NCBI GenBank assembly: GCA_038045705.1 | Contig: JBBSXO010000006.1 | Location: 44,506-108,505 of the forward strand | Direction of reading: 5' to 3' | Origin: Nanobdellota archaeon | Lineage (GTDB): Archaea; Nanobdellota; Nanobdellia; Pacearchaeales; GW2011-AR1 | DNA: 64,000 nt | Shown: in pieces, positions 1 through 64,000 of the stretch | Layout: every line of letters begins with the position of its first letter | How positions within the stretch are numbered: the stretch's first letter is position 1 | Made by a program: the position numbers and the translations under genes | The notes under the pieces: model-generated | Databases searched by the model: none | Seen by the model: the letters and a program-made list of their open reading frames with translations, nothing else | Told to the model about the DNA's origin: nothing

Positions 1-36
1 TGATAATATACGAAAACGGCAAAAAGGTAAACTAAC

Positions 37-1221
37 ATGAATATCAAACATAAAGTTTTTTGGAAGAATCCAGGTTACAGAGGATATTCTAAATTAAATA
101 AAGATATTGAATGTGATTATCTTATAGTTGGTGGAGGAATATCAGGAGTTTCACTAGCTTATTTTCTTTCAACTTTGGGTGCAAAGAATGTAATCTTAAT
201 CGAAAAGGATATTCTGGGTTCTGGAGCAACTTCGCATTCGGCAGGAATGCTGACATTAAGAGGAGAATTAGATTTAACTCAGATATTTAATATCCTGGGT
301 AAGAAAAAAGGATCTGAATATTGGGAAGCTAATAAGCACGGTTTAGATATAGTACGAAATATTATCTCTAGAGAGGGTATGAATTGTGATTATGAACCAA
401 ATAATACTCTGTTTGGAAATATTAAAGGAGATTCAACTCATTCGTATTTGAGCAAAGAATATCTACTAGAAAAAGAACTAGATCAAAAAGCAACATTTTT
501 AATAGGAGAAGAAATCAAAAAAGAACTCAATACTCCTCTGTTCGATCAGGCAGTTCTTTCATATGACCATGGGATTTCAGTAAATCCAGTAAAACATGTT
601 CAAGAATTAGCAAGGGTAACAGCAAGAAAAGGAGTAAGATTTTTTGAAAAAACAAGACTAAACAGTTATACGAAAAATATCGCAACAGCGAATCACCATA
701 AAATAAAATTCAAAAAAATAATTCTTGCAATTGACAAAGATTTTAATCATCCTCATGTAAAAAACAGAAAATCCACTATAGTAATTACGAAACCTCTTAC
801 TGATAAAGAAATAGAAAACATAGGTATGAAAACAAGAAAATTTATTTGGGATACAGAAGATGAATACCACTATCTAAAACTAACCAAAGAAAATCGTATG
901 ATGATAGGTTTTGGAGATTTATTTGTAAAAAAAAGACATAAGAAATTATCTCCTCATACTCACCATCTACATAAGATAATATCTTTTACAAAGAGATTAT
1001 TCCCTCAGATTAATCTTAAACCTGAATATGCATGGTCTGGTATTTTCTCAACTAGCTCAAATTTACTTCCTGTGATTCATGAAAAAGAAAACAGGATTTC
1101 TGTATCAGGTGCAGGCTCACAAGTTGTATGTGTTCTAGCATCACATTACATAGCTCATAAGTTGATGGGTGGAAAATCACCTCTAGACAAAATACTTAAG
1201 AACACCTGGATAATAAAGTAA
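37..1221 (+). CDS. FAD-dependent oxidoreductase (DAO/glycine-oxidase-like family)
   Basis: N-terminal Rossmann dinucleotide motif DYLIVGGGISGVSLAYFL...IEKD, followed by GSGATSHSAGML. This is typical of PF01266-type flavoproteins. Confidence 0.6.
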   Translation: MNIKHKVFWKNPGYRGYSKLNKDIECDYLIVGGGISGVSLAYFLSTLGAKNVILIEKDILGSGATSHSAGMLTLRGELDLTQIFNILGKKKGSEYWEANKHGLDIVRNIISREGMNCDYEPNNTLFGNIKGDSTHSYLSKEYLLEKELDQKATFLIGEEIKKELNTPLFDQAVLSYDHGISVNPVKHVQELARVTARKGVRFFEKTRLNSYTKNIATANHHKIKFKKIILAIDKDFNHPHVKNRKSTIVITKPLTDKEIENIGMKTRKFIWDTEDEYHYLKLTKENRMMIGFGDLFVKKRHKKLSPHTHHLHKIISFTKRLFPQINLKPEYAWSGIFSTSSNLLPVIHEKENRISVSGAGSQVVCVLASHYIAHKLMGGKSPLDKILKNTWIIK

Positions 1222-1222
1222 T

Positions 1223-1651
1223 ATGGGCTTCATAAAAGCTGGATTTACGGGTGGATTTCTAGGAATAGTAATTAGTATAGCAGACATTTTTATAAACTCA
1301 AAAATTTTAGAAAAATTATCTTCTTTAGGAGTATATGTGGCAAGTTCATTTGGAAAGGTTTGCATAAACACAATCACAAATGAATGTACATTTTCTGAAA
1401 AATTTACCACAATTCTTGCAACAATTGTAGGCAACACAGTGGCTTATTTTATAGCATTTTCTCTAATAAGCTTAACAGTAAGCATAATTGCAATGTGGCT
1501 TACACCATCTAAAAAAGAACAACAAATAATAGTTCAACAACCCCAAATGATCCAAACTCCTCAAGTTCAAGAAGTAAAACAAACAGAACAAAAGATGGCA
1601 TTAGAAAAAAGACCTATAAAGAGAGCCAAAATATCAAAAAAGAGAAAATAA
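1223..1651 (+). CDS. small membrane protein, hypothetical
   Basis: ORF abuts the preceding gene. It has three hydrophobic segments and a Q/K-rich C-terminus. No recognisable motif. Confidence 0.3.
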   Translation: MGFIKAGFTGGFLGIVISIADIFINSKILEKLSSLGVYVASSFGKVCINTITNECTFSEKFTTILATIVGNTVAYFIAFSLISLTVSIIAMWLTPSKKEQQIIVQQPQMIQTPQVQEVKQTEQKMALEKRPIKRAKISKKRK

Positions 1652-1663
1652 ATAGTTTAAAAA

Positions 1664-2068
1664 CTAAATTTCTTCTTCATCTTCAGAATCGTCAGAATTG
1701 CTAGGTTCTACAAATTCAGATTCTTCATCTACGTCCAGTTCTAACTCTTTCAAAATAGCAATTATCTTATCTAATTTGACATTAATTTGTTTTAAGTCTT
1801 CAGAATTTCCAGGACTCGAAAAGTTACTTCTTCTATCTCCTTGTTTCTCAAAGCATTGACTACAAAGAACAGGTTTAGTTCCTGTTGGTTTGAATGGAAC
1901 TTGACAAGCCTTTCCGCAAGTACTGCAAGTAGCATCAAACATTTCAGTATTCCTTCTCTCAGGTCTTCTATCGCGATTAAATCCTCCGCCAAAGCCCCCG
2001 CCATTAAAGTCTCTACCACGAGGTCTTCCACCGAATCCACCACGATTTCCTCCATCAAATCTACCCAT
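1664..2068 (-). CDS. Gly/Arg-rich zinc-ribbon protein with acidic C-terminal tail (putative nucleic-acid binding)
   Basis: N-terminal RGG/GGF repeats, a CxxC...CxxC ribbon (CSTCGKAC...LCSQCF) and a D/E/S-rich tail. The overlapping antisense ORFs 1792-2058 and 1841-2140 are judged spurious. Confidence 0.4.
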   Translation of the reverse strand: MGRFDGGNRGGFGGRPRGRDFNGGGFGGGFNRDRRPERRNTEMFDATCSTCGKACQVPFKPTGTKPVLCSQCFEKQGDRRSNFSSPGNSEDLKQINVKLDKIIAILKELELDVDEESEFVEPSNSDDSEDEEEI

Positions 2069-2111
2069 GATAAAACGTTAAAATCTGGCTATTTAAATGT
2101 GTCTAAGAGAA

Positions 2112-2594
2112 TTAATTTTTTTTCAAATCGTCTTTTTTAACATTGAGCATGACATTTTCCCCTATCTCTCTAATACAGTTTGAGGGAATTGTTATTTCTT
2201 CCTTGAATAAGAAAGAAAGAATATTGGGTCTGACAATTAAACTTACAATTTGATTTTTATTTTCATAAAGTTCTATAGAAGAAACTCTTCCAATTATTCT
2301 TCCATCTTTATCAAAAACAACTTTACCTTTAACTTCATAAGAAACTCTTATTTTCAGAAAGACAGCATGTTCTGTTATTTTATTGATATAATTTCTGCCA
2401 ACAGTCAATCCTTTTCTCAAAAACCCTTTATCTACAGATATCCCTACGAATTCCAATTCATTAGGGTCTATAAGCACTTTTTCTATAACTCCGATAAATG
2501 TTCCATCGAAATCAATTACTTCTTTACCTAATAGATCCTCAGACGTTAGAGCTTTGCTCAAGTCTCTTCCAGAGATAGACTTTTGTGGCATCAT
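2112..2594 (-). CDS. PRC-barrel domain protein
   Basis: Two repeats of the PRC-barrel pattern LLGKEVIDFDGTFIGVIEKVLID / DKDGRIIGRVSSIEL, as seen in archaeal PRC-barrel proteins. Confidence 0.45.
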   Translation of the reverse strand: MMPQKSISGRDLSKALTSEDLLGKEVIDFDGTFIGVIEKVLIDPNELEFVGISVDKGFLRKGLTVGRNYINKITEHAVFLKIRVSYEVKGKVVFDKDGRIIGRVSSIELYENKNQIVSLIVRPNILSFLFKEEITIPSNCIREIGENVMLNVKKDDLKKN

Positions 2595-3039
2595 ATTTTC
2601 TTTTTACAGTAACAGAAGAAGCTATTTGCTTAATCTCAGATTCGGGAATAAGATATTTTCTCCACCAGCTTCGTATAATTAAACTTTCTATTTCATTAGT
2701 TGTTCCTTTTCGGTTTACTTGTGTAACTCTTCCTAAGACCATGCCATCTAAAGTAATTACTTTTTTTCCTTTTAGCAAAATACTAAGCTCTGTATTAAGT
2801 ATTACTGACTGCATTGAAAGTGTAGAAAAGTAAGCTCTTCCAATGTAAATTGGTTTTTCAAATTCTCTTTTAACAACTATCCCCTCCAATTCTAAGTTTT
2901 CAAAGTTAACTCTTACTTCAGAAATCATACCAACAATAACTCCGCCACTAGATAAAACTCTTTTACCTATTAACTTTCTTATATTTACAGTTTGATCTAA
3001 ATTCACTTCTTTTTTTGTTACGTATTGATAATCTACCAC
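2539..3039 (-). CDS. PRC-barrel domain protein (paralog of downstream gene)
   Basis: Tandem PRC-like units (LIGKRVLSSGGVIVGMISEVRV, LDGMVLGRVTQV). It overlaps the next gene by about 56 nt, so the downstream start may be mis-set. Confidence 0.45.
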   Translation of the reverse strand: MVDYQYVTKKEVNLDQTVNIRKLIGKRVLSSGGVIVGMISEVRVNFENLELEGIVVKREFEKPIYIGRAYFSTLSMQSVILNTELSILLKGKKVITLDGMVLGRVTQVNRKGTTNEIESLIIRSWWRKYLIPESEIKQIASSVTVKRKYDATKVYLWKRLEQSSNV

Positions 3040-3067
3040 TAATTTAGATAGTTCTGTAGTATAAATA

Positions 3068-3688
3068 CTATGCGGAAATTAAATAGAAAATAAGAATCAA
3101 TGTAATATATTTGCATATTTTACCTAATAACGTCAAGGTGAATAAACGTGCGAAATTGTATCTTGCAATTCCTAATGCAAAAGTCAACAGCGGTCCAGGA
3201 AATGGTAAAAAGTTAAAAAGAAATATGCCAACTGAACCGTATTTATTAACAAATCTTCTTCCCTCATAAACTTTCTTCTTAGATATAATATGCATTATTA
3301 ATGGGCTTATTTTTTTCCCAGCATAATAGTTCAGAACTTGAGAGATCATATATCCGATAGTAGAAAAAATTAGAGCAAGAAAGTAATTATTTCCTTTCAA
3401 TAATCCATAATAAAATATTATCTCATCAGGTGACGGAACAAAAAATATTCCACCTATTAGATGGGCTAGAAACAAACCCCAGAGTGTAACGTTTTTAATA
3501 TTATCTGTTAAAAAAAGTACCAAATTTTCAAAATAAGGAAGAGAGTATAATAATTGATAGAAAAATGTCGAAAAAAAGATGCTTATAATTAAAATTATAA
3601 GTAATATTATTATTGAAGAAATAAGTGTCCAGATTTTATGGGTATGTGAATTCTCCTGAATAAAGTTATAATCTGTCATATCTACCAT
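3068..3688 (-). CDS. DedA/SNARE-associated (TVP38/TMEM64) family membrane protein
   Basis: Polytopic membrane protein with the DedA-type segment FFVPSPDEIIFYYGLL...GYMISQVLNYYAGKK. Confidence 0.5.
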   Translation of the reverse strand: MVDMTDYNFIQENSHTHKIWTLISSIIILLIILIISIFFSTFFYQLLYSLPYFENLVLFLTDNIKNVTLWGLFLAHLIGGIFFVPSPDEIIFYYGLLKGNNYFLALIFSTIGYMISQVLNYYAGKKISPLIMHIISKKKVYEGRRFVNKYGSVGIFLFNFLPFPGPLLTFALGIARYNFARLFTLTLLGKICKYITLILIFYLISA

Positions 3689-3942
3689 AATATACTTTAG
3701 TTATTATATTCTTTCCTAAGAATTATATTCAAAGTTGCCCATTCTGGGTGAATTTTCTCATTGCCTGCTCAAGAACAACTTGAGGAGCAAATCCCTTTCT
3801 ACTGCATGCCTTCATAAATTCATCAAATGTATTTTGGTCAACCATAAAGTCAAGTTTTCTTTTCTTTGCTCCTGGTGGTGTTGCTGCCATACTAAATCTA
3901 GATATTATATGTTTATAAACATTCAGAATGATTTTTTGATTG

Positions 3943-4356
3943 TCAATTCTTCCAATTTTTATTTGGTTGCATCATCCCAACTCTGTTGCCTTCCGTATCA
4001 AAAAATGAAACATAAGTTCCGAATCCTGGTATTTCCATTGGTTCTCCTGATATTTCACCACCTGCAACTCTAATATTCTTAATAGCTTCTTTGTAATCAT
4101 CAACACCTATAACAACAGAAGGATAGTTTGAAGTAGCATCATCCGTCTTTTTGTAAAAACCCCCATTAATTGCTCCAGGCTTTTTAGGAAAAGAAGTCTC
4201 TTCATCGATTTCAGTTGTAGTTGCAAGTACATAGTTTCCCATTTCATCCCCAAGCATATTAGTTTTCCATCCAAATACTTTAGAATAGAATTCCATCATT
4301 CGATTCATATCTTTTGCAGGCATTTCAAAATGTACTACAGAGTTCATTTTAACCAT
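3943..4356 (-). CDS. VOC/glyoxalase-bleomycin resistance family protein (PhnB-like)
   Basis: About 137 aa with HFEMPAKDMNRMMEFYSKVFGW and a C-terminal FFDTEGNRVGM, typical of the paired beta-alpha-beta-beta-beta VOC fold. Confidence 0.6.
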   Translation of the reverse strand: MVKMNSVVHFEMPAKDMNRMMEFYSKVFGWKTNMLGDEMGNYVLATTTEIDEETSFPKKPGAINGGFYKKTDDATSNYPSVVIGVDDYKEAIKNIRVAGGEISGEPMEIPGFGTYVSFFDTEGNRVGMMQPNKNWKN

Positions 4357-4410
4357 ACGGCAAAATTACCCCTAAGCATTAATAAATTTATGCAGTCTAG
4401 TCATCTCAAT

Positions 4411-4866
4411 TTATCTAATTAATTTTTTAGGAAATTCCTTTGCTATACGCGGATTTTCTTTTTTGAATCTTTTTATTATCCTATCAAGAAAAGCAATTTG
4501 ACCAAATTTAATGTAGAAATAACCGACTAAAGAAGAGAATAAAGCTCCGATGTTATTCACAATTAAGTCTCCCATTGTATCAACTAATCCAGATTTTTGC
4601 ATATTCAGTCCAAAAAATTGATCCATTCCAAATTCGAATATTTCCCAAATTCCTCCAATAGCTGCAGCAAGGGAAAATGAGAAAATAGCAATACTACCTG
4701 GAGCAGCTACAATATTTCTGTTTCTGTAGAGGATTAAAAGAATAAGAAAGCCAACCAATCCTATAATAACTCCTGTAATGGTATGTAAACCAAGATCCCA
4801 CCACCAAAATGAAGAATAATATCCTCTAAGTTCTCCAAGAAAAATAGAACAGTAGATTAAGAGCAC
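4411..4866 (-). CDS. integral membrane protein, hypothetical (GTG start; may extend upstream)
   Basis: Four predicted TM helices. Upstream in-frame sequence stays hydrophobic, so the true start may be further 5'. Confidence 0.35.
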   Translation of the reverse strand: MLLIYCSIFLGELRGYYSSFWWWDLGLHTITGVIIGLVGFLILLILYRNRNIVAAPGSIAIFSFSLAAAIGGIWEIFEFGMDQFFGLNMQKSGLVDTMGDLIVNNIGALFSSLVGYFYIKFGQIAFLDRIIKRFKKENPRIAKEFPKKLIR

Positions 4867-5134
4867 GATGAATATCTCAAATTCTATTGGAATGTCTATC
4901 CTATAACGTCTTTCAATAAAAAAAGCAAAAAATGTTAATAAAAGTGCGAAAATAACAATTCCTAAAACGTGCCAGTTTTCAGATAGTATAGACCTATATA
5001 AAGCAAGTATTAAAGTAATTCTAACAAACCAAATAAAAAAGAAGTGAAACTTACTCCAAGATGGTCTAACTCCAGAAAATAAAACATTAAGAGAAATATA
5101 TGATCTTCAAAATACTGAAAAAGTCTTTTTTGAA

Positions 5135-5620
5135 TTGTTTAATTCAAATGAAGAAATTACTCATGAATTTATAATTAATGTTCATGATTCTCTTTTAGAA
5201 AATATCGATCCAAGAAAAGGTTATAGAACAACGGACGTAAGAGTCATAAGAAGTAACTTTGATGCTACTCCTGCACCTTATGTTAAAACAGATATGAATT
5301 TATTAGTAAAATGGTATGAAGATCATAAAAATAAGTTGCATCCATTAACTTTAGCTACAATTTTTCACCATAAGTTTGAGAAAATCCATCCATTTATGGA
5401 TGGAAATGGAAGAACTGGAAGAATGATATTAAGTTATATTTTATTAAAAAACAACTATCCAGCGCTGATAATCCGTAAAAAAACTAAGTCTCTTTATCTT
5501 AATGCATTAAAAAAGGCAGATAAAAGTGATTTAACAAAGTTTCCAATGGAAGATTATTCAGAGATAGTTCAGTTTAACGTGCAAGAAATGATTGATACTT
5601 ATTGGAATATCTTTCTTTAA
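5135..5620 (+). CDS. Fic/Doc family protein (short, possibly N-terminally truncated)
   Basis: Canonical Fic active-site motif HPFMDGNGRTGR. Only about 85 aa precede the motif and the ORF starts at TTG, suggesting truncation. Confidence 0.65.
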   Translation: MFNSNEEITHEFIINVHDSLLENIDPRKGYRTTDVRVIRSNFDATPAPYVKTDMNLLVKWYEDHKNKLHPLTLATIFHHKFEKIHPFMDGNGRTGRMILSYILLKNNYPALIIRKKTKSLYLNALKKADKSDLTKFPMEDYSEIVQFNVQEMIDTYWNIFL

Positions 5621-5677
5621 AGCTAAGAGATTTTAAGGATTGTCGAATGTGGATACAATAGTACTATGATGGTATAA

Positions 5678-5761
5678 CGCCCGGACCAGGAATCGAACCT
5701 GGGCATCGCTTGCGCGAAACAAGTTCTCCAAACTTGCGCAATTCCATTATGCGATCCGGGC
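5678..5761 (-). tRNA. tRNA-Ser (anticodon GGA)
   Basis: Hand-folded on the minus strand. Acceptor stem GCCCGGA/TCCGGGC with discriminator G. D stem CGC/GCG of 3 bp. Anticodon stem CAAGT/ACTTG with loop TTGGAGA. Long variable arm TCGC-GCAA-GCGA. T arm CCAGG-TTCGATT-CCTGG. Length 84 nt, no encoded CCA. Confidence 0.75.
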
Positions 5762-5812
5762 AATTAGATATTTCCTAGAATAAAAGAAGTCTTTTAAATA
5801 TTAGTAATAAAC

Positions 5813-6490
5813 TTATTTTCCGTTTCTGGTCTTGTACAATGGTTCGAAATTTTCTAGTATCTGTCTAGCTACTTCTTCCTGTGAAAGGTTAGCATTAATC
5901 TTTACAACTCTCCCAAGTAGTTTATTTGTAATTGAATCTAATTCTAAGGAATTAGCATATATTAATTCGTGACAAGCCACTACCTTTCTTATAAAATCTG
6001 GTTGTTCAAATATTTCTTTTGTCTGACATCTCTTTGCAATTCTTCTTATGGCCTCTTCAGCATCTAAATCAAGATAGTATGTAACATCTGGAGCTTCTAT
6101 CTCAGCTATTTCATGAGCCCTTATTAATTCATCCATTGGTTGATTTTGGGCAGACTGATATGCTAAAGTTGACATAGAGAATCTATCTCCTAAGACAACT
6201 CTTTGTTTTGCAACGTCAGGTTTTATTTCGTTATGATAATGAGGTTTTCTATCTTCTCCTACAAAAAGTTCAGTCATTCTTCTAGCATTAGTCATAGGAT
6301 CATCTTGTTTTTCAAGCATCCCTATTAATTCCCTGGCTTTATGAGTTGGTTCTCGTGTAAGAACAATATTTTGATATTTATTCCAGCCTCTTATAGCTTT
6401 TTCCACATGCCCAATGGCAGTTCCTTTTCCAGACCCATCAACACCTTCAAAAACTACAAATAAACCGACAACCATTTTATTTCCTTTCAT
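5813..6490 (-). CDS. tmk: thymidylate kinase (dTMP kinase)
   Basis: P-loop FVVFEGVDGSGKGT at the N-terminus and a DRF (DRY-like) motif. Co-oriented with folA and thyA. Confidence 0.8.
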   Translation of the reverse strand: MKGNKMVVGLFVVFEGVDGSGKGTAIGHVEKAIRGWNKYQNIVLTREPTHKARELIGMLEKQDDPMTNARRMTELFVGEDRKPHYHNEIKPDVAKQRVVLGDRFSMSTLAYQSAQNQPMDELIRAHEIAEIEAPDVTYYLDLDAEEAIRRIAKRCQTKEIFEQPDFIRKVVACHELIYANSLELDSITNKLLGRVVKINANLSQEEVARQILENFEPLYKTRNGK

Positions 6491-6980
6491 AAGTCACAAA
6501 TTCGTACTCTGCTCTATGACCTTCTGCAACTTTTTGCCAAACATTTAAGTCTATTTTTGGAAAGAAAGAATCTCCAGTATAGTTTCTGTGGATGTGAGTT
6601 ATTTCAAGCCTATCTGCAATCTCTATAGATGATCTATAAATTTCTTCACCACCAATTACATAAACTTCTCCATCTTCTCTAAATTTTCTAGCTTCTTCAA
6701 TGGCTGTCTCAAGATTAAGTCTATAAATCACATCTGATTTATCAGAATGGTTAAGAGTTCTACTCACCACTACATTTAATCTATTTTTTAGTGGAGTTCC
6801 AATAGATTCATAGGTTTTACGACCCATAATCACTCCATGATTAGCAGTTAATCTTACAAATCTCTCCATATCTTCTCTAATTCTCATGCTAAACTCAGGA
6901 TCATCTACCCATGGCATCTTTCCTTGGTAACCAATAACATTATCATTTGCAACAGCAGCAATTAGAATTATTTTTCCCAT
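6477..6980 (-). CDS. folA: dihydrofolate reductase
   Basis: MGKIILIAAVANDNVIGYQGKMPW N-terminus and a VIGGEEIY motif, both classic DHFR. Overlaps tmk by 14 nt and abuts thyA. Confidence 0.8.
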   Translation of the reverse strand: MGKIILIAAVANDNVIGYQGKMPWVDDPEFSMRIREDMERFVRLTANHGVIMGRKTYESIGTPLKNRLNVVVSRTLNHSDKSDVIYRLNLETAIEEARKFREDGEVYVIGGEEIYRSSIEIADRLEITHIHRNYTGDSFFPKIDLNVWQKVAEGHRAEYEFVTYERK

Positions 6981-8042
6981 TTAAACCGCCATCATTCTTT
7001 TTATTGTTGGATGAGGATTATAACTCTTTAATTCAAAATCATCTACAGTCAAATCTTCTAGTTTTTTTGGGGTGATTCTCAATACAGGAAGATTTTTTGG
7101 TTTTCTAGCAAGTTGTTCTATTATTCCCGTAACATGATCTAACCCTTGTTCAAGATTTTCTTCAACAGGTGCATTTTGCTCAATATGTTCTTTTATCTGG
7201 AGAAAGTCTTCTGCAGTGGAAGCACCTCTAACTCTTGTTTTAAGATCTCTTAAACTGTCATTATACCATTTTCCTCTTTCTCCCCTCCCACAATAGAAAT
7301 GAGCATCTCCAAAACTGTGTACAAATCTTCCTGCTTTGAGTCCTACTTGTTCAGCAATTATATGAGTTAATAAAGCATAACCAGCAATATTAAATGGAAC
7401 TCCTAGAAACATATCAGCAGATCTCTGATACATATTACAGTCTAACTTATCTCCAGCAACATTAAATTGAAAAATTGAATGGCATGGAGGTAAAGCCATA
7501 TTATCTACTTCAGCTACATTCCAAGCACTAACCATCAGCCTTCTAGAATTAGGAGATTTCCTTAAAGTTTCGGCAACTTTTCTAATTTGATCAATCTCAG
7601 CACCTTCAATAGTCTTCCATTTTCTCCATTGTTTCCCATAAACATCTCCTAATGTTCCATGTTTAATTGCAAATTCATCATCATCTATAACTTTAGAAAT
7701 AAAAGCAGTTTTTTCGTCAACCCATTGTTGAGTGTAAGGTCTAACCTCCTCCTGTCTGCCTTGACTTCTGAGATAATGATGAAAAGCATTATCGTCCCAT
7801 ATATGAACTTCATTCTTTAATAGTTTCCTGATATTTGTGTCTCCACTTAGAAACCATAATAGTTCATGTACCACATGTTTGAAAGGTATTTTTTTTGTAG
7901 TAGCTAGCGGAAATCCTTCTGACAAGTCATATTCGGTTTGTCCTCCAAATCTTGATAGGCTATCAACTCCCGTCCTGTTTGGTTTGTATACTGTATATTT
8001 ATCAAATAAAACTCTGACTGCATGAGAAAGATATTGATCCAT
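6981..8042 (-). CDS. thyA: thymidylate synthase (ThyA, methylene-THF dependent), with two insertions
   Basis: Catalytic segment LPPCHSIFQFNV, plus DLGPVYG-like and GDAHFY motifs and a C-terminal HP.IK...AV. At 353 aa it is about 90 aa longer than typical ThyA, from two inserts. Confidence 0.9.
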   Translation of the reverse strand: MDQYLSHAVRVLFDKYTVYKPNRTGVDSLSRFGGQTEYDLSEGFPLATTKKIPFKHVVHELLWFLSGDTNIRKLLKNEVHIWDDNAFHHYLRSQGRQEEVRPYTQQWVDEKTAFISKVIDDDEFAIKHGTLGDVYGKQWRKWKTIEGAEIDQIRKVAETLRKSPNSRRLMVSAWNVAEVDNMALPPCHSIFQFNVAGDKLDCNMYQRSADMFLGVPFNIAGYALLTHIIAEQVGLKAGRFVHSFGDAHFYCGRGERGKWYNDSLRDLKTRVRGASTAEDFLQIKEHIEQNAPVEENLEQGLDHVTGIIEQLARKPKNLPVLRITPKKLEDLTVDDFELKSYNPHPTIKRMMAV

Positions 8043-8096
8043 AGCTAAAAAAAGTTATTTTGTTTTTAATAGATATGTATTCTGAAAAGCATACAA

Positions 8097-8717
8097 TCAC
8101 AACTTACTCAAATAATCTTTAATAAACGGCCATGAAATACGAGTCCAAGATTCTACTTCATTATTTGAACTAGAGAATATCTCCTCAATCTCGTTTATCG
8201 AGTAAAATTTACCATGAGTCATATCTTCAATAGGTTTAACTTCGTGATCTGTTTCAGCCAAAGCTACAATGCCAAAATGCACTTCACCCACAGTATCGCT
8301 ATCATCATTAACAAATCCAACAATTTTAGGGATAGGATATTCTTTAATAAATACTTCTTCTTTTAATTCTCTAATCATTGCATCAAGTATGGGGTTATCA
8401 GAATTTTCTTCAGTTTTTTTATCAATATGTCCTCCGACACCACCAGAAAATTTGTCTCGTAATCTACCCTCATTACCCGTTTTTGATCTTTTATATAAAA
8501 AAATTTTTTTCTCAGATGGGTTTAATATCCATACATAAGGAATTGGTTGTTTTATCGAAGAATCATTCTCAAGTCCATGAGTTCTAATTAAATAATTATA
8601 ATTTTCAAGTATTATATCTAAATAATTTTTTTCATCAATAGGATTAAATCCTTGAAAGTCACTTTCTTTAAACAAAACATCTCTCTTAACAACCAGAATC
8701 TCATCACCCATTCCCAT
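8097..8717 (-). CDS. hypothetical protein with degenerate Nudix-like box
   Basis: GGHIDKKTEENSDNPILDAMIRELKEEV resembles the Nudix REUxEE core, but the spacing is non-canonical. Sits just downstream of the dTMP operon. Confidence 0.3.
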   Translation of the reverse strand: MGMGDEILVVKRDVLFKESDFQGFNPIDEKNYLDIILENYNYLIRTHGLENDSSIKQPIPYVWILNPSEKKIFLYKRSKTGNEGRLRDKFSGGVGGHIDKKTEENSDNPILDAMIRELKEEVFIKEYPIPKIVGFVNDDSDTVGEVHFGIVALAETDHEVKPIEDMTHGKFYSINEIEEIFSSSNNEVESWTRISWPFIKDYLSKL

Positions 8718-8749
8718 AAATCAAAATAATAAAATACCTATTTAAAGAT

Positions 8750-9790
8750 TTATATGAATTTTTTTCTAAAACGAGACATAACCCTTTTTTCAATACAAGA
8801 CTTCAATATCGCAGGAATCCAGCCAGTCATAATAAATTTTTTATATTCAATTACTCCAGAATTCTTTCCTAAAGATATTACCATCAGTCTTTTCTTGGAG
8901 ATATATTTCTGCATCTTTCTCCCATTCATATGAGCAAGTAAATTTTGAGCTACAACTTTACCATGTTTCTCTGCATTTTGAGCAGTCTTTTCTTCAACTA
9001 TGTTTGAGACATCACCAGCTACAAATATGTTTTCCATTTGTGGAATTTGCAAATACTCATTTACCTCTATTCCTTTAGGTGCAAATTTTGAAAAATCTCC
9101 TTGCATAAATCCAATATTTGGTTTTATACCTACTGTAAAAAAAGCCATATCGTAATGGTATTTTTTCCCAGATTCTCCAATTATTTCTTTTTTAGTTTTA
9201 TCAACTATTTTTTCATTAAAGTTCATTTCAACCCCTCTTTTTTCTAGAAATTTTCTGGCGTATTCGCTAGTCTTTTCATTGTTTCTTTCAAGTAGTTTTG
9301 GACCTGCACTAATAATAGAAATTTTTTTGTCATTATAGTGGGTTGCTAGCTCCGTAGCAAGTTCAACCCCTACCAGACCACCTCCAACGATCACAATCCT
9401 ATTAGATTTCTGTATTTTTTTATTAGCTTCAAGTAAGTGTTTAACTCTTGTAGCAAAGAAAGTATCTTCTTCTTTTATGGGATTATTATAATTGCTTCCA
9501 GAGGCTATAACTAGGTAATCATAATTTATTTTCTCATTACTAGCAAGTATAACTTTATTATCTTCAATCTTCTTAACATGACCAACAACAACCTTAGTAT
9601 TTGATAAATAATCTTTATGTTTTACATGTAATTTCTTATAATGTTCAGGTTCTACAAGCACACGCAATATACCAGGAGTATATTCAAAGTAATCTTCAGT
9701 GTCAATTAAAGTTAAATTGCATTTACCATTAAGTTTTTTAGCAACAGTTGTCCCAGCAAAACCACCACCAATAATCACAACCTTTTTCAT
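8750..9790 (-). CDS. NAD(P)H/FAD-dependent pyridine nucleotide-disulfide oxidoreductase (NDH-2 / SQR-like)
   Basis: N-terminal MKKVVIIGGGFAGTTVAKKL and a second Rossmann motif IVIVGGGLVGVELA. Length 346 aa. Confidence 0.65.
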   Translation of the reverse strand: MKKVVIIGGGFAGTTVAKKLNGKCNLTLIDTEDYFEYTPGILRVLVEPEHYKKLHVKHKDYLSNTKVVVGHVKKIEDNKVILASNEKINYDYLVIASGSNYNNPIKEEDTFFATRVKHLLEANKKIQKSNRIVIVGGGLVGVELATELATHYNDKKISIISAGPKLLERNNEKTSEYARKFLEKRGVEMNFNEKIVDKTKKEIIGESGKKYHYDMAFFTVGIKPNIGFMQGDFSKFAPKGIEVNEYLQIPQMENIFVAGDVSNIVEEKTAQNAEKHGKVVAQNLLAHMNGRKMQKYISKKRLMVISLGKNSGVIEYKKFIMTGWIPAILKSCIEKRVMSRFRKKFI

Positions 9791-9980
9791 ATAACTAATA
9801 AAAATCTCAGAATTATAAGGTTATTCTTTTAGAATGTTTAAGATAGTAATACTTCCTACCATCAACAATTTTAGTAATTATTTTCATAAATCTATTATAC
9901 CTACAAACTACTTAAATTTTGCTATTTTAGCAAAATGTGGGTATAAAGTCTCGCTTTATTTTTACATGCGTTAGCAAATA

Positions 9981-10445
9981 TCAATAATCATAATATCCTT
10001 CATCTTCAAAACCTTCATTCCCAAAGCCCCTAAGTTTACCCACCAAACCAGCAACTTGAACCCTTTCAATATGTTTTAGAGAATTGAAGACTGAAGCAAG
10101 ATTATCCCATCCATAAGTATCAGGAAGCTGTTTTTTAAGAAAAAGTAATCTCGCTTCAACCTCTTCTATTCCTGGAAATGGTGTTGTCGCTTGTGCCACA
10201 CAAAACCCCACAGAAAATCCCCAATTAGTGTTAATAGGGTATAGAATTAAATCAACATTTTTTCGCACAATTTTCAAAAGTCGTTCTGCCTCCCATTCAT
10301 TTATTTTTTTATCAGGGTGATAACAATCAAACTCTACTTTCCCAGTAAGACGAATATCATATTCCCTAACATAATGAAGACGTTTGTCAAGTCTTTCTAA
10401 AAATTTCAAATCAGACTCTGAAGCAACTTCCACATGACCAACCAT
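9981..10445 (-). CDS. hypothetical protein
   Basis: 154-aa ORF with an acidic, aromatic C-terminus. No motif I can name. Confidence 0.3.
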   Translation of the reverse strand: MVGHVEVASESDLKFLERLDKRLHYVREYDIRLTGKVEFDCYHPDKKINEWEAERLLKIVRKNVDLILYPINTNWGFSVGFCVAQATTPFPGIEEVEARLLFLKKQLPDTYGWDNLASVFNSLKHIERVQVAGLVGKLRGFGNEGFEDEGYYDY

Positions 10446-10509
10446 AAATAATAATTACATTTAGAATTTATAAGTATTATCTAGAAACAAAACATCTATT
10501 GATAATTTA

Positions 10510-10818
10510 TTATTCCTTAATATCTATCTTAATCTGAACACTTCTTGGAATCTTAAGCATCATTAATGGGCGTAAAACTCTGTCTTGAGCAGGCATGTCA
10601 ATAATTCTTTTATGAACTCTCATTTCAAATCTGTCAAAAGTAGCGGTTCCATTTCCACAGGGGGACTTTCTTGTAGTAACCTTCATGTGTCTTGTTGGTA
10701 GTGGAATAGGACCCCTCATATTAATACCAGATTTATCAGAAAGGTCTTTAATCATTCCAATAACTGAGTTCAACTGACCTATATCTATACTTGATAGTTT
10801 TATTCTTACTACGCCCAT
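10510..10818 (-). CDS. rps10: 30S ribosomal protein S10 (uS10), archaeal type
   Basis: VRIKLSSID...RGPIPLPTRHMKVTTRKSPCGNGTATFDRFEMRVHKRIIDM matches the S10 signature. The start is most likely the internal Met (MGVVRIKL), giving about 102 aa. The ORF-track start at 10866 is probably too long. Confidence 0.8.
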   Translation of the reverse strand: MGVVRIKLSSIDIGQLNSVIGMIKDLSDKSGINMRGPIPLPTRHMKVTTRKSPCGNGTATFDRFEMRVHKRIIDMPAQDRVLRPLMMLKIPRSVQIKIDIKE

Positions 10819-11040
10819 GTTGTCCCAAAGCAAAAAACGGTTCTTAAACCTTGCGGTAGATGACAAGTTTTAAGCTCGAGAATATCAGTTTTTGTTATCA
10901 AAAAATCGATGCGATTGGTACTAGATTTTTGGATGCATGAAAATTCTTTAAATAGAGAATTTTCTGCACAGAAGTTTGTTTGTAAAGACAAACTTCTTGT
11001 GCTCATGATGTTAAGAGACATCGAGACATAAAATTACGTT

Positions 11041-13725
11041 TCATTCAAATCTTTTCTGAACTAATATCCCTACTAAACTCAAGAGAAACACAATAAAAGT
11101 AGTTATTGCTATACGAGACCAGTCCATAAAAGAAAGAGGAATAGTATCAAATAAATTACCAAGGGGTGTATAGAGAACCATTAACTGTAATATAAATGAG
11201 GCAAATACAGCAAGAAACAACCAGAAATTACTAAATGTAGGGATATTAGCTTCTTTCCTAACAATGTAAACTCTTGCAAGTTCAAGAACAACAATAGAAG
11301 TAAACGCAATAGTTTGTGCATGGGCTATATCATTAAAGCTACTCAAACTCCAAGTAAATAATGCAAGAACTCCAGCAACAATCAAAGAAGAGGTATAAAA
11401 CATACTAAACAATCTACCTCTAGTTAATATTGGTTCATCTTTTTTTCTAGGTGCTTTTTCCATTGAGCCCTTAGGGTATGGGTCAACACTCAATGCTAAA
11501 GCAGGCAATCCATCAGTAACCAGATTTATCCATAATAACATTAAAGCAGTGAATGGTAGAGGCAACCCAAATATTATTGCTAGGACAACTATCATAACTT
11601 CAGCTAAATTAGAAGAAAGTAAGTATTTTACAAAAGAAATGATATTGGAATAAATTCCCCTTCCTTCCTCAACAGCTGAAACGATAGTTGAAAAATTATC
11701 ATCTATTAAGATCATATCACTCGCTTCTTTAGAAACATCTGTTCCCTTGATACCCATTGCAATTCCCAAATTTGCAGATTTCAAAGCAGGAGCATCATTT
11801 ACTCCATCTCCAGTCATAGCTACAATGGCTCCCGATTCTTGCAACAATTTAACAATTTCTAGTTTGTGGGCAGGTTCAACCCTAGCAAATATATTTGTTG
11901 TCTTTATTATTTGTCTCTTCTCTATACTGCCTAACTGTGCAAAATGAACTCCTTCAATACTTTCCACAGTTAAACCAATATCTTTAGCGATAGCACTAGC
12001 AGTATTAATATTGTCTCCAGTAATCATTATTACTCTAATTCCAGCATTTTTTGTCCTGACAATATAATCTTTAATCTCTGGTTTAGGAGGGTCGATCATT
12101 CCTTGAAGACCTACAAATATCAAATCGCTTTCAGACATTTTTTCTTTTTTTCTAGCTATTTTATAAGCAAAGCCTAAAACTCGTAAAGCACTAGAAGCGT
12201 ATAATTTATTTTTATCTAAAATTTCTTTACGTATTTTATCTGTAAATCTAACAATTCTATTATCTATAAAGATATAATTACATTTTTCTATAATCCTTTC
12301 AGGAGCACCTTTAGTACAAAATAAAAACTTACTCCCATCTTTGTGAAGAGTACTCATCATTTTTCTCGAAGCATCAAAAGGCAATTCATCTACTCTAACA
12401 AATTTTTCTCGAAGCTCTCTATAATTTAACCCAGCTTTAAGAGCACTAACAAGTAAAGCAGCCTCAGTAGGGTCCCCAGTAATAGTCACCTCTTGAGTTT
12501 TATGCAAAACAGCATTATTGCACAAAGCTCCAATCTTCAAGATAAGTGAATCTTTTTCAGTAAATGTTTTTCCGTTTAAAGATATCAAACCTTTATCAAA
12601 GTAACCTTCTCCAGATACAACATAATCTTTTTTATTTGTAAAAATATTTCTTACAGTCATTTCATTTTTAGTTAAAGTTCCAGTCTTATCACAGCATATT
12701 ACATTAGTCTCACCTAAAGTTTCGACAGAAGGCAATCTTCTAATCAATGAATTTTTTTTAAGAAGCCTTTTAACACCTATCGCAAGAGATATAGTAACAA
12801 CAGCAGGTAGACCTTCAGGAACAGCAGCAACAGCAAGGGCAATAGCCGTTAGTAACCATGTTCTAACGTGCTTTCCAAAGTTAGAATAATCTCCTGCTAG
12901 TAATTCATAGATTAAACCTTCACGAAAGAAACCAATCAAAAATATAAGTAGTGAAACAAAGATAACCCCAAGACCAACATATTTTCCAAATTTATCTAAT
13001 TTAATCTGCAGGGGGGTAGCTTCTTTTTTAACATCATTTAAAAGATGAGCTATTTTTCCTAACTCAGTTTTCATACCTGTAGAAGTTACAATGCAAAGAC
13101 CACGACCATTAGTTATTAAAGTCCCAGAAAAAATCATATTCTTTTGGTCATTAATTACAAGATTCCCAATGAGTGCATCAGAAAGTTTAGAACTAGGAGA
13201 AGATTCTCCAGTTAAAGAAGATTCTAAACAAGAGAGTGAGTGACTTTCAATAACGCGAGCATCAGCAGGAACTTTATCTCCCTCTTCAACAACAATTATA
13301 TCTCCTGGTACAATTTCTTTAGAATCTATCTCGCGAAGTTCTTTGTTTCTTATTACTCTAGCTTTAAGTGAAGACAATTTCTTTAAAGATTCAATAGACT
13401 TCTCAGCCCTATATTCTTGAACAAATCCAAAAGTAGCGTTTAAGAGTAAAATAGCAAATATTACTACAGAATCAATATACTCTTTAAGAAGAACTGAAAT
13501 AAGTAGGGCAAATATAAGTAAATAAATAATAAAACTTCTAAACTGTCTAAAGAATATAATTAAACCAGAAACAGAACTTTCTTTTTTTATTTCATTAAAC
13601 CCAAAATCCGTTAGTCTTTGTTTAGCTATAACCTCTGTCAACCCAGTTTTACTACTAGATCCAAATTGAGAAATTACCTTATTAATTTCTAAAGAATAAT
13701 ATCTATCACCCATTTTAACAAACAA
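11041..13725 (-). CDS. P-type cation-transporting ATPase (P2-type, Ca2+/SERCA-PMCA-like)
   Basis: Phosphorylation motif CDKTGTLT, hinge MTGDGVNDAPALK, a TGES actuator motif and about 10 TM helices. Length 894 aa. Confidence 0.85.
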   Translation of the reverse strand: MFVKMGDRYYSLEINKVISQFGSSSKTGLTEVIAKQRLTDFGFNEIKKESSVSGLIIFFRQFRSFIIYLLIFALLISVLLKEYIDSVVIFAILLLNATFGFVQEYRAEKSIESLKKLSSLKARVIRNKELREIDSKEIVPGDIIVVEEGDKVPADARVIESHSLSCLESSLTGESSPSSKLSDALIGNLVINDQKNMIFSGTLITNGRGLCIVTSTGMKTELGKIAHLLNDVKKEATPLQIKLDKFGKYVGLGVIFVSLLIFLIGFFREGLIYELLAGDYSNFGKHVRTWLLTAIALAVAAVPEGLPAVVTISLAIGVKRLLKKNSLIRRLPSVETLGETNVICCDKTGTLTKNEMTVRNIFTNKKDYVVSGEGYFDKGLISLNGKTFTEKDSLILKIGALCNNAVLHKTQEVTITGDPTEAALLVSALKAGLNYRELREKFVRVDELPFDASRKMMSTLHKDGSKFLFCTKGAPERIIEKCNYIFIDNRIVRFTDKIRKEILDKNKLYASSALRVLGFAYKIARKKEKMSESDLIFVGLQGMIDPPKPEIKDYIVRTKNAGIRVIMITGDNINTASAIAKDIGLTVESIEGVHFAQLGSIEKRQIIKTTNIFARVEPAHKLEIVKLLQESGAIVAMTGDGVNDAPALKSANLGIAMGIKGTDVSKEASDMILIDDNFSTIVSAVEEGRGIYSNIISFVKYLLSSNLAEVMIVVLAIIFGLPLPFTALMLLWINLVTDGLPALALSVDPYPKGSMEKAPRKKDEPILTRGRLFSMFYTSSLIVAGVLALFTWSLSSFNDIAHAQTIAFTSIVVLELARVYIVRKEANIPTFSNFWLFLAVFASFILQLMVLYTPLGNLFDTIPLSFMDWSRIAITTFIVFLLSLVGILVQKRFE

Positions 13726-13758
13726 ACATTATTAAGTATAAAAATCCCCCTAAAGTAA

Positions 13759-14178
13759 ATGGGTAATATGTTTAAAAAAGTGAAAGCTAAAACGGTGGAA
13801 GAATACATTAATTCGATCACGGGAGAAAGAAAAGAACAAATTGTTTTTTTACATAATCTAATAAAAAAGACAGTTCCAAGTCTAAAACCTCACTTCGCTT
13901 ACAACATGCTTGGGTATGGCTCTTTCAAATATAAAAGTAACAAGAAAGAAATGCTTAACTGGCCAGTAATTGCTTTAGCAAACCAAAAGAATTACATCTC
14001 ATTATACATATGTGCAACAAATAATGGAAAATATATAGCAGAAGAAAATAAATCAAAATTAGGAAAGGTCAGTGTAGGAAGAAGTTGTATTAGATTCAAA
14101 AAACTAGAAGACTTAAATCTAGAGACTCTAAAGAAAGTAATAAAACTAGCCTCAAAAAACCCAGGACTTCGAAACTAA
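13759..14178 (+). CDS. DUF1801 (YdhG-like) domain protein
   Basis: 139 aa. Arrangement resembles the YdhG/DUF1801 fold. Weak call. Confidence 0.35.
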   Translation: MGNMFKKVKAKTVEEYINSITGERKEQIVFLHNLIKKTVPSLKPHFAYNMLGYGSFKYKSNKKEMLNWPVIALANQKNYISLYICATNNGKYIAEENKSKLGKVSVGRSCIRFKKLEDLNLETLKKVIKLASKNPGLRN

Positions 14179-14219
14179 AATATACAAAAATTTATATACT
14201 ATAGATATTCTATAGAATT

Positions 14220-14465
14220 ATGCAAAACCAAATAAGCACAATCCAATTAAGAGATAAAGTAAAGCAAGCACTAGACAGATTAAAACAAAAGTCTAACGAA
14301 AGCTATGAAGAAGTAATAGTTAAGTTAATTGAAGAAAAAGAAAAAAAGGATATCAAAAAATTGCTTAAAGAACAGTGCATTGAAATGTATGATCTAGATA
14401 GAGAAATAGCAAAAGAATGGGAAGGCACTTTAATGGATGGTTTAGACAAAAATGAAAAATGGTAA
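14220..14465 (+). CDS. putative antitoxin (partner of MazF/PemK-like toxin)
   Basis: 81-aa charged helical protein immediately upstream of the toxin gene, overlapping it by 7 nt (start of toxin at 14459 lies before the antitoxin stop). This is the classic TA arrangement. Confidence 0.45.
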   Translation: MQNQISTIQLRDKVKQALDRLKQKSNESYEEVIVKLIEEKEKKDIKKLLKEQCIEMYDLDREIAKEWEGTLMDGLDKNEKW

Positions 14466-14806
14466 ATATTAAGAGGGGAGAAATTTTTTTAGCAAACTTA
14501 GAACCAGTTAAGGGAAGCGAGCAAGGAGGGATTAGACCAGTACTAGTGATTCAAAATGACATCTCAAATGAATATAGCCCCATAACAATAGTTGCTGCAC
14601 TTACATCTAAGATCAAAATTACAAAGTTTATAACAAATATATTTATTCCAAAAAGTCAGACAGGTTTAGATAAAGACTCAATAATATTGTTAAATCAAAT
14701 AAAAACAATAGATAAATCAAGAATAATAAAGAGAATAGGAACAGTAGATAATGAATTAATGAATAAAGTAGATAATGCTATAAAAATAAGTCTTGCTCTT
14801 GACTAA
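14459..14806 (+). CDS. MazF/PemK-family endoribonuclease toxin
   Basis: RGEIFLANLEPVKGSEQGGIRPVLVIQND...ITIVAALTS matches the PemK/MazF N-terminal signature. Length 115 aa. Confidence 0.7.
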   Translation: MVNIKRGEIFLANLEPVKGSEQGGIRPVLVIQNDISNEYSPITIVAALTSKIKITKFITNIFIPKSQTGLDKDSIILLNQIKTIDKSRIIKRIGTVDNELMNKVDNAIKISLALD

Positions 14807-14967
14807 TCAAAAAATTTCTTAGTCAGCAAAATTCACAGACATTCTTTGCATTTTTCTTATCTTCTTTCTTCCCTTTCTCTTTTTTGTCTTTTTTCATATC
14901 TTTCCCTTTTTTATTCTCTACCATATAAAATAAAGTCTTAACTAATATATAAATTTTATTAAACCGT

Positions 14968-14997
14968 AAAGTGAGCCCGGCTCCGCCGCGAAGCCGA
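14968..14997. other. isolated GC-rich hairpin (9-bp stem, 1 mismatch) in AT-rich intergenic DNA
   Basis: GAGCCCGGCTC-CGCCGCGAA-GCCGAGCTC followed by TCTTTCATCTC. It is the only GC-rich island in the 400-bp gene-free interval 14807-15214. Confidence 0.3.
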
Positions 14998-15214
14998 GCT
15001 CTTTCATCTCAGTTTAGGAGATGAATATAAGAAAAACCTTGTAATGGGTTTTTAACATGCAAAAGTCTTTCTAAATGGTTATTTAAGACTTTTGAATATC
15101 TAACCCAAACAAACTTAAAATTTAATACTAGTTGAAATCTTTAGATTGGAGTTAAGTTATTATCTTGGAGACTATCAACTGTAATCCCAAAACACTAGCA
15201 AACTCATCAGAGTT

Positions 15215-15520
15215 TTATGATTTTAAACGTATCTTTTCCGAAGAAGATGCCTTTTTAACCTTTATCCAATAACGAATCGCAAATATTAAAAAACCAAACC
15301 CAACCACAAAATAGATTAGATGCATTTTCATGCCAAGAAACATAAAACAAAAAGTAAAGATAGAAAGAGAGGTAGCTAAAAAGAAATCGCTATCTTTCTC
15401 AGATGTGAACTGCATCATTGGGTGAATATCAATAGATTTAAAATCGTTTCCATTCTTTAAACCAAGAGGCGATGGATAGTTTACTTTCACAAATAGGAAT
15501 AATTGTAGGCATAGCTGCAA
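15215..15520 (-). CDS. small membrane protein, hypothetical (overlaps start of antiporter gene; may be spurious)
   Basis: 101-aa ORF with two hydrophobic helices. Overlaps the divergently oriented antiporter start by 49 nt. Confidence 0.2.
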   Translation of the reverse strand: MQLCLQLFLFVKVNYPSPLGLKNGNDFKSIDIHPMMQFTSEKDSDFFLATSLSIFTFCFMFLGMKMHLIYFVVGFGFLIFAIRYWIKVKKASSSEKIRLKS

Positions 15521-17148
15521 TAATAGCTCTTCTTGGCAGAGTTATCAAACAACCATCAATAATAGCTTATCTAATTACAGGGGTTTTAGTAGGTCCTTTA
15601 GTCTTCAATTTAATAGATCCTACAATTCATTTACAGTCTCTAGCAAGTATAGGAATAACACTTTTACTTTTTATCATAGGAACAAGTTTAGATTTCAGAA
15701 TTTTAAAAAGCGTAGGAGGAGCGTCAATTATAGGGGGTATTTCAACAGTAGTAATTGTATGTTCAGTAATATTCTTGATAGCTCAATTTCTTAACTTTAG
15801 TTTAGTTCCAGCTTTATATATAGCCATAGCATTTTCTTTCTCAAGCGCAGTTGTGGTTGTAAAAATCCTATCCGATAAAAAAGAGATAGAAACATTGCAT
15901 GGACAGATAGCTTTGGGGATACTAATCGTAGAAAGTTTCATTGCAGCCTTAGCATTAATGATAATTCCAGTAATTTCAAACGATGGATTTTCAGGAATTT
16001 TGTCACAAATATCTAAATTTGTTTTAATGATTGCTCTAGTTGTTTTTGTTGGACATTTTATATTTTCAAAGATGTTAAGTTTTGCAGCTAAAAATCAAGA
16101 AGTTCTTTTCCTTGTAAGCATAGCATGGGCACTAGCTGTTGGAGCAATATTCGAAATTTTAGGTTTATCTACTGAAATAGGAGCTCTAATTGCTGGAATG
16201 GTAATTGCATCTTCAAGATATAATCTGGAAATAAAATCAAAAGTAAAAGGAATAAGAGACTTTTTCGTAATTCTATTCTTCGTATATTTTGGAGCACAGC
16301 TTTCAGCACCAATAACAACAGAGTTAGTAAAACAAGCAGTAATATTCTCAGTTTTTGTTTTAATTGGAAAACCAGTAATTGTAATGGCTCTAACAAGATC
16401 ATTTGGATTCAAGAAAAGAACAAACTTTATGATTGGAACTAGCTTAACACAAGTAAGTGAATTCTCTTTAATAGTGATCTTACTTGGTTATAGTTTAGGA
16501 CATATTTCCCAATCAGTATTTTCATTAACAATTCTAGTTACATTAGTTACAGTGTCTTTAAGCAGTTATGCGATTTATTTTTCAACTCCGATCTATGAAT
16601 CTATTTCCAGATTTCTAGGATTGTTTGATGGAAAAAAGAGAAACATAGGAAATAACAATAAAAAAGAAAAGTATGACATAATACTATTAGGATATAGCAG
16701 ATTAGGTTTTAATCTTGTCAAAGCTTTTGATCTTGCAAAGAAAAAATACTTAGTAGTGGATTATAATCCATTAACTATAATGAATCTTTCTAAAAGAGGG
16801 ATAAATTGTGTATATGGAGATGTTAACGACTCTGAGTTTCTAAAAGGAATAAACATCAAATCAGTTAAAATGATAGTCTCAACTATACCAGATTATTCTG
16901 CAAATCTAAACATAATAAAATCAATAAACTATAAAGAAACAACATTTATAGCAACATCAAATCAAATACATAACGCAATAGAATTATACAAAAACGGCGC
17001 AGACTATGTTATAATGCCACATTATCTAGGTGGAGATCACATAGCAAGTATGCTCATAAGGGACAGCTTTAATAAAAAGACATTAAAAGAAGAAGGCAAA
17101 AATCATATAAAACAAATTCAAGAGAGACTAAAAGATAATTCTATCTAA
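15472..17148 (+). CDS. monovalent cation:proton antiporter (CPA2/Kef-type) with C-terminal RCK/TrkA-N domain
   Basis: About 12 TM helices, then a Rossmann-like IILLGYSRLGFNLVKAFD...VVDYN RCK domain. Confidence 0.7.
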   Translation: MDSLLSQIGIIVGIAAIIALLGRVIKQPSIIAYLITGVLVGPLVFNLIDPTIHLQSLASIGITLLLFIIGTSLDFRILKSVGGASIIGGISTVVIVCSVIFLIAQFLNFSLVPALYIAIAFSFSSAVVVVKILSDKKEIETLHGQIALGILIVESFIAALALMIIPVISNDGFSGILSQISKFVLMIALVVFVGHFIFSKMLSFAAKNQEVLFLVSIAWALAVGAIFEILGLSTEIGALIAGMVIASSRYNLEIKSKVKGIRDFFVILFFVYFGAQLSAPITTELVKQAVIFSVFVLIGKPVIVMALTRSFGFKKRTNFMIGTSLTQVSEFSLIVILLGYSLGHISQSVFSLTILVTLVTVSLSSYAIYFSTPIYESISRFLGLFDGKKRNIGNNNKKEKYDIILLGYSRLGFNLVKAFDLAKKKYLVVDYNPLTIMNLSKRGINCVYGDVNDSEFLKGINIKSVKMIVSTIPDYSANLNIIKSINYKETTFIATSNQIHNAIELYKNGADYVIMPHYLGGDHIASMLIRDSFNKKTLKEEGKNHIKQIQERLKDNSI

Positions 17149-17759
17149 TCATCTATAATTATTCTCTTAAATAAGTCAAGGAATCTTAATACTATCTCAA
17201 GACCAACTATAAATAAAAGAACATATCCAACAAAAATCATAAGCTGAGATATATTTTCAATAGCCTCACCAAACCTCACAAAGTCAAGTAATTTATGGCT
17301 CAATAACGTTATAGCAAGTATTGTGAATGGTAAAAGTTTAGCTACTTCGGCAGATATTTCAGAATTATAATATGCAAGCAATCTAATTGAACCCACAACT
17401 GCAGCAGATAAAACCAGAATTTGTTCTAGAGAGTTTACTTCAGAGAATAAAATTAAAACAAGTGCAAACAGCATATACCAGAATAAGACTAAAAAAGGCA
17501 AAATTACAATATATTCAATAAAGTAAAGAATCCCTGCAAACACCTTATTTAGAGTAGGATGGTCAAAAGAGTTATACTGTCCCAAATTAAGAGAGATTAT
17601 ATCCTTTCTAGAAATCACTTTATGAACTTTCCATATGAATATGGAATAAATAAAGATCAGCAATGTGTAAACTGCCACATTAAAAATATTCTGATAAATC
17701 TCTGGAAGAGAACCAATATAATTAATTAAATTACTAAAATAGTCTAATCCAATCACCAT
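17145..17759 (-). CDS. integral membrane protein, hypothetical
   Basis: 204 aa, five predicted TM helices, no motif. Confidence 0.35.
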   Translation of the reverse strand: MVIGLDYFSNLINYIGSLPEIYQNIFNVAVYTLLIFIYSIFIWKVHKVISRKDIISLNLGQYNSFDHPTLNKVFAGILYFIEYIVILPFLVLFWYMLFALVLILFSEVNSLEQILVLSAAVVGSIRLLAYYNSEISAEVAKLLPFTILAITLLSHKLLDFVRFGEAIENISQLMIFVGYVLLFIVGLEIVLRFLDLFKRIIIDD

Positions 17760-17822
17760 TTAAACTTTAAGAATCAAGGATATTTAAAATGAGTCATACA
17801 AAAACCATAAATACATCAAAAA

Positions 17823-18692
17823 TTGAAAATACCTATGACTATTCAGATAATTCTCTTTTACAAATTTGTAAGTCTTAATAATCTGGAATCTCTCAAAAAA
17901 AGACATTTAAATTTCTGCAACAATCTAAGTCTAAAAGGAAAAGTCTTGTTAGCAAAAGAGGGCATAAATGGTTCTATTTCAGGGACAAAAGAACAGATAG
18001 AACTGTATATACACGAGTTAAGAAAAGACTCTAGATTTTCGGATATTGAATTTAAAATAGAAGAGGGTATTATCAACCCCTTTGATAAAATGTTAGTAAG
18101 AGTAAGAAAAGAAATAATCAGGTTAGGAGAGGAAATTGACCTTACAAAAGTAGGCAAATATATTTCACCACAAGAATTTCTTGAATCTTACAAAGACACA
18201 AATGTAGTAATAATTGATGCAAGAAATGAATATGAATCTAAAGTTGGAAAGTTTAAAGGAGCAATTATACCAAAAATTGAAACCTTTAGAGAATTTCCAG
18301 AATTTGTAAAAAATCTAAATATACCAAAAGATACAAAGATACTAACTTACTGCACAGGTGGAATTCGCTGCGAAAAAGCAAGTGCATACATGGTAAAAGA
18401 AGGTTTTACTAATGTAAGCCAATTACACGGAGGAATAATTAAATTCTGTCAAACTATTCCAAACACAGATGTCTGGGAAGGACAATGCTTTGTGTTTGAC
18501 AATCGTCTTTCATCTCCAATAGGACAAGATAAAAAACAAATCAATAACTGTATACATTGTAACACACAATCAGACCTTTATAGAAACTGCAAAATAAAAG
18601 TATGCAACAAACTCATATTTATTTGTAATAATTGCCGAAAAGACTTTCATGCTTGTTGTTCAGAAGATTGTATGAAGAAATTATTGAGGTAA
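17823..18692 (+). CDS. trhO: rhodanese-domain tRNA U34 hydroxylase TrhO (YceA/UPF0176 family) with Cys-rich C-terminal extension
   Basis: Active-site loop YCTGGIRCEKAS and the overall YceA layout. The C-terminus carries nine extra Cys (CIHCN...CKIKVCN...CNNCRKDFHACCSEDC). Confidence 0.7.
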   Translation: MKIPMTIQIILFYKFVSLNNLESLKKRHLNFCNNLSLKGKVLLAKEGINGSISGTKEQIELYIHELRKDSRFSDIEFKIEEGIINPFDKMLVRVRKEIIRLGEEIDLTKVGKYISPQEFLESYKDTNVVIIDARNEYESKVGKFKGAIIPKIETFREFPEFVKNLNIPKDTKILTYCTGGIRCEKASAYMVKEGFTNVSQLHGGIIKFCQTIPNTDVWEGQCFVFDNRLSSPIGQDKKQINNCIHCNTQSDLYRNCKIKVCNKLIFICNNCRKDFHACCSEDCMKKLLR

Positions 18693-18799
18693 ATCAGATT
18701 ATTAGGAGATGCTGGATTTATCGATATTGTTAAGTTTAGAGGAATAAGATTAAATTAAAGATGTTACAAAAGTTAAAAGATATAATTGGAAAGTGGTCT

Positions 18800-19219
18800 C
18801 TAGGTTAATTCTTGATAAACCATCCATTCAGCATAACCAGGAAATTCTCTTTGATATCCAGCTTGTGCAGGATTAATTGATGGCCAGTTTATCCAAGGAT
18901 TCATCCAACCATTAGAAGTCTTAAGTAACCAATGCCCTTCAGGATACTTTCTGCTTCTTCTAGAAAATGCTATTGTGCCTTCTCTTCCTAATATTGCTTT
19001 ATCCCTAGCTGGAGCTACTCTCTTAAAAGTATAATTTATTCCATTCTTATTAAGTGCTTTAACTAAGTCTAGACAAGAATAACCAGAAGTATAGGATTTT
19101 TCCAATCTTCCAGATAATTTTCTTGCTTCTTGGTATGTTATTCCTAGCTCAGAAGCAACACAAGCTAAGCCACATCCCATGCCTTCTTCTTGAGCCACTA
19201 GTCTATGTTTTCTCATCAA
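18800..19219 (-). CDS. C39-like papain-fold cysteine peptidase domain protein
   Basis: QEEGMGCGLACVASELG resembles the catalytic Cys region of peptidase C39 and C39-like families. Length 139 aa. Confidence 0.35.
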   Translation of the reverse strand: MMRKHRLVAQEEGMGCGLACVASELGITYQEARKLSGRLEKSYTSGYSCLDLVKALNKNGINYTFKRVAPARDKAILGREGTIAFSRRSRKYPEGHWLLKTSNGWMNPWINWPSINPAQAGYQREFPGYAEWMVYQELT

Positions 19220-19352
19220 AACAATCTAATAAACTGGCTTAAAAACCTGTCGATATTTTTTTAATTTTATATTCGATAAAATAATAATTAAACCTTTGAC
19301 AGTATCCTTTGTAAAACATTCATTCTAAAAATAAAAATTCATTCCCTTAAAA

Positions 19353-19658
19353 TCAAACACCATTATAGAATCTAGCAAAAACCCATCCCATTACATAAAA
19401 CATAACATAACTCTGTAACAATCCAATTAATATAGTCCAATCATAAAATGAAAAACCTATCGGATACTTAGCAATTATAAATGCAGTCTCAAAATTACTA
19501 AACCAAACAAACAACCCGTAAAATACGAGAACAACCATTGCCATCATTCCCATAGCATGACCTAAAGCATAAGGCTTTAAGTCACCAGTTTTCAAATGTT
19601 CAATGTGTTCTGAATGCACATGAGATTTAGAATGTTGATGCATCGACCCTCTTTTCAT
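19353..19658 (-). CDS. small membrane protein with His-rich N-terminus
   Basis: N-terminal MHQHSKSHVHSEHIEHL (7 His in 20 aa) then two TM helices. Possible metal-binding. Confidence 0.3.
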   Translation of the reverse strand: MKRGSMHQHSKSHVHSEHIEHLKTGDLKPYALGHAMGMMAMVVLVFYGLFVWFSNFETAFIIAKYPIGFSFYDWTILIGLLQSYVMFYVMGWVFARFYNGV

Positions 19659-19743
19659 AAACAGTATAAATGAGGATTATATTTAAATCTTACTTTAGCA
19701 AGATTTAATGTATTAATTTGATTTACATAGATATAAACTTTAT

Positions 19744-20352
19744 TTAGAAGTGTTCAGAATAATCATCTCTAAATAGGTTTTGATTTAAATAACGAACATC
19801 AATATTTCCCAAGTAATTATCTGCTTGATCAGCTACCTCGTTAAGTTTTGCGAATTCCTCTAAATCTTTAGGAATTTTATTATCAAAAATACCAAGTAAT
19901 CCAAAAAAACCAATCGTAAATATTGGTAATCCAGTAGATATTGCTACCATACCAGCACAAGTCTCACCACTACCTCCAAAAAATCCTCCTCCAAGCATAG
20001 ACATAGTTCCTACAGTTGCTAAGATTTTATCGGATAATTTGACTACCGGTCTTTTTCTTTCTCTATCATACGCTTCTCTAACTGTGGAATATTCAAGCTT
20101 TCTTGAGTTGAAATTTCTACCACTAGCAAAAGTGAGAACATCTAATAGTTTTTCAGGCACACTTCCTACTTTTTCAGGATCTTCAGGATCTAATTCCGAT
20201 AGAGGCATTTGTCTAGTCTCTTGGGTATAAGGAGGAAAAGGTCTTTTTATATCATAAAATGAAGGAATCACTACACGCGCTAATTTAGCCTCACCTCTTA
20301 GTGTCTTTTGATAGAGATGTTTGGCATTTGTTGTTATTGGTACTTTTGTCAT
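19744..20352 (-). CDS. hypothetical protein with C-terminal Gly-rich membrane segment
   Basis: 202-aa ORF. C-terminal MLGGGFFGGSGETCAGMVAISTGLPIFTIGFFGLLGIF is hydrophobic. Confidence 0.3.
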   Translation of the reverse strand: MTKVPITTNAKHLYQKTLRGEAKLARVVIPSFYDIKRPFPPYTQETRQMPLSELDPEDPEKVGSVPEKLLDVLTFASGRNFNSRKLEYSTVREAYDRERKRPVVKLSDKILATVGTMSMLGGGFFGGSGETCAGMVAISTGLPIFTIGFFGLLGIFDNKIPKDLEEFAKLNEVADQADNYLGNIDVRYLNQNLFRDDYSEHF

Positions 20353-20409
20353 AATTGAAACTCTAAATTTCTGTTTATAAACCTTTGTAATGTAACTACT
20401 AAAGAGTTA

Positions 20410-20820
20410 TCACTTAACAATCAGATTCCCTTTCATTCCGTTAGCTCTATGCTTTCCAACGCTACAATAATACTCAAATGTACCTTTTTTATCCGCAATA
20501 AACTCAACAAAAGTAGAATCATCTGTTTCTCTAACTTGTTTAGTTGTCGCATTAAACTCATCTACTACCCAATCATGAAAACCCTTAGTGCTTGTAAATT
20601 CAATTCTTACTTTATCTCCACGATTAACCTCTATATCTGGATTATCAACACCATCAATCATAAATTTAAAATTCTCTCCAGTAATTACAAATTTTTTAAC
20701 TTCAGAGTTGCCTTCTGAAATTACATTACCAGTTACTCCAGAGTTAGAATTAATCGCAAGAAAAATGATAAGAGACCCAAGTGCTATCAGAATAATCGAT
20801 GCAATTAGTAACTTTTTCAT
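20410..20820 (-). CDS. cupredoxin (type-1 blue copper protein, plastocyanin/halocyanin-like), membrane-anchored
   Basis: N-terminal signal/anchor. Type-1 Cu ligand pattern GFHDW ... YYCSVGKHRANGM (His, Cys-x4-His-x4-Met). Confidence 0.55.
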   Translation of the reverse strand: MKKLLIASIILIALGSLIIFLAINSNSGVTGNVISEGNSEVKKFVITGENFKFMIDGVDNPDIEVNRGDKVRIEFTSTKGFHDWVVDEFNATTKQVRETDDSTFVEFIADKKGTFEYYCSVGKHRANGMKGNLIVK

Positions 20821-21006
20821 ACTTTATGTTATAAGTCATGTTTTATAAATTTAAGTCTTTTAGAAAATATATAAAAATAGTTCAAATAAGTAAGACTTAA
20901 GCCCACAAATATCAATTCGCAATGTTTGAAGCTTGTCCTCTACAAGTGAAAGCCAATGAATATAAATTCACAAGGTTTAAAAACAAATTCCATGTCAAAG
21001 TTTTAA

Positions 21007-21078
21007 GCTCGTCTAGTATATCGGTTAGTACATGGCCCTGTCGCGGCCAAGAGCCGGGTTCGATTCCCGGGACGGGCG
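21007..21078 (+). tRNA. tRNA-Asp (anticodon GTC)
   Basis: Hand-folded. Acceptor GCTCGTC/GACGGGC with discriminator G. D stem GTAT/GTAC. Anticodon stem TGGCC/GGCCA with loop CTGTCGC. T arm CCGGG-TTCGATT-CCCGG. Length 72 nt. Confidence 0.8.
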
Positions 21079-21079
21079 T
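21067..21079 (+). repeat. attL core: 13-bp direct repeat CCGGGACGGGCGT (3' end of tRNA-Asp)
   Basis: Exact 13-mer repeated at 50735-50747. A GC-rich 13-mer in ~30% GC DNA is unlikely to recur by chance. Confidence 0.6.
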
Positions 21080-21161
21080 TACCCCATCTTGCGATTTTAA
21101 TGAGATGGAATATACAAGTTTTATACAAGCCGTTTAAAAAAATGGTTTGAGGTAAAACAAC

Positions 21162-22334
21162 GTGAAACTTGATCCGTATAAACATAAAGAAAGATACATA
21201 GCTTGGAAGAATAAAATAGGTTCGGTTATTCCAGATATTACTATTCAAAATTCCCAGATAATTTTACAATATCTAAACGATATGGAAAGGGGTTTAAATG
21301 TCTCCATATTAAGCCAAAAAGGTCCGAGAAGTTATATTCGCCTTAATTCTTTAAGAGAAAAAATTATAGGATATGCAAAAAAGTTTAATGAATTATATAA
21401 TTTAGAAACAATTACAGATATCTCTGAAGACCAGTTACTTAATTTCTTTGCAGATATGAGAGATGGAGTTATTAAAAGAAAAGATGGTAAGGAGTATCAA
21501 TCTGTGGATACTTCTGCGCGTATATTCAAAGCATTCTGGCATTGGCATCAAAAAGTAAGCAGAAAAAAAGGGATTGAGATAAAAGATATTACCTTAGATC
21601 TAGATACAAAAGCAAAGAAACCTGATTGGGTTTACCTTACTGAAAAAGAGGTCAGGGTATTATGCGATAATGCTAAACCAGACTACAAGGCACTTATAAT
21701 GTTTCTTTTTGATACTGGAATTAGATCTCCTACAGAACTAATGAATGTTAAATTATCTGATTTATTTAATGATTGTAAAGAAGTTAATATTCGCGAAGAA
21801 ACGAGTAAAACATTTGGGAGAAGAGTAAAATTAATGCTATGCTCCGATGCTATACGGGATTATATTGAAAGAAATGGGCTAAAAACCGATGATTATTTAT
21901 TTCCTATAACGCCTGCAAGAGTTAATGAATACTTGAAGAGACTTGCTAAAAGAATTTTTGGAGAAAAAATAACCCCTGCAGGTGCAAAATATTCTGAAAT
22001 TACAATGTATGATTTTAGGCACATAGCATGTTGCTATTGGTTACCACGATATAAGTCAGAATCAGCCCTCAAATATAGATTTGGATGGAGAGATAGTGAG
22101 AAAATCCATTATTATTCAGAATTATTGGGTATGAGTGATACTATCTCTGAAGAAGACATGCTTTTAGATGTTACAAAGACTGAGATTGAAAAGAGTCTAA
22201 AAAAATCAGATCAAGAAAAAGAAATACTAAGTGACAGAGTAAGATCGCTAGAAAAAGAAATATCTGAGATGAAGAAAATATCTTTAGAACTTATAAGAGT
22301 CTCAACACCTAAGAATCAATATTTACTATCTTGA
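21162..22334 (+). CDS. int: tyrosine recombinase / integrase (divergent)
   Basis: Box I DTGIRSPTELMNV (TGLRxxEL-like). Box II YDFRHIACCYWL (LRH). C-terminal ...KIHYYSELLG carries the candidate catalytic Tyr. Lies directly 3' of tRNA-Asp. About 65% identical to the paralog at 50910. Confidence 0.7.
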   Translation: MKLDPYKHKERYIAWKNKIGSVIPDITIQNSQIILQYLNDMERGLNVSILSQKGPRSYIRLNSLREKIIGYAKKFNELYNLETITDISEDQLLNFFADMRDGVIKRKDGKEYQSVDTSARIFKAFWHWHQKVSRKKGIEIKDITLDLDTKAKKPDWVYLTEKEVRVLCDNAKPDYKALIMFLFDTGIRSPTELMNVKLSDLFNDCKEVNIREETSKTFGRRVKLMLCSDAIRDYIERNGLKTDDYLFPITPARVNEYLKRLAKRIFGEKITPAGAKYSEITMYDFRHIACCYWLPRYKSESALKYRFGWRDSEKIHYYSELLGMSDTISEEDMLLDVTKTEIEKSLKKSDQEKEILSDRVRSLEKEISEMKKISLELIRVSTPKNQYLLS

Positions 22335-22536
22335 CTTTTTGTTTTGTATTAAGAATAGTATCAATTTTTTTATCCATTTCTAAAATAGTTAATTCTATTT
22401 TATTTAATTGAGGTATCTCTTTTATCTTCCTCCTACAAATTTCTGAGACAGATACTTTATTTTCTTCAGCAATTTTCTTCAATTTATCCAGCAAATCAGT
22501 TTCAAGGTATAAATGAAGTTGAGAATTCTTTTTCAT
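22309..22536 (-). CDS. ribbon-helix-helix (CopG/Arc-like) DNA-binding protein
   Basis: LHLYLETDLLDKLKKIAEENKVSVSEICRRKI fits the beta-strand plus two-helix RHH pattern. Length 75 aa. Confidence 0.4.
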   Translation of the reverse strand: MKKNSQLHLYLETDLLDKLKKIAEENKVSVSEICRRKIKEIPQLNKIELTILEMDKKIDTILNTKQKVKIVNIDS

Positions 22537-22604
22537 TAGAATGTTTATCTATCTTTTTCTTTTCAAGATAAGCAATGAGATATTTCATCTTTAGAATAAT
22601 CTCT

Positions 22605-23180
22605 TCAGTGGTTAGTTCTTCCTCTAGAGTCATTATTAAATTTCTTGGTCTCATTGCCCCAGCAGTCCCAACCGCTAAAAGTTTCTCTTGCAAATAATTC
22701 TATTCTAGGTAAATCTCCAAGTAATTCTACAATATTATTTCTTATTTGATCTGGTTTTCTACTATGCTCTCTTAATGGAGAAAGAACAACTTGTCTAACT
22801 CTATTAGATTTTCTGATTAATTTTCCTTTTAATCCTAATAAACATATTTCTGTATTTGCTCGAGTCCAATTACCAAGACCCATAAATGGAAGCCCATCAC
22901 GTTTATTGGTTTTAACCCAAGTAAATGCTACTGTAACATATCTAAAACCCCATTTCTTCAAAGTTTCAATACATTCAGATAAAATTGGGTAAGTTGCCCA
23001 TAAGAAAAGAGCACAGTTTTCATCAGTGATCTGTTGAATTGGGAATTTCTGAATATCTTTAATTGGAACACAAGGATACTTTTTTGTCGCATTTGTTGTA
23101 CTGTATTTCCAGGGAGGATCTGCATAGATAATATTGTATTTTTTATTAATATCTAACTTCCATAAAAAATCTTTTTTCAT
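22605..23180 (-). CDS. orphan N6-adenine DNA methyltransferase, MT-A70 family
   Basis: YNIIYADPPWKY catalytic DPPW motif. Length 191 aa. No cognate endonuclease adjacent. Confidence 0.7.
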   Translation of the reverse strand: MKKDFLWKLDINKKYNIIYADPPWKYSTTNATKKYPCVPIKDIQKFPIQQITDENCALFLWATYPILSECIETLKKWGFRYVTVAFTWVKTNKRDGLPFMGLGNWTRANTEICLLGLKGKLIRKSNRVRQVVLSPLREHSRKPDQIRNNIVELLGDLPRIELFARETFSGWDCWGNETKKFNNDSRGRTNH

Positions 23181-23238
23181 GAAAAGAATCTGTAAAAAGT
23201 CATTATAAAAAATCGGGGACTAACTGGGCGTCTATCTG

Positions 23239-23275
23239 GTCGACTACTTAGATGTCCATTTAGTCGACTAAATGG
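23239..23275. promoter_or_regulatory. operator-like palindrome in divergent promoter region: 20-bp perfect palindrome CCATTTAGTCGACTAAATGG plus upstream GTCGACTA half-site
   Basis: The perfect inverted repeat 23256-23275 is centred on GTCGAC. The half-site GTCGACTA also occurs at 23239-23246. Located between the divergent MTase gene (start 23180) and ORF 23283. Confidence 0.4.
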
Positions 23276-23282
23276 TCTCCGA

Positions 23283-23498
23283 TTGCCTATAAACAATTTA
23301 GATCACAGCACAGACATGAAATTTTGCATTGTATGCGAAGCTGAAACTAAAGAAAGAGAGTTTTGCGAAAATTGTTTGACTTTCATAAAATGGAAGTACG
23401 AAAATAATTTTGAGGAACAGTTAGAAAGATTTCGTAAGCTGAAAGCCTACCTCGAAGATTGGCGTAACCAATCAACTGAAAAGGAGGTGGAAGAATGA
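23283..23498 (+). CDS. small zinc-ribbon protein
   Basis: CIVCEAETKEREFCENC (CxxC...CxxC) in a 71-aa ORF. First gene of a + strand operon with 4-nt overlaps. Confidence 0.3.
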   Translation: MPINNLDHSTDMKFCIVCEAETKEREFCENCLTFIKWKYENNFEEQLERFRKLKAYLEDWRNQSTEKEVEE

Positions 23499-23824
23499 AG
23501 GTACAAAAACTTGTTAGCCTTTTACTTGTTGCATATATTTTTGCTTTGCAGATTGTTAGTGCTCAGTTTAATGGGACAATAACTCAGGAAGAACAGGAGA
23601 CATTTGATACTATACTTGAACCAGTATTAAAAATATACAATTTAGTAAAGTATTCTGCGACTTTTATTGCAGTAATAATGCTTGTATTTGCTGGTATAAG
23701 CTACATAACTAGTGGATCAAATCCTACAAAACGTGAAAGTTCCAAGAATACTATAATGTATGTGTTTATTGGACTTGCAATAATTTGGGCAGCACCTTGG
23801 TTTGTGCAGTTTATAGTTAACTGA
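23495..23824 (+). CDS. candidate conjugative pilin (VirB2/TrbC-like topology)
   Basis: Signal peptide (MKVQKLVSLLLVAYIFALQIVSA), then two hydrophobic helices separated by a short polar loop (GSNPTKRESSKN). Mature size about 85 aa, as in VirB2/TrbC. Confidence 0.3.
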   Translation: MKVQKLVSLLLVAYIFALQIVSAQFNGTITQEEQETFDTILEPVLKIYNLVKYSATFIAVIMLVFAGISYITSGSNPTKRESSKNTIMYVFIGLAIIWAAPWFVQFIVN

Positions 23825-23826
23825 TT

Positions 23827-24228
23827 ATGAAAACTAAATTAACTAAAGCAGTAGGTACTCTTGCAATAGTATTTATGATTCTATTTTTGCTGTTGCAAGA
23901 GGCAACTGCCTGCCCATCGCGTTTGAGATGCTCTAATTTTACTAATATGGATAAAAGAAATGATTGCAACTATATTTGGTCTCAAACATCAGGTGCTGAA
24001 AGACAAGAGGCAGTATGTATTTTATGGGACCAAGAGTATGGATTTCCTGGATACAACCATTCCGTTTATCCTAATGCGGAATCCAATTTTACGTTTTCTC
24101 ATAAAGAAATAGAAACAAGTAGATTTATTTTGTTTTTCAAAATAATTATATTTCTGTTATTTAATTATATCTTGTTTTCCATTCTAACTAAGACTTCATT
24201 CGTTAGAAGATGCCTTCCTGCGGGTTAG
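23827..24228 (+). CDS. secreted Cys-containing protein with C-terminal membrane anchor
   Basis: N-terminal TM/signal, six Cys in the ectodomain, C-terminal hydrophobic helix. Confidence 0.3.
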   Translation: MKTKLTKAVGTLAIVFMILFLLLQEATACPSRLRCSNFTNMDKRNDCNYIWSQTSGAERQEAVCILWDQEYGFPGYNHSVYPNAESNFTFSHKEIETSRFILFFKIIIFLLFNYILFSILTKTSFVRRCLPAG

Positions 24229-25019
24229 TTAATCTTGGAGCTTGTCTCCCAGAGATGTTTTTTAATTTTATTTTTAATTTAATTAATGCTCCTGTTCAAC
24301 CCTTCTTACAAGTAGTTCTTAATTTGCTCTCTGCAGAAGCTCATTTTTCTATCTTCCTTAGTTTATGGGTAATCATTGTTTATATGTTATCAATGTTTTA
24401 CGCATTGCTTATCGTTGGAGTGGGTTTTAGTTTCCTTATCTCTGGCTATGACTTTGAGAAAAGAGAACAGACAAAGGAATGGTTGAGAAACATAATAATT
24501 ATGATAATCTTAATCCAATCCTCATTCTTTATCTACGGGTTAATTATGGATTTAGCTTCCACGATGACTTCTGCAGTTTTAAGTATTGTAAGCCCTAATT
24601 TCTTCAGTTTACAAGTTAGTAGCAGTCTTGGTTTGGGTTTAGCAATAACTTTACTCTTTGTTTATGTAATTACTTTAATTGTTACCATAATTGTCTTAAC
24701 TCTAAGATATGCAATAGTTGCAATAGGAGTAGTTTTATTGCCTATTGGAATTTTCTTCTACTTTCTTTCACCGCTAAGATCTTTTGGTTCATTAATCTTA
24801 AACATATTAGGAATGGCTATATTTATCACATTTTTTGATGCACTTTTACTCATAGGATTTTCTTCATTAATGAATGTTGAAATATTTGATCAGTTTCAAA
24901 TTGTAATTTTAATAACTGCATTTTTGCTAATTGACATCTTAATGGTTGTTCTGTTATTTTTCGCAATAACTAAAGCTGCATTTGGAATTTATGATAAATT
25001 TAGCAGGTGGAAGAAATAA
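24210..25019 (+). CDS. polytopic membrane protein (VirB6/TrbL-like candidate)
   Basis: 269 aa with about 6-7 TM helices. Lies in an operon with the pilin-like gene and the VirB4-like ATPase. Confidence 0.3.
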   Translation: MPSCGLVNLGACLPEMFFNFIFNLINAPVQPFLQVVLNLLSAEAHFSIFLSLWVIIVYMLSMFYALLIVGVGFSFLISGYDFEKREQTKEWLRNIIIMIILIQSSFFIYGLIMDLASTMTSAVLSIVSPNFFSLQVSSSLGLGLAITLLFVYVITLIVTIIVLTLRYAIVAIGVVLLPIGIFFYFLSPLRSFGSLILNILGMAIFITFFDALLLIGFSSLMNVEIFDQFQIVILITAFLLIDILMVVLLFFAITKAAFGIYDKFSRWKK

Positions 25020-25777
25020 TGGCTTATGAAATACCTCAACAACTAGAATACAAAGAGAAAATAATGTTTGGGTTAAATTTTAAGCAATTAGCTTATCTTT
25101 TTATTTTTGCACCAATTCTATTTGTTATTTTTTTTAAGACTGCCTGGCATAATGCAATAAAGATATTTTTTATGTCAATTTTTGGAGGTTTAGCTATAGG
25201 GTTTATCTTTCTTGATTTAGATAAACATCTTCAAAATTGGTTTTACTGGTATAAATCAAAGAAGTTAGAGTTAGATCATAAATTAGCCTTATTCATACCA
25301 ATAAAAGAAGTAAAAGATAGTTTGGTTATAACTAGGGATAATAGGAAACTAGCAATTATCAAGATTACTCCTATTAATTTCTCAATTAAACATGAAGAGT
25401 CTAAGAATGCAATATCAATAGCATTTCAGAAATTTCTCAATGGTTTAGATTTTCCTATACAGATTATAATGAATACTGAACACCTTGATCTACGAGATTA
25501 TTTTGCAGAAGTTGAAAGAAAGATAAAAGACTCCAAACAATTTAGATATTTGTTTGAAGGTTACAAGAGACATCTAGAGTCAATAACTAAAGAAAAAGAT
25601 GTGATGAATAGGGTTTTTTATCTAGTTCTTACAGAAAGAACTGATATTAATATACAATTACAGATTTGTCAGACAAAATTATCTAATATTGGTTTAAAGA
25701 GTTTGAGACTAAAAGATAATGAATTAAAAGAATTGCTTAGAAGATTTTTCTTAGCAAGGAGAAATCATGCTAAGTAA
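25007..25777 (+). CDS. membrane protein with two N-terminal TM helices (VirB3/VirB8-like candidate)
   Basis: Two N-terminal TMs, then a soluble domain. Immediately upstream of, and overlapping, the VirB4-like ATPase gene. Confidence 0.3.
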   Translation: MEEIMAYEIPQQLEYKEKIMFGLNFKQLAYLFIFAPILFVIFFKTAWHNAIKIFFMSIFGGLAIGFIFLDLDKHLQNWFYWYKSKKLELDHKLALFIPIKEVKDSLVITRDNRKLAIIKITPINFSIKHEESKNAISIAFQKFLNGLDFPIQIIMNTEHLDLRDYFAEVERKIKDSKQFRYLFEGYKRHLESITKEKDVMNRVFYLVLTERTDINIQLQICQTKLSNIGLKSLRLKDNELKELLRRFFLARRNHAK

Positions 25778-28076
25778 AAAAGAAAGACCTAAAGAAAATA
25801 CGGAATTTTTACCTTTAAAGATAGAAAACACCCCCAGTTATCTTAAAATAACAGACGGAATAAAAGAACCAATCTTTAGTAGAACAATTTATGCTCATGG
25901 ATATCCTAGAAGTGTAGAAACTGGATTTTTGGACAAAATAATTAGCACAATGGGTAACTTTGATCTTTCTATGCACATTGAACCTTTTGATATAGAAACA
26001 ATGATGATCTTTCTAAACAAAGAACTTCAAAAACAAGGCTCTGACCTCTATACAGCTAAGGCAAAAAACATTCTTAGCCCGAGTCTTGAGATAAAGTACA
26101 AAGACACAAAAGCAGTCTTAGAAAATCTCCAAAAAGGTAAGGATAAATTGTTTAACGTAAGTCTTTACATAAATTGTAGAGCTAAATCTAAAGAAGATCT
26201 GGATCTTTTAACTAAATTAATACAAGCCGAACTTAACTCGCTACTGATAATCCCTAAAGTACCAAATTTTAGGATGGCTCAGGGTTTCCAGTCATCTTCT
26301 CCTTTAGCCATGAATAAACTTAAGCAAATAAGAAGTGTGCCTACTGAAGCATTATCTGCATTCTTTCCGTTTACTTCTTCATTTCTTCAAGCAGATAAAA
26401 CAGGAGTATGGTTAGGGCAAAATAAGAATAATATTCCCATAATAAAGGATATTTTCAATCTAAGTAACCCAAATGGTTTGTGTTTAGCTAGTTCGGGATC
26501 TGGTAAAAGCTATATGGCTAAACTCCTTATTTCACGTTATTTGCTTAATGGAACTAATGTAATGATAATTGACCCGCAAGGTGAGTACAAAGCTCTTGTA
26601 AAGCGATTTAATGGCCAATTAATCGATTTAAGCACGCACTCTGAGACAATAATTAATCCTTTAGATTTGATGGGTCATGACTATCCCGAAAAGCGTTTAG
26701 CTTTAATCGATTTGATGCATCTAATGCTTGGAGATCTTAGCGATCCACAAAAAGCTATTCTAGAAAAGGCAATAACAACATCTTATGAAGAAAGAGGAAT
26801 TTATATGAATAAAGTAGTTTCTTGGAGCAGAAAGCCTCCAATCATTGAAGATGTTCTAAATGTATTGAAGAAAGATGAAAAGAAAGCTACTCAAATAGAA
26901 AAGACTACAATAAGAAGCCTCATAAATCGTCTAGATGGTTATGTAAATGGAGTATTTTCTTTTCTTAATCAGGAAACTAAGATTAACTTTGATAATCAAT
27001 TTGTATGTTTTGATATAGGAAATCTGCCAAAACAAATCAAACCCCTAATGATGTTTATGGTTTTAGATTATATTTACATGAAAATGAAGAAAGACTTGAA
27101 TAGAAAACTCTTGGTTATCGATGAAGCTTGGGCACTTCTAAGGCAAACTCATGAAGCATCTTATGTATTTGAGATAGTAAAAACATGTCGTAAGTTCAAT
27201 CTAGCTTTATTTTTGATTAATCAAGAAGTTGAAGGTATGCTTGATTCAGAAGCGGGTAAATCTGTGTTAGCAAATAGTTCTTACACTCTCTTAATGCGTC
27301 AAAAGCCAGCCGTAATAAGAAATATTCAGAAAACATTTTTTCTAAGTGACTCAGAAGTCAACCATTTACTTACGGCTGGCGTGGGAGAAGGAATTTTGGT
27401 AATGGAGGATGATCATTCTGAAATAAAAATCATAGCTTCTCCTGAAGAACATAATATTATAACTACGAAGCCGGATGAGTTATTAACCAATCAAAAGAAA
27501 GTAAGTGAAAAAGAGCGTCTTCAGCTATTACAAGAACAATATGATTTACGGAAAGAAAAAAGAGACGAAAGACAAAAAATAGAAATAAAGATAGACAAAG
27601 ATGTAGGATGTGTTAAACTAAAAGACATATTAAAAGATGAAGTAAACTACCTCAAAAATTTAGGGTATAAGATTTACAGAAGTAAGAGCATCCTAAGCAA
27701 TAAAACAGAAAGTTATTTGATAGAACAAAAGAAAACAGAAAGCCCGCAACATATTTTTATGGTAAAAGATATTTCAGACTATTTGAAAAAGTTTACAGAT
27801 AAGGTTAGAATATATGAAACTGTGCAACCAGATATAGTTTTCGAGATAAATGAAAAGAAATATGCTATTGAAGTGGAAACAGGTAGTTTATTAAAATCAA
27901 ATAAAAAAGCATTGAAAGATAAAATAGAATTACTAAATAAAAAATATAAAGATAGATGGTTTTTTGTCGTAACTAATAGAAATATTGCATCAAAATATTC
28001 AGAATTAGGTAAAACTTATGATAAAAGATATATTAATACATTATTAAAACGCTTAATTGTAGAAAATAGCCAGTGA
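25767..28076 (+). CDS. VirB4/TrbE-like conjugative transfer ATPase with C-terminal PD-(D/E)xK nuclease-like extension
   Basis: Walker A LASSGSGKSY. Walker B LLVIDEAWALL about 205 aa later. VirB4-type LFLINQ...SYTLLMRQ motif. A C-terminal ~200 aa carries PDIVFEINEKKYAIEVETGS (D...ExE/K pattern). Confidence 0.55.
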   Translation: MLSKKERPKENTEFLPLKIENTPSYLKITDGIKEPIFSRTIYAHGYPRSVETGFLDKIISTMGNFDLSMHIEPFDIETMMIFLNKELQKQGSDLYTAKAKNILSPSLEIKYKDTKAVLENLQKGKDKLFNVSLYINCRAKSKEDLDLLTKLIQAELNSLLIIPKVPNFRMAQGFQSSSPLAMNKLKQIRSVPTEALSAFFPFTSSFLQADKTGVWLGQNKNNIPIIKDIFNLSNPNGLCLASSGSGKSYMAKLLISRYLLNGTNVMIIDPQGEYKALVKRFNGQLIDLSTHSETIINPLDLMGHDYPEKRLALIDLMHLMLGDLSDPQKAILEKAITTSYEERGIYMNKVVSWSRKPPIIEDVLNVLKKDEKKATQIEKTTIRSLINRLDGYVNGVFSFLNQETKINFDNQFVCFDIGNLPKQIKPLMMFMVLDYIYMKMKKDLNRKLLVIDEAWALLRQTHEASYVFEIVKTCRKFNLALFLINQEVEGMLDSEAGKSVLANSSYTLLMRQKPAVIRNIQKTFFLSDSEVNHLLTAGVGEGILVMEDDHSEIKIIASPEEHNIITTKPDELLTNQKKVSEKERLQLLQEQYDLRKEKRDERQKIEIKIDKDVGCVKLKDILKDEVNYLKNLGYKIYRSKSILSNKTESYLIEQKKTESPQHIFMVKDISDYLKKFTDKVRIYETVQPDIVFEINEKKYAIEVETGSLLKSNKKALKDKIELLNKKYKDRWFFVVTNRNIASKYSELGKTYDKRYINTLLKRLIVENSQ

Positions 28077-28191
28077 CTGCATTGAGTCACCTAGATTTTC
28101 ATGAAAAAGGAGCATTTTTTAGCATTTTGTCGACTATTATATTTTATTGCTCTCTAAAAAAGTCACTAAAAGAATTAGCCCTTTCTTTAGT

Positions 28192-29760
28192 TTAAATTAC
28201 AGTAAATTCAAAAGCATCAGAAATAGAAACTACATTACCATTAGAGTCTAAAGTAACAAATGATGTATAAAAGGTAGAATTGCTTAGAGAAGGAATATTA
28301 GGTATTGCTAAGGTAACTTTAGATTGATTGATTCTCAATCTTCCAATAGAATTATATAAACCAATACTTTGGGGATTAGTTAAAGATGTTTGTAATAAAG
28401 GGGTGTTGTCTAAAGGAGTTATTCTTCCATCAGGCAGTGTAACTCCTTGGGAAATATTTGTAGACATTCCTAAAACATAATTTGCTTTAAGGTCGTAAGA
28501 TTCCTGTAATAAGAAGTTAACGCTTGATCCAACTCTTGGACTTCCAAGCATAACAATATTAGAAGGATTAAGAGATCTCTGGTATTTTACTCTTGCAGTT
28601 CTATATTGACCTTCATGCCATACTATATGTATATTTCCTTGTCTATCTGAAGCAAATTTTGGCGAATAAATTTGTCCTGCTCCCATAATAGTTGGACCAA
28701 TAATAATATTTCCAAGAGAATCTAATTGGCTAAATACTCTGCCTTGTCCAAATATACCTATACGCCCAAGAGAGTTAACTACGATTCCATCATTTCCAAC
28801 ATTTGGTAAAACTAATTTCTTATTTATTAAAAATGTACCATTGCTGTTTATTTTAGATAAATAGATACCAGAAGCATTATTATAATCAGAATTCCAAGAA
28901 AAGATAACATTATTTTGTTTATCGATTGCAATTGCTGGATAATCAGAGCCACCCATACCAATATCTAATTGAGAACCATTTATTAGTACATTTCCGAACT
29001 GATCTATGTAAGAATACTTAACATGAGCAACCCTGCTAGTAGAATTAGCAACAAACTCTTCCATCCACATCAAATAAGAAAAACCATTATTATCTGTAGC
29101 TAGCTTAATAACTAAAGGTTCGAAAATGCCTGCATTATAGACAGAATATATTGGAACTAAAAGATTACCTTGATTGTCGAACTTTCCATAGTAAACATCA
29201 TGATCTCCGCGCCAAGCGACATTTATGTTTCCGAGATTATCAACAGATAACTGCGGGTCTCCAGTTCCACTTCCAGGCAATAAAACTCCATTTACTGCAA
29301 TAGTACCATTAGCATAAAGCCGTGTATATCTAGTACCATGAAGAGTACTTCCAATCAAATCATACATCCATACAATATGAATATTATCAAATTTATCCAC
29401 AGCAATTGAAGAGAAGAATCCATAAGTGCTATTAAAATTGGTTAATTGTTGGTTACTAATAATTGTATTTCCAAATTTATCTAATTTGGTATAAAATACT
29501 TCTCCGATGATATTTGACAATTTTTGCATCCAAATAATATGCACGTTCCCTTGAGAATCTGTAGCTATAGATGGGTCTGCTGCAGTTAAAGTCAAATTAA
29601 GTAGAGAAATTAGAGATTCATTACTCCAATGTATTTGGGGTTCAATAGCTGAAGCTGGGGAAAGCAGAGGATAAGATGTAAAAAATCCTATTGCAACTAA
29701 AATAAAAATTAATGCTACCAGATTCTTATTTTTCTTCATAAAACTCCAGAAATTAATCAT
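28192..29760 (-). CDS. secreted beta-propeller-like repeat protein
   Basis: Signal/anchor, then at least six roughly 45-50-aa repeats with core D-x-x-G-N-[IV]-H-[IV]-x-W (DSQGNVHIIW, DKFDNIHIVW, DNLGNINVAW, DKQNNVIFSW, DRQGNIHIVW). Confidence 0.4.
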   Translation of the reverse strand: MINFWSFMKKNKNLVALIFILVAIGFFTSYPLLSPASAIEPQIHWSNESLISLLNLTLTAADPSIATDSQGNVHIIWMQKLSNIIGEVFYTKLDKFGNTIISNQQLTNFNSTYGFFSSIAVDKFDNIHIVWMYDLIGSTLHGTRYTRLYANGTIAVNGVLLPGSGTGDPQLSVDNLGNINVAWRGDHDVYYGKFDNQGNLLVPIYSVYNAGIFEPLVIKLATDNNGFSYLMWMEEFVANSTSRVAHVKYSYIDQFGNVLINGSQLDIGMGGSDYPAIAIDKQNNVIFSWNSDYNNASGIYLSKINSNGTFLINKKLVLPNVGNDGIVVNSLGRIGIFGQGRVFSQLDSLGNIIIGPTIMGAGQIYSPKFASDRQGNIHIVWHEGQYRTARVKYQRSLNPSNIVMLGSPRVGSSVNFLLQESYDLKANYVLGMSTNISQGVTLPDGRITPLDNTPLLQTSLTNPQSIGLYNSIGRLRINQSKVTLAIPNIPSLSNSTFYTSFVTLDSNGNVVSISDAFEFTVI

Positions 29761-29778
29761 ATTTAAAGCCTATTATCT

Positions 29779-30150
29779 TCAAGGTATTGTATAAAATCCT
29801 CTACCGTCTACATCTAAATCGCCAAAGGGATCAGGGTGGAAAGCTATTGTTCTTGTTTCCATTTCTGTGTTAATATCATCTCTTATTGCTACATCTAAGT
29901 CTGTAATTCGATTGACCGTTCCTCTAAATTGTCTTTCACACTTTCCCGCTTCTAAAATTGCTATGTAATTAGTATACCCATCTTCTGAATATATTTTATA
30001 AGCATAATCAACATCAATTATTCCATTAGCTTGGCATCTTGGGTTTATAGTTATATTAGCGCTTGGTTGTGCTTGAACTGCAATTATTGTCACTCCTATA
30101 AATAATATCATTCCTAAAAAATATAGTATTTGATTTTTCATAATGGACAA
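29779..30150 (-). CDS. small secreted protein
   Basis: Signal peptide MSIMKNQILYFLGMILFIGVTIIAVQA. Length 123 aa. Confidence 0.3.
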   Translation of the reverse strand: MSIMKNQILYFLGMILFIGVTIIAVQAQPSANITINPRCQANGIIDVDYAYKIYSEDGYTNYIAILEAGKCERQFRGTVNRITDLDVAIRDDINTEMETRTIAFHPDPFGDLDVDGRGFYTIP

Positions 30151-31826
30151 ACTCCTGCCGTGTTATCTATCCAAGACAGACCCCCGTTGTTGCAATAGAC
30201 TAACGCTTGATTAGTAGTAGGAGTTTTATTTAAAGGTACCCATGCAGTTGAGTTCCAATAAATTACACTTCGATTCACTCTAGTCCATTGGCTTTCAACA
30301 GTTAGAGATTTATTTAAGCAATTTCCACCAGTTACACAAATATCTTTTGTATTGTTTAGTGGATTCCTCAATGCAATTTTATAACTATCTAAGTATGTAG
30401 AAGCTACATTATCTTGAGCATTTAATTCTAATGTTTGTTGCGCAACATTATTTGTGAATACCCAATTACCTGTAAAAGAAGCATTACCTAAAGATAGTTG
30501 AGAATTTGCAGTATCAGTAGGTAATATGTATAATCCGTTTGCTATTCCTCCTACATTAAGAGTTCCATTTCCACCAGTCATTTTTATCAGCGGAATTCCA
30601 AATATTGATACAAGCGTTGTTGTTACATCAAATGTAGTTGCAGAAAGTGCTACACCAGCTTGTGAATCATCTAATCTTAATTTTTTTCCAAATATTCTAT
30701 CTAAAACTGTTAAATCTTGTGTAGAGAAGTTTAATCCAACGTAAGAAGAAGCATTTACAACTCCGTTAACTATAACTGATCCATTAACATGAAATTTTTC
30801 CTGAGGGTTAACAGTTCCAATGCCAACTTTTCCATCGCTTTTCCATGACATTATTCCGTTTAATTGACTTCCACTACGATTGTTGGATACATCTAGTTTC
30901 AAAAGACCAACCCCAGGATGATTAACAAATGCATAAGTCAATGGATTAAGCTCATTTATAGCTCCAGACAATAGTAAAGTTGCAGCACCATCTGCTATCT
31001 GTGAACCAGTAAATCCAGTATGGCCTCCCATTATATTAAGAGTTCCCCTTCCATTAGTGCCGTTTCCAGCAATTAATATCTGAGAACGAATATCAGTTCC
31101 CTCGTTAGTTGTAACCTTTATGCCCCCAGTAGCATTTCCATTCCATATAGTTAATATATGATCTGGAGTTGTAAGACCAATTCCTATTTTTGAACCACTT
31201 TGAAAAATAGCAGAACTATTCAAACCAGTAGTAGAATTCCATCTAGAAATATATCCAGAAATCCCTTGACCAGTTAAAGTTCCCGTAGAAGGAAGATTTG
31301 TTAATTGTGATCCGTCACCAATAAAGTATGGAGAGGTAACTCTTTCGGAAAAGTATCCTGATTTAGCGCTAACATTGTTAGTAATATTTATGTTCTTTCT
31401 ATTCTCTGAGAAAAGAAGGTTGTCGCTTTCATTAATTGCCCAAATAATATTACCTTTTATTACTCTTATAACTAAATCTCCCGTCTGAGCAATGGAAGAG
31501 TAATGCCCTGCAGCTAAAGCAAGCCCTAAGTTAGCAAGAATGCTCGTCTCGTTCTTAAAACCAAGAGCAGGAGAATTTGATTGTGCTTGCGCACCAGCTA
31601 TTGTAAGACCCTCACCAGGTCTTTGAACATTTATGCTATGATAATTTGAAGTCATATTTTCAGCTGTGAAGTTTCCGTTGCGGAAAATAATATTTCCAGC
31701 AGAAACAGATGTAATGAAGAAAGACAGAATAAGAAGAGAAATAATAGATTTTAATCCATTCCCCTTCATATACGGAAGTGTCTTCTCATATTTATATATG
31801 TTGTGTTTAAAATATGACATTTTCAT
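30138..31826 (-). CDS. secreted G/N/T-rich fibre-like protein
   Basis: N-terminal TM anchor. Low-complexity Gly/Asn/Thr/Ser-rich beta-rich sequence of 562 aa. Confidence 0.35.
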   Translation of the reverse strand: MKMSYFKHNIYKYEKTLPYMKGNGLKSIISLLILSFFITSVSAGNIIFRNGNFTAENMTSNYHSINVQRPGEGLTIAGAQAQSNSPALGFKNETSILANLGLALAAGHYSSIAQTGDLVIRVIKGNIIWAINESDNLLFSENRKNINITNNVSAKSGYFSERVTSPYFIGDGSQLTNLPSTGTLTGQGISGYISRWNSTTGLNSSAIFQSGSKIGIGLTTPDHILTIWNGNATGGIKVTTNEGTDIRSQILIAGNGTNGRGTLNIMGGHTGFTGSQIADGAATLLLSGAINELNPLTYAFVNHPGVGLLKLDVSNNRSGSQLNGIMSWKSDGKVGIGTVNPQEKFHVNGSVIVNGVVNASSYVGLNFSTQDLTVLDRIFGKKLRLDDSQAGVALSATTFDVTTTLVSIFGIPLIKMTGGNGTLNVGGIANGLYILPTDTANSQLSLGNASFTGNWVFTNNVAQQTLELNAQDNVASTYLDSYKIALRNPLNNTKDICVTGGNCLNKSLTVESQWTRVNRSVIYWNSTAWVPLNKTPTTNQALVYCNNGGLSWIDNTAGVCPL

Positions 31827-34800
31827 ATAATCCTCCAGTTAAGCAAAGATTTCCGTTAAAGTCAATGTAACTCATATTGTATCCAGTTAAATTCTGTATG
31901 AGAAAAGAATCTCTTATAGGATTACATGAACTTATCATATCTGAACAGGTTCCAGATTCTAAGCACATATTACCAGTAGTGTCAATGTAAGCTGTAGAGC
32001 TATCTGTAGAATTTCCGATAACCAAAGAACCGTTAGGTGCAACGCAGTTGCTTGATATCGAACAAGTACCTTTAAGAGCAATATTGCCCCAGTCTCCTAA
32101 CCATGCAACATTTGATGCAGTTGAGTCTTGTATTAGAAATTTATTAGTGTCATTTCTCATTGGATTAAGAGTTACAGAATTAGAGGGAGAGTAATAAGCC
32201 GAGTAAGTATTGCTTCCATTAACATCTATCGATCTGCATGAGAAAATAACTGGGTATTCTGGAGCGATGGAATTAAAGTTCCAATTTAACGTTTGACTAG
32301 CCGTATGATTTCCTATACTATGGAATGCTAAATCATAAAATGCATTTATATTATAAGTGATATTATCATTTTCAGCATCGGTAGACCCAGAACAGTTGAG
32401 ATTCATGCTATAATAAAAAGTATTTGTTGAACATGCAGCACCATTACAAAGAAGAGAAGTTGGAGTAGTTGGAGGAGTATTGTAAGTGCAGTTAAGACTA
32501 CAACTTCCAGTACCAGCAACAACACCATTACACTGACTGTCTGCTGTACATCCAGTAGCAAAACTTGAAGATCTACAAACATTGTCTCCCCTATCTTCTC
32601 CACTAGCACTAGAAGAACATTTATCTGCAAAATAAGTTAGAGCACTAGCACAGGTTGTTATATTACTGCCTGAAGAAAGTCCATCACATAATGGTTGTGC
32701 ACAAGAACATCCAGTTTCTCCACATTCAAAGACTGAAGTTACATCCTGATAACCACATACACTACTACATTCTTCTTCATAATAAGAAATTCCAGAACAC
32801 AAATTCAAATCATCTCCTGTTTGTCGTTCATCACAACTAGATATTCCTAAAGTAGTAGAAAATTCGCAATAATTTGTTTCCTGACTGTCAAAATAGCCAT
32901 TATACGGACTAAAACACCAACCATCATCACTTAAACCAACACCATCATTATCACAAAAGTTTGATTGACATTGAGCACTAGAAGTGCAAGATTGCCCATT
33001 GGATAAATCAGAAACACAACTCCAAGTATTCCAGCTACCAGATTTATTACAAAATTGATTTGAAGCACAGTCACTATTACTATAGCAATTCAAAACATAA
33101 ATGTAAGGGTTATTTGTATATGAAGGGTTAAATGGATCAAAACCAGTGGTACACCAATAAGATGAAGTGTCATCGTAACCTATAATCTCTTCAAAGTGTG
33201 CTGTTGCAGGAGCATTAGTTACATTTATCACGCCCTGATTGCCCGATAGTGGATTTCCACCACAGCCACCAGAACCACAACTACTTGGATTAATATCATA
33301 ATAAACATCTTGAGCATCAACTGCTTTCCAACCAACTTTATAATTTCCTATAGTATAGGGGTCACTATTATCAACTACTTGTCCCCAAGAAATGTTATTT
33401 ACATTACTATACACATTTATAGCAACAGTTACATCACAATTTCCAAAACTATTAGTTGTACAATATTCATAACCTGGCTCCGTACATGTAGAATTTCCAC
33501 CACCAGCGCCACTACAAGAAGCATCATTAACACATCTTGTCTGCGCATTACAACCTGAAGGAGTACAAGTTCTTGTTTCTAATCTTTGACCCTCTCCACA
33601 TCCCCCTCCACCACAAGAACCAGAAACCCAGTTACTACATTGACAACTTGAACTAAGAACACTAACCCATATAGGATTTGTATAAGTTCTATAAGTTCCC
33701 CCAGATCCAATGCATTCAGCCCTAAAATATGTATCTCCAGGATTTGCAAGAGCTAGATTGGGCAAAGTAATGGGGCTTGAACTGCCACTGATATTAACGG
33801 GTCCATAATGAGTCAATTCAAGATTACTCCCAATTGTTGATTTGTAAACTCTAAGAGTACATGAATGATCTAAATCATAAGTTATCCTCATATTCAAAAT
33901 ATCATTGGTATTTGCACTAACTTCTCCACCCATTTGAGTCCATGTTGATTGAGAATTCTTTTTTGCTTCTATTATAACATATCCATTATTAGACACAACA
34001 TTCGTTCCAGCAGCTAAAGCAGATTGAATATTAGAATGGGTGATGGTGGAAGCTGGAACATAGTTATAATTTATGTCAGAAACATGTCCATGTTCATCGG
34101 TGCCCCCATATGCATAAACGCGCTCATCTTGTTGCAAGAGATTATACCATGCATTAAAATTATCAGCATCATCATCAAGGCTATCAGAAGTGAAATTTCC
34201 ATTCCAAATTTCAACCCCATCATATCCCGAAACAGAATATATTGATTCAAAATCAAGAAAAGTAGTGGTGCTGGATGAAGGATGAGGGTGATTAAGAATG
34301 GAGATACCACCTTGGCTAGCAATAGAATTAACTCCGCTTTGAGCAGATGGGCCCGAAGGGCAATGAACTGCAGAAGGTGTTTGAGATATCAAACTGCTTA
34401 GCCCATATCCTCCAATATGAGCCTCTCCTGGACCAGTTGAACCAGTATAACAACTAAAAAGATTTTCATTATCCCCAGAAATATCCTGAGTGCTTAATTC
34501 TTCTCCCATAAGACAAGTAAATGTACTATTTCGGGCATTCACACAATCATTTCTTACTGTACCAAACTCACCAGCATCAATACAATAACTGTGATCTGAA
34601 AATCCAAGATAATCTAGTCCTAAATTTGCAGCTTCATCTGCTAATTCTTGAACTTCATAACCTATCAAATGTCCTTCAAGACCTATGGGGAGGCAGTTAT
34701 CTGAATTTGTAAATGGATTGCTATCATATCCACCCACTGTGCTAAATCCAGTATGTTGATGTAGACTCCCTTTATAAAAATTAATTGCCAAACCATCCTC

Positions 34801-34857
34801 AGAAAACAAGATCACTGTAAGAATAATAAAAATAAAGACGACATAATTTATCTTCAT
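31807..34857 (-). CDS. secreted PHP-domain phosphoesterase fused to a ~700-aa Cys-rich extracellular region
   Basis: Signal peptide. PHP motifs SLHQHTGFS, LGFSDHS, GEELS and ILNHPHP in the first ~200 aa. Over 60 Cys in CxxC/CxC arrays thereafter. Length 1016 aa. Confidence 0.45.
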   Translation of the reverse strand: MKINYVVFIFIILTVILFSEDGLAINFYKGSLHQHTGFSTVGGYDSNPFTNSDNCLPIGLEGHLIGYEVQELADEAANLGLDYLGFSDHSYCIDAGEFGTVRNDCVNARNSTFTCLMGEELSTQDISGDNENLFSCYTGSTGPGEAHIGGYGLSSLISQTPSAVHCPSGPSAQSGVNSIASQGGISILNHPHPSSSTTTFLDFESIYSVSGYDGVEIWNGNFTSDSLDDDADNFNAWYNLLQQDERVYAYGGTDEHGHVSDINYNYVPASTITHSNIQSALAAGTNVVSNNGYVIIEAKKNSQSTWTQMGGEVSANTNDILNMRITYDLDHSCTLRVYKSTIGSNLELTHYGPVNISGSSSPITLPNLALANPGDTYFRAECIGSGGTYRTYTNPIWVSVLSSSCQCSNWVSGSCGGGGCGEGQRLETRTCTPSGCNAQTRCVNDASCSGAGGGNSTCTEPGYEYCTTNSFGNCDVTVAINVYSNVNNISWGQVVDNSDPYTIGNYKVGWKAVDAQDVYYDINPSSCGSGGCGGNPLSGNQGVINVTNAPATAHFEEIIGYDDTSSYWCTTGFDPFNPSYTNNPYIYVLNCYSNSDCASNQFCNKSGSWNTWSCVSDLSNGQSCTSSAQCQSNFCDNDGVGLSDDGWCFSPYNGYFDSQETNYCEFSTTLGISSCDERQTGDDLNLCSGISYYEEECSSVCGYQDVTSVFECGETGCSCAQPLCDGLSSGSNITTCASALTYFADKCSSSASGEDRGDNVCRSSSFATGCTADSQCNGVVAGTGSCSLNCTYNTPPTTPTSLLCNGAACSTNTFYYSMNLNCSGSTDAENDNITYNINAFYDLAFHSIGNHTASQTLNWNFNSIAPEYPVIFSCRSIDVNGSNTYSAYYSPSNSVTLNPMRNDTNKFLIQDSTASNVAWLGDWGNIALKGTCSISSNCVAPNGSLVIGNSTDSSTAYIDTTGNMCLESGTCSDMISSCNPIRDSFLIQNLTGYNMSYIDFNGNLCLTGGLYENVIF

Positions 34858-35303
34858 TTCCTATCCTCATAAATCTTCCAAATTAAGGCTAGCGCCGAAA
34901 AAATTAATAAAGAAATCCCTACAAAATAAGCCATCCTGAGATTAGAACTTGCTTCAAGCAAAAATCTCGAAAAATTGGAATTCAAAGCAACTCCTATGGG
35001 CCAAAATGAAGTAGCAATTACACTGATTAAAATAAGTTCTTTACTTTCATCTTTAGCTCTTTTTAATAAAATTAAGAGTATCCATGGAAGAATCAACCAA
35101 AATATCAAATTTACTATTAATACTTCTGGAATAATAATTAAAGATTCACCACCTCTAGTTCCAAAAACTGTTTGAGAAATTAGAGTTGCAATTAATCCTG
35201 GAATGAATGTCACTAAAATCACTAAATCGCTCTTTGAAAATAAAAATCCTGCTAAAATAAAAATAAATGCACAGCACAAAACCAGATAAATTTTATTCTT
35301 CAT
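34854..35303 (-). CDS. membrane protein, hypothetical
   Basis: 149 aa, four TM helices, co-transcribed with the surface proteins. Confidence 0.3.
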   Translation of the reverse strand: MKNKIYLVLCCAFIFILAGFLFSKSDLVILVTFIPGLIATLISQTVFGTRGGESLIIIPEVLIVNLIFWLILPWILLILLKRAKDESKELILISVIATSFWPIGVALNSNFSRFLLEASSNLRMAYFVGISLLIFSALALIWKIYEDRK

Positions 35304-35306
35304 TTA

Positions 35307-36977
35307 TCAAATAACCTCCATTATGTGTTCTGTAGAGATTTGACGTTCCTCTCCCAAGTAGTTGTAATCTAAAGTTATATTTATCCACTCATCATTTCCA
35401 ACAGTGAAATCCCCATAGAATATTTCCTCATATCTTATCCTTATTTTTTCCACATAAACGTTTAGGGTAGGTTCAGTAAGATTAAACTCAAATCCTTGTT
35501 CGATAGATAAATCTTTATTGAAGTAGAGACTTCCGTTTGAAATGTAGATGCTTAAATTTCCTAGCTCAATAACATCATTAAGGTAAATGCTATGGCTAAC
35601 AACAATAGTTCTATTATGATCAACATGATTAACAGTGTAACTGGATATATCATGCTCTAAGGACACATTAATACCAACTGCAATTGTTCTATTTTCACTC
35701 CAAGTTCCTTGAGAACTATTGTCGTAAGCCAAGAAAGAGTATGTATAGTTTCCTTCCGAGATGTTAGCTAAAACAAATGTCGTAAAATTAGTTGCTCCAG
35801 TTAAAATTACAGTTTCTTCTAATTGCCAACTACCTCCAGTATTAGAATATAAAGAGATATTGGTCAAAACATAATCATCTGTAACATTCGGAGTCAAAAA
35901 TAAATAACCATCCCCATCTAAATAGTTATCTTCTGGAGAGAGAGTAATATATCTTGGAGCAGTGTCTCCTTGTTCTGTAACCGTTAATAGGATCTCACTA
36001 TCACCTACACCATTATCAGAGTCATATACATAGAATGTAATATATTCTGAACCGTACCAGTTAGTTTCCGAAGTTAAGGTTACTATTCCAGAGGTTTCAT
36101 CTACTTCTGCAGATATGTGGTCTGAAGAACTAGCATTATAAGTTAGCTCATCGCTGTCAGAATCTGAAGAGTACTCACTAAGATTAACTACTTTCAATGA
36201 ATCTTCGCCCCAAGTTTGTGAAGACAGTTCAGAAAATACAGGAAGAGGATTTTGAACTGCTATAGTTCTATTTACCGTAGACCATGCAGAGTTAGGAGAA
36301 GAAGCAAAATCATAGCAGATAATATTCCATTTAAATGTAAGATCATTAGGGACATTATTTAACTCAAAAGTCTGTGAAATATTTTTAATAACAAAATAAT
36401 TAGTCTGATTCGCAGCCCAAGTTCCACTCATATTGGTATAAAGACTACAATTTACTATCCACCCATCGTCATCAACACTATAATTTAATTGTAATGTTCT
36501 ATCAGTTGAATTAAATCCATTGGACGGACCTTCAATGTTCACCACAGGGGGAGTGGTGTCATTGAACACGTCAAAAACTCTTGCTTCAGACTGGCTAATA
36601 TTTCCATCCGACCAAGAACAATTAACACTCCAACTATATTCATCATTTTGAAGATTATTTAGATAAAAATAATTTGTTGAGGAACTACTAATATTAATTT
36701 CAGTTTGATTTATTATACCATCAAAAATAAAGCTACAATTATCCATAGTATAAGAAGAATTAGTAATTATATAAGAAAATGCTACATTTCCATCAAATTC
36801 TACAGATCCATTTTCAGGAGTTTGAAGTTCAACAATATAACCATAACCACCACTAGTACCTTGAGCACTAACAAAAAAGAAAAACAAAAAGACTAATACT
36901 AATAAAATAGAAAAAGTGGAAAAAATCATAAAATATTGATTAATTATATTGAACCTTTTAAGATTTCCTTTCACCAT
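35307..36977 (-). CDS. secreted N/S/T-rich surface protein (probable Ig/fibronectin-like repeats)
   Basis: N-terminal TM/signal FSTFSILLVLVFLFFFFVSAQG. 556 aa with many NxS/T sequons. Confidence 0.35.
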   Translation of the reverse strand: MVKGNLKRFNIINQYFMIFSTFSILLVLVFLFFFFVSAQGTSGGYGYIVELQTPENGSVEFDGNVAFSYIITNSSYTMDNCSFIFDGIINQTEINISSSSTNYFYLNNLQNDEYSWSVNCSWSDGNISQSEARVFDVFNDTTPPVVNIEGPSNGFNSTDRTLQLNYSVDDDGWIVNCSLYTNMSGTWAANQTNYFVIKNISQTFELNNVPNDLTFKWNIICYDFASSPNSAWSTVNRTIAVQNPLPVFSELSSQTWGEDSLKVVNLSEYSSDSDSDELTYNASSSDHISAEVDETSGIVTLTSETNWYGSEYITFYVYDSDNGVGDSEILLTVTEQGDTAPRYITLSPEDNYLDGDGYLFLTPNVTDDYVLTNISLYSNTGGSWQLEETVILTGATNFTTFVLANISEGNYTYSFLAYDNSSQGTWSENRTIAVGINVSLEHDISSYTVNHVDHNRTIVVSHSIYLNDVIELGNLSIYISNGSLYFNKDLSIEQGFEFNLTEPTLNVYVEKIRIRYEEIFYGDFTVGNDEWINITLDYNYLGEERQISTEHIMEVI

Positions 36978-37472
36978 TTATTTTATGATTGAGAATTCTG
37001 CCGAAGAAATAGAATCTGCATCAGCAGTTATACCCTTCAACTCAACTGTAATATCCTCCTTACCATCTTTATCTAGATCTATCTCATAAGTATTTCCTTC
37101 ATCTAAAATGAAAGAAAGAGCTATTTGCTCATCGTCAACATAATTGTTTAGACCATCTTCTAAGTCTAAAATTATGAAAGTTGGACCTTCTTTTCTCACT
37201 CCTTTATACTGAAGCCCATACCAATTACCATTAAATTCAAACTTTAACCTTCCAGGCTTCATATTGAAAGAATTGTCCTGTCCCAAAATAATCTCTGAAA
37301 CTGGAACGGCTGCACCACCAAACCCGGAATTAGATAATTCAGGCATAACAGCAACAATATCTAGTTCTTCACCTGAAGAGTTTACTGAATTCAGAAAGAT
37401 AAATATAACCAAGAAAAAGAGAAGACTGAAAAAAAGTACAAATGACTTAATTTTCATAAAACTCACTAGCAA
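36978..37472 (-). CDS. small secreted protein
   Basis: Signal peptide, 164 aa, first gene of the minus-strand surface-protein cluster. Confidence 0.3.
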   Translation of the reverse strand: MLVSFMKIKSFVLFFSLLFFLVIFIFLNSVNSSGEELDIVAVMPELSNSGFGGAAVPVSEIILGQDNSFNMKPGRLKFEFNGNWYGLQYKGVRKEGPTFIILDLEDGLNNYVDDEQIALSFILDEGNTYEIDLDKDGKEDITVELKGITADADSISSAEFSIIK

Positions 37473-37561
37473 AACCGCTTTATATATTTACCTAGAAATT
37501 TTTCTCTTTAGAATTAGAGCATTCTATGAATATATAAAAGATGCCGAATTATTCTAATTAG

Positions 37562-38485
37562 ATGAACTTAAGTAAATATCTCTTAATGCTATTTTTAGTA
37601 AGCATTATTTCAATTCTAGTTCTTACATTAAAGCAATCACCCATCATTCAAGAGTATGCAGATTCACCATTTTGTGGAAATAATATATGCGAAAGAAATG
37701 AAGAAATATACTGCCTTGATTGTAACTTAAGTTGTAAATCTGAATTATGTAACTCAAAAATTAACGTCTTATGTGATAATTGCAGTGTTGAAAGCGAGTT
37801 AATTCAGGAATTGTTTGATCATCAAATTATAATATATAATTGCCTTTCAAATTATTATGGTTATAACCCTTCTAGATTGGTTTACCACACTGTAAAGAAT
37901 GCTGATGAAACAGGAGAAGTATGTAATGGGGATGATGGGTGTTATGTTGGAGGAGGAAATTTTGGAGAGAAAGAAGGAATAATCCAAGAACAGATACCTG
38001 GATTGGTGAATTTTGGGAACTTCAGGGTAAAAAATAAAGAAGATGTAGGTTTTGAAGTTCATGAATTATCTCACGCATTTACTTATTATGGACTTGGAAG
38101 AATACCTTCATGGTTAAACGAAGGAATTGCCATTTACTCAGAAAGCAAATTAAGTTGCGATAGTGAGATTAGAGAAGATGAAATTATAGAAATCTACGAG
38201 TTATATAATAATCAAACTATTACAATACCAGCTAATGAATATGAAAGAACAAAAAATAGCCCTCATGTAGTTGGATCAAGATATTTAGGTTATCTTGAGG
38301 ATGTATATGGATGTGATAAAGAGTGTGTTTCTAAAATAATTCACTCATTATATTCATATAGACAAAACCATACTAAGTATGACTTAAGAAAGCAAGTAAT
38401 AACTAATAAAATAATAAAGGAAAAGTCAGAAGAAGTAATTGGTAGAGATTTAACTAAAATATTTGACATATTGGAAATAAATTGA
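37562..38485 (+). CDS. secreted zinc metalloprotease (HExxH; Peptidase_MA_2-like) with N-terminal Cys-rich module
   Basis: Signal/anchor. Cys-rich CGNNICERNEEIYCLDCNLSCKSELCNS...CDNCS. Then VHELSHAFTYYG...WLNEGIAIY (HExxH plus a downstream NEG/Glu). Confidence 0.5.
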   Translation: MNLSKYLLMLFLVSIISILVLTLKQSPIIQEYADSPFCGNNICERNEEIYCLDCNLSCKSELCNSKINVLCDNCSVESELIQELFDHQIIIYNCLSNYYGYNPSRLVYHTVKNADETGEVCNGDDGCYVGGGNFGEKEGIIQEQIPGLVNFGNFRVKNKEDVGFEVHELSHAFTYYGLGRIPSWLNEGIAIYSESKLSCDSEIREDEIIEIYELYNNQTITIPANEYERTKNSPHVVGSRYLGYLEDVYGCDKECVSKIIHSLYSYRQNHTKYDLRKQVITNKIIKEKSEEVIGRDLTKIFDILEIN

Positions 38486-38535
38486 TGATTTTGTTTTTTA
38501 GCAAGGTTTATAACTCAAAATAAGCGACCCTTATT

Positions 38536-38982
38536 ATGAAAATTAAAGTATTATTCTATATCTCTTTATTAGTGATAGCTTCTTTATTTTTGATCCAGAA
38601 TAGCTCAGCTAGCCCAGTGCCTAACGCTATTATGCCAGATTTAGTATTTACAAATATAACTTATAAGATCTCTTTTATTAATACAACTAATTCTGTAACC
38701 TATTGGGATGTAAGAGTTATAGGGACATTAACAAATAACGGGTCAATCTTCGCTACTTCTTCTACTAGCTCGAGTGGATTATCAAGAGTTGGAAGCACTT
38801 CTGGCTACGGGCAAGCTATTCCAACGCCTTCAATAATGCCTAGGGTAAGCACAAAAGTTAGATGGAATTTTGTAGGATATACTGGGCAATATTCTATGTG
38901 GTTTCATGCAGATGTTTTTAACAATGTAACTGAATTTGATGAAACTAATAATTTTATTGGCACAATTATAACTCTCCCTTAA
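38536..38982 (+). CDS. small secreted protein
   Basis: Signal peptide MKIKVLFYISLLVIASLFLIQNSSA. Length 148 aa. Confidence 0.3.
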   Translation: MKIKVLFYISLLVIASLFLIQNSSASPVPNAIMPDLVFTNITYKISFINTTNSVTYWDVRVIGTLTNNGSIFATSSTSSSGLSRVGSTSGYGQAIPTPSIMPRVSTKVRWNFVGYTGQYSMWFHADVFNNVTEFDETNNFIGTIITLP

Positions 38983-39505
38983 TAAATTTTGATGAATTCA
39001 TCATATTTTGTGCAGCTTTCAAGAAAGTTAAATCTCTATCTCTAATAAATTTACCTTCAACTTTAGTAGGCTTATCATTTTCAAAAGTTTCAATAGCTTC
39101 ATCTAAAGTCATCCAAACTAACTCAAACTCTTCAATCATTTCTTTCTCAGTAAATTGAGGTTTTCCTTTAGATAAAATCTTTCCAATATAACAATAAGAT
39201 ATCTGTTTCATATCAAAACCCCATTTGAAATTTTTATCAGAACGATATTCTACAATCTTACCAACTTCAGATTTTATCTCCATTTTAGCTCCGACTTCCT
39301 CAAGAGCCTCTCTTAGCAAAGCATTCTCTTTTGTTTCCCCTTCATCTATGCCTCCGCCTGGAAGCTTATGAAAATTTCCGCTTGCAACAAACAATATTGG
39401 AACTAAACCATTTTCATCAAAAAGAACAGCTCTTGAAGCCTCACGAAGTTTAATATTAGAATTCTCTTTAAAATCAGGATCTTTAAACTCTTTAAGAAGT
39501 CTCAT
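38966..39505 (-). CDS. NUDIX hydrolase
   Basis: Canonical Nudix box GGGIDEGETKENALLREALEEVGA (Gx5Ex7REUxEExGU). Confidence 0.7.
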   Translation of the reverse strand: MRLLKEFKDPDFKENSNIKLREASRAVLFDENGLVPILFVASGNFHKLPGGGIDEGETKENALLREALEEVGAKMEIKSEVGKIVEYRSDKNFKWGFDMKQISYCYIGKILSKGKPQFTEKEMIEEFELVWMTLDEAIETFENDKPTKVEGKFIRDRDLTFLKAAQNMMNSSKFIKGEL

Positions 39506-40305
39506 TTCAAATTTCCATATTTAGATAACAAATTACCTAGCTGTTCTTTTCTTTGACTAAGCCCAGCATATTTTTTCTCCTTAAAATAATGGCAATAATA
39601 AATATCCTGTAATAACCAGTTTAAGAAGATAAAATCTTGGTATTTTTCATCCCAAAATTGAGTTGAAGATATAGAAGAGTATCCTTTCCTAAACTGTTTT
39701 TGTTCTTTAGGTTTCTTAAACCACTTAAAGAATGCCTTACCAATAGCAAAAAGCTTTGGTCTTTCAGCAATACTATCTATATCTACAAGATAAACATTAC
39801 CATTTCTTAATCTAAGATTGCTACCATGAAGATCGTTTGCATCTAAAGTAAAAATGGGTTTTGTCTTCTTCAATAAAAACTGATATATTTTTTCTACTCT
39901 TTCAATTTCTTCTTTAGGCAAGAGTTTAGCCTTTCTTACTTCATTCAAATTCTTCTCAAATCTTCGCGTAACGCTGCCATTAACTTTTATTTTATTGATA
40001 TAAGCACAAATTTTACCAACCCGATAAATTACTGATTTTGACTCTTTCTTAATAAGGTCTCTTCCTTCAATATATTCATAAAGAACATCTTTTCCAACTC
40101 TTCCTAAAAATTTAGGTAAAAAGCCGTACTTTTCAAGTTTATGAGATATTTCTTCGAAATATTTAGCTCTTTTAAGAGTCTTATATTTTCTTAAAACATA
40201 TTTTCTTCCTTCGTAAGTAAGTAAATGAACTTCACCGCTCCAACCCTCTCCACCATCATCAGAAGTTAAAACAGATATTTTACCATTTTTTAATATATTT
40301 TTCAC
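39502..40305 (-). CDS. APH/choline-kinase-like (protein-kinase-like fold) small-molecule kinase
   Basis: Lys strand YVLRKYK, hinge YEYIEG, catalytic loop DLHGSNLRL (DLHxGN) and Mg site YLVDIDS. Confidence 0.5.
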   Translation of the reverse strand: MKNILKNGKISVLTSDDGGEGWSGEVHLLTYEGRKYVLRKYKTLKRAKYFEEISHKLEKYGFLPKFLGRVGKDVLYEYIEGRDLIKKESKSVIYRVGKICAYINKIKVNGSVTRRFEKNLNEVRKAKLLPKEEIERVEKIYQFLLKKTKPIFTLDANDLHGSNLRLRNGNVYLVDIDSIAERPKLFAIGKAFFKWFKKPKEQKQFRKGYSSISSTQFWDEKYQDFIFLNWLLQDIYYCHYFKEKKYAGLSQRKEQLGNLLSKYGNLK

Positions 40306-40898
40306 TTTAAATCTCCTAAGTGTTCATTATAATGTAATTTACTAATAAATAACTTTTTGTTCTTATCTAACTCTACAACAGTCACAGAAGCGTTAGGGCT
40401 ACCTTTCTCAATAATCTCAGAATTATCTTTATTTTTAACCAACAGCATTTTTAACAAAGAAACTTTTGTTCCACCATGAGTCATAATTAAAACTGTTTTG
40501 TCTTTCCATTTTTTACTATTCTCTGTTAAAAATGTCTCTGCCCTTTTATCAACATCTTCAGGAGTTTCTCCGCCAGGAGGAGCTTTGTTAGGATTATTCT
40601 TCCCCCATTCCTTTAACTCACCAGTAGGTTTACCTTCAAAAATACCCTTACCTCTTTCTCTCAAAAGATGAGAGTAATTAGCTTCCATTTTAATTATCTT
40701 TAATAATGGAGCAATAGATTCTCTACATCTTCCCAAATCTGAACAATAAACTAAATCTATTTTTTCATTTTTCAAATAATTAGCTAATTTTTCGACTTGC
40801 TTTAATCCAATCTCACTAAGTTTACCTTGATTTTGACCTTGAGTTATTCCTTCTTTATTTTCAACGGTTTCACCATGTCTTACAATAATTAATCTCAT
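40302..40898 (-). CDS. histidine phosphatase (phosphoglycerate-mutase-like) family protein
   Basis: N-terminal MRLIIVRHGETVEN (RHGE motif) and a later MTHGG. Confidence 0.7.
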   Translation of the reverse strand: MRLIIVRHGETVENKEGITQGQNQGKLSEIGLKQVEKLANYLKNEKIDLVYCSDLGRCRESIAPLLKIIKMEANYSHLLRERGKGIFEGKPTGELKEWGKNNPNKAPPGGETPEDVDKRAETFLTENSKKWKDKTVLIMTHGGTKVSLLKMLLVKNKDNSEIIEKGSPNASVTVVELDKNKKLFISKLHYNEHLGDLK

Positions 40899-41824
40899 TT
40901 TTCAGCCTCTAACCTTCTCTCTTTTTCCACGTTTAACATGGCTATATGGTTACCTATTGGAGTTAATGTTCTAAGCATCATAAGAAAATAATGGATTATT
41001 ATAGGATCTTCTTTTTTAATAAGCTCAAGGTTACTTTCAAAGTTTCCTTTTCTTGACTCAAAAAATTTCTGTACATTGTCCTTTTGATCATTAACTACCG
41101 CATTGTAAAGTTCTTGATAATGATCTCTTACTTCCTTAAGGAGTCTTAATTCAGACTCACTTAATTTTGGCTTCTTTTGAGCATTTAGATGATCATAAGA
41201 ATAATTGATAAGAAGAGAGATTTCAATAATTGCATTAAAAAAGTCGTAAGCATACTTTGAGTTTACTGAATCAAATATTTCTCTTTTGTTTATCAATCTC
41301 TTTGATAAATTACACAGCCTGCATAAAGTAGTGTGGAGTTCTTTTATCTCATAACTCATTTCAAAATTGCCTTTTTCACCTTCTTCTAACAAATAGTCTA
41401 ACTTTGAAAGCAAAATCCACATTATCTTTCTTACAATTTGGCCATACTCTGAATCATCTGTATGTACCATACACTTAAGTCTACATACATTATTATCACT
41501 CTTTACTAATTCAAGACCAGTTAATAATCTAAGATCTTCTCTGATTTGAGGCAATTGTTTAGGTGAAGTATATTTTATATTGATTTCATCAAATCCAGAA
41601 GTGTATAGGTGGCGGATAATTCTTCCAATATACCATTCACCTCCGTTTTCTAAAGGAATTGTTACTGGCTCAAAAGATTTGTCTTGTATTGATATAACAA
41701 GCTTTCCACGTGAAGGTTCTACATTAACTAATTGTCCTTGTTTGAGATTATTATTTTTTACCCAGTTAGATGGAAGCGAGACAGTGAGAGTACCTTCTCC
41801 GTGCTTTACAACTTTTCTCTTCAT
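40895..41824 (-). CDS. AbrB/SpoVT-N-terminal domain regulator with PhoU-like helical C-terminal region
   Basis: N-terminal swapped-hairpin KVVKHGEGTLTVSLPSNWVKNNNLKQGQLVNVE. The remainder is helical and PhoU-like. Divergent from the radical SAM gene. Confidence 0.4.
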   Translation of the reverse strand: MKRKVVKHGEGTLTVSLPSNWVKNNNLKQGQLVNVEPSRGKLVISIQDKSFEPVTIPLENGGEWYIGRIIRHLYTSGFDEINIKYTSPKQLPQIREDLRLLTGLELVKSDNNVCRLKCMVHTDDSEYGQIVRKIMWILLSKLDYLLEEGEKGNFEMSYEIKELHTTLCRLCNLSKRLINKREIFDSVNSKYAYDFFNAIIEISLLINYSYDHLNAQKKPKLSESELRLLKEVRDHYQELYNAVVNDQKDNVQKFFESRKGNFESNLELIKKEDPIIIHYFLMMLRTLTPIGNHIAMLNVEKERRLEAEK

Positions 41825-41849
41825 AGTTCGAGAAATATAAGTTCTTTAT

Positions 41850-41905
41850 TTAAATTTATGGTTATGTACACATATTTATACAATGTGTGTTTATACACAC
41901 AATAA
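41850..41905. promoter_or_regulatory. divergent promoter region with three TTTATACA repeats and TGTACACA palindrome
   Basis: atgtacacatatttatacaatgtgtgtttatacacacaataagtatata lies between the divergently transcribed regulator (40895-41824) and radical SAM gene (41936). Candidate BRE/TATA plus operator sites. Confidence 0.3.
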
Positions 41906-41935
41906 GTATATAATAAAACCTCAGATATATGAGTT

Positions 41936-42919
41936 ATGACTCAAACAATAGAGAATGTATTGGGAAGATTCCCTTTACGCGTTTCTATTACAGATAATTG
42001 TAATCTATCTTGTGTTTTCTGTTCAAATGAAGGTTTAGGAGCAGAACGTAACCAAGTTTCAATGCAACCAGAAGATTTTCGATATTTAGCAACCACATTA
42101 AGAGCTCATGGACTAAATCATATTTCTCTTTCGGGCGGAGACCCAACTGCTCATCCTGCTGCACGAGAAATGGTTGAAATTGCTAATGAATCAGAAATTC
42201 CTCAAAGATTCTACCATACCAATGGAATACTTCTTGGAAGAGATGGACTAGCAGATGCTCTTGAACAATTTAGTAAAATTGGAGTTTCACTACATACAAC
42301 TGATTCCGCAAGATATAGCCAAATAACTGGGGGGAGACCAGCACATTATGATAAAGTAATGGCTGGATTAAAATCTCTAGGGGAAAAAGGATTGGGACAA
42401 AAAGTAGAGGTAAAACACGTTACTGTAAAAGGAATGAATGATGACTCTGAATCTTTGAGTGGTACTCTAGATTTATGCGCACAGTACGGTTTCAAATTTA
42501 AATTTCTAAATTTTGAAGCAATTCATGCTGGACAGGTTGGTTTAGTGCAGAATGCAGAAGTAATTAGACAAAGAGTTAGAGATTTAGGAGCGGTTCATCT
42601 TCCTGACCAAGGAGGAGTTTTCAGAGGACAGGATTCTTACTTACCAATTCAATGGTTTAGTTACAAAGGAACTAAAGGCGTTGTTATAGATGTTGGTTGC
42701 GGAAGACCTGAGGTTTGCAGAAGCTGTCATGATTCTAATGAAATATATGTAACTCCCAAGCTCAGCATAAAGCCTTGCAAAATGAGCAGTCATGAAATTT
42801 CTCTTAAAGAAGCAATTGATCGTAGAGATGAAGGAGCACTTATAAGTTCAATAATGGAATCAAGAGCATTCTTACGCACACAACCAGGATTAGGTAAAAC
42901 CTATTGGGAGCAAAGATGA
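41936..42919 (+). CDS. radical SAM enzyme, MoaA-like (GTP 3',8-cyclase family)
   Basis: LRVSITDNCNLSCVFC (CxxxCxxC) aligns with MoaA LRISVTDRCNLRCxYC. Also LSGGDPT, TNG and a C-terminal CRSC...PC second-cluster-like motif. Visibly GC-richer than surrounding DNA. Confidence 0.65.
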   Translation: MTQTIENVLGRFPLRVSITDNCNLSCVFCSNEGLGAERNQVSMQPEDFRYLATTLRAHGLNHISLSGGDPTAHPAAREMVEIANESEIPQRFYHTNGILLGRDGLADALEQFSKIGVSLHTTDSARYSQITGGRPAHYDKVMAGLKSLGEKGLGQKVEVKHVTVKGMNDDSESLSGTLDLCAQYGFKFKFLNFEAIHAGQVGLVQNAEVIRQRVRDLGAVHLPDQGGVFRGQDSYLPIQWFSYKGTKGVVIDVGCGRPEVCRSCHDSNEIYVTPKLSIKPCKMSSHEISLKEAIDRRDEGALISSIMESRAFLRTQPGLGKTYWEQR

Positions 42920-43593
42920 ATAAAAAATTAGTAATGTTATATACAAAGTTCCCTGAAATTGGAAAATCAAAAACAAGAATAGCAAGAGAAAGCTCAGAAT
43001 TATTCGCGTATATTGTAAGTCTTTGCACACTTAAGGATACTATAAACAAAGTGAGCAATTCAAAAAGTTATGATTTTATTGCAGTAGTTAATAGTAAAGA
43101 AGAGTCTCAATTGTTCAGAGAGAAACTTGGAATTAATGTTTATGTTTTAAATGAATCTTTATTACAAAGCGACCAAAGTCAAAGATTTTCATTTCTATTT
43201 TCCAATTTTAAGAAAAGCTATGAAAAAATAATTTTAATCCCAAGTGATGTTCCCTCAATCGCCGAATCTAGCCTAATTAACGCATTTAATATTTTGGAAA
43301 ATAATGATTATGTATTTGGCCCAGAATACAATGGAGGAGTATACCTTATCGGAATGAATAAAAATCCAGACAATATTTTTGATAGAGTTAGATGGAGTAC
43401 TGAAAATTCTTTTAAAGATTTAGTAAATAATAGTAAAAACAAAAGTTATCTGTTAAAATTAAAGGGTGATCTCAATAAATTACAAGACTTAAATTTATTT
43501 AAAGAAGACATAGAAAAAAGATCCCCATTACTCTATGAGTTTCTTGCTAATAATTTCTACAAAGGGGTCAAAATTAATTATGCTTACAATTGA
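42904..43593 (+). CDS. DUF2064/TIGR04282 family (MobA/CofC-like nucleotidyltransferase fold)
   Basis: N-terminal LYTKFPEIGKSKTRIA (cf. AKxPxxGxVKTRL) and GPEYNGGVYLIGM (cf. GPAxDGGYYLLG). Confidence 0.5.
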   Translation: MGAKMNKKLVMLYTKFPEIGKSKTRIARESSELFAYIVSLCTLKDTINKVSNSKSYDFIAVVNSKEESQLFREKLGINVYVLNESLLQSDQSQRFSFLFSNFKKSYEKIILIPSDVPSIAESSLINAFNILENNDYVFGPEYNGGVYLIGMNKNPDNIFDRVRWSTENSFKDLVNNSKNKSYLLKLKGDLNKLQDLNLFKEDIEKRSPLLYEFLANNFYKGVKINYAYN

Positions 43594-44209
43594 ACTATTT
43601 GGTATTTCAAGAACAGGTAAAACTTCTACTTTGAGAAACCTTGCTTCACATTTCGAAGCAAATGGAGAAAGATGCGAAATTATTGGAAGAGCCCCAATAG
43701 ATTTCAAAAGTTGTAGAGATCTTGAAGACTTTCATCAAAAAATGCTATTATACTTAGAACAAAGAATTCCAGAGGCTCAAGAAAGAAAACCACATTATCT
43801 GTTGATGGACAGAGGACCTTATGATAGGCAAGTTATGCTAGAAGCAGACCATCAAGACGGAAAAGTAGGAGATCAAGTTTATAGAGATGCAACCCAAAGA
43901 CTGCTTAGTTTAGAACCAAAAATTGATATTCCTTTAATTTTTCTTGTAGATCCTACAACTTCTCTAGCTAGAATTGGTTCACAAAGAGACGAAGGCCTAG
44001 ACTATTCTCATATGTGTGTTGGGCTTAACACGAGAGACAATGTTGCTGAATTAGGTAGATTATTTGATCAGTATTCTGCTTTACAAAGGGCAAAGAAAGG
44101 CATTATAAGCGTTTATACTGGCGGAAGTGCAACAGATACATTACAATCAGCCTTAAGGGTAATAGCATCGACAAAAGTTAAAAACAATGGAGAACATACA
44201 CAATCATGA
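43583..44209 (+). CDS. P-loop deoxynucleoside/nucleotide kinase-like protein
   Basis: Walker A GISRTGKTS and LLMDRGPYDR (DR motif of the dNK/TMPK fold). The start is probably the Met at MLTIELFG rather than the ORF-track start at 43535. Confidence 0.5.
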   Translation, partial: LTIELFGISRTGKTSTLRNLASHFEANGERCEIIGRAPIDFKSCRDLEDFHQKMLLYLEQRIPEAQERKPHYLLMDRGPYDRQVMLEADHQDGKVGDQVYRDATQRLLSLEPKIDIPLIFLVDPTTSLARIGSQRDEGLDYSHMCVGLNTRDNVAELGRLFDQYSALQRAKKGIISVYTGGSATDTLQSALRVIASTKVKNNGEHTQS

Positions 44210-44718
44210 AAGAAATAGAGATTAAACTAAAATACAGCGATGAAAATGCGCTAAGAAAGAAAATAAAAAGTATTGGAAAACACACAGAGACCTATGAGAT
44301 TGTTGATTGTTATTATGGAAGAGATGGCGAAAACATGAAGACTGCTGAAAAATTGCTAAGGATAAGAACAAAGAAAGGAGTATCTGAGCTTACATTTAAA
44401 GGTAAAAAAGAGACAGAAGGAAATGTCTGGGAAAGAGTTGAGATAAATGTTCCAATTGGGGATTCTGAGAAGATGGAACTTGTTCTAAAAAACCTTGGAC
44501 TAAAAAGAATTCTAAAAAATCGAACAATTAGAGAATACTGGAACATTAATGGAACAGAATTAGGAATTATGAAAATTAAAGAACCAGCAGAAGTTGATTT
44601 TGTAGAGATCGAAGGTAAAACTAAAGAAGATGTTGAAAGAGTTACTGGCTTGTTTAAAGGAATTTTAGAGCCTATTGGTAAAGACCATTTCAAAAAATTA
44701 GATGAGGCTAACAAATAA
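44206..44718 (+). CDS. CYTH-domain (triphosphate tunnel metalloenzyme) protein
   Basis: N-terminal EIEIKLK (ExExK), RIRTKK, ERVEINV and EIEGKTKE glutamate pairs characteristic of CYTH/CyaB-ThTPase. Confidence 0.65.
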   Translation: MKEIEIKLKYSDENALRKKIKSIGKHTETYEIVDCYYGRDGENMKTAEKLLRIRTKKGVSELTFKGKKETEGNVWERVEINVPIGDSEKMELVLKNLGLKRILKNRTIREYWNINGTELGIMKIKEPAEVDFVEIEGKTKEDVERVTGLFKGILEPIGKDHFKKLDEANK

Positions 44719-45290
44719 TGTTGCCAGAGATATTTATCATAAGGCATCCAGAAACAATCAATAATAAAGAAAAGATCATTGAAGATCCTATGGGAGGAGA
44801 TTTATCTGAATATGGTAAATCTCAGATACCTGATGCAGTTAAGAGTTTATTATCTTTAGAAATTTCTAAAGTATACTCTAGCGATTCTGCACGATGTAAA
44901 GAACTTGCTGAAGCATTTTCTAATGAATCTGAGATAGATATCCATTATGATCCTATGCTTCGCGAAGTCAATAGTGGAGATTGGATCGGCATGAAAAAAA
45001 TAGAAGTTAAAAAGCTTATAGCACAGAATAAAAGACCAAGAAATGGAGAAAATTTAGATCAATTAATGCAAAGAGCTAAAGTTGTCCTTAACAAATTAAT
45101 TCAAGAAAAAGGTAGAATATTATTAATCACTCATGGTTGTCTAAGTAAAATGATTATAGGTGCAACAATGAATATGGGTGCTTATGAAGCAGATGAAAAA
45201 GTAAGCATAAAAAATTGTCAGATAATAAAATTGGATTTCAAAAATATAGGGTCAAAACAGATTCCACTTATTCAAAACAGAAAAAATTAG
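44718..45290 (+). CDS. histidine phosphatase family protein (second copy in cluster)
   Basis: N-terminal IFIIRHPETINN (RHxE) and a late LITHG. Overlaps the CYTH stop codon. Confidence 0.55.
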   Translation: MLPEIFIIRHPETINNKEKIIEDPMGGDLSEYGKSQIPDAVKSLLSLEISKVYSSDSARCKELAEAFSNESEIDIHYDPMLREVNSGDWIGMKKIEVKKLIAQNKRPRNGENLDQLMQRAKVVLNKLIQEKGRILLITHGCLSKMIIGATMNMGAYEADEKVSIKNCQIIKLDFKNIGSKQIPLIQNRKN

Positions 45291-45313
45291 AGGTATAGTG
45301 ATTGGATTAATTA

Positions 45314-45628
45314 ATGAGGAACACACTACAAAAAGAGAAAAGTAAAGAAAATCTTTTATCTGAGATGCTCTCATATCTCGAACCAAAGGAAACTATCCAA
45401 ATTAATGGGAAACTTTCTTATAAGGAAAGTTTAGGTTCTTGGAATGTAATTCAATTGCAAAAAGAGATTATTGATTTATTTCCTCAACTTAGAGAGAAAA
45501 GAAGTAATTTTGGTTATACTATGTTCTATAATCGCTCGTTTAAGGAATCGAGAAAAATAATTGATGAGCTAGAAAAAAACGGGGTTGTTCCTATTTTTCT
45601 GTTGTTAGGTAAGGTAAAAGAAAGATAG
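45314..45628 (+). CDS. conserved small protein, copy 1 (paralog at 61145-61459)
   Basis: 104 aa, about 80% identical to the inverted copy 16 kb away (LSYLEPKETI.I.GKLSYKE.LGSWNVIQLQKEIID.FPQLREKR..FGYTMFYNRS.KES.KI..ELEK.GVVPIFLLLGK). Confidence 0.4.
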   Translation: MRNTLQKEKSKENLLSEMLSYLEPKETIQINGKLSYKESLGSWNVIQLQKEIIDLFPQLREKRSNFGYTMFYNRSFKESRKIIDELEKNGVVPIFLLLGKVKER

Positions 45629-45675
45629 TAAACTAGAATCTGAAGTTTTTTATATCATCGATATCTAGAGATTTT

Positions 45676-46644
45676 ATGAAAAAAGAACCAATCTCAAAGA
45701 GACAGCATTATGTTAATCAAGCTTACTTAAAAAATTTTAGAATAGAAAGTACGGAAGATAGTTTATTTATGTATGATAAAGAGAAAATGTCTATTGCTAG
45801 GGTAAAAACTGCAAATGTAGCCAGCGAGAATTTCTTTTATGATAGGACAGAAGAGCGCATTATAGAGAAGACTTTAGCAGAATTTGAAGGTAAATGTAAT
45901 GTTATCTTAAAAAAGGTCATCGAAAAGGAAGATTTAGACCAATTAATTAGTGAAGAAAAGGAGCTTTTAGCGACGTTTTTAGCAGTTCAATTTTTAAGAT
46001 CAAAAGAATTAAGAATTGATTATAAACAGATTGCAGAGGCTGTTTTAGAAAGGGTTGCTGAGAAAATAGTTCCAGATTTTAAGAAAGGAGATATTAAAGT
46101 CGTAGAAGATTCTTTATCTGGACTTCATGTACATACGATTTTTAAAGAATCTGGACATTTTGCAAAATTATTTCTTGATAAATCATGGAAATTATGTATC
46201 AATAATTCCTCTATTCCTTTTTGGACTTCCGATAATCCTTGTGCAATACATAACGATCTTGAGCCAGAACCATTCAAAAGCAATCTAGGAATTGAATGTA
46301 AGGGCTTTCAGTTGCATTTTCCATTATCTTCAAGGTTACTCTTAATAATTATTGACAAAAACATTAAGGTAATTGATTTAAGTAATGCAAAAGAAATAAA
46401 ATATCCAAAAAAGAGAAGTTTTTACAGGAATATAGATAAGAAACTAGACGTTCCTTTATTTACTTTAATGCCTCCAAAGGAATTTGTTGGAGGGGACAGA
46501 GTTACTTTTGAGAATAATTTGCAGGTAATATCTGCGACAAGATTTATCTTTTCTTCAAATGAAGATTTTTCTCTTGCTGACAAATATTTAAAAGAACAAC
46601 CGATACATAGAAATGCAAATAGAGGAAGATTTAAAGTAATGTAA
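45676..46644 (+). CDS. DUF4238 family protein
   Basis: N-terminal KRQHYVNQAYLKNF matches the DUF4238 signature (H-x-h-P/N-Q-x-Y-L-K-x-F). Confidence 0.45.
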   Translation: MKKEPISKRQHYVNQAYLKNFRIESTEDSLFMYDKEKMSIARVKTANVASENFFYDRTEERIIEKTLAEFEGKCNVILKKVIEKEDLDQLISEEKELLATFLAVQFLRSKELRIDYKQIAEAVLERVAEKIVPDFKKGDIKVVEDSLSGLHVHTIFKESGHFAKLFLDKSWKLCINNSSIPFWTSDNPCAIHNDLEPEPFKSNLGIECKGFQLHFPLSSRLLLIIIDKNIKVIDLSNAKEIKYPKKRSFYRNIDKKLDVPLFTLMPPKEFVGGDRVTFENNLQVISATRFIFSSNEDFSLADKYLKEQPIHRNANRGRFKVM

Positions 46645-46700
46645 TTGACTATCAATTTAATATCTAAAATTTTAAAATCTCCTAATGATTTCGGAGAATT

Positions 46701-47270
46701 ATGAAAAAAGAATGCGTTGAACATTACAATAAGATTAAGATAAGTAATATCAGCATACTTAGTTCTAACAAAAAGTTAAGCGACTATGAGAGAAATTTAA
46801 AACTAGAATATGCCCGAGAAGAGCAATACGAGTCTGACTCATTTAATCTTAAACTTGCAGATAGTAGATGTAACTTGGGTGGTTGGCGTCTCTGGTTTAT
46901 GTGTCAAGGGTGCGAAAAGAAAGTTGGAACCCTATTCTACAAATATGACCCTCAAAATCTAAGATGTAGAAACTGTTTAAATCTTACTTATGAGGCAAGA
47001 CAGAATAAAAGAAAAGAGGCATTTCATCTTATTGGTAATGCAATAAGGCTTAAACAAAAATATGATTTAATAGGAGAAAGGCTGTTAAGGAAAGGAATAC
47101 ATGCAAAGACTCGCCTCAGACTTTGGTCAGAAAAAACAATATTAGGGGAAGAACTAATAGAAGTTCTAGCCTTACAAAAAGAAGTCTTATCCAATAATTC
47201 TGTTAAATATGGAAAAAGAATGCAAGAACTAATAGAAAATAAAAAATTAGATTTTACAACAAGACCATAA
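46701..47270 (+). CDS. zinc-ribbon protein, hypothetical
   Basis: CQGCEKKVGTLFYKYDPQNLRCRNC in a 189-aa basic protein. Confidence 0.3.
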   Translation: MKKECVEHYNKIKISNISILSSNKKLSDYERNLKLEYAREEQYESDSFNLKLADSRCNLGGWRLWFMCQGCEKKVGTLFYKYDPQNLRCRNCLNLTYEARQNKRKEAFHLIGNAIRLKQKYDLIGERLLRKGIHAKTRLRLWSEKTILGEELIEVLALQKEVLSNNSVKYGKRMQELIENKKLDFTTRP

Positions 47271-47499
47271 TTACAATTTTCTATTACCTTCTTTATCTAA
47301 AATTATTCTTTCCTTTTACATATTTTATAAGAACTAAGAAAATTCCTAAAATAACAGACACTACTCCTGAAGAAGAGTTGCTTAGTGGAAATGAAGGATA
47401 AAGAGCCTTTGCAATTAATAGAGCCATGTAGATTACCACTGCTGAAACAAAGAAGACTCTAAAAGCTCCTATAATATCCCCTACAACATTATCAGACCA

Positions 47500-48096
47500 G
47501 TGTTTAGCCATAGAAATTATGATTATCCTAAATATTTAAATTCTTTCAACCTTTATAAAAATATGGGAAATAGAGAGTATCAAGTATGGGATAAAAAAGG
47601 AGAAGGAGAAGAGTCTTGGATGCAATTTAGAAGATTTGCAGTATCTTATAGAAAGGCTTTTCAAACATGTATTAAAAAAGAAGTTGAAGATGCATCAAAC
47701 GGCTTAATATTTGATGATGAAGATATTTTTCCATCTTTGTTATTATTCAATCATTATGTAGAACTCTCTTTGAAAGCCTTACTTGAAAAATCTGGAAGCA
47801 ACTTTAAAAGTCATATTTTAAAAGATTTATTAGAAGAGGTTGAAAAGAACTATCCTGACTTTAAACTCAGCAACTTACCAAGAAAATTAATAACTGATAT
47901 TGATTTAATTAACCCAGCTAGACCTTTATTAGACCACGAAGGTTTTAGGTATCCTTTAGATAATAAAAGAAATAAGATCTGGGTTACTGAAAGAAATAAT
48001 CATGCTTTTATTGTTCTTGGTGGAGTTCATACTTCTTCAATAAATCTAATAAATGAGATAGAAGCTTACTTTAAAGATAAGATAATAAAAGCTTAG
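47500..48096 (+). CDS. hypothetical protein
   Basis: 198-aa ORF, no motif. Confidence 0.25.
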   Translation: MFSHRNYDYPKYLNSFNLYKNMGNREYQVWDKKGEGEESWMQFRRFAVSYRKAFQTCIKKEVEDASNGLIFDDEDIFPSLLLFNHYVELSLKALLEKSGSNFKSHILKDLLEEVEKNYPDFKLSNLPRKLITDIDLINPARPLLDHEGFRYPLDNKRNKIWVTERNNHAFIVLGGVHTSSINLINEIEAYFKDKIIKA

Positions 48097-48113
48097 TATT
48101 CTAATAATTTAAT

Positions 48114-48542
48114 ATGACTACAAAAAACACAATCCGTAATTCAGATAGATCAAAGTTAAATAAACATAAGAAGACCATTTTAGAGCATTATTTATCTAGC
48201 TTTAATTCAGAACATTTTTGCAATAGGTGTAAGAAAGTCTTGCCCTTGCCAGAACTTGAGATACATCATCTTAGCTATGAAACTGAAAGTTATCGCTATG
48301 GAGAAATAGTTTGCAGACCTTGTCATGAGGCTACCGAAAAAGGTATTATTTCTTCTTTTCATGAGCAAAAAAACACAGGTATTCAGAATGTCTTTGTATT
48401 TCAGAAATATTTATCTGGAATGGCAATTATCTCTAGATTAGAAGACGGAAGAATCTTGCAGAGGATGAGATTAAGACTTAGAGCTGGGGAAGAAGTAAAA
48501 CCATTAGTTTTAATGGGGATTTTTACAGATAGAAAGATATAA
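48114..48542 (+). CDS. HNH endonuclease domain protein
   Basis: CNRCKKVLP...EIHHLSYETESYRYGEIVCRPCHEA (Cys4 plus HH...N/H pattern of the HNH fold). Confidence 0.5.
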   Translation: MTTKNTIRNSDRSKLNKHKKTILEHYLSSFNSEHFCNRCKKVLPLPELEIHHLSYETESYRYGEIVCRPCHEATEKGIISSFHEQKNTGIQNVFVFQKYLSGMAIISRLEDGRILQRMRLRLRAGEEVKPLVLMGIFTDRKI

Positions 48543-48566
48543 ATTAGGTTTCTTGATAGAGTTTTC

Positions 48567-48872
48567 ATGGAAATTGTTAAACAAATATTGGCAACAGTTC
48601 TATTTTTAGCAATGGCTTATGTTGCCTTTGATGTAAGCTTATTATTTTTTATTTTCTTCATTTTAGGTGGAATATATTCTCTGATATTTCATGATGCTTG
48701 GGAAAGACCAGGGGTTCCAATTTTATGGTTTGCTGGAGGGCTTATTTGTAGAGTAGCTTTATCAGGAATATTGCTTCCAATCTTGAAATATGAAAATTTA
48801 ATAGATCTAGTTATAGGATTATTTGCTTTCGGAGTAGTTTATTTAATAGGTCACAGAGTTAGGAATGGATGA
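48567..48872 (+). CDS. small membrane protein
   Basis: 101 aa, three TM helices. Confidence 0.3.
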   Translation: MEIVKQILATVLFLAMAYVAFDVSLLFFIFFILGGIYSLIFHDAWERPGVPILWFAGGLICRVALSGILLPILKYENLIDLVIGLFAFGVVYLIGHRVRNG

Positions 48873-49457
48873 ATGATGCCTAAAACCTTTGAAAAACAAC
48901 AACTAACAATAAATTGGATTTTAGTAGGCATAGCTATAATTGGACTATATTTCACACACCTTCAAATTAATATAAATGATCAAAATACTAAGTTATATGA
49001 ACAGACTGTAAGACCAAATATAAAAATAAGTTCTTACAATCTTGACAGTAACCTTGAGGTTTATTATCGGAATAGAATTTCTGCTATAAATCTAGATAAT
49101 TCTTCTGGTACGGTTCTTAATTTTTTCATTACCAATATCGGAAAAATTGATGCTAAATGGGTTTCCATTATGATAAATAATTCATGGGCATCAAATATCC
49201 GTTTAAATTTTGATAACATATCTTCAGGAGAAACCGAATTTGGACAGATAATCATGACTACAAGAGAGTGCCAAGATTGGAACATATTTGGAAAATCTGA
49301 AGGAAAAAGTTTAGATTCTTGCAAAGCAAGTGAGAATAATATAAGTTTAGGAAAGGAAAATATAGAACTTAAAATAGAATGTATAAATTGCGACCCTCCA
49401 ACCCAATATCAAGATTTAGAAGTTTGCTTTGAAAGTATTAATAACAATATTTGCTAA
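48873..49457 (+). CDS. membrane-anchored secreted protein, hypothetical
   Basis: N-terminal TM, Asn-rich ectodomain with six Cys. Confidence 0.3.
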   Translation: MMPKTFEKQQLTINWILVGIAIIGLYFTHLQININDQNTKLYEQTVRPNIKISSYNLDSNLEVYYRNRISAINLDNSSGTVLNFFITNIGKIDAKWVSIMINNSWASNIRLNFDNISSGETEFGQIIMTTRECQDWNIFGKSEGKSLDSCKASENNISLGKENIELKIECINCDPPTQYQDLEVCFESINNNIC

Positions 49458-49568
49458 AATCAAAGGATTAGGTTTATACAAGTCGTTTAAAAAATATCAA
49501 AAATGCCACAAAACTAATAAATAAAATGAATGGACAAGACTTAATTACATCTAAATGTTAGAGAAAAT

Positions 49569-50600
49569 ATGCCTCAGAAAACTATGATCTATGAAATAAA
49601 AGAAATGAAACAACAAGAAAATAATAAATCTGTTAGTCATAAGTATAGACTTATAGGTGTAATTATAGGGGCAATTATTAGTGCTATATTTTTAGTTTCC
49701 ATCCTAATGAGTAATCCATTTAGTATCCAAAATCTTATGTTTGGAGCAATACCTTTTATTATTTGGATAATCTTAGGATTATATATTGGGCACTCTATAG
49801 AAAGAAAACATTATAGGACTTTGATGGTTTTCTCAATATTTTTTATTATTCCAATCATACTTAATCTTGCTGGTCCAGTAAATGAATTTATTTATCCTGA
49901 AAGCACTTTTAGTGAGAAGATTACTATAAGATTTGATTCTGTTAACTCAGACAATAAATCCTATGTTAATTATGATAATCCCCTTTTGGATAGTACTGCT
50001 GTTTGGAATTCAGTTTATAATGCAACAGTAATTAAAGATGGCTATGTCGATGGGGTTGGTGATAAAAAATACTTCTTAACCAAAGGTACTAAAATAACTC
50101 TAGAAAAGGGTGATGGAAATATTAGTAAAATTTATAATAATTACATTAAAACAGGCGTAGAGCCAAAATTGGCAGAGAATTATATCCAACAAAGCTATGG
50201 GAGTCGTACACCACCAATAATTGGAGAAAATTATGAAGTGATACTGTTTAGTGGGGATGGCAAATCATTTTCCTTCCAACATTATGTGGATGATAAAGGT
50301 CTAACTCTATCACAAGAGTATGGTAAAAAAACAGCCTTGTCTAATGGCTTATTTTCTCTTGTTATTCTATCAACTCCAATTTATGTTTTTACTTACGGCT
50401 TTTTTATATGGTATATGTTTTTAATAATGACTTATGGTTTAGGACTAATCTTTATTATTTTGGGGTTATTTATCACAAATTGGGCATCTAAAGATCACGT
50501 GGGAAATATAAGAAGAATTGATTTCTTAATAATTTTCTTACAATATCTAACTTGTTTGGGAACGATTATTACTTTAACGGGCATATTACCAACTTGGTAA
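49569..50600 (+). CDS. membrane protein, hypothetical
   Basis: N-terminal 3 TM and C-terminal 3 TM flanking a soluble domain. Last gene before the attR repeat. Confidence 0.3.
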   Translation: MPQKTMIYEIKEMKQQENNKSVSHKYRLIGVIIGAIISAIFLVSILMSNPFSIQNLMFGAIPFIIWIILGLYIGHSIERKHYRTLMVFSIFFIIPIILNLAGPVNEFIYPESTFSEKITIRFDSVNSDNKSYVNYDNPLLDSTAVWNSVYNATVIKDGYVDGVGDKKYFLTKGTKITLEKGDGNISKIYNNYIKTGVEPKLAENYIQQSYGSRTPPIIGENYEVILFSGDGKSFSFQHYVDDKGLTLSQEYGKKTALSNGLFSLVILSTPIYVFTYGFFIWYMFLIMTYGLGLIFIILGLFITNWASKDHVGNIRRIDFLIIFLQYLTCLGTIITLTGILPTW

Positions 50601-50734
50601 GACAGAGGCGACTTCTGACTTTTCTAATCAATCACTTTCATCTAGACAAAACTTATAAACTCTGCAAGTCTTTAGAATGTTGTATAAAACTTGTACATAA
50701 AACATTCCACTCTAATCGCAAAACGGGGAGTATG

Positions 50735-50747
50735 CCGGGACGGGCGT
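50735..50747 (+). repeat. attR core: 13-bp direct repeat CCGGGACGGGCGT
   Basis: Identical to tRNA-Asp positions 21067-21079. An imperfect inverted copy ACGCCCTGCCCGGGC lies at 50823-50837. Confidence 0.55.
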
Positions 50748-50909
50748 AAGCCTATTGTGGCATTTTCTAGAGACTGTAAAAACTATTTTGCGAGAGTCCC
50801 AGCAAAATACCAAGATGGTGGTACGCCCTGCCCGGGCTGAATCCCATTCTGGTATTTTCAAGAAACTCACAAGATAGCTCATTAGGTAGCAGTCGCTTTT
50901 TTAAGCGAT

Positions 50910-52082
50910 TTGATACGGAAGAGCATGAAAATAGACCCATACAACCACGAAGAAAAATACAAAGCTTGGAGAGAAAGAGTTACCAATGGTATTCCCGATA
51001 TTTCCAAACAAAATTCTGATTTAATACTGACTTATCTGAAAGATATGGAACTAGGAATAAATATTGGAAATGGTAGCACTAAAGGTGCTAGAGGCTATAA
51101 CAGATTAAATTCCTTAAGGGATAAACTATGTTTCTTCTCAAAACAATTTAAGTCGCATTTTGATATAGATAATATAACAACCATTTCTGAAGACCAGTTA
51201 GTTGGTTTCTTTGCAAAAATGACTTCAGGTGATATCAAACGTATAGATGGAAAAACTTACACATCAGTAGATACCTATTCCAAAATCTTTAGAGCATTTT
51301 GGCATTGGTGGCAAAAAGTAAATCGTAAAAAAGGAGTCGATATTAAGGATATAACTACAGACTTAGATACGAGACAAAAAAAGCCAAAATGGGTATACAT
51401 GACTGAAGAAGAAGTCAAGAAATTAACAGAAAACGCTCGTTTCGATTATAAGGTGCTAATCTATTTCTTGTTTGATTCTGGAATCAGATCTCCTACGGAG
51501 TTAGTTAATGTAAAAGTTTCAGATTTATTCAATAACTATAAAGAAATGAACATTAGAGAGGAAGCAAGTAAAACATTTGGTAGAAGAATAAAGCTTATGA
51601 TCTGTTCAGATCTTATAAAGGAATACATAAAATCTAAGAAACTTACTCCAGAGGATCAGTTATTTGATATACATCATGCTACTGTTAATCGTTACCTTAA
51701 ACGCTTAGCAACAAGAGTCTTTGGAGAAAGAGAAAGTCCTGCTGGTGAGAAATATTCAAACCTTACCATGTATGACTTTAGGCATATCTCATGCTGTTAT
51801 TGGCTTCCACGTTACAAATCTGAAAGTGCATTAAAGTATCGCTTTGGCTGGAAAGAATCAGATAAGATCCACTATTATTCTGAATTGTTAGGTATGAGCG
51901 ACACAATAGCGGAAGATGACATGCTTATAGATGTTACAAAAACCGAGATTGAGAAAGAACTGGAGAGATCTAAGAAGGAAAAAGAAATACTTCAAGAAAA
52001 GATGCAGACAATGGAATTACAGATGGTGAAGATAATGGAATTAGTAAAACAATTAACAGTGAATGCTATTCCTCAGACATGA
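50910..52082 (+). CDS. int: tyrosine recombinase / integrase (paralog of 21162-22334)
   Basis: Same boxes as the first integrase (DSGIRSPTELVNV, YDFRHISCCYWL, KIHYYSELLG). About 65% identical to it. Confidence 0.7.
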   Translation: MIRKSMKIDPYNHEEKYKAWRERVTNGIPDISKQNSDLILTYLKDMELGINIGNGSTKGARGYNRLNSLRDKLCFFSKQFKSHFDIDNITTISEDQLVGFFAKMTSGDIKRIDGKTYTSVDTYSKIFRAFWHWWQKVNRKKGVDIKDITTDLDTRQKKPKWVYMTEEEVKKLTENARFDYKVLIYFLFDSGIRSPTELVNVKVSDLFNNYKEMNIREEASKTFGRRIKLMICSDLIKEYIKSKKLTPEDQLFDIHHATVNRYLKRLATRVFGERESPAGEKYSNLTMYDFRHISCCYWLPRYKSESALKYRFGWKESDKIHYYSELLGMSDTIAEDDMLIDVTKTEIEKELERSKKEKEILQEKMQTMELQMVKIMELVKQLTVNAIPQT

Positions 52083-52316
52083 TTGTTTCTAATTAGATTG
52101 AAAAAATTAATAGTTTTTACTTTAATTTCTGCTTTGCTTTTTTTATTGCTTTATCTAGATGTTTTTCTGCTTTTGTAATAGCCTTTTTAGCTTTCTCAAG
52201 TTTTTTAATGTGCATTCTTATTTTAGCAATCTCTTTTTTATCCATTGAATTAGATGGTTTGTTTGTTTAAATAGCTTAACCCTAAAGAATATACCAACCA
52301 ACTTCGATGATTTGAA

Positions 52317-53813
52317 TTAAGAAACCTTATCTTTTAGTTCAAGTAATCCTTTCTTAATTTCATCAACTAAACCCAATGTTTCTTGAAGTATCTCTTTACT
52401 AGGTCTATAAACAATATTTTCTTCTTCATATTTCTTATATTTTGAGATACTTAAGTCAAATTCATTCTCTTTTATCTCGCTAATTGGAACAAAGAAATGT
52501 TTCTTCTTTCGATCTTCATTTGACTGTTCTTTTCTTTTTTTAAAACTCTCAATAATATTTGGAATATCATTTTTATCTGGCTGTTTGGTTCTTTTATCAT
52601 CTAAACTATATCCATCATATTCCATATCATAAAACCATACTCTCTGAGTTGGTTCTCCCTTTGTGAAGAATAAGACTGCAGTAGAAACCCCAGCATATGG
52701 CTTGAATACTCCTGAAGGCATTGAAATAACTGCATCTAACCTGCATTTCTCAAGAAGAAGATTTCTTACATCTTTATGGGACTTGGAATTACCAAATAAA
52801 ACTCCGTCTGGAACTATTACGGCACATCTTCCTCCATTAGCTAGAGAATTATACATTAATTCTAAGAATAGGAGCTCGGTTTTCTTTGTTTTTATTCTGA
52901 AATTATCACTCATTTCAGATTCATCAATAGACCCCTTAAATGGAGGATTTGCTAAAATTAAGTCGTAAGTGTTATCTTCATTGTATCTTTTTGATAATGT
53001 ATTAATTTGTTGTAGATTTGGTCTTGATATACCGTGCATCATTAAGTTCATTAAAGCTATTCTGACCATAGTTTGGTCTATATCATACCCATAAATTGAT
53101 TCTTCATCTAAAAGCTGTTTTTGTTTAGCGTTTAATTTATCCCCTTTGAAATTGTATTCATTTCCTTCTTCATCTTTTTTGATTAAATCTTTAGAGGTAT
53201 TTTGTCTAAGAATATGTTCATAAGCATTAACAAGAAATCCAGCAGTTCCACATGCAGGATCTAAGATTCTATCTCCATATTCAGGGTTTCCCAATTCAAT
53301 CATCATTTTGATTATATGTCTTGGAGTCCTAAACTGACCATTTTTTCCAGCTGTTTGAAGCTCTGATAAAAGAAATTCGTATATATCCCCTTGAGTATCT
53401 GTATTTTGTTCTTTGATATGCATATCATTAATTATCCTTACTGCCTCAATCAATAAAGAGGCAGTGGGTATCTCAAAGTTAGCATTTCGCATATACTTGG
53501 AGTAGTAAGAATCTCCTTTGTCAAGATTTCTTAAAAATGGAAATACTTTATCTCTCACATGGTCACTAATCTTATCTGCTGAATAGTTTGACCACTGAGA
53601 CCATTTGCAGTCTTCATGTCCTTTAAACATGGATTGATGTGGTTCGCCTGTAAGTGTTCCTTCTTGTTGTTTTCGTATGTCTTCATCTTCTAAACGCCTC
53701 ATAAAAATAAGATAGGATATTTGTTCGATTGCTTGGAGAGGATTGCTAATGCCTCCGCTCCAAAACTTATCCCATAATTTCTGGACTTTTGATTTTAGTT
53801 CATTGTGTAACAT
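52317..53813 (-). CDS. hsdM: Type I restriction-modification system methyltransferase subunit
   Basis: HsdM N-domain, motif I DPACGTAGFL and motif IV LANPPF. Confidence 0.8.
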   Translation of the reverse strand: MLHNELKSKVQKLWDKFWSGGISNPLQAIEQISYLIFMRRLEDEDIRKQQEGTLTGEPHQSMFKGHEDCKWSQWSNYSADKISDHVRDKVFPFLRNLDKGDSYYSKYMRNANFEIPTASLLIEAVRIINDMHIKEQNTDTQGDIYEFLLSELQTAGKNGQFRTPRHIIKMMIELGNPEYGDRILDPACGTAGFLVNAYEHILRQNTSKDLIKKDEEGNEYNFKGDKLNAKQKQLLDEESIYGYDIDQTMVRIALMNLMMHGISRPNLQQINTLSKRYNEDNTYDLILANPPFKGSIDESEMSDNFRIKTKKTELLFLELMYNSLANGGRCAVIVPDGVLFGNSKSHKDVRNLLLEKCRLDAVISMPSGVFKPYAGVSTAVLFFTKGEPTQRVWFYDMEYDGYSLDDKRTKQPDKNDIPNIIESFKKRKEQSNEDRKKKHFFVPISEIKENEFDLSISKYKKYEEENIVYRPSKEILQETLGLVDEIKKGLLELKDKVS

Positions 53814-54669
53814 TTGATTTATCCACCTCTTTTAAGAAAGTCTTTTCTATATTTAACTTGATTTCGTTGAAAGTTTTTATCAATACGGGAATTGCTTTTA
53901 CAATTGGAAGATTTTCATTATAATCAAAAAAGTTTAAATTAGAATCTTTGGTGTAAGGATAGCGCGGTGTATTGAAGTGTAAAAATGTTATAAGACTCAA
54001 ATAATGCAGTTTAAAACTAATCATCATGTCAATTACATATTCTTCTAATTTATAACTCTCTATGGAAGCCCTTACGTCTGAATCTCTAATTCTAAATGTC
54101 GTTATTCTAAATAACATATGCTTAATAAAACTAATAAAACTTTTTTCATGCACCCTTTCATTTAAGTTTTTCATAGTCTCTTCTGATTTAAGATTCTTCT
54201 CTGAATTTTTTAAGAATTCAAGAATAAAATTTATATGTGATTCTGATATATTTCTTAATTCATCTTCAGTTTTTTCTAGAGTTTCCAATCCCTTTTTTGA
54301 AACTTCCAAATCAATTTTAACATCATTAATAATATTGCTTACCTCTGTTATATCATTTATATCTTCTTCTTTAATTTCTTTCTTTAGTTTATCTAGAATA
54401 AATGAGTGTTTATAGGCTTCATGGGGGTCTATTCTCCCAATAAATATATAGTAACTCTTAGTTAGCTTCTCAAAAGCTTGTTGCAAGTGATATGCTGAAC
54501 CTGCATAATGCTTTAAATCATATAGTATTTTACATATCTCAATATCATTAGTAGCAATAGTAAGCCACTTTTTAGTAAACTCCATATTTTTTATTGAAGA
54601 CTGTACTCTTTCATCGCTCTTTCTTAGTATTTTTTCCATTAATAATGGGTCAACTTGATATTTTTTCAT
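53800..54669 (-). CDS. hypothetical protein embedded between hsdS and hsdM (helical; possible HEPN-like)
   Basis: 289 aa, all-helical composition. Overlaps both neighbours by 4-14 nt, so it is translationally coupled within the R-M operon. Confidence 0.3.
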   Translation of the reverse strand: MKKYQVDPLLMEKILRKSDERVQSSIKNMEFTKKWLTIATNDIEICKILYDLKHYAGSAYHLQQAFEKLTKSYYIFIGRIDPHEAYKHSFILDKLKKEIKEEDINDITEVSNIINDVKIDLEVSKKGLETLEKTEDELRNISESHINFILEFLKNSEKNLKSEETMKNLNERVHEKSFISFIKHMLFRITTFRIRDSDVRASIESYKLEEYVIDMMISFKLHYLSLITFLHFNTPRYPYTKDSNLNFFDYNENLPIVKAIPVLIKTFNEIKLNIEKTFLKEVDKSNVTQ

Positions 54670-55820
54670 TTTATCAGTTCTCCCCTAAATGCTTTTTGCA
54701 TGAGCGAATCAAATATTTGATTAAGCATTTTGTTTTTTTCTTTCTGTTTTTCTTTTAATCTTTCAACATGTTCAATAATAGAAGAAAATTTTCGTTGAAT
54801 ATTAATTGGAGGCAAACTAAAACTTAAATTTTCTATTATACTCATATTTAGTCCTGGCATAATTGCCCCTCTCATTCGAATATTCAACTGATGTAGCACT
54901 CCAGGGTCAGAATATATTAAATAAGAAATATAGAATGGATCAGCAATATCATTATTTAAAGTAATTGCGACTAAATGTTTTGTGTTGATTGCTAAAGGAA
55001 TGTTTTCTGGAACAACCACCGATCTTCCTACAGTACCCATAATTGTTACCAGCACATCTTTTGGGTGAACTGTATATCTTTTTAGTTTTTCATACTTCTC
55101 TTTAGTAATGTATCTTCTTTCGTCCCAAGAAAAATAATTATTAACAACATTATCAATCCCTAAAACTGCAATACCTTTACTAACAAACTCGGAGTGCAAT
55201 AAGTCGCTACCGAATGGTCCTGTTCTAATACTTCCTTTAGGCTTAGCTAAGACTTCTTTTAGCTTAACTTTTGACCATCTAGAATAATTCAAACTACCTT
55301 TACTAAGAAGCTCGTAAAAAACGCTTTTGAGGTATTCATCAAACAATTCAAGAACCCCTTTCCCATTAATGCTGGCCTTCTCAGATTTTTTTAATAAATT
55401 AATAATTTCTTGCTGAACCCGTATATTAATTGGATAAATAAATTTTATTTTTTCAATATAACTTTTAGATATGTGCTTTAGTCCTGCGCCTTTGAAACCC
55501 CTCTCTAAAATATGCATTTTTGATTTAAGATAATAATAAATATACTCTGTTAAGACTTTGTCTTTTATACTAACGACAAAACAATCGTTAGAAGCTGAGA
55601 ACCTTTCATTGCAGTAATGAACTCCAGCCTGGCCTCCGCTTGAAAAGATTAAATGTTCCCCATCAAAATCAAATTCATTGATTTTCTTACTTTGAACATT
55701 ACTTGAAGTAAAAAACTTATATTTTCCATCTTCTAAACCTTCTCCGGCTTTCCTTCCTGTTCTACTTTGAAAAGAAAGTATTACTCCTAACTCAATTTCT
55801 TGCCAATTAGTATTTTTCAT
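54666..55820 (-). CDS. hsdS: Type I restriction-modification system specificity subunit
   Basis: Two target-recognition-domain halves and a conserved C-terminal LPPINIQRKFSSIIEHVERLKEKQKE...LMQKAFRGEL. Confidence 0.7.
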   Translation of the reverse strand: MKNTNWQEIELGVILSFQSRTGRKAGEGLEDGKYKFFTSSNVQSKKINEFDFDGEHLIFSSGGQAGVHYCNERFSASNDCFVVSIKDKVLTEYIYYYLKSKMHILERGFKGAGLKHISKSYIEKIKFIYPINIRVQQEIINLLKKSEKASINGKGVLELFDEYLKSVFYELLSKGSLNYSRWSKVKLKEVLAKPKGSIRTGPFGSDLLHSEFVSKGIAVLGIDNVVNNYFSWDERRYITKEKYEKLKRYTVHPKDVLVTIMGTVGRSVVVPENIPLAINTKHLVAITLNNDIADPFYISYLIYSDPGVLHQLNIRMRGAIMPGLNMSIIENLSFSLPPINIQRKFSSIIEHVERLKEKQKEKNKMLNQIFDSLMQKAFRGELIK

Positions 55821-56404
55821 TTAAAGCTTTTTATTACCTCATTATTAATATAAACTAAGTTATTAATTAATATGAAATAGCGTTGAAGAACAACTATAAA
55901 TTCATTTTTTAGCGATAGATAAAGAGATGTTTTTTCTATACTGTCATGAATTTCCTTCTGTCCTTCCGTTCTATGAGAAAACTTTCCATAAAGAAATATT
56001 TCCAATATTTCTCTATTTGTATAATTCTTAATATTTATGCTGTAATTAGTCGAGACTTTTAGAAATTTATCTATATCAGACATTTCTTTTCCAAACATTT
56101 TTCTTTCTTTATCACATACAATAGTTGATTGATAGAAGAGATTTAACTTTTCAACCTTGAGAGAATCGTTCTTTTGTATAAACTTTCTAAGATCATTGCA
56201 AAACGCTTTAATAGACTCGTCATCTGGCCCTCTTAGCTCAGTTCTAAGTAATTTATCTAATGCATTCCATTTTATTGTTACTCCCGATCCATTTAATTTA
56301 TCTTTAAAGCTTAAATCAAATATTTCTTGAGCTTCTTTATTGAACTCTATAAATTTGGCGATTATTTCATCTTTTGTTTTAACTGGCTTTGTCATATTAC
56401 TCAC
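55817..56404 (-). CDS. hypothetical protein embedded in Type I R-M operon
   Basis: 195 aa, no motif. 4-nt overlaps with its neighbours. Confidence 0.3.
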   Translation of the reverse strand: MSNMTKPVKTKDEIIAKFIEFNKEAQEIFDLSFKDKLNGSGVTIKWNALDKLLRTELRGPDDESIKAFCNDLRKFIQKNDSLKVEKLNLFYQSTIVCDKERKMFGKEMSDIDKFLKVSTNYSINIKNYTNREILEIFLYGKFSHRTEGQKEIHDSIEKTSLYLSLKNEFIVVLQRYFILINNLVYINNEVIKSFK

Positions 56405-57383
56405 CCTTCGCTTTTAGTTTAACATATAAAGGAAATATTTTCTTTTCCTTTTTTATGAATAGAATAACTTCTTGAAGTATCTGTTTGTTCTGCTTTTTTG
56501 CTATTTTTTGATACTCTTCTATGAAGTATTTTGGTAGGGAAAAGAAACCCCAGTTTTGAGATCTTAAATTTAGACTTCTCTTCAGAGTTACTTGATTCTC
56601 ATTCTTTACATAAATAACTTCTTTTTGTTTCATTGTTGGATTTATTTTTACTTTTCCTTTAGTAAGAAAGTGAATTGGCCACAGATTGTCAAGTATTCCA
56701 AAATAAGAATTTATTGGTTTTATAAGCTTCTTTAGTTTCTCCATTGCAGTTTTATAATTATCTTTAGTAACGTTTGATGGTAGTTTATCAAAGTCGTCTA
56801 AGGTCTTTATATTCCAAACCTGTTGCTTCGTCAATTCTTTATAATTTATTTCCTTGGTTAAAGAGTTCATTCTTTTTCTTAAGTCCTCAATTATCTGAAA
56901 ATTTTCGTAAGAAACAAAATATATTCCGTGTGACCACATTAATGCTTGAGCGTTTTTTGCAAAGCCTGATGTCGAATAGAAAACTGGGATATAACTATAT
57001 CTTTTCTCATCAAATATCTGAGAGTATTTGGTTCTTGATCTGCTTTTTGTGTTAATCCTTGAATATTGGGATATATCGATGAAAGCTCCTAAAAACTCCC
57101 TTACTTGCTTTATCTGGATTGGTGTTGAATAATTCTTGGCCTCTCCAACCAAAAGGAAAGGGTATGAAAATGGAAGAGTTATCGGAAACTCTCCTATGAA
57201 GTCAGGATCATAAGTTCCACCCCTCCCATGAAGTCTCTTTTTTGTTTTTGATTGTGTCATTTGACCAACTTGGGCATTTAAATCAAAGCCTGCCTGCTCT
57301 ATCCAGTCTCTGAGAATAAACTCAAACAATTTACCTCTTACCGCATTCTGTTTGTAAGTAATTTGAGGATTACGCCTTACCAT
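56397..57383 (-). CDS. PD-(D/E)xK restriction-endonuclease-like protein embedded in R-M operon
   Basis: DPDFIGE...FLLVGEAKNY (D ... E-x-K) typical of the Mrr-cat/PD-(D/E)xK fold. Length 328 aa. Confidence 0.35.
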   Translation of the reverse strand: MVRRNPQITYKQNAVRGKLFEFILRDWIEQAGFDLNAQVGQMTQSKTKKRLHGRGGTYDPDFIGEFPITLPFSYPFLLVGEAKNYSTPIQIKQVREFLGAFIDISQYSRINTKSRSRTKYSQIFDEKRYSYIPVFYSTSGFAKNAQALMWSHGIYFVSYENFQIIEDLRKRMNSLTKEINYKELTKQQVWNIKTLDDFDKLPSNVTKDNYKTAMEKLKKLIKPINSYFGILDNLWPIHFLTKGKVKINPTMKQKEVIYVKNENQVTLKRSLNLRSQNWGFFSLPKYFIEEYQKIAKKQNKQILQEVILFIKKEKKIFPLYVKLKAKGE

Positions 57384-58026
57384 CTTTAACCTCCAAAACT
57401 AGAATTGAATCGGTGTCTAGGTACTTGATCTTGTTAACACTTCTTATAGTAATATCAACTTTGCCAATTTCTTTTGCAGGCTTAATTAGTATATCTAGCG
57501 TTCCATTGCCAAAGAGTTCTCTTTCCCAGATAATCGCATTCTTGCCGATTATTATTATTTTATTGTCTAAAACTTTCTCAGGAACAATAATTATTCTATT
57601 TCCGTAATCCAAGCGAGGTACTCTTTCCTCATAATCAATTCTGCGCATTAATTTTGTAAACACTTCAACATAAAACTTGTTAGAAAGAAGGATATAAGAA
57701 TTATTAGATTCAATATATTTTGGAAATTCTGTAATGTCCTCTTTAACTTCAATTTTTTTAATTTGTTTATTATCAATTATTGTCTGGATAAGAAAATCTC
57801 TCTCACCCATAGCAACCATCATACCTGCACTAGGCAATGACGGATGAAAACTAGGATCAATAAAAATATCATCTTCTATTACCGGTCTTATTCCTATTTG
57901 AATGAAAGAACCGTCTGTCTTTTCAGTTGTCCTCACTGTTGCAATATCTTCGATGACCAGGCTTCGACTATAATCTTCAGTTGTCAACCTGATAAATTCT
58001 GCTATTTTTTCCTGATTATAAATCAT
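57370..58026 (-). CDS. hypothetical protein embedded in R-M operon
   Basis: 218 aa, no motif. Overlaps its neighbours. Confidence 0.3.
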   Translation of the reverse strand: MIYNQEKIAEFIRLTTEDYSRSLVIEDIATVRTTEKTDGSFIQIGIRPVIEDDIFIDPSFHPSLPSAGMMVAMGERDFLIQTIIDNKQIKKIEVKEDITEFPKYIESNNSYILLSNKFYVEVFTKLMRRIDYEERVPRLDYGNRIIIVPEKVLDNKIIIIGKNAIIWERELFGNGTLDILIKPAKEIGKVDITIRSVNKIKYLDTDSILVLEVKDGKA

Positions 58027-58271
58027 TCTTTCACCTCAAAATTCCATTGCTTTTGCTTTATGTTGACTCTTTCGTATTCGCTTTCTATTCCTTTCTTTTG
58101 TTTTGTAAGAGGGTTACCTACTATTTCCTGCTGAACCAGCTCCCTTAGTTTTTGGTGAATGCTTTTGTTCTCGGCTTCACATATCTTCATAATATTAGCA
58201 AATTCAGAGCGGTAGAGCTTAGTTGAAACTACTCTTCTACCTTCACCTCTTGTAATGGAGTCATTTGACAT
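58023..58271 (-). CDS. small DNA-binding protein (RHH-like) downstream of hsdR
   Basis: 82 aa. VVSTKLYRSEFANIMKICEAENKSIHQKLRELV fits a beta-strand plus helix-helix pattern. Confidence 0.3.
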   Translation of the reverse strand: MSNDSITRGEGRRVVSTKLYRSEFANIMKICEAENKSIHQKLRELVQQEIVGNPLTKQKKGIESEYERVNIKQKQWNFEVKE

Positions 58272-58355
58272 GCTAATAATCTGATACCTAACTATTTAAA
58301 TTTTACGATAAATCGGTAGACCGATTTTCTAGATATAATATGAGTTATACCTCAA

Positions 58356-61100
58356 TTATCGCCATTTGAGTTTATTACATTTTTCAACGATTTTCTCCAG
58401 TTGCTCTCGGCTAAACTTGTCCAAAGGTCTCTCTTCAGTAAGAGGATGTTTTGCAAGGTCTTTGAGGGTTATGTGTTTTGTACGGACAAAAACCTCTCTT
58501 AGAAGCCTTAGGAACTTTATTTGGTCTGAGTTATAATGTTGGTTTCTGTCTAAAATATATTTATCAAACTCATTCTTTATCATCTGCTCTGGGTCAGGCA
58601 AGTCTCGTATCCCAATTACTTGACGAATAAATAAAATAAAGTCAATCTTTATGATATTCTGGATATTTTCTATTGTCCATGCTGGGTTAAGGCTAGAAAG
58701 CTTCTTTTCTATTTCTAGAATTTCCTGCGCCGTTACTCCTTCCCCATTCCTTATTTTTTTAATGAGATGATCGTGCTCAATAAACTCTGTCAAATCTTTA
58801 TTCTCTTTTATTTCATGTTTCAACTGTTCAACTTTAAGCACTACATCAGGGGCGTCTACTCGCAACATTTTCTTTCGTTCTGAATCATAGTAAATCATAA
58901 GGGGAGATATCTCGCGTATAAGAAAATCAACATCCTCAAAGCTTAAGTCTTCCCAAAAAGTCTCTTGCATGACCCTCTTCATATCATTGCTCTTTGCTTG
59001 AATAACTTCAAGTCCTTTTTCCCATACATTTTGGACTCGTTCTTCAACAAATTCACGAATATTCCAGATTTTGTCTTTGTTATTATCTTGAATTGCTCTA
59101 AATAGTTTTACGCATTGCGAAACAAAGGCATAAACTTTTGAGTTTTCAGATTGAGAATACATCAGAAGCGGAGCAATATCATTTCTTAACTCTTTGATAT
59201 GATCTTTAAGATCGAATCTTTCCGAGACTACCTTTCTTATTATTGGTAACTTTTCTATAACTGCTGGAGATTCCATATCTATTAACCTTACAGTATCGCG
59301 TATTTCTTTTTCTATAATCTTTACTTGCTTCTGCTCTAGTTTCTTTTCAAGAAGATCAACTTGTTCTAGGAAAATTCTTGTTTTTGAGTCTATGACATCT
59401 GCTTTATTTTTAGTTCTGTCAAGTTGGTGAAATACTACATTGGAATGGTCTCCAAATTTAAAGTCTAAAATCAAAAAACTTTCTTTAATGGCTTGCCCAT
59501 CTTTTGAGGGTAACCAATCTTTATGTTTACACGCTTCTAAGTTTCTCGTTCCTCTTCCCAACATCTGCCAAAATCTTATGGGTGAAAAGACTGGTTTAAC
59601 AAATACTAGGTTGCAAATTTCTGGAATGTCTACTCCTGTATCTAGAACTCCAACAGATAAAACTATTCTTGGTTCAGAATCTTTTTCAAATCGCTTCACT
59701 TCATCCATATATCTCGTCCTATCTGAAGTTATCACTCTGACCTCTTTTGCAAGAGTAGGATAGAGCCTATCAAAAATAGTCTTTAATGACTCCGCATGTT
59801 TAACACTTGCACAGAAAAATATTGTTTTGCATGGTTGCCCGTCATCAGACTTATAACATCTATCAATAAACTCATTAATAATTAGTTCGTTTGTTTTAGC
59901 ATCAGTAAAATATTTTTCAAATCTCCCTCCTGGTAGCTCTATTTTTTCTGGGTCTTCTTCTTGTTCTTTTAAGATTTGTTTTAATTCTTTGGTTAATTTT
60001 GAACCTTCTATACCTAAGGATAAAACTCTAGTCTCTATTATATCTGCTACATATGGGGCAAGAACTCCTTCATTAACTGCGGTATCATAATCATATTTTA
60101 CCGTAGGTTTCTTATCTTCACAGTCAAATAGTTTGAACGTGTCTCGACTATCTTCTTTTGAAGGGGTAGCAGTAAGACCTAACCTGATACAATCAAAATA
60201 ACTAAAGAGAATATTGTTCGAATCATAAAAAGACCTATGTGCTTCATCAAATACAATTAAGTCAAAGAAACCTACGCCAAATTTCTCGTACATTGGTCTT
60301 TTCTTTTTATTATCGCTATTGGTCAAAGTTTGCACTGTGGAAACGTAGAGTCTCGCGCTGTCTGAGAATCCTTCAAAGTTTAATTCACACACTGGCTCAT
60401 TAAAAAAACTTTTGAACCCTTTCTCTTTGGCTTGATTTGCAAGTGAAATTCTATCAACTACAAATAAAACATTTTGAACATGGTCTGATTTTATCAAAGC
60501 ATCAATTACTGCCATAGCCACTCTTGTTTTACCAGTTCCTGTTGCCATATTAACTAGAGCAGAACGATGATTTTTTGAAAAGTGCTCTAAAATCTGCTTA
60601 ACTATCTCAACATTTCTTGGGCGGTCAACTATTTTAGTATTAATTTTAACTTTTACTGGGTCTTTTTCATGTTCATATAAATGTTGTCTTCTTTGAAGAT
60701 CTTTTTGAGTAAACGGTAAAAGAACTTTTCTTTTACATTCCTTTTGGTCTACGAAGTACCACGAATCCCCATTAGTAAGAAATATTGCTATCTTTTTACC
60801 AGTCTGTTTTTCAATGTCTTTTTGATATGATCTCGCTTGGATCTCACCTTTTTCAATACTAACAGACGTCTTCTTAGCTTCAATTACTGCTAGAGGAGAA
60901 TAATCTTCATCTAATAGTAAGTAGTCTATGAATTTATCAACTCCCCTCTCAATATTACTTTTGTCATTTGTATATTCTTTAGTCTTAAAATTAGACTTCA
61001 CACAGTTAACTTCTTCTTTTATGTATTCTTTTACCCAACCAGTTCTTTTCAAGAGTGGGTCTATCTTTTCTTTTCTAGTTTCTGCTTCTGATAATTGCAT
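58356..61100 (-). CDS. hsdR: Type I restriction enzyme endonuclease/helicase subunit
   Basis: N-terminal TRKEKIDPLLKRTGW and PD-(D/E)xK (DYLLLDEDYSPLAVIEAKK). Helicase motif I MATGTGKT and motif II VFDEAHRS. Length 914 aa. Confidence 0.75.
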   Translation of the reverse strand: MQLSEAETRKEKIDPLLKRTGWVKEYIKEEVNCVKSNFKTKEYTNDKSNIERGVDKFIDYLLLDEDYSPLAVIEAKKTSVSIEKGEIQARSYQKDIEKQTGKKIAIFLTNGDSWYFVDQKECKRKVLLPFTQKDLQRRQHLYEHEKDPVKVKINTKIVDRPRNVEIVKQILEHFSKNHRSALVNMATGTGKTRVAMAVIDALIKSDHVQNVLFVVDRISLANQAKEKGFKSFFNEPVCELNFEGFSDSARLYVSTVQTLTNSDNKKKRPMYEKFGVGFFDLIVFDEAHRSFYDSNNILFSYFDCIRLGLTATPSKEDSRDTFKLFDCEDKKPTVKYDYDTAVNEGVLAPYVADIIETRVLSLGIEGSKLTKELKQILKEQEEDPEKIELPGGRFEKYFTDAKTNELIINEFIDRCYKSDDGQPCKTIFFCASVKHAESLKTIFDRLYPTLAKEVRVITSDRTRYMDEVKRFEKDSEPRIVLSVGVLDTGVDIPEICNLVFVKPVFSPIRFWQMLGRGTRNLEACKHKDWLPSKDGQAIKESFLILDFKFGDHSNVVFHQLDRTKNKADVIDSKTRIFLEQVDLLEKKLEQKQVKIIEKEIRDTVRLIDMESPAVIEKLPIIRKVVSERFDLKDHIKELRNDIAPLLMYSQSENSKVYAFVSQCVKLFRAIQDNNKDKIWNIREFVEERVQNVWEKGLEVIQAKSNDMKRVMQETFWEDLSFEDVDFLIREISPLMIYYDSERKKMLRVDAPDVVLKVEQLKHEIKENKDLTEFIEHDHLIKKIRNGEGVTAQEILEIEKKLSSLNPAWTIENIQNIIKIDFILFIRQVIGIRDLPDPEQMIKNEFDKYILDRNQHYNSDQIKFLRLLREVFVRTKHITLKDLAKHPLTEERPLDKFSREQLEKIVEKCNKLKWR

Positions 61101-61144
61101 AAACTTATTAACAAACCATTATATAAAAAACTATCAGCAAGAAC

Positions 61145-61459
61145 TTAAGAATCCGAATTATCCTTTATCTTTCCCAACAACAGAAAAATGGGCACAACAC
61201 CTCTCTTTTCTAACTCTTCCATTATTTTCTTAGATTCCTTTGAAGAACGGTTGTAAAACATAGTGTAGCCAAAGCTACCTCTTTTTTCTCTTAATTGAGG
61301 GAATATATCTATAATTTCTTTTTGTAATTGAATAACATTCCAAGACCCTAGACCTTCCTTATAAGAAAGTTTACCACTTATTTTGATTGTTTCTTTTGGT
61401 TCTAAATAGGATAAATTTTCAGGCAACAGTTCTTTTGAGTCTGATAATATCCTTTTCAT
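61145..61459 (-). CDS. conserved small protein, copy 2 (paralog of 45314-45628)
   Basis: 104 aa, about 80% identical to copy 1, in inverted orientation. Confidence 0.4.
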   Translation of the reverse strand: MKRILSDSKELLPENLSYLEPKETIKISGKLSYKEGLGSWNVIQLQKEIIDIFPQLREKRGSFGYTMFYNRSSKESKKIMEELEKRGVVPIFLLLGKIKDNSDS

Positions 61460-61514
61460 AAACAGACTAACCCTTTAGTTTATATTAAGGCTGGCTTCAC
61501 GAATTCATCAAAAA

Positions 61515-61922
61515 CTATTTCTTAAGAATTTTGGCTAGTTTTTCTTTGAATTCTTGCACGTCCTTAAAATCAAAAGTTTCATCAGCCATGCCTTTAAGCA
61601 TAAACCCTCTTCCGTCTGGACCTGATGCTACAATGACTTTCTTACCTAATCCTTTCATCATCCCACTTTCTATTAACAAACCTTCTCCCTTTTCCTGAGT
61701 TTCTATTATTGAGATAATCGCATCACACTTTTTCATTTGTTCAAATGCCTTTTTCATTATTTCTTTAGGTTCCATTCCCCCTGGCTTCCACTGTTGCATA
61801 TCTCTTACAAAAATAAATGTTTTATGTCCTAAATCTTCAATAACTTTAGAAACCTCTTCTAAGCGTTTCTTTAAGATTGTGAAATCTACTCCGCTCAACT
61901 TATAGGCTATGTATATTTTCAT
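61515..61922 (-). CDS. nucleoside 2-deoxyribosyltransferase-like (flavodoxin-like fold) protein
   Basis: 135 aa. Hydrophobic MKIYIAYKLSG N-terminus, DAIISI...EKGEGLLIESGMMKGLGKKVIV. The pattern resembles the PF05014/PF15891 nucleoside N-glycosidase/transferase family. Confidence 0.4.
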   Translation of the reverse strand: MKIYIAYKLSGVDFTILKKRLEEVSKVIEDLGHKTFIFVRDMQQWKPGGMEPKEIMKKAFEQMKKCDAIISIIETQEKGEGLLIESGMMKGLGKKVIVASGPDGRGFMLKGMADETFDFKDVQEFKEKLAKILKK

Positions 61923-63175
61923 TTTATTGCTCCTCTTCTTTGAAGATTGAACTGTTCATATGCTTTTCGGACGTAATCATCCAGTTCTTCCATAGGCATT
62001 CCATTCAGAGAATGGATATTCATAACATGATATTTAACATGTTCTCCACCTGTCTTAAATTGATGATATGTATCTAAGGTTTCTGGAGTAAATCCTTTTG
62101 TTAACATATCTGAATATAATCTAGTGCCAGGAAATGCTCTAACTACCATGAATCTTGCATCAGAAGCTTCAAGATCTAAGGCAAATCTTATTGTATCTTC
62201 TATTTCATCTTTTGTTTCAGTAGGATATCCAATAGTAAAGAATCCCTTGCTTTCAATTCCTAATTCTCTACATTTTCTAAAAACTGCTTTAGTATGCTCT
62301 GTGTCTTGGCTTTTTCCTATATACTTTAGTATACGAGGAGTTGCAGACTCTACTCCAAATGCTAGCTTGTAGCACCCTGCTGCTTTCATTTCTTCAAGTA
62401 ACTTTTCATCTAAGTTATCTGTTCTGCATAAAGCTCTCCAACCTACTCTAACTTCTCTTCTTGCAAGACCATCTGCAAGCTCTCTTACTCTATCTTTAGA
62501 ATAATTAAACAAATCATCAATAAAGTGTATTCTTCTTACTCCGCTTTGTTGTAGGGCTTCAATTTCATCAATAACGTTTTCCACAGATCTTGCCCTCATT
62601 TTTCTTCCGTTAATTGTTGGAACAGAACAATAAGCACAACTAAACTTGCATCCTCTAGCAGTACTCATAGAAGCTTCTTTTCCATACTTTGTGGGATAGG
62701 GATCATTTGAGAATAAACTTCTGTCTACAAATGGAAGACTATCAAGATCATGTGCAACTCCTCCGTGAACTATCCCCCTTGGAGCGTTTCTAAGTATACT
62801 AGGTAAAACATCTTCGGCTTCTCCAGTAACTATGGTATAATCTCCTCTAATTCTTTCAGGTTGTAATGTAGCTTGAGGTCCTCCAACTAATTTAACTGGA
62901 GCTTCAATTTGATCTATTATTCCAAGAGATAATTGATGATTTGTTGAGAAGACATTGATACCTACTCTTTTTGGATTCATTGCAGAAACTCTTTCGACTA
63001 TTTCTGCTGGGCTAAGTTTTTCAGCTTCTGCGTCAACTATTGTTGAGTCATAACCCAATCTTCTAGCAATTGTAGCTAAATAACCTAAACCTATTGGAGC
63101 AGTTGTGAAATAATAAGGTTTATTCTCTCTTTCATATTCTTGTAATGGACTGTTAATTAATACTAAATCTGTCAT
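61919..63175 (-). CDS. B12-binding-domain radical SAM enzyme (class B-like)
   Basis: N-terminal B12-binding-like domain (LVLINSP...APIGLGYLATIARRLGYDSTIVDAE), then ARGCKFSCAYCSVP (CxxxCxxC). Confidence 0.7.
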   Translation of the reverse strand: MTDLVLINSPLQEYERENKPYYFTTAPIGLGYLATIARRLGYDSTIVDAEAEKLSPAEIVERVSAMNPKRVGINVFSTNHQLSLGIIDQIEAPVKLVGGPQATLQPERIRGDYTIVTGEAEDVLPSILRNAPRGIVHGGVAHDLDSLPFVDRSLFSNDPYPTKYGKEASMSTARGCKFSCAYCSVPTINGRKMRARSVENVIDEIEALQQSGVRRIHFIDDLFNYSKDRVRELADGLARREVRVGWRALCRTDNLDEKLLEEMKAAGCYKLAFGVESATPRILKYIGKSQDTEHTKAVFRKCRELGIESKGFFTIGYPTETKDEIEDTIRFALDLEASDARFMVVRAFPGTRLYSDMLTKGFTPETLDTYHQFKTGGEHVKYHVMNIHSLNGMPMEELDDYVRKAYEQFNLQRRGAIK

Positions 63176-63763
63176 TTAATCTCCCATTAACTCCAAATTT
63201 ATTACAATATTATCTACTGTTCTCTTAGGTTTCTTTCCTTCATTTAACAGACCTTTATTTTTTAGATGAGTCAAATAGGTTGAAACTGTGCTTAATTTTA
63301 TGCCACTTTTATTAGCAATATCAAGACTTGTATTTTCCCCATCGCATAATTTTAATATTTGTAGTTTGATTTTATTAAGTGGTTTAATCTGTTTACTAAA
63401 TTCTTCATGTCTTGAGACAAACATACTTTTCTTCTGATTCTTTATCTCTATTTTTGTTGCAAGATCGTTAATCCTATCGAAATAAGAATAAAATTCATTC
63501 GCTAAAAATTCTATGAACTGCTTATAATTTAATTTCTCATTTAACTCAATTTTACTATTGACTTTAGAGAGTACTTCTACTAAATCTTCAATTTCTTTTC
63601 TTTCTGGTAACTTTCCACCATAGTTTGAATCTATTATCTGCTTAATTGTTTCAACAGACATACCCATAGAAGGAATAATCTTTTGTTTTTGATGCATGAT
63701 TACAGGAACATTTGTAACAAATAAAGGAGCAGGTGGAGAATAGAATGAATTTAATTTAAGCAC
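63176..63763 (-). CDS. winged-helix transcriptional regulator
   Basis: C-terminal LCDGENTSLDIANKSGIKLSTVSTYLTHLKNKGLL HTH. The preceding region is helical. Confidence 0.4.
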   Translation of the reverse strand: MLKLNSFYSPPAPLFVTNVPVIMHQKQKIIPSMGMSVETIKQIIDSNYGGKLPERKEIEDLVEVLSKVNSKIELNEKLNYKQFIEFLANEFYSYFDRINDLATKIEIKNQKKSMFVSRHEEFSKQIKPLNKIKLQILKLCDGENTSLDIANKSGIKLSTVSTYLTHLKNKGLLNEGKKPKRTVDNIVINLELMGD

Positions 63764-64000
63764 GTGATCTATATCTCTTTTGAAAACCTTGAACCTTTCA
63801 GAAGTAAGATAATGTGTTGGCTGACTATTGCATATCTCTGGAGCTATTTCTTGTAAGTAAATAGAGATTAGATAGTCAATAATAATATAATTTAATTTTG
63901 AAAGGCTTATTTCCCCAAATGGGGTATAATTAATAGAGAAACCCTTACTAATTTGTTCTAAATTGATTAAAGATAAAATCTTTTGATAAATCTTAGAAGT

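Follow-up and report, generated by a model that had tools for sequence, protein, structure and literature searches.

A type I R-M operon that carries five further genes between its restriction, specificity and modification genes raises the question of whether these are pieces of the Hsd subunits, a single embedded defense cargo or modules with separate histories. PrrC is embedded in EcoprrI. Other defense genes within type I R-M systems are already known, as with TgvAB of V. cholerae VPI-2 (PMC11411939), and candidates in type I R-M operons have been proposed by "guilt-by-embedding" (10.1101/2024.01.29.577857). Here, we analysed a window of 64,000 nucleotides, the whole stretch of DNA under consideration, from a Nanoarchaeota (DPANN) MAG.

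The operon was complete, and all eight of its ORFs were present on the minus strand, with hsdR-hsdS-hsdM broken by five intact, mostly overlapping ORFs (Table 1). Adjoining genes overlapped by 4-14 nt; only hsdR and the 82-aa gene were set apart, by 84 nt. The three hsd genes were full length, each with all expected domains: HsdR matched ResIII (1.6e-35), EcoEI_R_C (1.2e-12), HSDR_N and Helicase_C in Pfam and REase_I in PADLOC (2e-87), and its best NCBIfam match was restrict_EcoAI at 235.7 bits, below that model's 550-bit cut-off; HsdS matched Methylase_S in two stretches (5e-28) and Specificity_I (2e-57); and HsdM matched N6_Mtase (5.6e-67), HsdM_N (6.5e-15) and MTase_I (4e-174). The EcoAI/EcoEI-like operon looks functional. 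A preliminary description had reported a type I R-M operon interrupted by five genes; this observation and its Hsd assignments were confirmed, and its interpretation was partly supported.

Table 1 Features of the interrupted operon and of the element that carries it (window coordinates).
Feature	Position	Strand	Description
hsdR	58356-61100	-	type I restriction subunit, 914 aa, EcoAI/EcoEI-like
Palindrome AAATCGGT-CT-ACCGATTT	58310-58327	.	perfect; hsdR/82-aa intergenic region; putative operator of RHH-like protein
TATA-box-like TTTAAATA	58293-58300	-	starts 29 nt before ATG of 82-aa gene; putative internal archaeal promoter
82-aa RHH-like protein	58023-58271	-	C-terminal tail KQKQWNFEVKE; putative autoregulator and putative partner of 218-aa protein
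218-aa protein	57370-58026	-	predicted HK97 (capsid/encapsulin) fold
328-aa protein	56397-57383	-	N-terminal Mrr/MspJI-like PD-(D/E)xK nuclease domain; C-terminal domain ~residues 180-328
195-aa protein	55817-56404	-	motifs GPDDExIKAxCNDLRKFIQKND and FLYGKxSH; hsdS-proximal accessory
hsdS	54666-55820	-	specificity subunit, 384 aa, two target-recognition domains
289-aa HEPN-domain protein	53800-54669	-	~130-aa helical insert; between hsdS and hsdM
hsdM	52317-53813	-	N6-adenine methyltransferase subunit, 498 aa
Tyrosine integrase	50910-52082	+	convergent with hsdM; marks start of element bearing operon
tRNA-Asp 3' end, second copy, CCGGGACGGGCG	50735-50746	+	att-like junction, two tandem integrated elements
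tRNA-Asp	21007-21078		

The operon belongs to an element that bears an integrase and is inserted at tRNA-Asp. The integrase beside hsdM matched XerA_Arch in NCBIfam (1.2e-10) and a PHROG integrase (3e-15), and was 62% identical to a second integrase (21162-22334) that adjoins tRNA-Asp. Exact copies of the 3' end of this tRNA occurred twice in the window (21067-21078 and 50735-50746), where chance would yield none.

Contrary to the initial proposal of one embedded cargo, the five inserted genes are not one block. Each belongs to a separate family with a separate distribution, represented by 27 to >200 full-length homologues. The 82-aa and 218-aa genes recur as a pair in type I operons, with hsdR just upstream in 24 of the 30 loci with enough upstream sequence and hsdS just downstream in 24 of the 25 with enough downstream sequence; the 195-aa family stays hsdS-proximal. 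At a related locus (L014), an hsdR 84% identical to that of the window is accompanied by entirely different inserts, which identifies both junctions, hsdR-hsdS and hsdS-hsdM, as cassette hotspots, the point that the proposed comparison of related loci was meant to test. Elsewhere, the slots hold PIN with a small basic protein, NYN, HNH-like, NOV_C or other PD-(D/E)xK (PDDEXK_9-like) genes. The statement that no embedded protein matches a known system held for the 82-, 218-, 328- and 195-aa proteins (no match in Pfam, PADLOC, NCBIfam or PHROGs) and failed for the 289-aa protein, which matched Pfam HEPN. The suggested PADLOC run returned REase_I, Specificity_I and MTase_I for the Hsd genes and no model for those four proteins. 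Furthermore, none of the five inserts was the PrrC-like anticodon nuclease that had been envisaged, nor a RloC-like one: no ABC-ATPase was present and no PADLOC model matched.

An HK97 capsid/encapsulin fold was predicted for the 218-aa protein, which had no sequence similarity to capsid and encapsulin families, including PF04454, PF05065 and DUF1884. This capsid-like nature had not been visible in the preliminary description, made from the sequence. The family occurs almost exclusively between hsdR and hsdS in DPANN type I operons; the gene keeps one position and one orientation in >50 operons, where its start and stop codons lie in overlaps. It is under purifying selection (dN/dS 0.08-0.19), and its similarity does not track that of hsdR (rho -0.06, against 0.88 for hsdM versus hsdR). 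Flanking repeats of the gene were looked for and not found. In contrast to HK97 major capsid proteins with a scaffolding protein or delta domain, and to satellite capsid homologues such as SaPIbov5 Ccm, the family had no portal, terminase, protease or tail genes nearby among the neighbourhoods listed, was absent from IMG/VR and from phage and plasmid collections, and is tied to hsd genes. In length, the protein falls far below viral capsid proteins and also below the classical shells of encapsulins (Families 1-4), yet it has a full predicted HK97 fold, whereas Family 4 is A-domain-only. Its partners are DNA-binding or membrane proteins, whereas those of encapsulins are enzymes, and its R-M operon context has no reported counterpart in the encapsulin catalogue (PMC8346489).

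The putative partner of the 218-aa family is encoded just upstream and varies in kind. Eleven loci encode an RHH fused N-terminally to the family, and ~20 of 57 have a membrane protein in the upstream partner position in place of an RHH; at some of the latter, the partner gene abuts hsdR without an intergenic promoter. Conversely, related operons L010, L012 and L014 keep the RHH without the 218-aa family. RHH-type and multi-TM-type partners have the C-terminal ~45 aa in common (phmmer E down to 4.5e-12). The Shine-Dalgarno region of the 218-aa gene doubles as coding sequence for part of this conserved tail (E-I/V-K-E or K-G-E-K), so that part may be constrained at the nucleotide level.

The 82-aa protein had been described as RHH-like, which agrees with our analysis: its sequence has a β-α-α pattern, relatives gave weak Pfam matches (E 0.009-0.04, including RHH_9 at 0.009 and ParG at 0.02), and the palindrome class co-varied with the RHH β-strand class across related loci. 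On these combined grounds, the protein behaves like an RHH DNA-binder. Palindrome arms of at least 7 nt were present at this position in 9 of 20 related loci, whereas 500 shuffles gave 1.7 such loci on average and never more than 7. In 14 of the 20, TTTA[AT]A[AT]A began 29-30 nt ahead of the start codon. In archaea, the TATA box precedes the transcription start by ~26 nt, and the spacing at the 82-aa gene fits a leaderless transcript from the putative internal promoter. The gene most likely regulates the downstream hsdS/hsdM unit. In this it resembles controller (C) proteins of R-M systems, RHH antitoxins and defense-island repressors such as RptR: a small, putatively DNA-binding protein heads a unit that it probably controls, and a palindromic putative operator adjoins the putative promoter, operator and protein co-varying. 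C proteins, however, belong to bacterial type II systems and have an HTH fold, whereas the locus combines an RHH-like fold with a putative archaeal TATA promoter and a putative leaderless transcript, and in many cases a capsid-fold protein is fused to the regulator or forms a pair with it.

By its conserved residues, the 328-aa protein is a PD-(D/E)xK nuclease with an intact catalytic set: the GEAK motif singled out earlier (E81-A-K83), together with E21 and D61, was invariant among 34 homologues. The N-terminal domain best matched AF1548 and MspJI-family nucleases. This domain shares with AF1548 and the type IV enzymes Mrr/MspJI the PD-(D/E)xK fold and the E...D...ExK set, and the protein is, like them, a stand-alone nuclease without a cognate methyltransferase. 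In MspJI, however, the nuclease is C-terminal and an SRA-like reader N-terminal; no modification-reading domain was recognisable in the 328-aa protein, and Pfam Mrr_cat gave no match. Members of the family also occur in DPANN archaea and Patescibacteria, within type I operons unrelated to this one, and their neighbours vary between loci.

The 195-aa protein had no match in Pfam, PDB or profiles. Its 27 homologues, from DPANN, always lie directly upstream of and overlapping hsdS, and a remote relative follows a 328-family gene in Patescibacteria (L003). Its reported length holds for the GTG start in the mechanical ORF list; the NCBI annotation starts three codons later, giving 192 aa. The Pfam match of the 289-aa protein (PF05168, residues 33-116, 8.8e-8, 32.8 bits, cut-off 22) marks it as a classical HEPN domain, which a helical insert of ~130 aa divides in two. 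Its family comprises 228 representative clusters. D42, Q64, E67, K68, H88, H231, Y237 and Y250 are invariant and R236 and P238 nearly so, preserving the QQ-x2-EK...H and RYP elements of HEPN proteins. Unlike HEPN proteins at large and HEPN-MNT toxin-antitoxin pairs, it has a split domain and no MNT nucleotidyltransferase neighbour. Given the missing partner and the lack of a canonical Rx4-6H in the usual order (H231-x4-R236 is present), its RNase activity is uncertain.

The best explanation as a whole, to which we assign a probability of roughly 0.55, is a functional-looking type I operon with cassette slots that hold capsid-fold, regulator, nuclease and HEPN modules. In such an operon, hsdR would be transcribed alone, and a second, leaderless transcript would start at the 82-aa gene and run through the inserts, hsdS and hsdM. 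The RHH-like protein would bind the palindrome and autoregulate this unit, by analogy with a controller protein or an RHH antitoxin. The Mrr/MspJI-like nuclease would supply a second DNA cleavage, probably modification-dependent or otherwise licensed, and the HEPN protein may mount an RNA-targeting abortive response as a further effector layer. The HK97-fold protein would pair with the product of the gene just upstream, be it an RHH, a membrane protein or an N-terminally fused RHH, and the C-terminal module of that partner could dock on it like a scaffold protein or an encapsulin cargo peptide. We favor, speculatively, a role in which the capsid-like subunit would sense the capsid assembly of tailed viruses or poison it, and the signal might pass to the partner, leading to operon derepression through an RHH or to membrane damage through a TM protein. 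Since the partner in many loci is no RHH, regulation and sensing may be separate functions.

A narrower role for the 82+218 pair, as an R-M control unit only, is unlikely. The pair would be an analogue of controller proteins, its RHH setting hsdS/hsdM expression while the system becomes established in a new host, with the HK97 domain an oligomerisation scaffold that has no interaction with viruses. The palindrome and TATA box upstream of the RHH gene, the co-variation of operator and β-strand, the RHH fusions and the position of the pair at the head of a unit containing hsdS and hsdM all favor it; the membrane-protein partners, some abutting hsdR without a promoter between, and the RHH genes that lack a 218-family neighbour do not, and an intact HK97 fold under purifying selection would be an odd choice for simple oligomerisation. 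We regard as improbable a closed, encapsulin-like nanocompartment that would take the partner, upstream or fused, as its cargo and keep a toxic item, for instance HsdR or the nucleases embedded in the operon, enclosed until needed. The protein matches no encapsulin Pfam family, the tail module is absent from all Hsd and nuclease proteins, and an RHH with a chromosomal operator to reach or a membrane-anchored TM partner is hard to fit into the lumen of a closed shell; the encapsulin-family catalogue mentions neither R-M contexts nor DPANN (PMC8346489).

It is very unlikely that the capsid-like gene, perhaps with the RHH and nuclease genes, is a virus or satellite remnant or a passenger without a host role. 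The HK97 fold is a tailed-virus hallmark, the operon sits in an integrase-bearing element, and the family does not co-diverge with hsdR; but the low dN/dS, the fixed position and orientation with overlapping codons in >50 operons, the neighbourhoods listed without portal, terminase or protease families, the missing flanking repeats and the absence of relatives from viral and plasmid collections all argue against this reading. Frameshifts within hsd genes might, in theory, leave fragments that look like overlapping, co-oriented ORFs, but the chance that the inserts are split HsdS/HsdR pieces or spurious ORFs is negligible: the hsd genes are full length with their expected domains, the inserts showed no similarity to Hsd proteins (Pfam, PADLOC, NCBIfam, PHROGs), and each has numerous full-length homologues. 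Split pieces were thereby ruled out, and the inserts are independent genes, as first supposed.

The modular reading places the locus beside type I embedded defense genes, with which it shares extra genes between the hsd genes, co-oriented and variable among related operons, and, as for TgvAB and the guilt-by-embedding candidates, a second nuclease that could complement the type I system (PMC11411939; 10.1101/2024.01.29.577857). It differs from them in having a DPANN archaeon as host and inserts in two slots, in that the five proteins match neither PrrC/RloC, GmrSD nor PADLOC models, and in the recurrence of a capsid-fold cassette, mentioned in neither of those reports. A capsid-fold module inside type I R-M operons appears to be new. 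Collectively, our findings indicate that a gene with a predicted capsid fold, whose function we infer only, recurs in >50 DNA-restriction operons, an association that appears to be previously undescribed.

The eight consecutive minus-strand open reading frames given in the preliminary description were recovered at 52317–61100, in the order hsdR (914 aa), genes for proteins of 82, 218, 328 and 195 aa, hsdS (384 aa), a gene for a 289-aa protein and hsdM (498 aa). Neighboring genes overlap by 4–14 nt, and the sole gap, of 84 nt, separates hsdR from the 82-aa gene. HsdR carries the Pfam domains HSDR_N, ResIII, Helicase_C and EcoEI_R_C, that is, a nuclease N-terminus, an SF2 helicase motor and a C-terminal assembly domain, and was assigned by PADLOC to REase_I (2e-87, residues 2–882). 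HsdM matched N6_Mtase (5.6e-67) and HsdM_N in Pfam and MTase_I in PADLOC, while HsdS matched Specificity_I in PADLOC and contains two Methylase_S stretches in Pfam, corresponding to two target-recognition domains; both subunits are encoded in one operon with HsdR, as in a type I R-M system. The top NCBIfam model for HsdR, restrict_EcoAI (EcoAI/FtnUII, family IB), scored 235.7 bits against a 550-bit cut-off, and the system is thus EcoAI/EcoEI-like and not an equivalog. Directly upstream of hsdR lie two overlapping genes, one nucleoside 2-deoxyribosyltransferase-like (135 aa) and the other for a B12-binding radical SAM protein (418 aa), which may constitute a nucleoside or DNA modification pair.

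Proteins identical to those of the operon are annotated in a MAG assigned to Nanoarchaeota (DPANN). The window contains two 390-aa tyrosine integrases, each located 3′ of a copy of the tRNA-Asp end. The repeated tRNA-Asp end and the second integrase indicate that two integrated elements lie in tandem and that the second carries the operon. The tRNA-Asp 3′ end has no third copy in the window, which puts the far end of the second element past position 64000 unless that end has degenerated. The first element encodes a TraG/VirB4-like P-loop ATPase, a DUF4238 protein and several very large proteins (1016, 562 and 522 aa) that matched nothing in Pfam, and it resembles an integrated conjugative or secretion-type element of a DPANN archaeon.

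Positions of the operon, its surroundings and selected features in related loci of other genomes (L numbers)
Feature	Sequence	Position	Remarks
tRNA-Asp	window	21007–21078	followed by tyrosine integrase
tRNA-Asp with first integrase	window	21007–22334	
First integrated element	window	about 21–50.7 kb (with the ranges 25767–28076, 31807–34857 and 45676–46644 inside it)	
142-aa ORF	window	48114–48542	first integrated element, outside the operon
Second copy of tRNA-Asp 3′ end	window	50735–50746	last 12 nt, CCGGGACGGGCG; followed by second integrase
tRNA-Asp end copy with second integrase	window	50735–52082	
Second tyrosine integrase	window	50910–52082	convergent with hsdM; 62% identical to first integrase
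hsdM	window	52317–53813	minus strand
289-aa gene	window	53800–54669	minus strand
hsdS	window	54666–55820	minus strand
195-aa gene	window	55817–56404	minus strand
328-aa gene	window	56397–57383	minus strand
218-aa gene	window	57370–58026	minus strand
82-aa gene	window	58023–58271	minus strand
TATA-like element	window	58293–58300	TTTAAATA; starts 29 nt before the ATG of the 82-aa gene
Putative operator	window	58310–58327	perfect palindrome AAATCGGT-CT-ACCGATTT in the 84-nt gap after hsdR
hsdR	window	58356–61100	minus strand
Deoxyribosyltransferase-like and radical SAM genes	window	61515–63175	minus strand
Remote 195-aa relative	L003	11087–11641	Patescibacteria
328-family member	L005	10001–10981	no R-M system nearby
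Small basic and PIN genes	L007	8662–9380	
165-aa RNxxxH protein	L022/L023	348–845	
Small HNH-like protein	L035	9611–9964	

The five inserts had been described as matching no recognized system. The 82-, 218-, 328- and 195-aa proteins have no match in Pfam, PADLOC, NCBIfam or PHROGs; the 289-aa protein does match a known domain, Pfam HEPN (PF05168), which scored 32.8 bits versus a cut-off of 22 over residues 33–116. We considered whether the inserts could be pieces of a split Hsd protein or other fragments, and rejected this explanation because all Hsd genes have their full length and no insert resembles Hsd. An anticodon nuclease of the PrrC or RloC type, in which an N-terminal ABC-type ATPase is fused to a C-terminal HEPN nuclease, was likewise rejected, given that none of the five proteins has an ATPase domain or a PADLOC hit; other known systems were rejected for the 82-, 218-, 328- and 195-aa proteins on their lack of PADLOC, NCBIfam and PHROG hits. 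The inserts do not form one five-gene system either, since each family has its own distribution; around the 328-family members in L001–L006, phmmer detected no relatives of the 82-, 218-, 195- or 289-aa proteins.

The earlier proposal of variable hotspot cargo was largely right, as insert content differs in a close relative: in the Pacearchaeota locus L014, whose hsdR is 84% identical to that of the window, only an RHH-like gene is kept, and other inserts occupy the operon (eight between hsdR and hsdS, three between hsdS and hsdM). Neither Hsd fragments nor universal conservation of the inserts was found. The search of genome contigs with hsdR returned three loci only. Two homologous operons of methanogens (Methanobacteriaceae; L015 and L016), with hsdR 51% identical, carry one or two uncharacterized genes of 423–484 aa between hsdR and hsdS, indicating that the slot is not confined to DPANN. 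Across the loci that encode relatives of the 218-aa protein, zero to four genes lie between this family and hsdS and zero to five between hsdS and hsdM, and 63 families are singletons. The slot before hsdS holds a 54-aa basic protein with a PIN protein in 16 loci and the 328 family in nine (duplicate contigs counted); in the remaining loci it is occupied by a PDDEXK_9-like family or by other genes, or is empty. NYN, NOV_C and membrane proteins and many singletons fill the slot before hsdM. The small basic and PIN genes (L007, L038, L042 and 13 other loci) are the commonest cargo after the 218-family gene elsewhere; the first encodes a very basic protein of 50–69 aa and the second belongs to one of two PIN families, and together they resemble a toxin-antitoxin-type pair whose small partner is unusual in being lysine/arginine-rich.

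Structure prediction of the 218-aa protein yielded an AF2 model (pLDDT 93, pTM 0.88) with an N-arm or helix, E-loop, spine helix, and A- and P-domains, as in the HK97 capsid fold. A Pfam scan of 45 family members gave no match at E ≤ 1 to the encapsulin and capsid families PF04454, PF05065 and DUF1884, and a PDB profile search with the family was empty. All 97 homologues are from DPANN, and their context was analyzed in 57 distinct loci. We found hsdR within four genes upstream in 24 of the 30 loci with at least 1.5 kb of upstream sequence, and hsdM in three more; hsdS lies within six genes downstream in 24 of the 25 loci with at least 3 kb of downstream sequence. The dN/dS ratio among members is 0.08–0.19. 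Pairwise similarity within the family does not follow that of hsdR (Spearman −0.06, versus 0.88 for hsdM and 0.63 for hsdS against hsdR), and L007 combines a very distant hsdR with a close 218-family member, indicating that the capsid-fold cassette is exchanged between operons. A provirus or satellite origin was rejected: the family has no relatives in IMG/VR, phage or plasmid collections, and there are no terminal or flanking repeats around the inserts. Moreover, no portal, terminase, protease or other virion genes were present in the neighborhoods examined.

A census of the gene directly upstream of the capsid-fold gene in the 57 loci revealed several kinds of partner: RHH-like proteins of 82–116 aa (11 loci), single-TM coiled-coil proteins of 65–99 aa (12 loci), multi-TM proteins of 96–193 aa (eight loci) and other soluble proteins (seven loci). 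In a further 11 loci there is no separate gene, and the 218-family protein itself carries the RHH domain as an N-terminal fusion (281–302 aa). RHH-type and multi-TM-type partners have homologous last 45 residues (phmmer E as low as 4.5e-12), and this tail, which is absent from the fusions, ends in K-x-W-N-F-E-I-K-E. The Shine-Dalgarno sequence of the 218-aa gene encodes part of the tail (its last residues); the shared module is approximately 35 aa long, and its W-N-F codons lie at variable distances from the start of the 218-aa gene. By analogy, an upstream helical partner with a C-terminal putative docking tail, or an N-terminal fusion, may mirror the scaffold proteins and delta domains of HK97 viruses and the cargo of encapsulins.

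Other proteins are encoded upstream of the capsid-fold gene. In three loci (L022/L023 and L047) the gene immediately preceding it encodes a 165-aa protein that has no Pfam match but contains an RNxxxH motif (LRNLVFHRR), as HEPN RNases typically do. A small Cys-rich HNH-like protein (CxxC...HHI(D/N)...N...CxxC) recurs upstream of the capsid-fold gene (L035, L045, L062 and L026), and the 142-aa ORF of the first integrated element has a similar CxxC...HH...CxxCH pattern.

For the 82-aa protein, the earlier RHH-like label is supported by a β-α-α sequence pattern and by the palindromes described below; profile matches are weak and come from relatives (RHH_9, E 0.009–0.04, in fused members; ParG, 0.02, in a long variant), and the PDB profile search gave no hit. 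The gap upstream of its gene contains a TATA-like octamer and a perfect palindrome. Such an octamer starts 29–30 nt before the start codon in 14 of 20 related loci, and an upstream palindrome with arms of at least 7 nt is present in nine of the 20, whereas 500 shuffles gave 1.7 on average and 7 at most. Furthermore, three classes of palindrome track three classes of RHH β-strand: RRVVSTKLY occurs with AATCGGT-N2-ACCGATT, RKIVSTRLY with (AAGG)TGTATACA(CCTT), and the xVV(A/S)SKLP of the fused forms with GGTAAACC-N-GGTTTACC. The palindrome is a putative operator specific to the protein variant and lies near the putative promoter of the 82-aa gene. A leaderless transcript would start at the 82-aa gene and span the inserts, hsdS and hsdM, and the RHH-like protein would autoregulate it.

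The PD-(D/E)xK nuclease-like motif reported for the 328-aa protein was borne out by a restriction-endonuclease-like αβββαβ core and by the invariance of E21, D61 and E81-x-K83, as well as Q106, in 34 aligned sequences. Pfam, NCBIfam and PADLOC contained no match to Mrr_cat or another PD-(D/E)xK family, and a profile search of PDB sequences returned nothing relevant. The nuclease domain is Mrr/MspJI-like; the C-terminal domain has no assignment, and no modification-reader domain was recognized. The 36 homologues are distributed over DPANN archaea and Patescibacteria, in type I operons that differ in architecture and HsdR type, for example hsdM-337-223-hsdS-...-hsdR (L001), hsdM-344-hsdS-536-hsdR (L006) and, in Patescibacteria, hsdR-hsdM-hsdS-359-184-... 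(L003). The member in L005 is outside any R-M operon; its gene overlaps the 3′ part of one for a TraC-like T4SS ATPase, and genes for T4SS pilin, TrbL-like and AbiEi proteins are close by. The 328-aa protein is a mobile nuclease cassette that strongly prefers type I operons.

The 195-aa family (27 homologues, all DPANN) is always directly upstream of hsdS and overlaps it, also in operons without the 218 or 328 families. For its fold, three approaches were negative: a PDB profile search, a scan of 23 members against Pfam, and hhalign comparisons with the profiles of HEPN and of the 218 family. A remote relative in L003 (E 1.4e-12 to the family profile) follows a 328-family gene and precedes a DUF5677 protein, a hint that the two families may at times move jointly between domains of life. 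The 289-aa family is made up of 228 representative clusters. Its HEPN elements, D42, QQ-x2-EK and H88 and then H231-x4-R236-Y237-P238, flank a helical insert of approximately 130 aa; the family has no Rx4-6H in the canonical order, its conserved residues being H88 and H231-x4-R236-Y237-P238. No MNT nucleotidyltransferase of a HEPN-MNT pair is adjacent, the only neighbors being hsdS and hsdM.

Collectively, the locus has more structure than a row of five cargo genes would: it consists of a putative regulator with a capsid-fold module, a mobile Mrr-like nuclease, an hsdS-linked accessory gene and a HEPN insert. Tool results underlie the fold assignments, the contexts, the variability and the promoter/operator pattern; regulation, effector roles and any capsid-sensing or decoy function are inferred. 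Specifically, a virus-derived HK97 module with a scaffold-like partner, upstream or N-terminally fused, may have been domesticated as an exchangeable component of DPANN type I R-M systems that senses or poisons the capsid assembly of tailed viruses, with the output set by the partner; we consider this reading unlikely as it stands, at a probability of about one in five. If the module acts in this way, an RHH partner would derepress the nuclease, HEPN or PIN cargo of the operon, and a membrane-protein partner would kill the cell.

To our knowledge, the HK97 fold outside viruses, satellites and gene transfer agents is represented in cells essentially only by encapsulins, and the control mechanisms of archaeal R-M systems are almost unknown. 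New defense systems have already been discovered among genes lodged within type I R-M operons. Embedded defense genes of this kind are established, for example PrrC, TgvAB (PMC11411939) and those of the guilt-by-embedding survey (10.1101/2024.01.29.577857), which makes no mention of capsid, HK97 or encapsulin. A catalogue of encapsulins mentions no R-M or DPANN context (PMC8346489), and a review of exapted mobile-element genes gives encapsulins as the cellular HK97-fold proteins (PMC8987985); our literature search for HK97 or encapsulin with type I R-M, hsdR or DPANN found no report linking them. The capsid-fold family in R-M operons is the part that would surprise specialists. The locus also adds an archaeal (DPANN) example of embedded genes, with two slots and several candidate nuclease families, and its predicted operator and promoter offer a regulatory circuit of an archaeal R-M system that is amenable to direct tests. 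If the capsid-module reading is true, the family would stand next to encapsulins as a new class of HK97-fold protein in cells and would be the first case of an immune system using a capsid mimic. Such a third cellular use of HK97, tied to an immune operon and to swappable DNA-binding or membrane partners, would bear on capsid exaptation and on how immune systems sense the late, structural stages of infection.

Follow-up and report, generated by a model that had tools for sequence, protein, structure and literature searches.

A conserved radical SAM, deoxyribosyltransferase-like and synthetase-like gene cassette at the cargo edge of DPANN mobile elements

The minus-strand genes at the end of the window, the whole 64-kb stretch of DNA analysed here, belong to a conserved five-gene cassette that extends past the edge of the window. 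The cassette encodes a HAD hydrolase, a class-Ic-aaRS-like/wHTH protein, a radical SAM enzyme with a B12-type domain, a nucleoside 2-deoxyribosyltransferase-like (NDT-like) protein and a small protein, p104. It is carried on integrative or conjugative elements of DPANN archaea, at the edge of a cargo slot. As far as the literature was searched, the five-gene operon is previously undescribed; no description of it was found, including in work on radical SAM/deoxyribosyltransferase pairings, on DPANN mobile elements and on anti-phage systems. The cassette probably alters a nucleotide. Chemistry on a nucleotide scaffold that serves mobile-element conflict is the favoured reading of the cassette described here, with a probability of roughly 0.35.

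All genes named in a preliminary description of this DNA were recovered among the open reading frames of the 64-kb window, on the minus strand and at the positions first assigned to them. The cassette genes within the window are as follows.

63176-64000, minus strand: aaRS-like/wHTH gene, C-terminal part (residues 94-368, 275 codons)
61919-63175, minus strand: radical SAM enzyme with an N-terminal B12-binding-type Rossmann domain (418 aa; PF02310 and PF04055)
61515-61922, minus strand: NDT-like protein of the nucleoside 2-deoxyribosyltransferase / nucleotide N-glycosidase family (135 aa; PF05014)
61145-61459, minus strand: p104, a fold without known match (104 aa)

The preliminary description grouped the first three of these genes into one module, a grouping that stands, and it missed two further members: the 104-aa gene and a HAD gene upstream. 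The 104-aa frame at 61145-61459 lay inside the range which that description covered and was absent from its title.

Within the window, a 195-aa open reading frame at 63176-63763 carries the wHTH matches, and its frame remains open as far as base 64000. The complete gene is found in L001, an extended version of the same contig that is 100% identical to the window over 12 kb; there it encodes 368 aa (L001:8210-9316) and starts about 282 nt past the window end, so the module was correctly said to continue beyond it. Spacing within the cassette is tight. The stop of the aaRS-like/wHTH gene directly abuts the ATG of the radical SAM gene, whose own stop overlaps the NDT-like gene by 4 nt (61919-61922), and the HAD-type hydrolase gene, which lies upstream just outside the window, overlaps the aaRS-like/wHTH gene. 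In this lineage a perfect palindrome, TTTGATGAATTCATCAAA, lies about 55 nt 5' of the HAD ATG and is a candidate operator. In other lineages a promoter and leader upstream of the operon are conserved, the leader containing GAGTTCTTGATAA; an Rfam search of the conserved leader returned no riboswitch or other known RNA.

Gene order is kept across dozens of loci in which radical SAM identity falls as low as 36%, so the association of these genes is not due to chance. Among loci with enough flank, relatives of the wHTH gene have a radical SAM gene beside them in 36 of 39 cases, an NDT-like gene in 27 of 30 and a HAD gene in 41 of 45. Three of the four HAD-less loci carry a CYTH gene in its place, and p104 adjoins the cassette in 19 of the 26 loci with sufficient flank. 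HAD and CYTH alternate by clade, CYTH being found in a sister clade, and the CYTH-type variant has an apparently chromosomal context with housekeeping genes around it. Other variants include a NUDIX gene immediately after the NDT-like gene (L098), a protein in which CYTH is fused to the aaRS-like domain (P0272), two extra genes, for a SAM methyltransferase and an S51 (PepE/cyanophycinase-like) peptidase, that separate the radical SAM gene from the NDT-like gene (L013), and a decayed cassette with a split radical SAM gene (L014). All carriers are DPANN archaea (Woese-, Pace- and Nanoarchaeota), and the distribution is very patchy, amounting to a few dozen clusters out of 5.8 billion proteins. 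Several of the loci stem from Hainich groundwater, and the distant relatives P0270 and P0272 lie on contigs too short to show their gene neighbours.

Restriction-modification, VirB4 or integrase genes lie at most 10 kb away in at least 20 of about 27 loci with usable flanks. The cassette adjoins a variable cargo slot that is delimited by an integrase or by a VirB4 ATPase and mostly holds restriction systems, of type I, type II and type III-like kinds; the cargo between cassette and integrase differs among close relatives. In at least five lineages, co-oriented restriction genes begin 35-77 nt downstream of the cassette, and they are of four different types. A direct link to type I restriction in particular was considered and rejected, since the four adjacent types are unrelated and two close relatives (L005 and L006) have other cargo in the same slot. 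The adjacency can be explained by the neighbouring cargo hotspot instead of by functional coupling. When the radical SAM, wHTH, NDT-like and p104 proteins were scanned against PADLOC-DB v2, none matched a known defence system; apart from generic Csa3/CasR models matched by the wHTH part, the sole match, of the radical SAM enzyme to the candidate PDC-M51A, is weak and at superfamily level (68.6 bits), and the NDT-like protein and p104 gave no meaningful match. A search of IMG/VR viral contigs found no relative of the aaRS-like/wHTH family, and a provirus reading was dropped for that reason.

The protein encoded at 61515-61922 had been likened to deoxyribosyltransferases and N-glycosidases, and profile searches bear this out. 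Its PF05014 score of 32.8 bits exceeds the gathering threshold of 28.8, the same domain is present in all 35 full-length or near-full-length homologues, and the 135-aa chain has the flavodoxin-like NDT fold. The nucleophile, E85 in EGLLIE85SG, aligns with the catalytic Glu of BcmB and of three NDTs, and both Y4 and E85 are invariant among homologues (compare Tyr7 and Glu98 of L. leichmannii NDT). With this Glu kept throughout, the objection that the protein might have lost its catalytic nucleophile does not arise. The catalytic general acid of the family is Asp72 in NDT and Asp69 in Rcl. In two of three alignments (BcmB and 7O62) its position falls on an invariant Ala59, while the register differs against 8PQP, and no invariant acid occurs in the helix where the Asp is expected; an invariant D41 is, from the alignments, a possible stand-in. 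Six residues before the nucleophile stands Gly or Ser, not Asp, a pattern that, by comparison with Rcl, MilB and NDT, fits 5'-phosphate hydrolases. Set against the PF05014 family of NDT, DNPH1 (Rcl) and MilB-BlsM-BcmB, the protein is 16-24% identical to any solved member and differs from known members in a new invariant loop, F-x-R-D41-x-Q-x-W45.

The radical SAM enzyme likewise has the domains first proposed for it. PF04055 is matched at 99.6 bits and the B12-binding family PF02310 at 45.2 bits over residues 23-127 (gathering threshold, 32.1), and the cysteines of the CKFSCAYC motif (C176, C180 and C183) are invariant among homologues. Class B radical SAM enzymes (QCMT, TsrM and OxsB) have the same N-terminal Rossmann B12-type domain joined to a CxxxCxxC barrel, and HMM matches span both domains for TsrM (residues 25-358) and QCMT (residues 66-361). 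The best solved relative is AprD4 (1e-39), through the radical SAM core only, followed by QCMT (9CCB, 3e-32), TsrM (9e-20) and OxsB (7e-14). AprD4 is a cobalamin-independent diol dehydratase that has a similar domain layout yet is listed as unrelated to B12-dependent enzymes (PMC12931638). Because the best match is cobalamin-independent, neither methyl transfer nor B12 use can be assumed for the cassette enzyme. By name, the top entries among curated NCBIfam families are HpnJ and "lipid biosynthesis B12-binding/radical SAM". All 25 listed matches to NCBIfam radical SAM families fall far below the families' own cut-offs, the top scores being 155 bits for HpnJ (cut-off, 577.6) and 149 for TIGR04072 (cut-off, 360). 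These scores neither establish nor dispel a grouping with lipid or cofactor methyltransferases, which the preliminary description had named as counting against a nucleoside role. Members of the clade score 275 bits or more, and its next relatives, which lie in loci with several radical SAM genes and without the cassette partners, score 204 bits or less. Judged by sequence, the enzyme is outside every characterised or curated family with which it was compared.

The third gene had been described as a wHTH regulator. The wHTH is indeed present at the C-terminus, but the 368-aa chain is a fusion of a class-Ic-aaRS-like domain, similar in fold searches to TrpRS and TyrRS, with the wHTH. In those searches a Rossmann catalytic fold is followed by a helical domain, as in class Ic enzymes. 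Because about 250 residues align to whole TrpRS/TyrRS chains, the modelled fold suggests that the protein keeps the helical region that follows the Rossmann core as well, and this region could contact tRNA. Conserved polar residues occupy expected aaRS motif positions (N17 and H20 of TNxNH, W37-D38 and D136). The HIGH motif is only partial and reads T-N-x-N-H, and the KMSKS position reads I-P-S-x-E-M-S, without lysines. The domain has no sequence match in Pfam (including PF00579), NCBIfam or PDB profiles, and hhalign against a genuine DPANN TyrRS/TrpRS (L084:19480-20610) gave no match. By predicted fold the protein resembles an aaRS, yet it is not one. TrpRS, TyrRS and the cyclodipeptide synthases differ from it in having no extra wHTH, and the canonical HIGH and KMSKS motifs are replaced in the 368-aa protein. 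Comparable in architecture are BirA, NadR and Csa3 (CARF and wHTH), in which an HTH or wHTH is fused to a catalytic or sensor domain that binds a nucleotide or adenylate, as is proposed for the 368-aa protein. As in BirA/NadR-type systems, a palindrome that is a candidate operator lies upstream of the protein's own operon. The catalytic fold, however, is class Ic aaRS-like here, class II-like in BirA and NMNAT in NadR, and the domain order differs.

The HAD protein matches PF13419 and PF00702 over its C-terminal half. Its motif I, which in HAD phosphatases of subfamily IA is DxD (nucleophile and general acid/base), is an invariant D-[YF]-G in which the Asp at +2 is missing, while the Ser, Lys and acidic motifs are in place; three of the four cassette enzymes (HAD, aaRS-like and NDT-like) have non-canonical active sites. 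The fifth member, p104, is downstream of the cassette in this lineage and divergent, upstream of the HAD gene, in most others. It has no match in Pfam (15 homologues scanned), PDB, NCBIfam or PHROGs.

A nucleotide substrate is favoured because of the NDT fold with its Tyr4 and Glu85, the Gly or Ser six residues before the latter, the alternation of HAD and CYTH, the P0272 fusion, the NUDIX gene of L098 and a sister module in the same window. This sister module, at 38966-45628, encodes a NUDIX protein, a CofC-like nucleotidyltransferase, an AAA_28 kinase-like protein, a CYTH protein and, at 45314-45628, a p104 paralogue that is 83% identical to the cassette's own. The parallel that the preliminary description drew between the two modules holds, given the shared p104 and the occurrence of CYTH both there and in cassette variants elsewhere. 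Its proposal of chemistry on a nucleoside or nucleotide scaffold gains support from the HAD/CYTH alternation, the NUDIX gene and the CYTH fusion. Its comparison to nucleoside-antibiotic pathways did not survive for the setting, which is an integrative or conjugative element with restriction-modification cargo instead of a classical cluster.

In the proposed mechanism, the radical SAM enzyme would carry out a radical transformation of a phosphorylated nucleoside; C-methylation would be likeliest by prior, with dehydration or rearrangement possible. The HAD enzyme would trim phosphate, a role that the CYTH triphosphatase might take over in the sister clade, and the NDT-like enzyme would cleave or exchange the base via its conserved Glu nucleophile. 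The ligand of the aaRS-like domain would be ATP, an amino acid or a nucleotide intermediate, which the domain may also ligate. The wHTH would bind the palindromic operator 5' of the operon, so that the fusion, like BirA and NadR, would combine an enzymatic or sensing role with transcriptional repression. From the pathway would come a modified nucleotide, nucleoside or base that might serve the element against viruses, rival elements or the host, for example as a polymerase-poisoning analogue or through manipulation of the nucleotide pool. Similar pairings are found in OxsB/OxsA (oxetanocin A) and in prokaryotic viperins with nucleotide kinases, where a radical SAM enzyme together with phosphohydrolases or nucleotide-handling enzymes yields an antiviral analogue of an ordinary nucleotide. 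OxsB is itself a B12-type radical SAM enzyme. The cassette differs from both in having neither an HD-domain partner nor a viperin-type radical SAM enzyme, and it adds the N-glycosidase and the aaRS-like/wHTH protein. Counting against the favoured reading are the non-canonical active sites of three of the four enzymes, the outcome of the PADLOC-DB scan, the absence from viral contigs, the cargo-hotspot explanation of the restriction neighbours and the apparently chromosomal context of the CYTH-type variant.

Among the alternatives, the one that survives best, itself unlikely, is nucleic-acid modification: the cassette would modify the element's DNA or a tRNA against restriction enzymes or anticodon nucleases, with the wHTH or aaRS-like domain binding the polymer, the radical SAM enzyme modifying the base and the NDT-like protein exchanging or excising it. 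The closely spaced restriction genes downstream fit this proposal, as does the length of the aaRS-like alignment with its possible tRNA contact. A neighbouring type I system also contains a HEPN gene, an arrangement that resembles PrrC-type loci. In addition, NDT domains in conflict systems have been proposed to act on DNA (PMC3710099). Several observations count against a polymer substrate. The NDT-like protein is a minimal single domain, and its relatives of known structure take up mononucleotides or nucleosides in a closed pocket between subunits; the cassette has no DNA glycosylase, transglycosylase or polymerase-type partner; free nucleotides are what HAD, CYTH and NUDIX proteins as partners suggest; and the variable cargo slot accounts for the restriction adjacency.

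It is quite unlikely that the cassette is a nucleoside-antibiotic cluster in which a MilB/BlsM-like CMP hydrolase frees a base to be built into a secreted antimicrobial. The closest solved sequence relative of the NDT-like protein is the CMP N-glycosidase BcmB, from the bacimethrin pathway, and MilB is among its top structural matches, but the resemblance to either does not go beyond the family (E 4.6e-5; 16% identity). A nucleoside that bears an amino acid would be consistent with the methyltransferase and S51 peptidase of L013 taken together with a putative aaRS-like ligase. The annotated neighbours, however, include no conserved glycosyltransferase, exporter, CMP hydroxymethylase or further tailoring enzyme, and where MilB, BlsM and BcmB-type enzymes are set beside a CMP hydroxymethylase, the partners here are a radical SAM enzyme, a HAD hydrolase and an aaRS-like protein. 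Moreover, the genes travel on a mobile element, in DPANN symbionts whose genomes are reduced.

Accessory nucleotide salvage under a ligand-sensing repressor is decidedly improbable as an account of the whole cassette. Scavenged or damaged nucleotides would be recycled because DPANN archaea cannot make nucleotides, and the aaRS-like domain would be a sensor only. DNPH1/Rcl-type enzymes and HAD nucleotidases are classic enzymes of salvage and sanitation, and a YjjG-type noncanonical pyrimidine nucleotidase is among the best family matches of the HAD protein. Fusion of a Rossmann-like sensor to a wHTH is known from Csa3, the wHTH part of the 368-aa protein matches generic Csa3/CasR models, and the CYTH variant sits among housekeeping genes. 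Against salvage stand the very patchy distribution, the linkage to mobile elements and the decay seen in L014. A B12-type radical SAM enzyme is not needed for salvage, and for a pure repressor it would be unusual to abut the radical SAM gene and overlap the HAD gene so tightly.

Finally, it is very improbable that the radical SAM enzyme methylates a lipid, cofactor or protein and that its neighbours are unrelated in function: the leading NCBIfam names, the rank of QCMT (a protein methylase) as second-best PDB match and p104 as a conceivable protein substrate are outweighed by scores far under every cut-off, by strict synteny of abutting or overlapping frames with the NDT-like, HAD and aaRS-like genes, and by next relatives, in multi-radical-SAM loci, that are without those partners.

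Nucleotide-scaffold chemistry in mobile-element conflict is the preferred reading, and a more specific version of it is offered as a tentative and rather doubtful proposal. The cassette may represent a new kind of conflict system on archaeal mobile elements, in which a cellular nucleotide would be converted, by a cobalamin-type radical SAM enzyme together with an N-glycosidase and a phosphohydrolase, into a non-canonical nucleotide or base that blocks the replication of invaders or marks the element's own nucleic acid, and a TrpRS/TyrRS-derived sensor or ligase of a kind not known before, joined to a wHTH, would control or complete the pathway.

Together with the integrase, the cassette offers a practical marker by which such elements, with the defence genes they carry, can be found and delimited in metagenomes. 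Among descendants of the aaRS fold, the TrpRS/TyrRS-like/wHTH family is a new and very narrow offshoot, one more synthetase paralogue recruited elsewhere. DPANN archaea are abundant uncultured symbionts, and little of their mobile elements or immune repertoire has been mapped; a strictly conserved operon on these elements that joins radical chemistry to a nucleotide N-glycosidase-type enzyme could encode a new nucleotide-analogue or modification pathway, for which viperin and oxetanocin are precedents.

The stretch from 61145 to 64000 is filled by four co-oriented ORFs on the minus strand, part of a cassette of abutting or overlapping frames in a mobile-element and restriction-rich setting. 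The reading preferred here, tentative at a probability of about 0.35, is that the cassette performs chemistry on a nucleotide scaffold and that the product is used in conflict.

61145-61459, minus strand: 104-aa ORF (p104)
61515-61922, minus strand: nucleoside 2-deoxyribosyltransferase-like (NDT-like) protein, 135 aa; Pfam Nuc_deoxyrib_tr 32.8 bits, threshold 28.8
61919-63175, minus strand: radical SAM enzyme, 418 aa; Pfam Radical_SAM 99.6 bits, B12-binding 45.2 bits
from 63176, minus strand: winged helix-turn-helix (wHTH) gene, ORF listed as 195 aa; several Pfam winged-helix matches

These matches bear out the radical SAM/B12-binding, deoxyribosyltransferase-like and winged-helix domains named in the preliminary description, which also had the wHTH gene running past the window end. 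Its frame is indeed open, with no stop, as far as base 64000. An exact-protein look-up recovered the same contig extended beyond the window in MAG GCA_964357645.1 (locus L001; 12 kb 100% identical), where the full gene encodes 368 aa and is preceded, with a 20-nt overlap, by the gene for a 218-aa HAD-family hydrolase.

Homologous loci (L-numbers) were drawn from a scan in which the radical SAM alignment was run on a single genome per species, a scan of the wHTH family against JGI metagenomes, and ten exact-protein look-ups. Each locus had its ORFs compared with the proteins of the window, and wHTH-carrying loci with sufficient flank serve as denominators. On this basis 41 of 45 loci have the HAD gene, 36 of 39 have the radical SAM gene, 27 of 30 have the NDT-like gene and 19 of 26 have p104. 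Gene order runs HAD, wHTH protein, radical SAM, NDT-like, usually with 4-nt overlaps, and synteny is kept at radical SAM identity as low as 36%. p104 lies upstream of HAD and is divergently transcribed in most lineages; the window's lineage has it downstream, after the NDT-like gene. L129 has the radical SAM and NDT-like genes in reversed order, a SAM methyltransferase and a Peptidase_S51 (PepE/cyanophycinase-like) gene intervene between the two in L013 (L013:11370-12727), and L014, with a split radical SAM gene, is a decaying cassette. Leaving aside records suspected to be mis-binned, such as the Babeliales-labelled L018, the hosts are exclusively DPANN archaea (MAGs of Woese-, Pace- and Nanoarchaeota).

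In the window, a 44-nt gap separates the cassette from a type I restriction locus with additional genes (52317-61100, minus strand), ordered hsdR, four small ORFs, hsdS, HEPN protein, hsdM. The four ORFs between hsdR and hsdS (82, 218, 328 and 195 aa) are without known domains; the HEPN protein between hsdS and hsdM has 289 aa, an arrangement that we take to be reminiscent of PrrC-type anticodon-nuclease loci. L009 repeats the arrangement as hsdR, p82, hsdS, HEPN, hsdM.

Restriction and methylation genes near the cassette in homologous loci
L009, L101: type I restriction; L112, hsdR alone; L115, HsdR-like ORF
L013, L019 (= also L086, L118), partly L010: PLD-helicase and Eco57I/MmeI-type methylase
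L090, L092: nuclease, N6/N4 methylase and ResIII helicase
L091: MutH-like nuclease and Dcm
L006: lone methylase

Window 25767-28076 (plus strand) encodes a conjugative ATPase of VirB4/TraG type, and at least nine other lineages have a homologue at 0-8 kb distance from the cassette; the VirB4/TraG region of the window looks like an archaeal integrative/conjugative element. TrbL- and TrbC-like genes accompany the homologue in L091. Elsewhere the region is bounded instead by a tyrosine-recombinase-like protein, a homologue of the two paralogous 390-aa proteins encoded at window 50910-52082 and 21162-22334 (both plus strand). Neither of the two has a Pfam match, but Phage_integrase is present in the L088 and L092 homologues. 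In L005, L006, L088, L092, L100 and L114 such an integrase is no more than a few kb away from the cassette, at the edge of a slot whose cargo differs per genome. Where the window has a 9-kb type I system, its close relatives L005 and L006 hold different cargo between p104 and the integrase, either three uncharacterised genes or a methylase and three genes. Because cargo differs among these close relatives, the cassette is seen to border an integrative/conjugative element's variable cargo slot, and the best explanation of the restriction adjacency is this slot rather than reliance on any single restriction type. Modification of nucleic acid (DNA or tRNA) by the cassette is set beside these restriction neighbours as a doubtful alternative.

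A MoxR-type AAA_5 ATPase and a 535-aa VWA protein, with an adjoining reverse transcriptase, occur in L001 upstream of the cassette (L001:1188-7475, past the window end) and in L088 and L095; the block includes three paralogous ~270-300-aa proteins with a common N-terminal RF[IL]xLAxRLR motif. Its GC of ~0.37 is above that of its surroundings, and since it flanks the cassette on one side or the other depending on the genome, it appears to be an independent candidate defence module. The cassette-side integrase in L005 is immediately adjacent to counterparts of window genes 6477-10762 (L005:6702-11002), which in the window lie ~40 kb from that integrase (50910-52082); this difference suggests that mobile DNA has been inserted or rearranged in the window on a large scale.

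Invariant residues of the NDT-like protein include Y4, D67, E80 and E85. The preliminary description had set a check of the catalytic Glu/Asp beforehand, and the Glu is kept: E85 aligns to the catalytic Glu of solved relatives. The helix position of the general-acid Asp is an invariant Ala59 in two of three alignments, and the invariant D41 may substitute for it. Six residues ahead of E85 stands Gly or Ser in place of Asp, a pattern that in the Rcl, MilB and NDT literature separates 5'-phosphate hydrolases from nucleoside transferases. Biosynthesis of a secreted nucleoside antibiotic by a cassette with this enzyme is considered unlikely.

The cassette HAD (L001:7573-8229 and homologues) matches subfamily IA models over its C-terminal half only, and RAH and DHD motifs are conserved in its cap. 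In motif I, DxD gives way to an invariant D-[YF]-G; because the Asp at +2, the general acid/base of this motif, is missing, the protein may not be an ordinary phosphatase. A CYTH triphosphatase replaces HAD in three of the four HAD-less loci (L011, L084, L089), which argues for a phospho-substrate. In P0272, a distant member of the wHTH-gene family, CYTH is fused to the aminoacyl-tRNA synthetase (aaRS)-like domain described below, without the wHTH, and a NUDIX hydrolase gene (L098:4553-5056) stands immediately 3' of the NDT-like gene in L098.

CYTH and NUDIX recur in the window module with which the preliminary description drew a parallel.

38966-45628, one strand: NUDIX hydrolase, 267-aa protein of unassigned family, histidine phosphatase (His_Phos_1), 309-aa protein
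38966-45628, other strand: 327-aa radical SAM enzyme, DUF2064/CofC-like nucleotidyltransferase, AAA_28, CYTH, second histidine phosphatase (His_Phos_1)
45314-45628, plus strand: p104 paralogue closing the module, 83% aa identity to cassette p104

The parallel is real: within the window p104 is common to both modules and so links them directly, the CYTH link existing only via variants of the cassette outside this genome. Both appear to be centred on nucleotides. No relative of known function was detected for p104 in Pfam, PDB, NCBIfam or PHROGs. The 309-aa protein has a weak, sub-threshold MazE-type match at its N-terminus, and a 322-aa DUF4238 protein (45676-46644, plus strand; E 2e-39) immediately follows the p104 paralogue. 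The CYTH-type cassette variant sits among housekeeping genes; regulated salvage is nevertheless judged improbable.

By its domain arrangement the radical SAM enzyme has the class-B layout, which gives neither reaction nor cobalamin use. Its best solved relatives are AprD4, a diol dehydratase (E 1e-39, match limited to the radical SAM core), 9CCB (E 3e-32), identified as QCMT (PMC12931638), TsrM (E 9e-20) and OxsB (E 7e-14). The cassette clade, about 52 clusters at 275 bits or more, stands apart from next relatives at 204 bits or less, whose loci contain multiple radical SAM genes and no cassette partner. An unrelated lipid, cofactor or protein methylase is very improbable: every match to curated radical SAM families is far under its cut-off. 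The two highest-scoring names, HpnJ (155 bits vs 577) and the 'lipid' TIGR04072 (149 bits vs 360), bear on the grouping with lipid or cofactor methyltransferases that the preliminary description had set as a second check, and at such scores they neither establish that grouping nor dismiss it.

The earlier label 'wHTH regulator' fits the winged-helix part and is incomplete for the 368-aa whole, in which an aaRS-like fold is fused to it. The family is conserved over its full length (73 clusters), with no Pfam domain apart from the last ~65 residues. An AlphaFold model from 54 input sequences is confident (pLDDT 89.3); the aaRS relationship was not detected by any sequence method (Pfam, NCBIfam, PDB profiles, hhalign). 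The HIGH position reads T-N-x-N-H, with N17 and H20 invariant, and the KMSKS position I-P-S-x-E-M-S, without lysines; W37, D38, E43, D136 and Y158 are also invariant. The protein is not an aaRS. An N-domain-only profile found just 51 representatives in 1.84 billion proteins, and the fused architecture is retained in six of seven scanned distant members of ~390-430 aa. BirA and NadR, which join an enzyme or ligand-binding domain to a DNA-binding domain, offer a functional analogy, and the protein may be read as a synthetase-derived ligand-binding or ligase domain plus a DNA-binding domain.

Candidate operators lie upstream of HAD. The window's lineage has a perfect 18-bp palindrome, TTTGATGAATTCATCAAA, placed ~55 nt ahead of the HAD start; another inverted repeat, TTGATAGAATAATCAA, is also found there (both L001:7490-7541, beyond the window). 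In other lineages the divergent p104/HAD promoter and leader (GGGAAAAAGAGTTCTTGATAA) and the leader end GAGTTCTTGATAA are strikingly conserved across the p104-HAD intergenic regions of L007-L018, L091 and L092, where proteins are merely ~40% identical. No Rfam family matches the HAD-upstream region or leader.

The cassette components are members of known superfamilies; what appears undescribed is the way they are combined, together with the aaRS-like/wHTH family and the location on DPANN mobile elements. No description of the cassette was found in the literature, known defence systems gave no match (PADLOC-DB v2, scanned with the radical SAM, wHTH, NDT-like and p104 proteins), and viral contigs (IMG/VR) held no relative of the aaRS-like/wHTH family. 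The logic is similar to that of viperin- and OxsB-type radical SAM nucleotide modules. We infer a phosphorylated nucleoside as substrate because of the NDT family, the HAD/CYTH/NUDIX partners and the Gly/Ser that stands six positions ahead of the nucleophile. This substrate would be modified by the radical SAM enzyme, the phosphohydrolase would trim the modified nucleotide, the NDT-like enzyme would cleave or swap the base, and the aaRS-like/wHTH protein would bind an intermediate and the operator. More speculatively, the product might serve in conflict, either as an analogue active against viruses or plasmids or through depletion or sanitation of the nucleotide pool.
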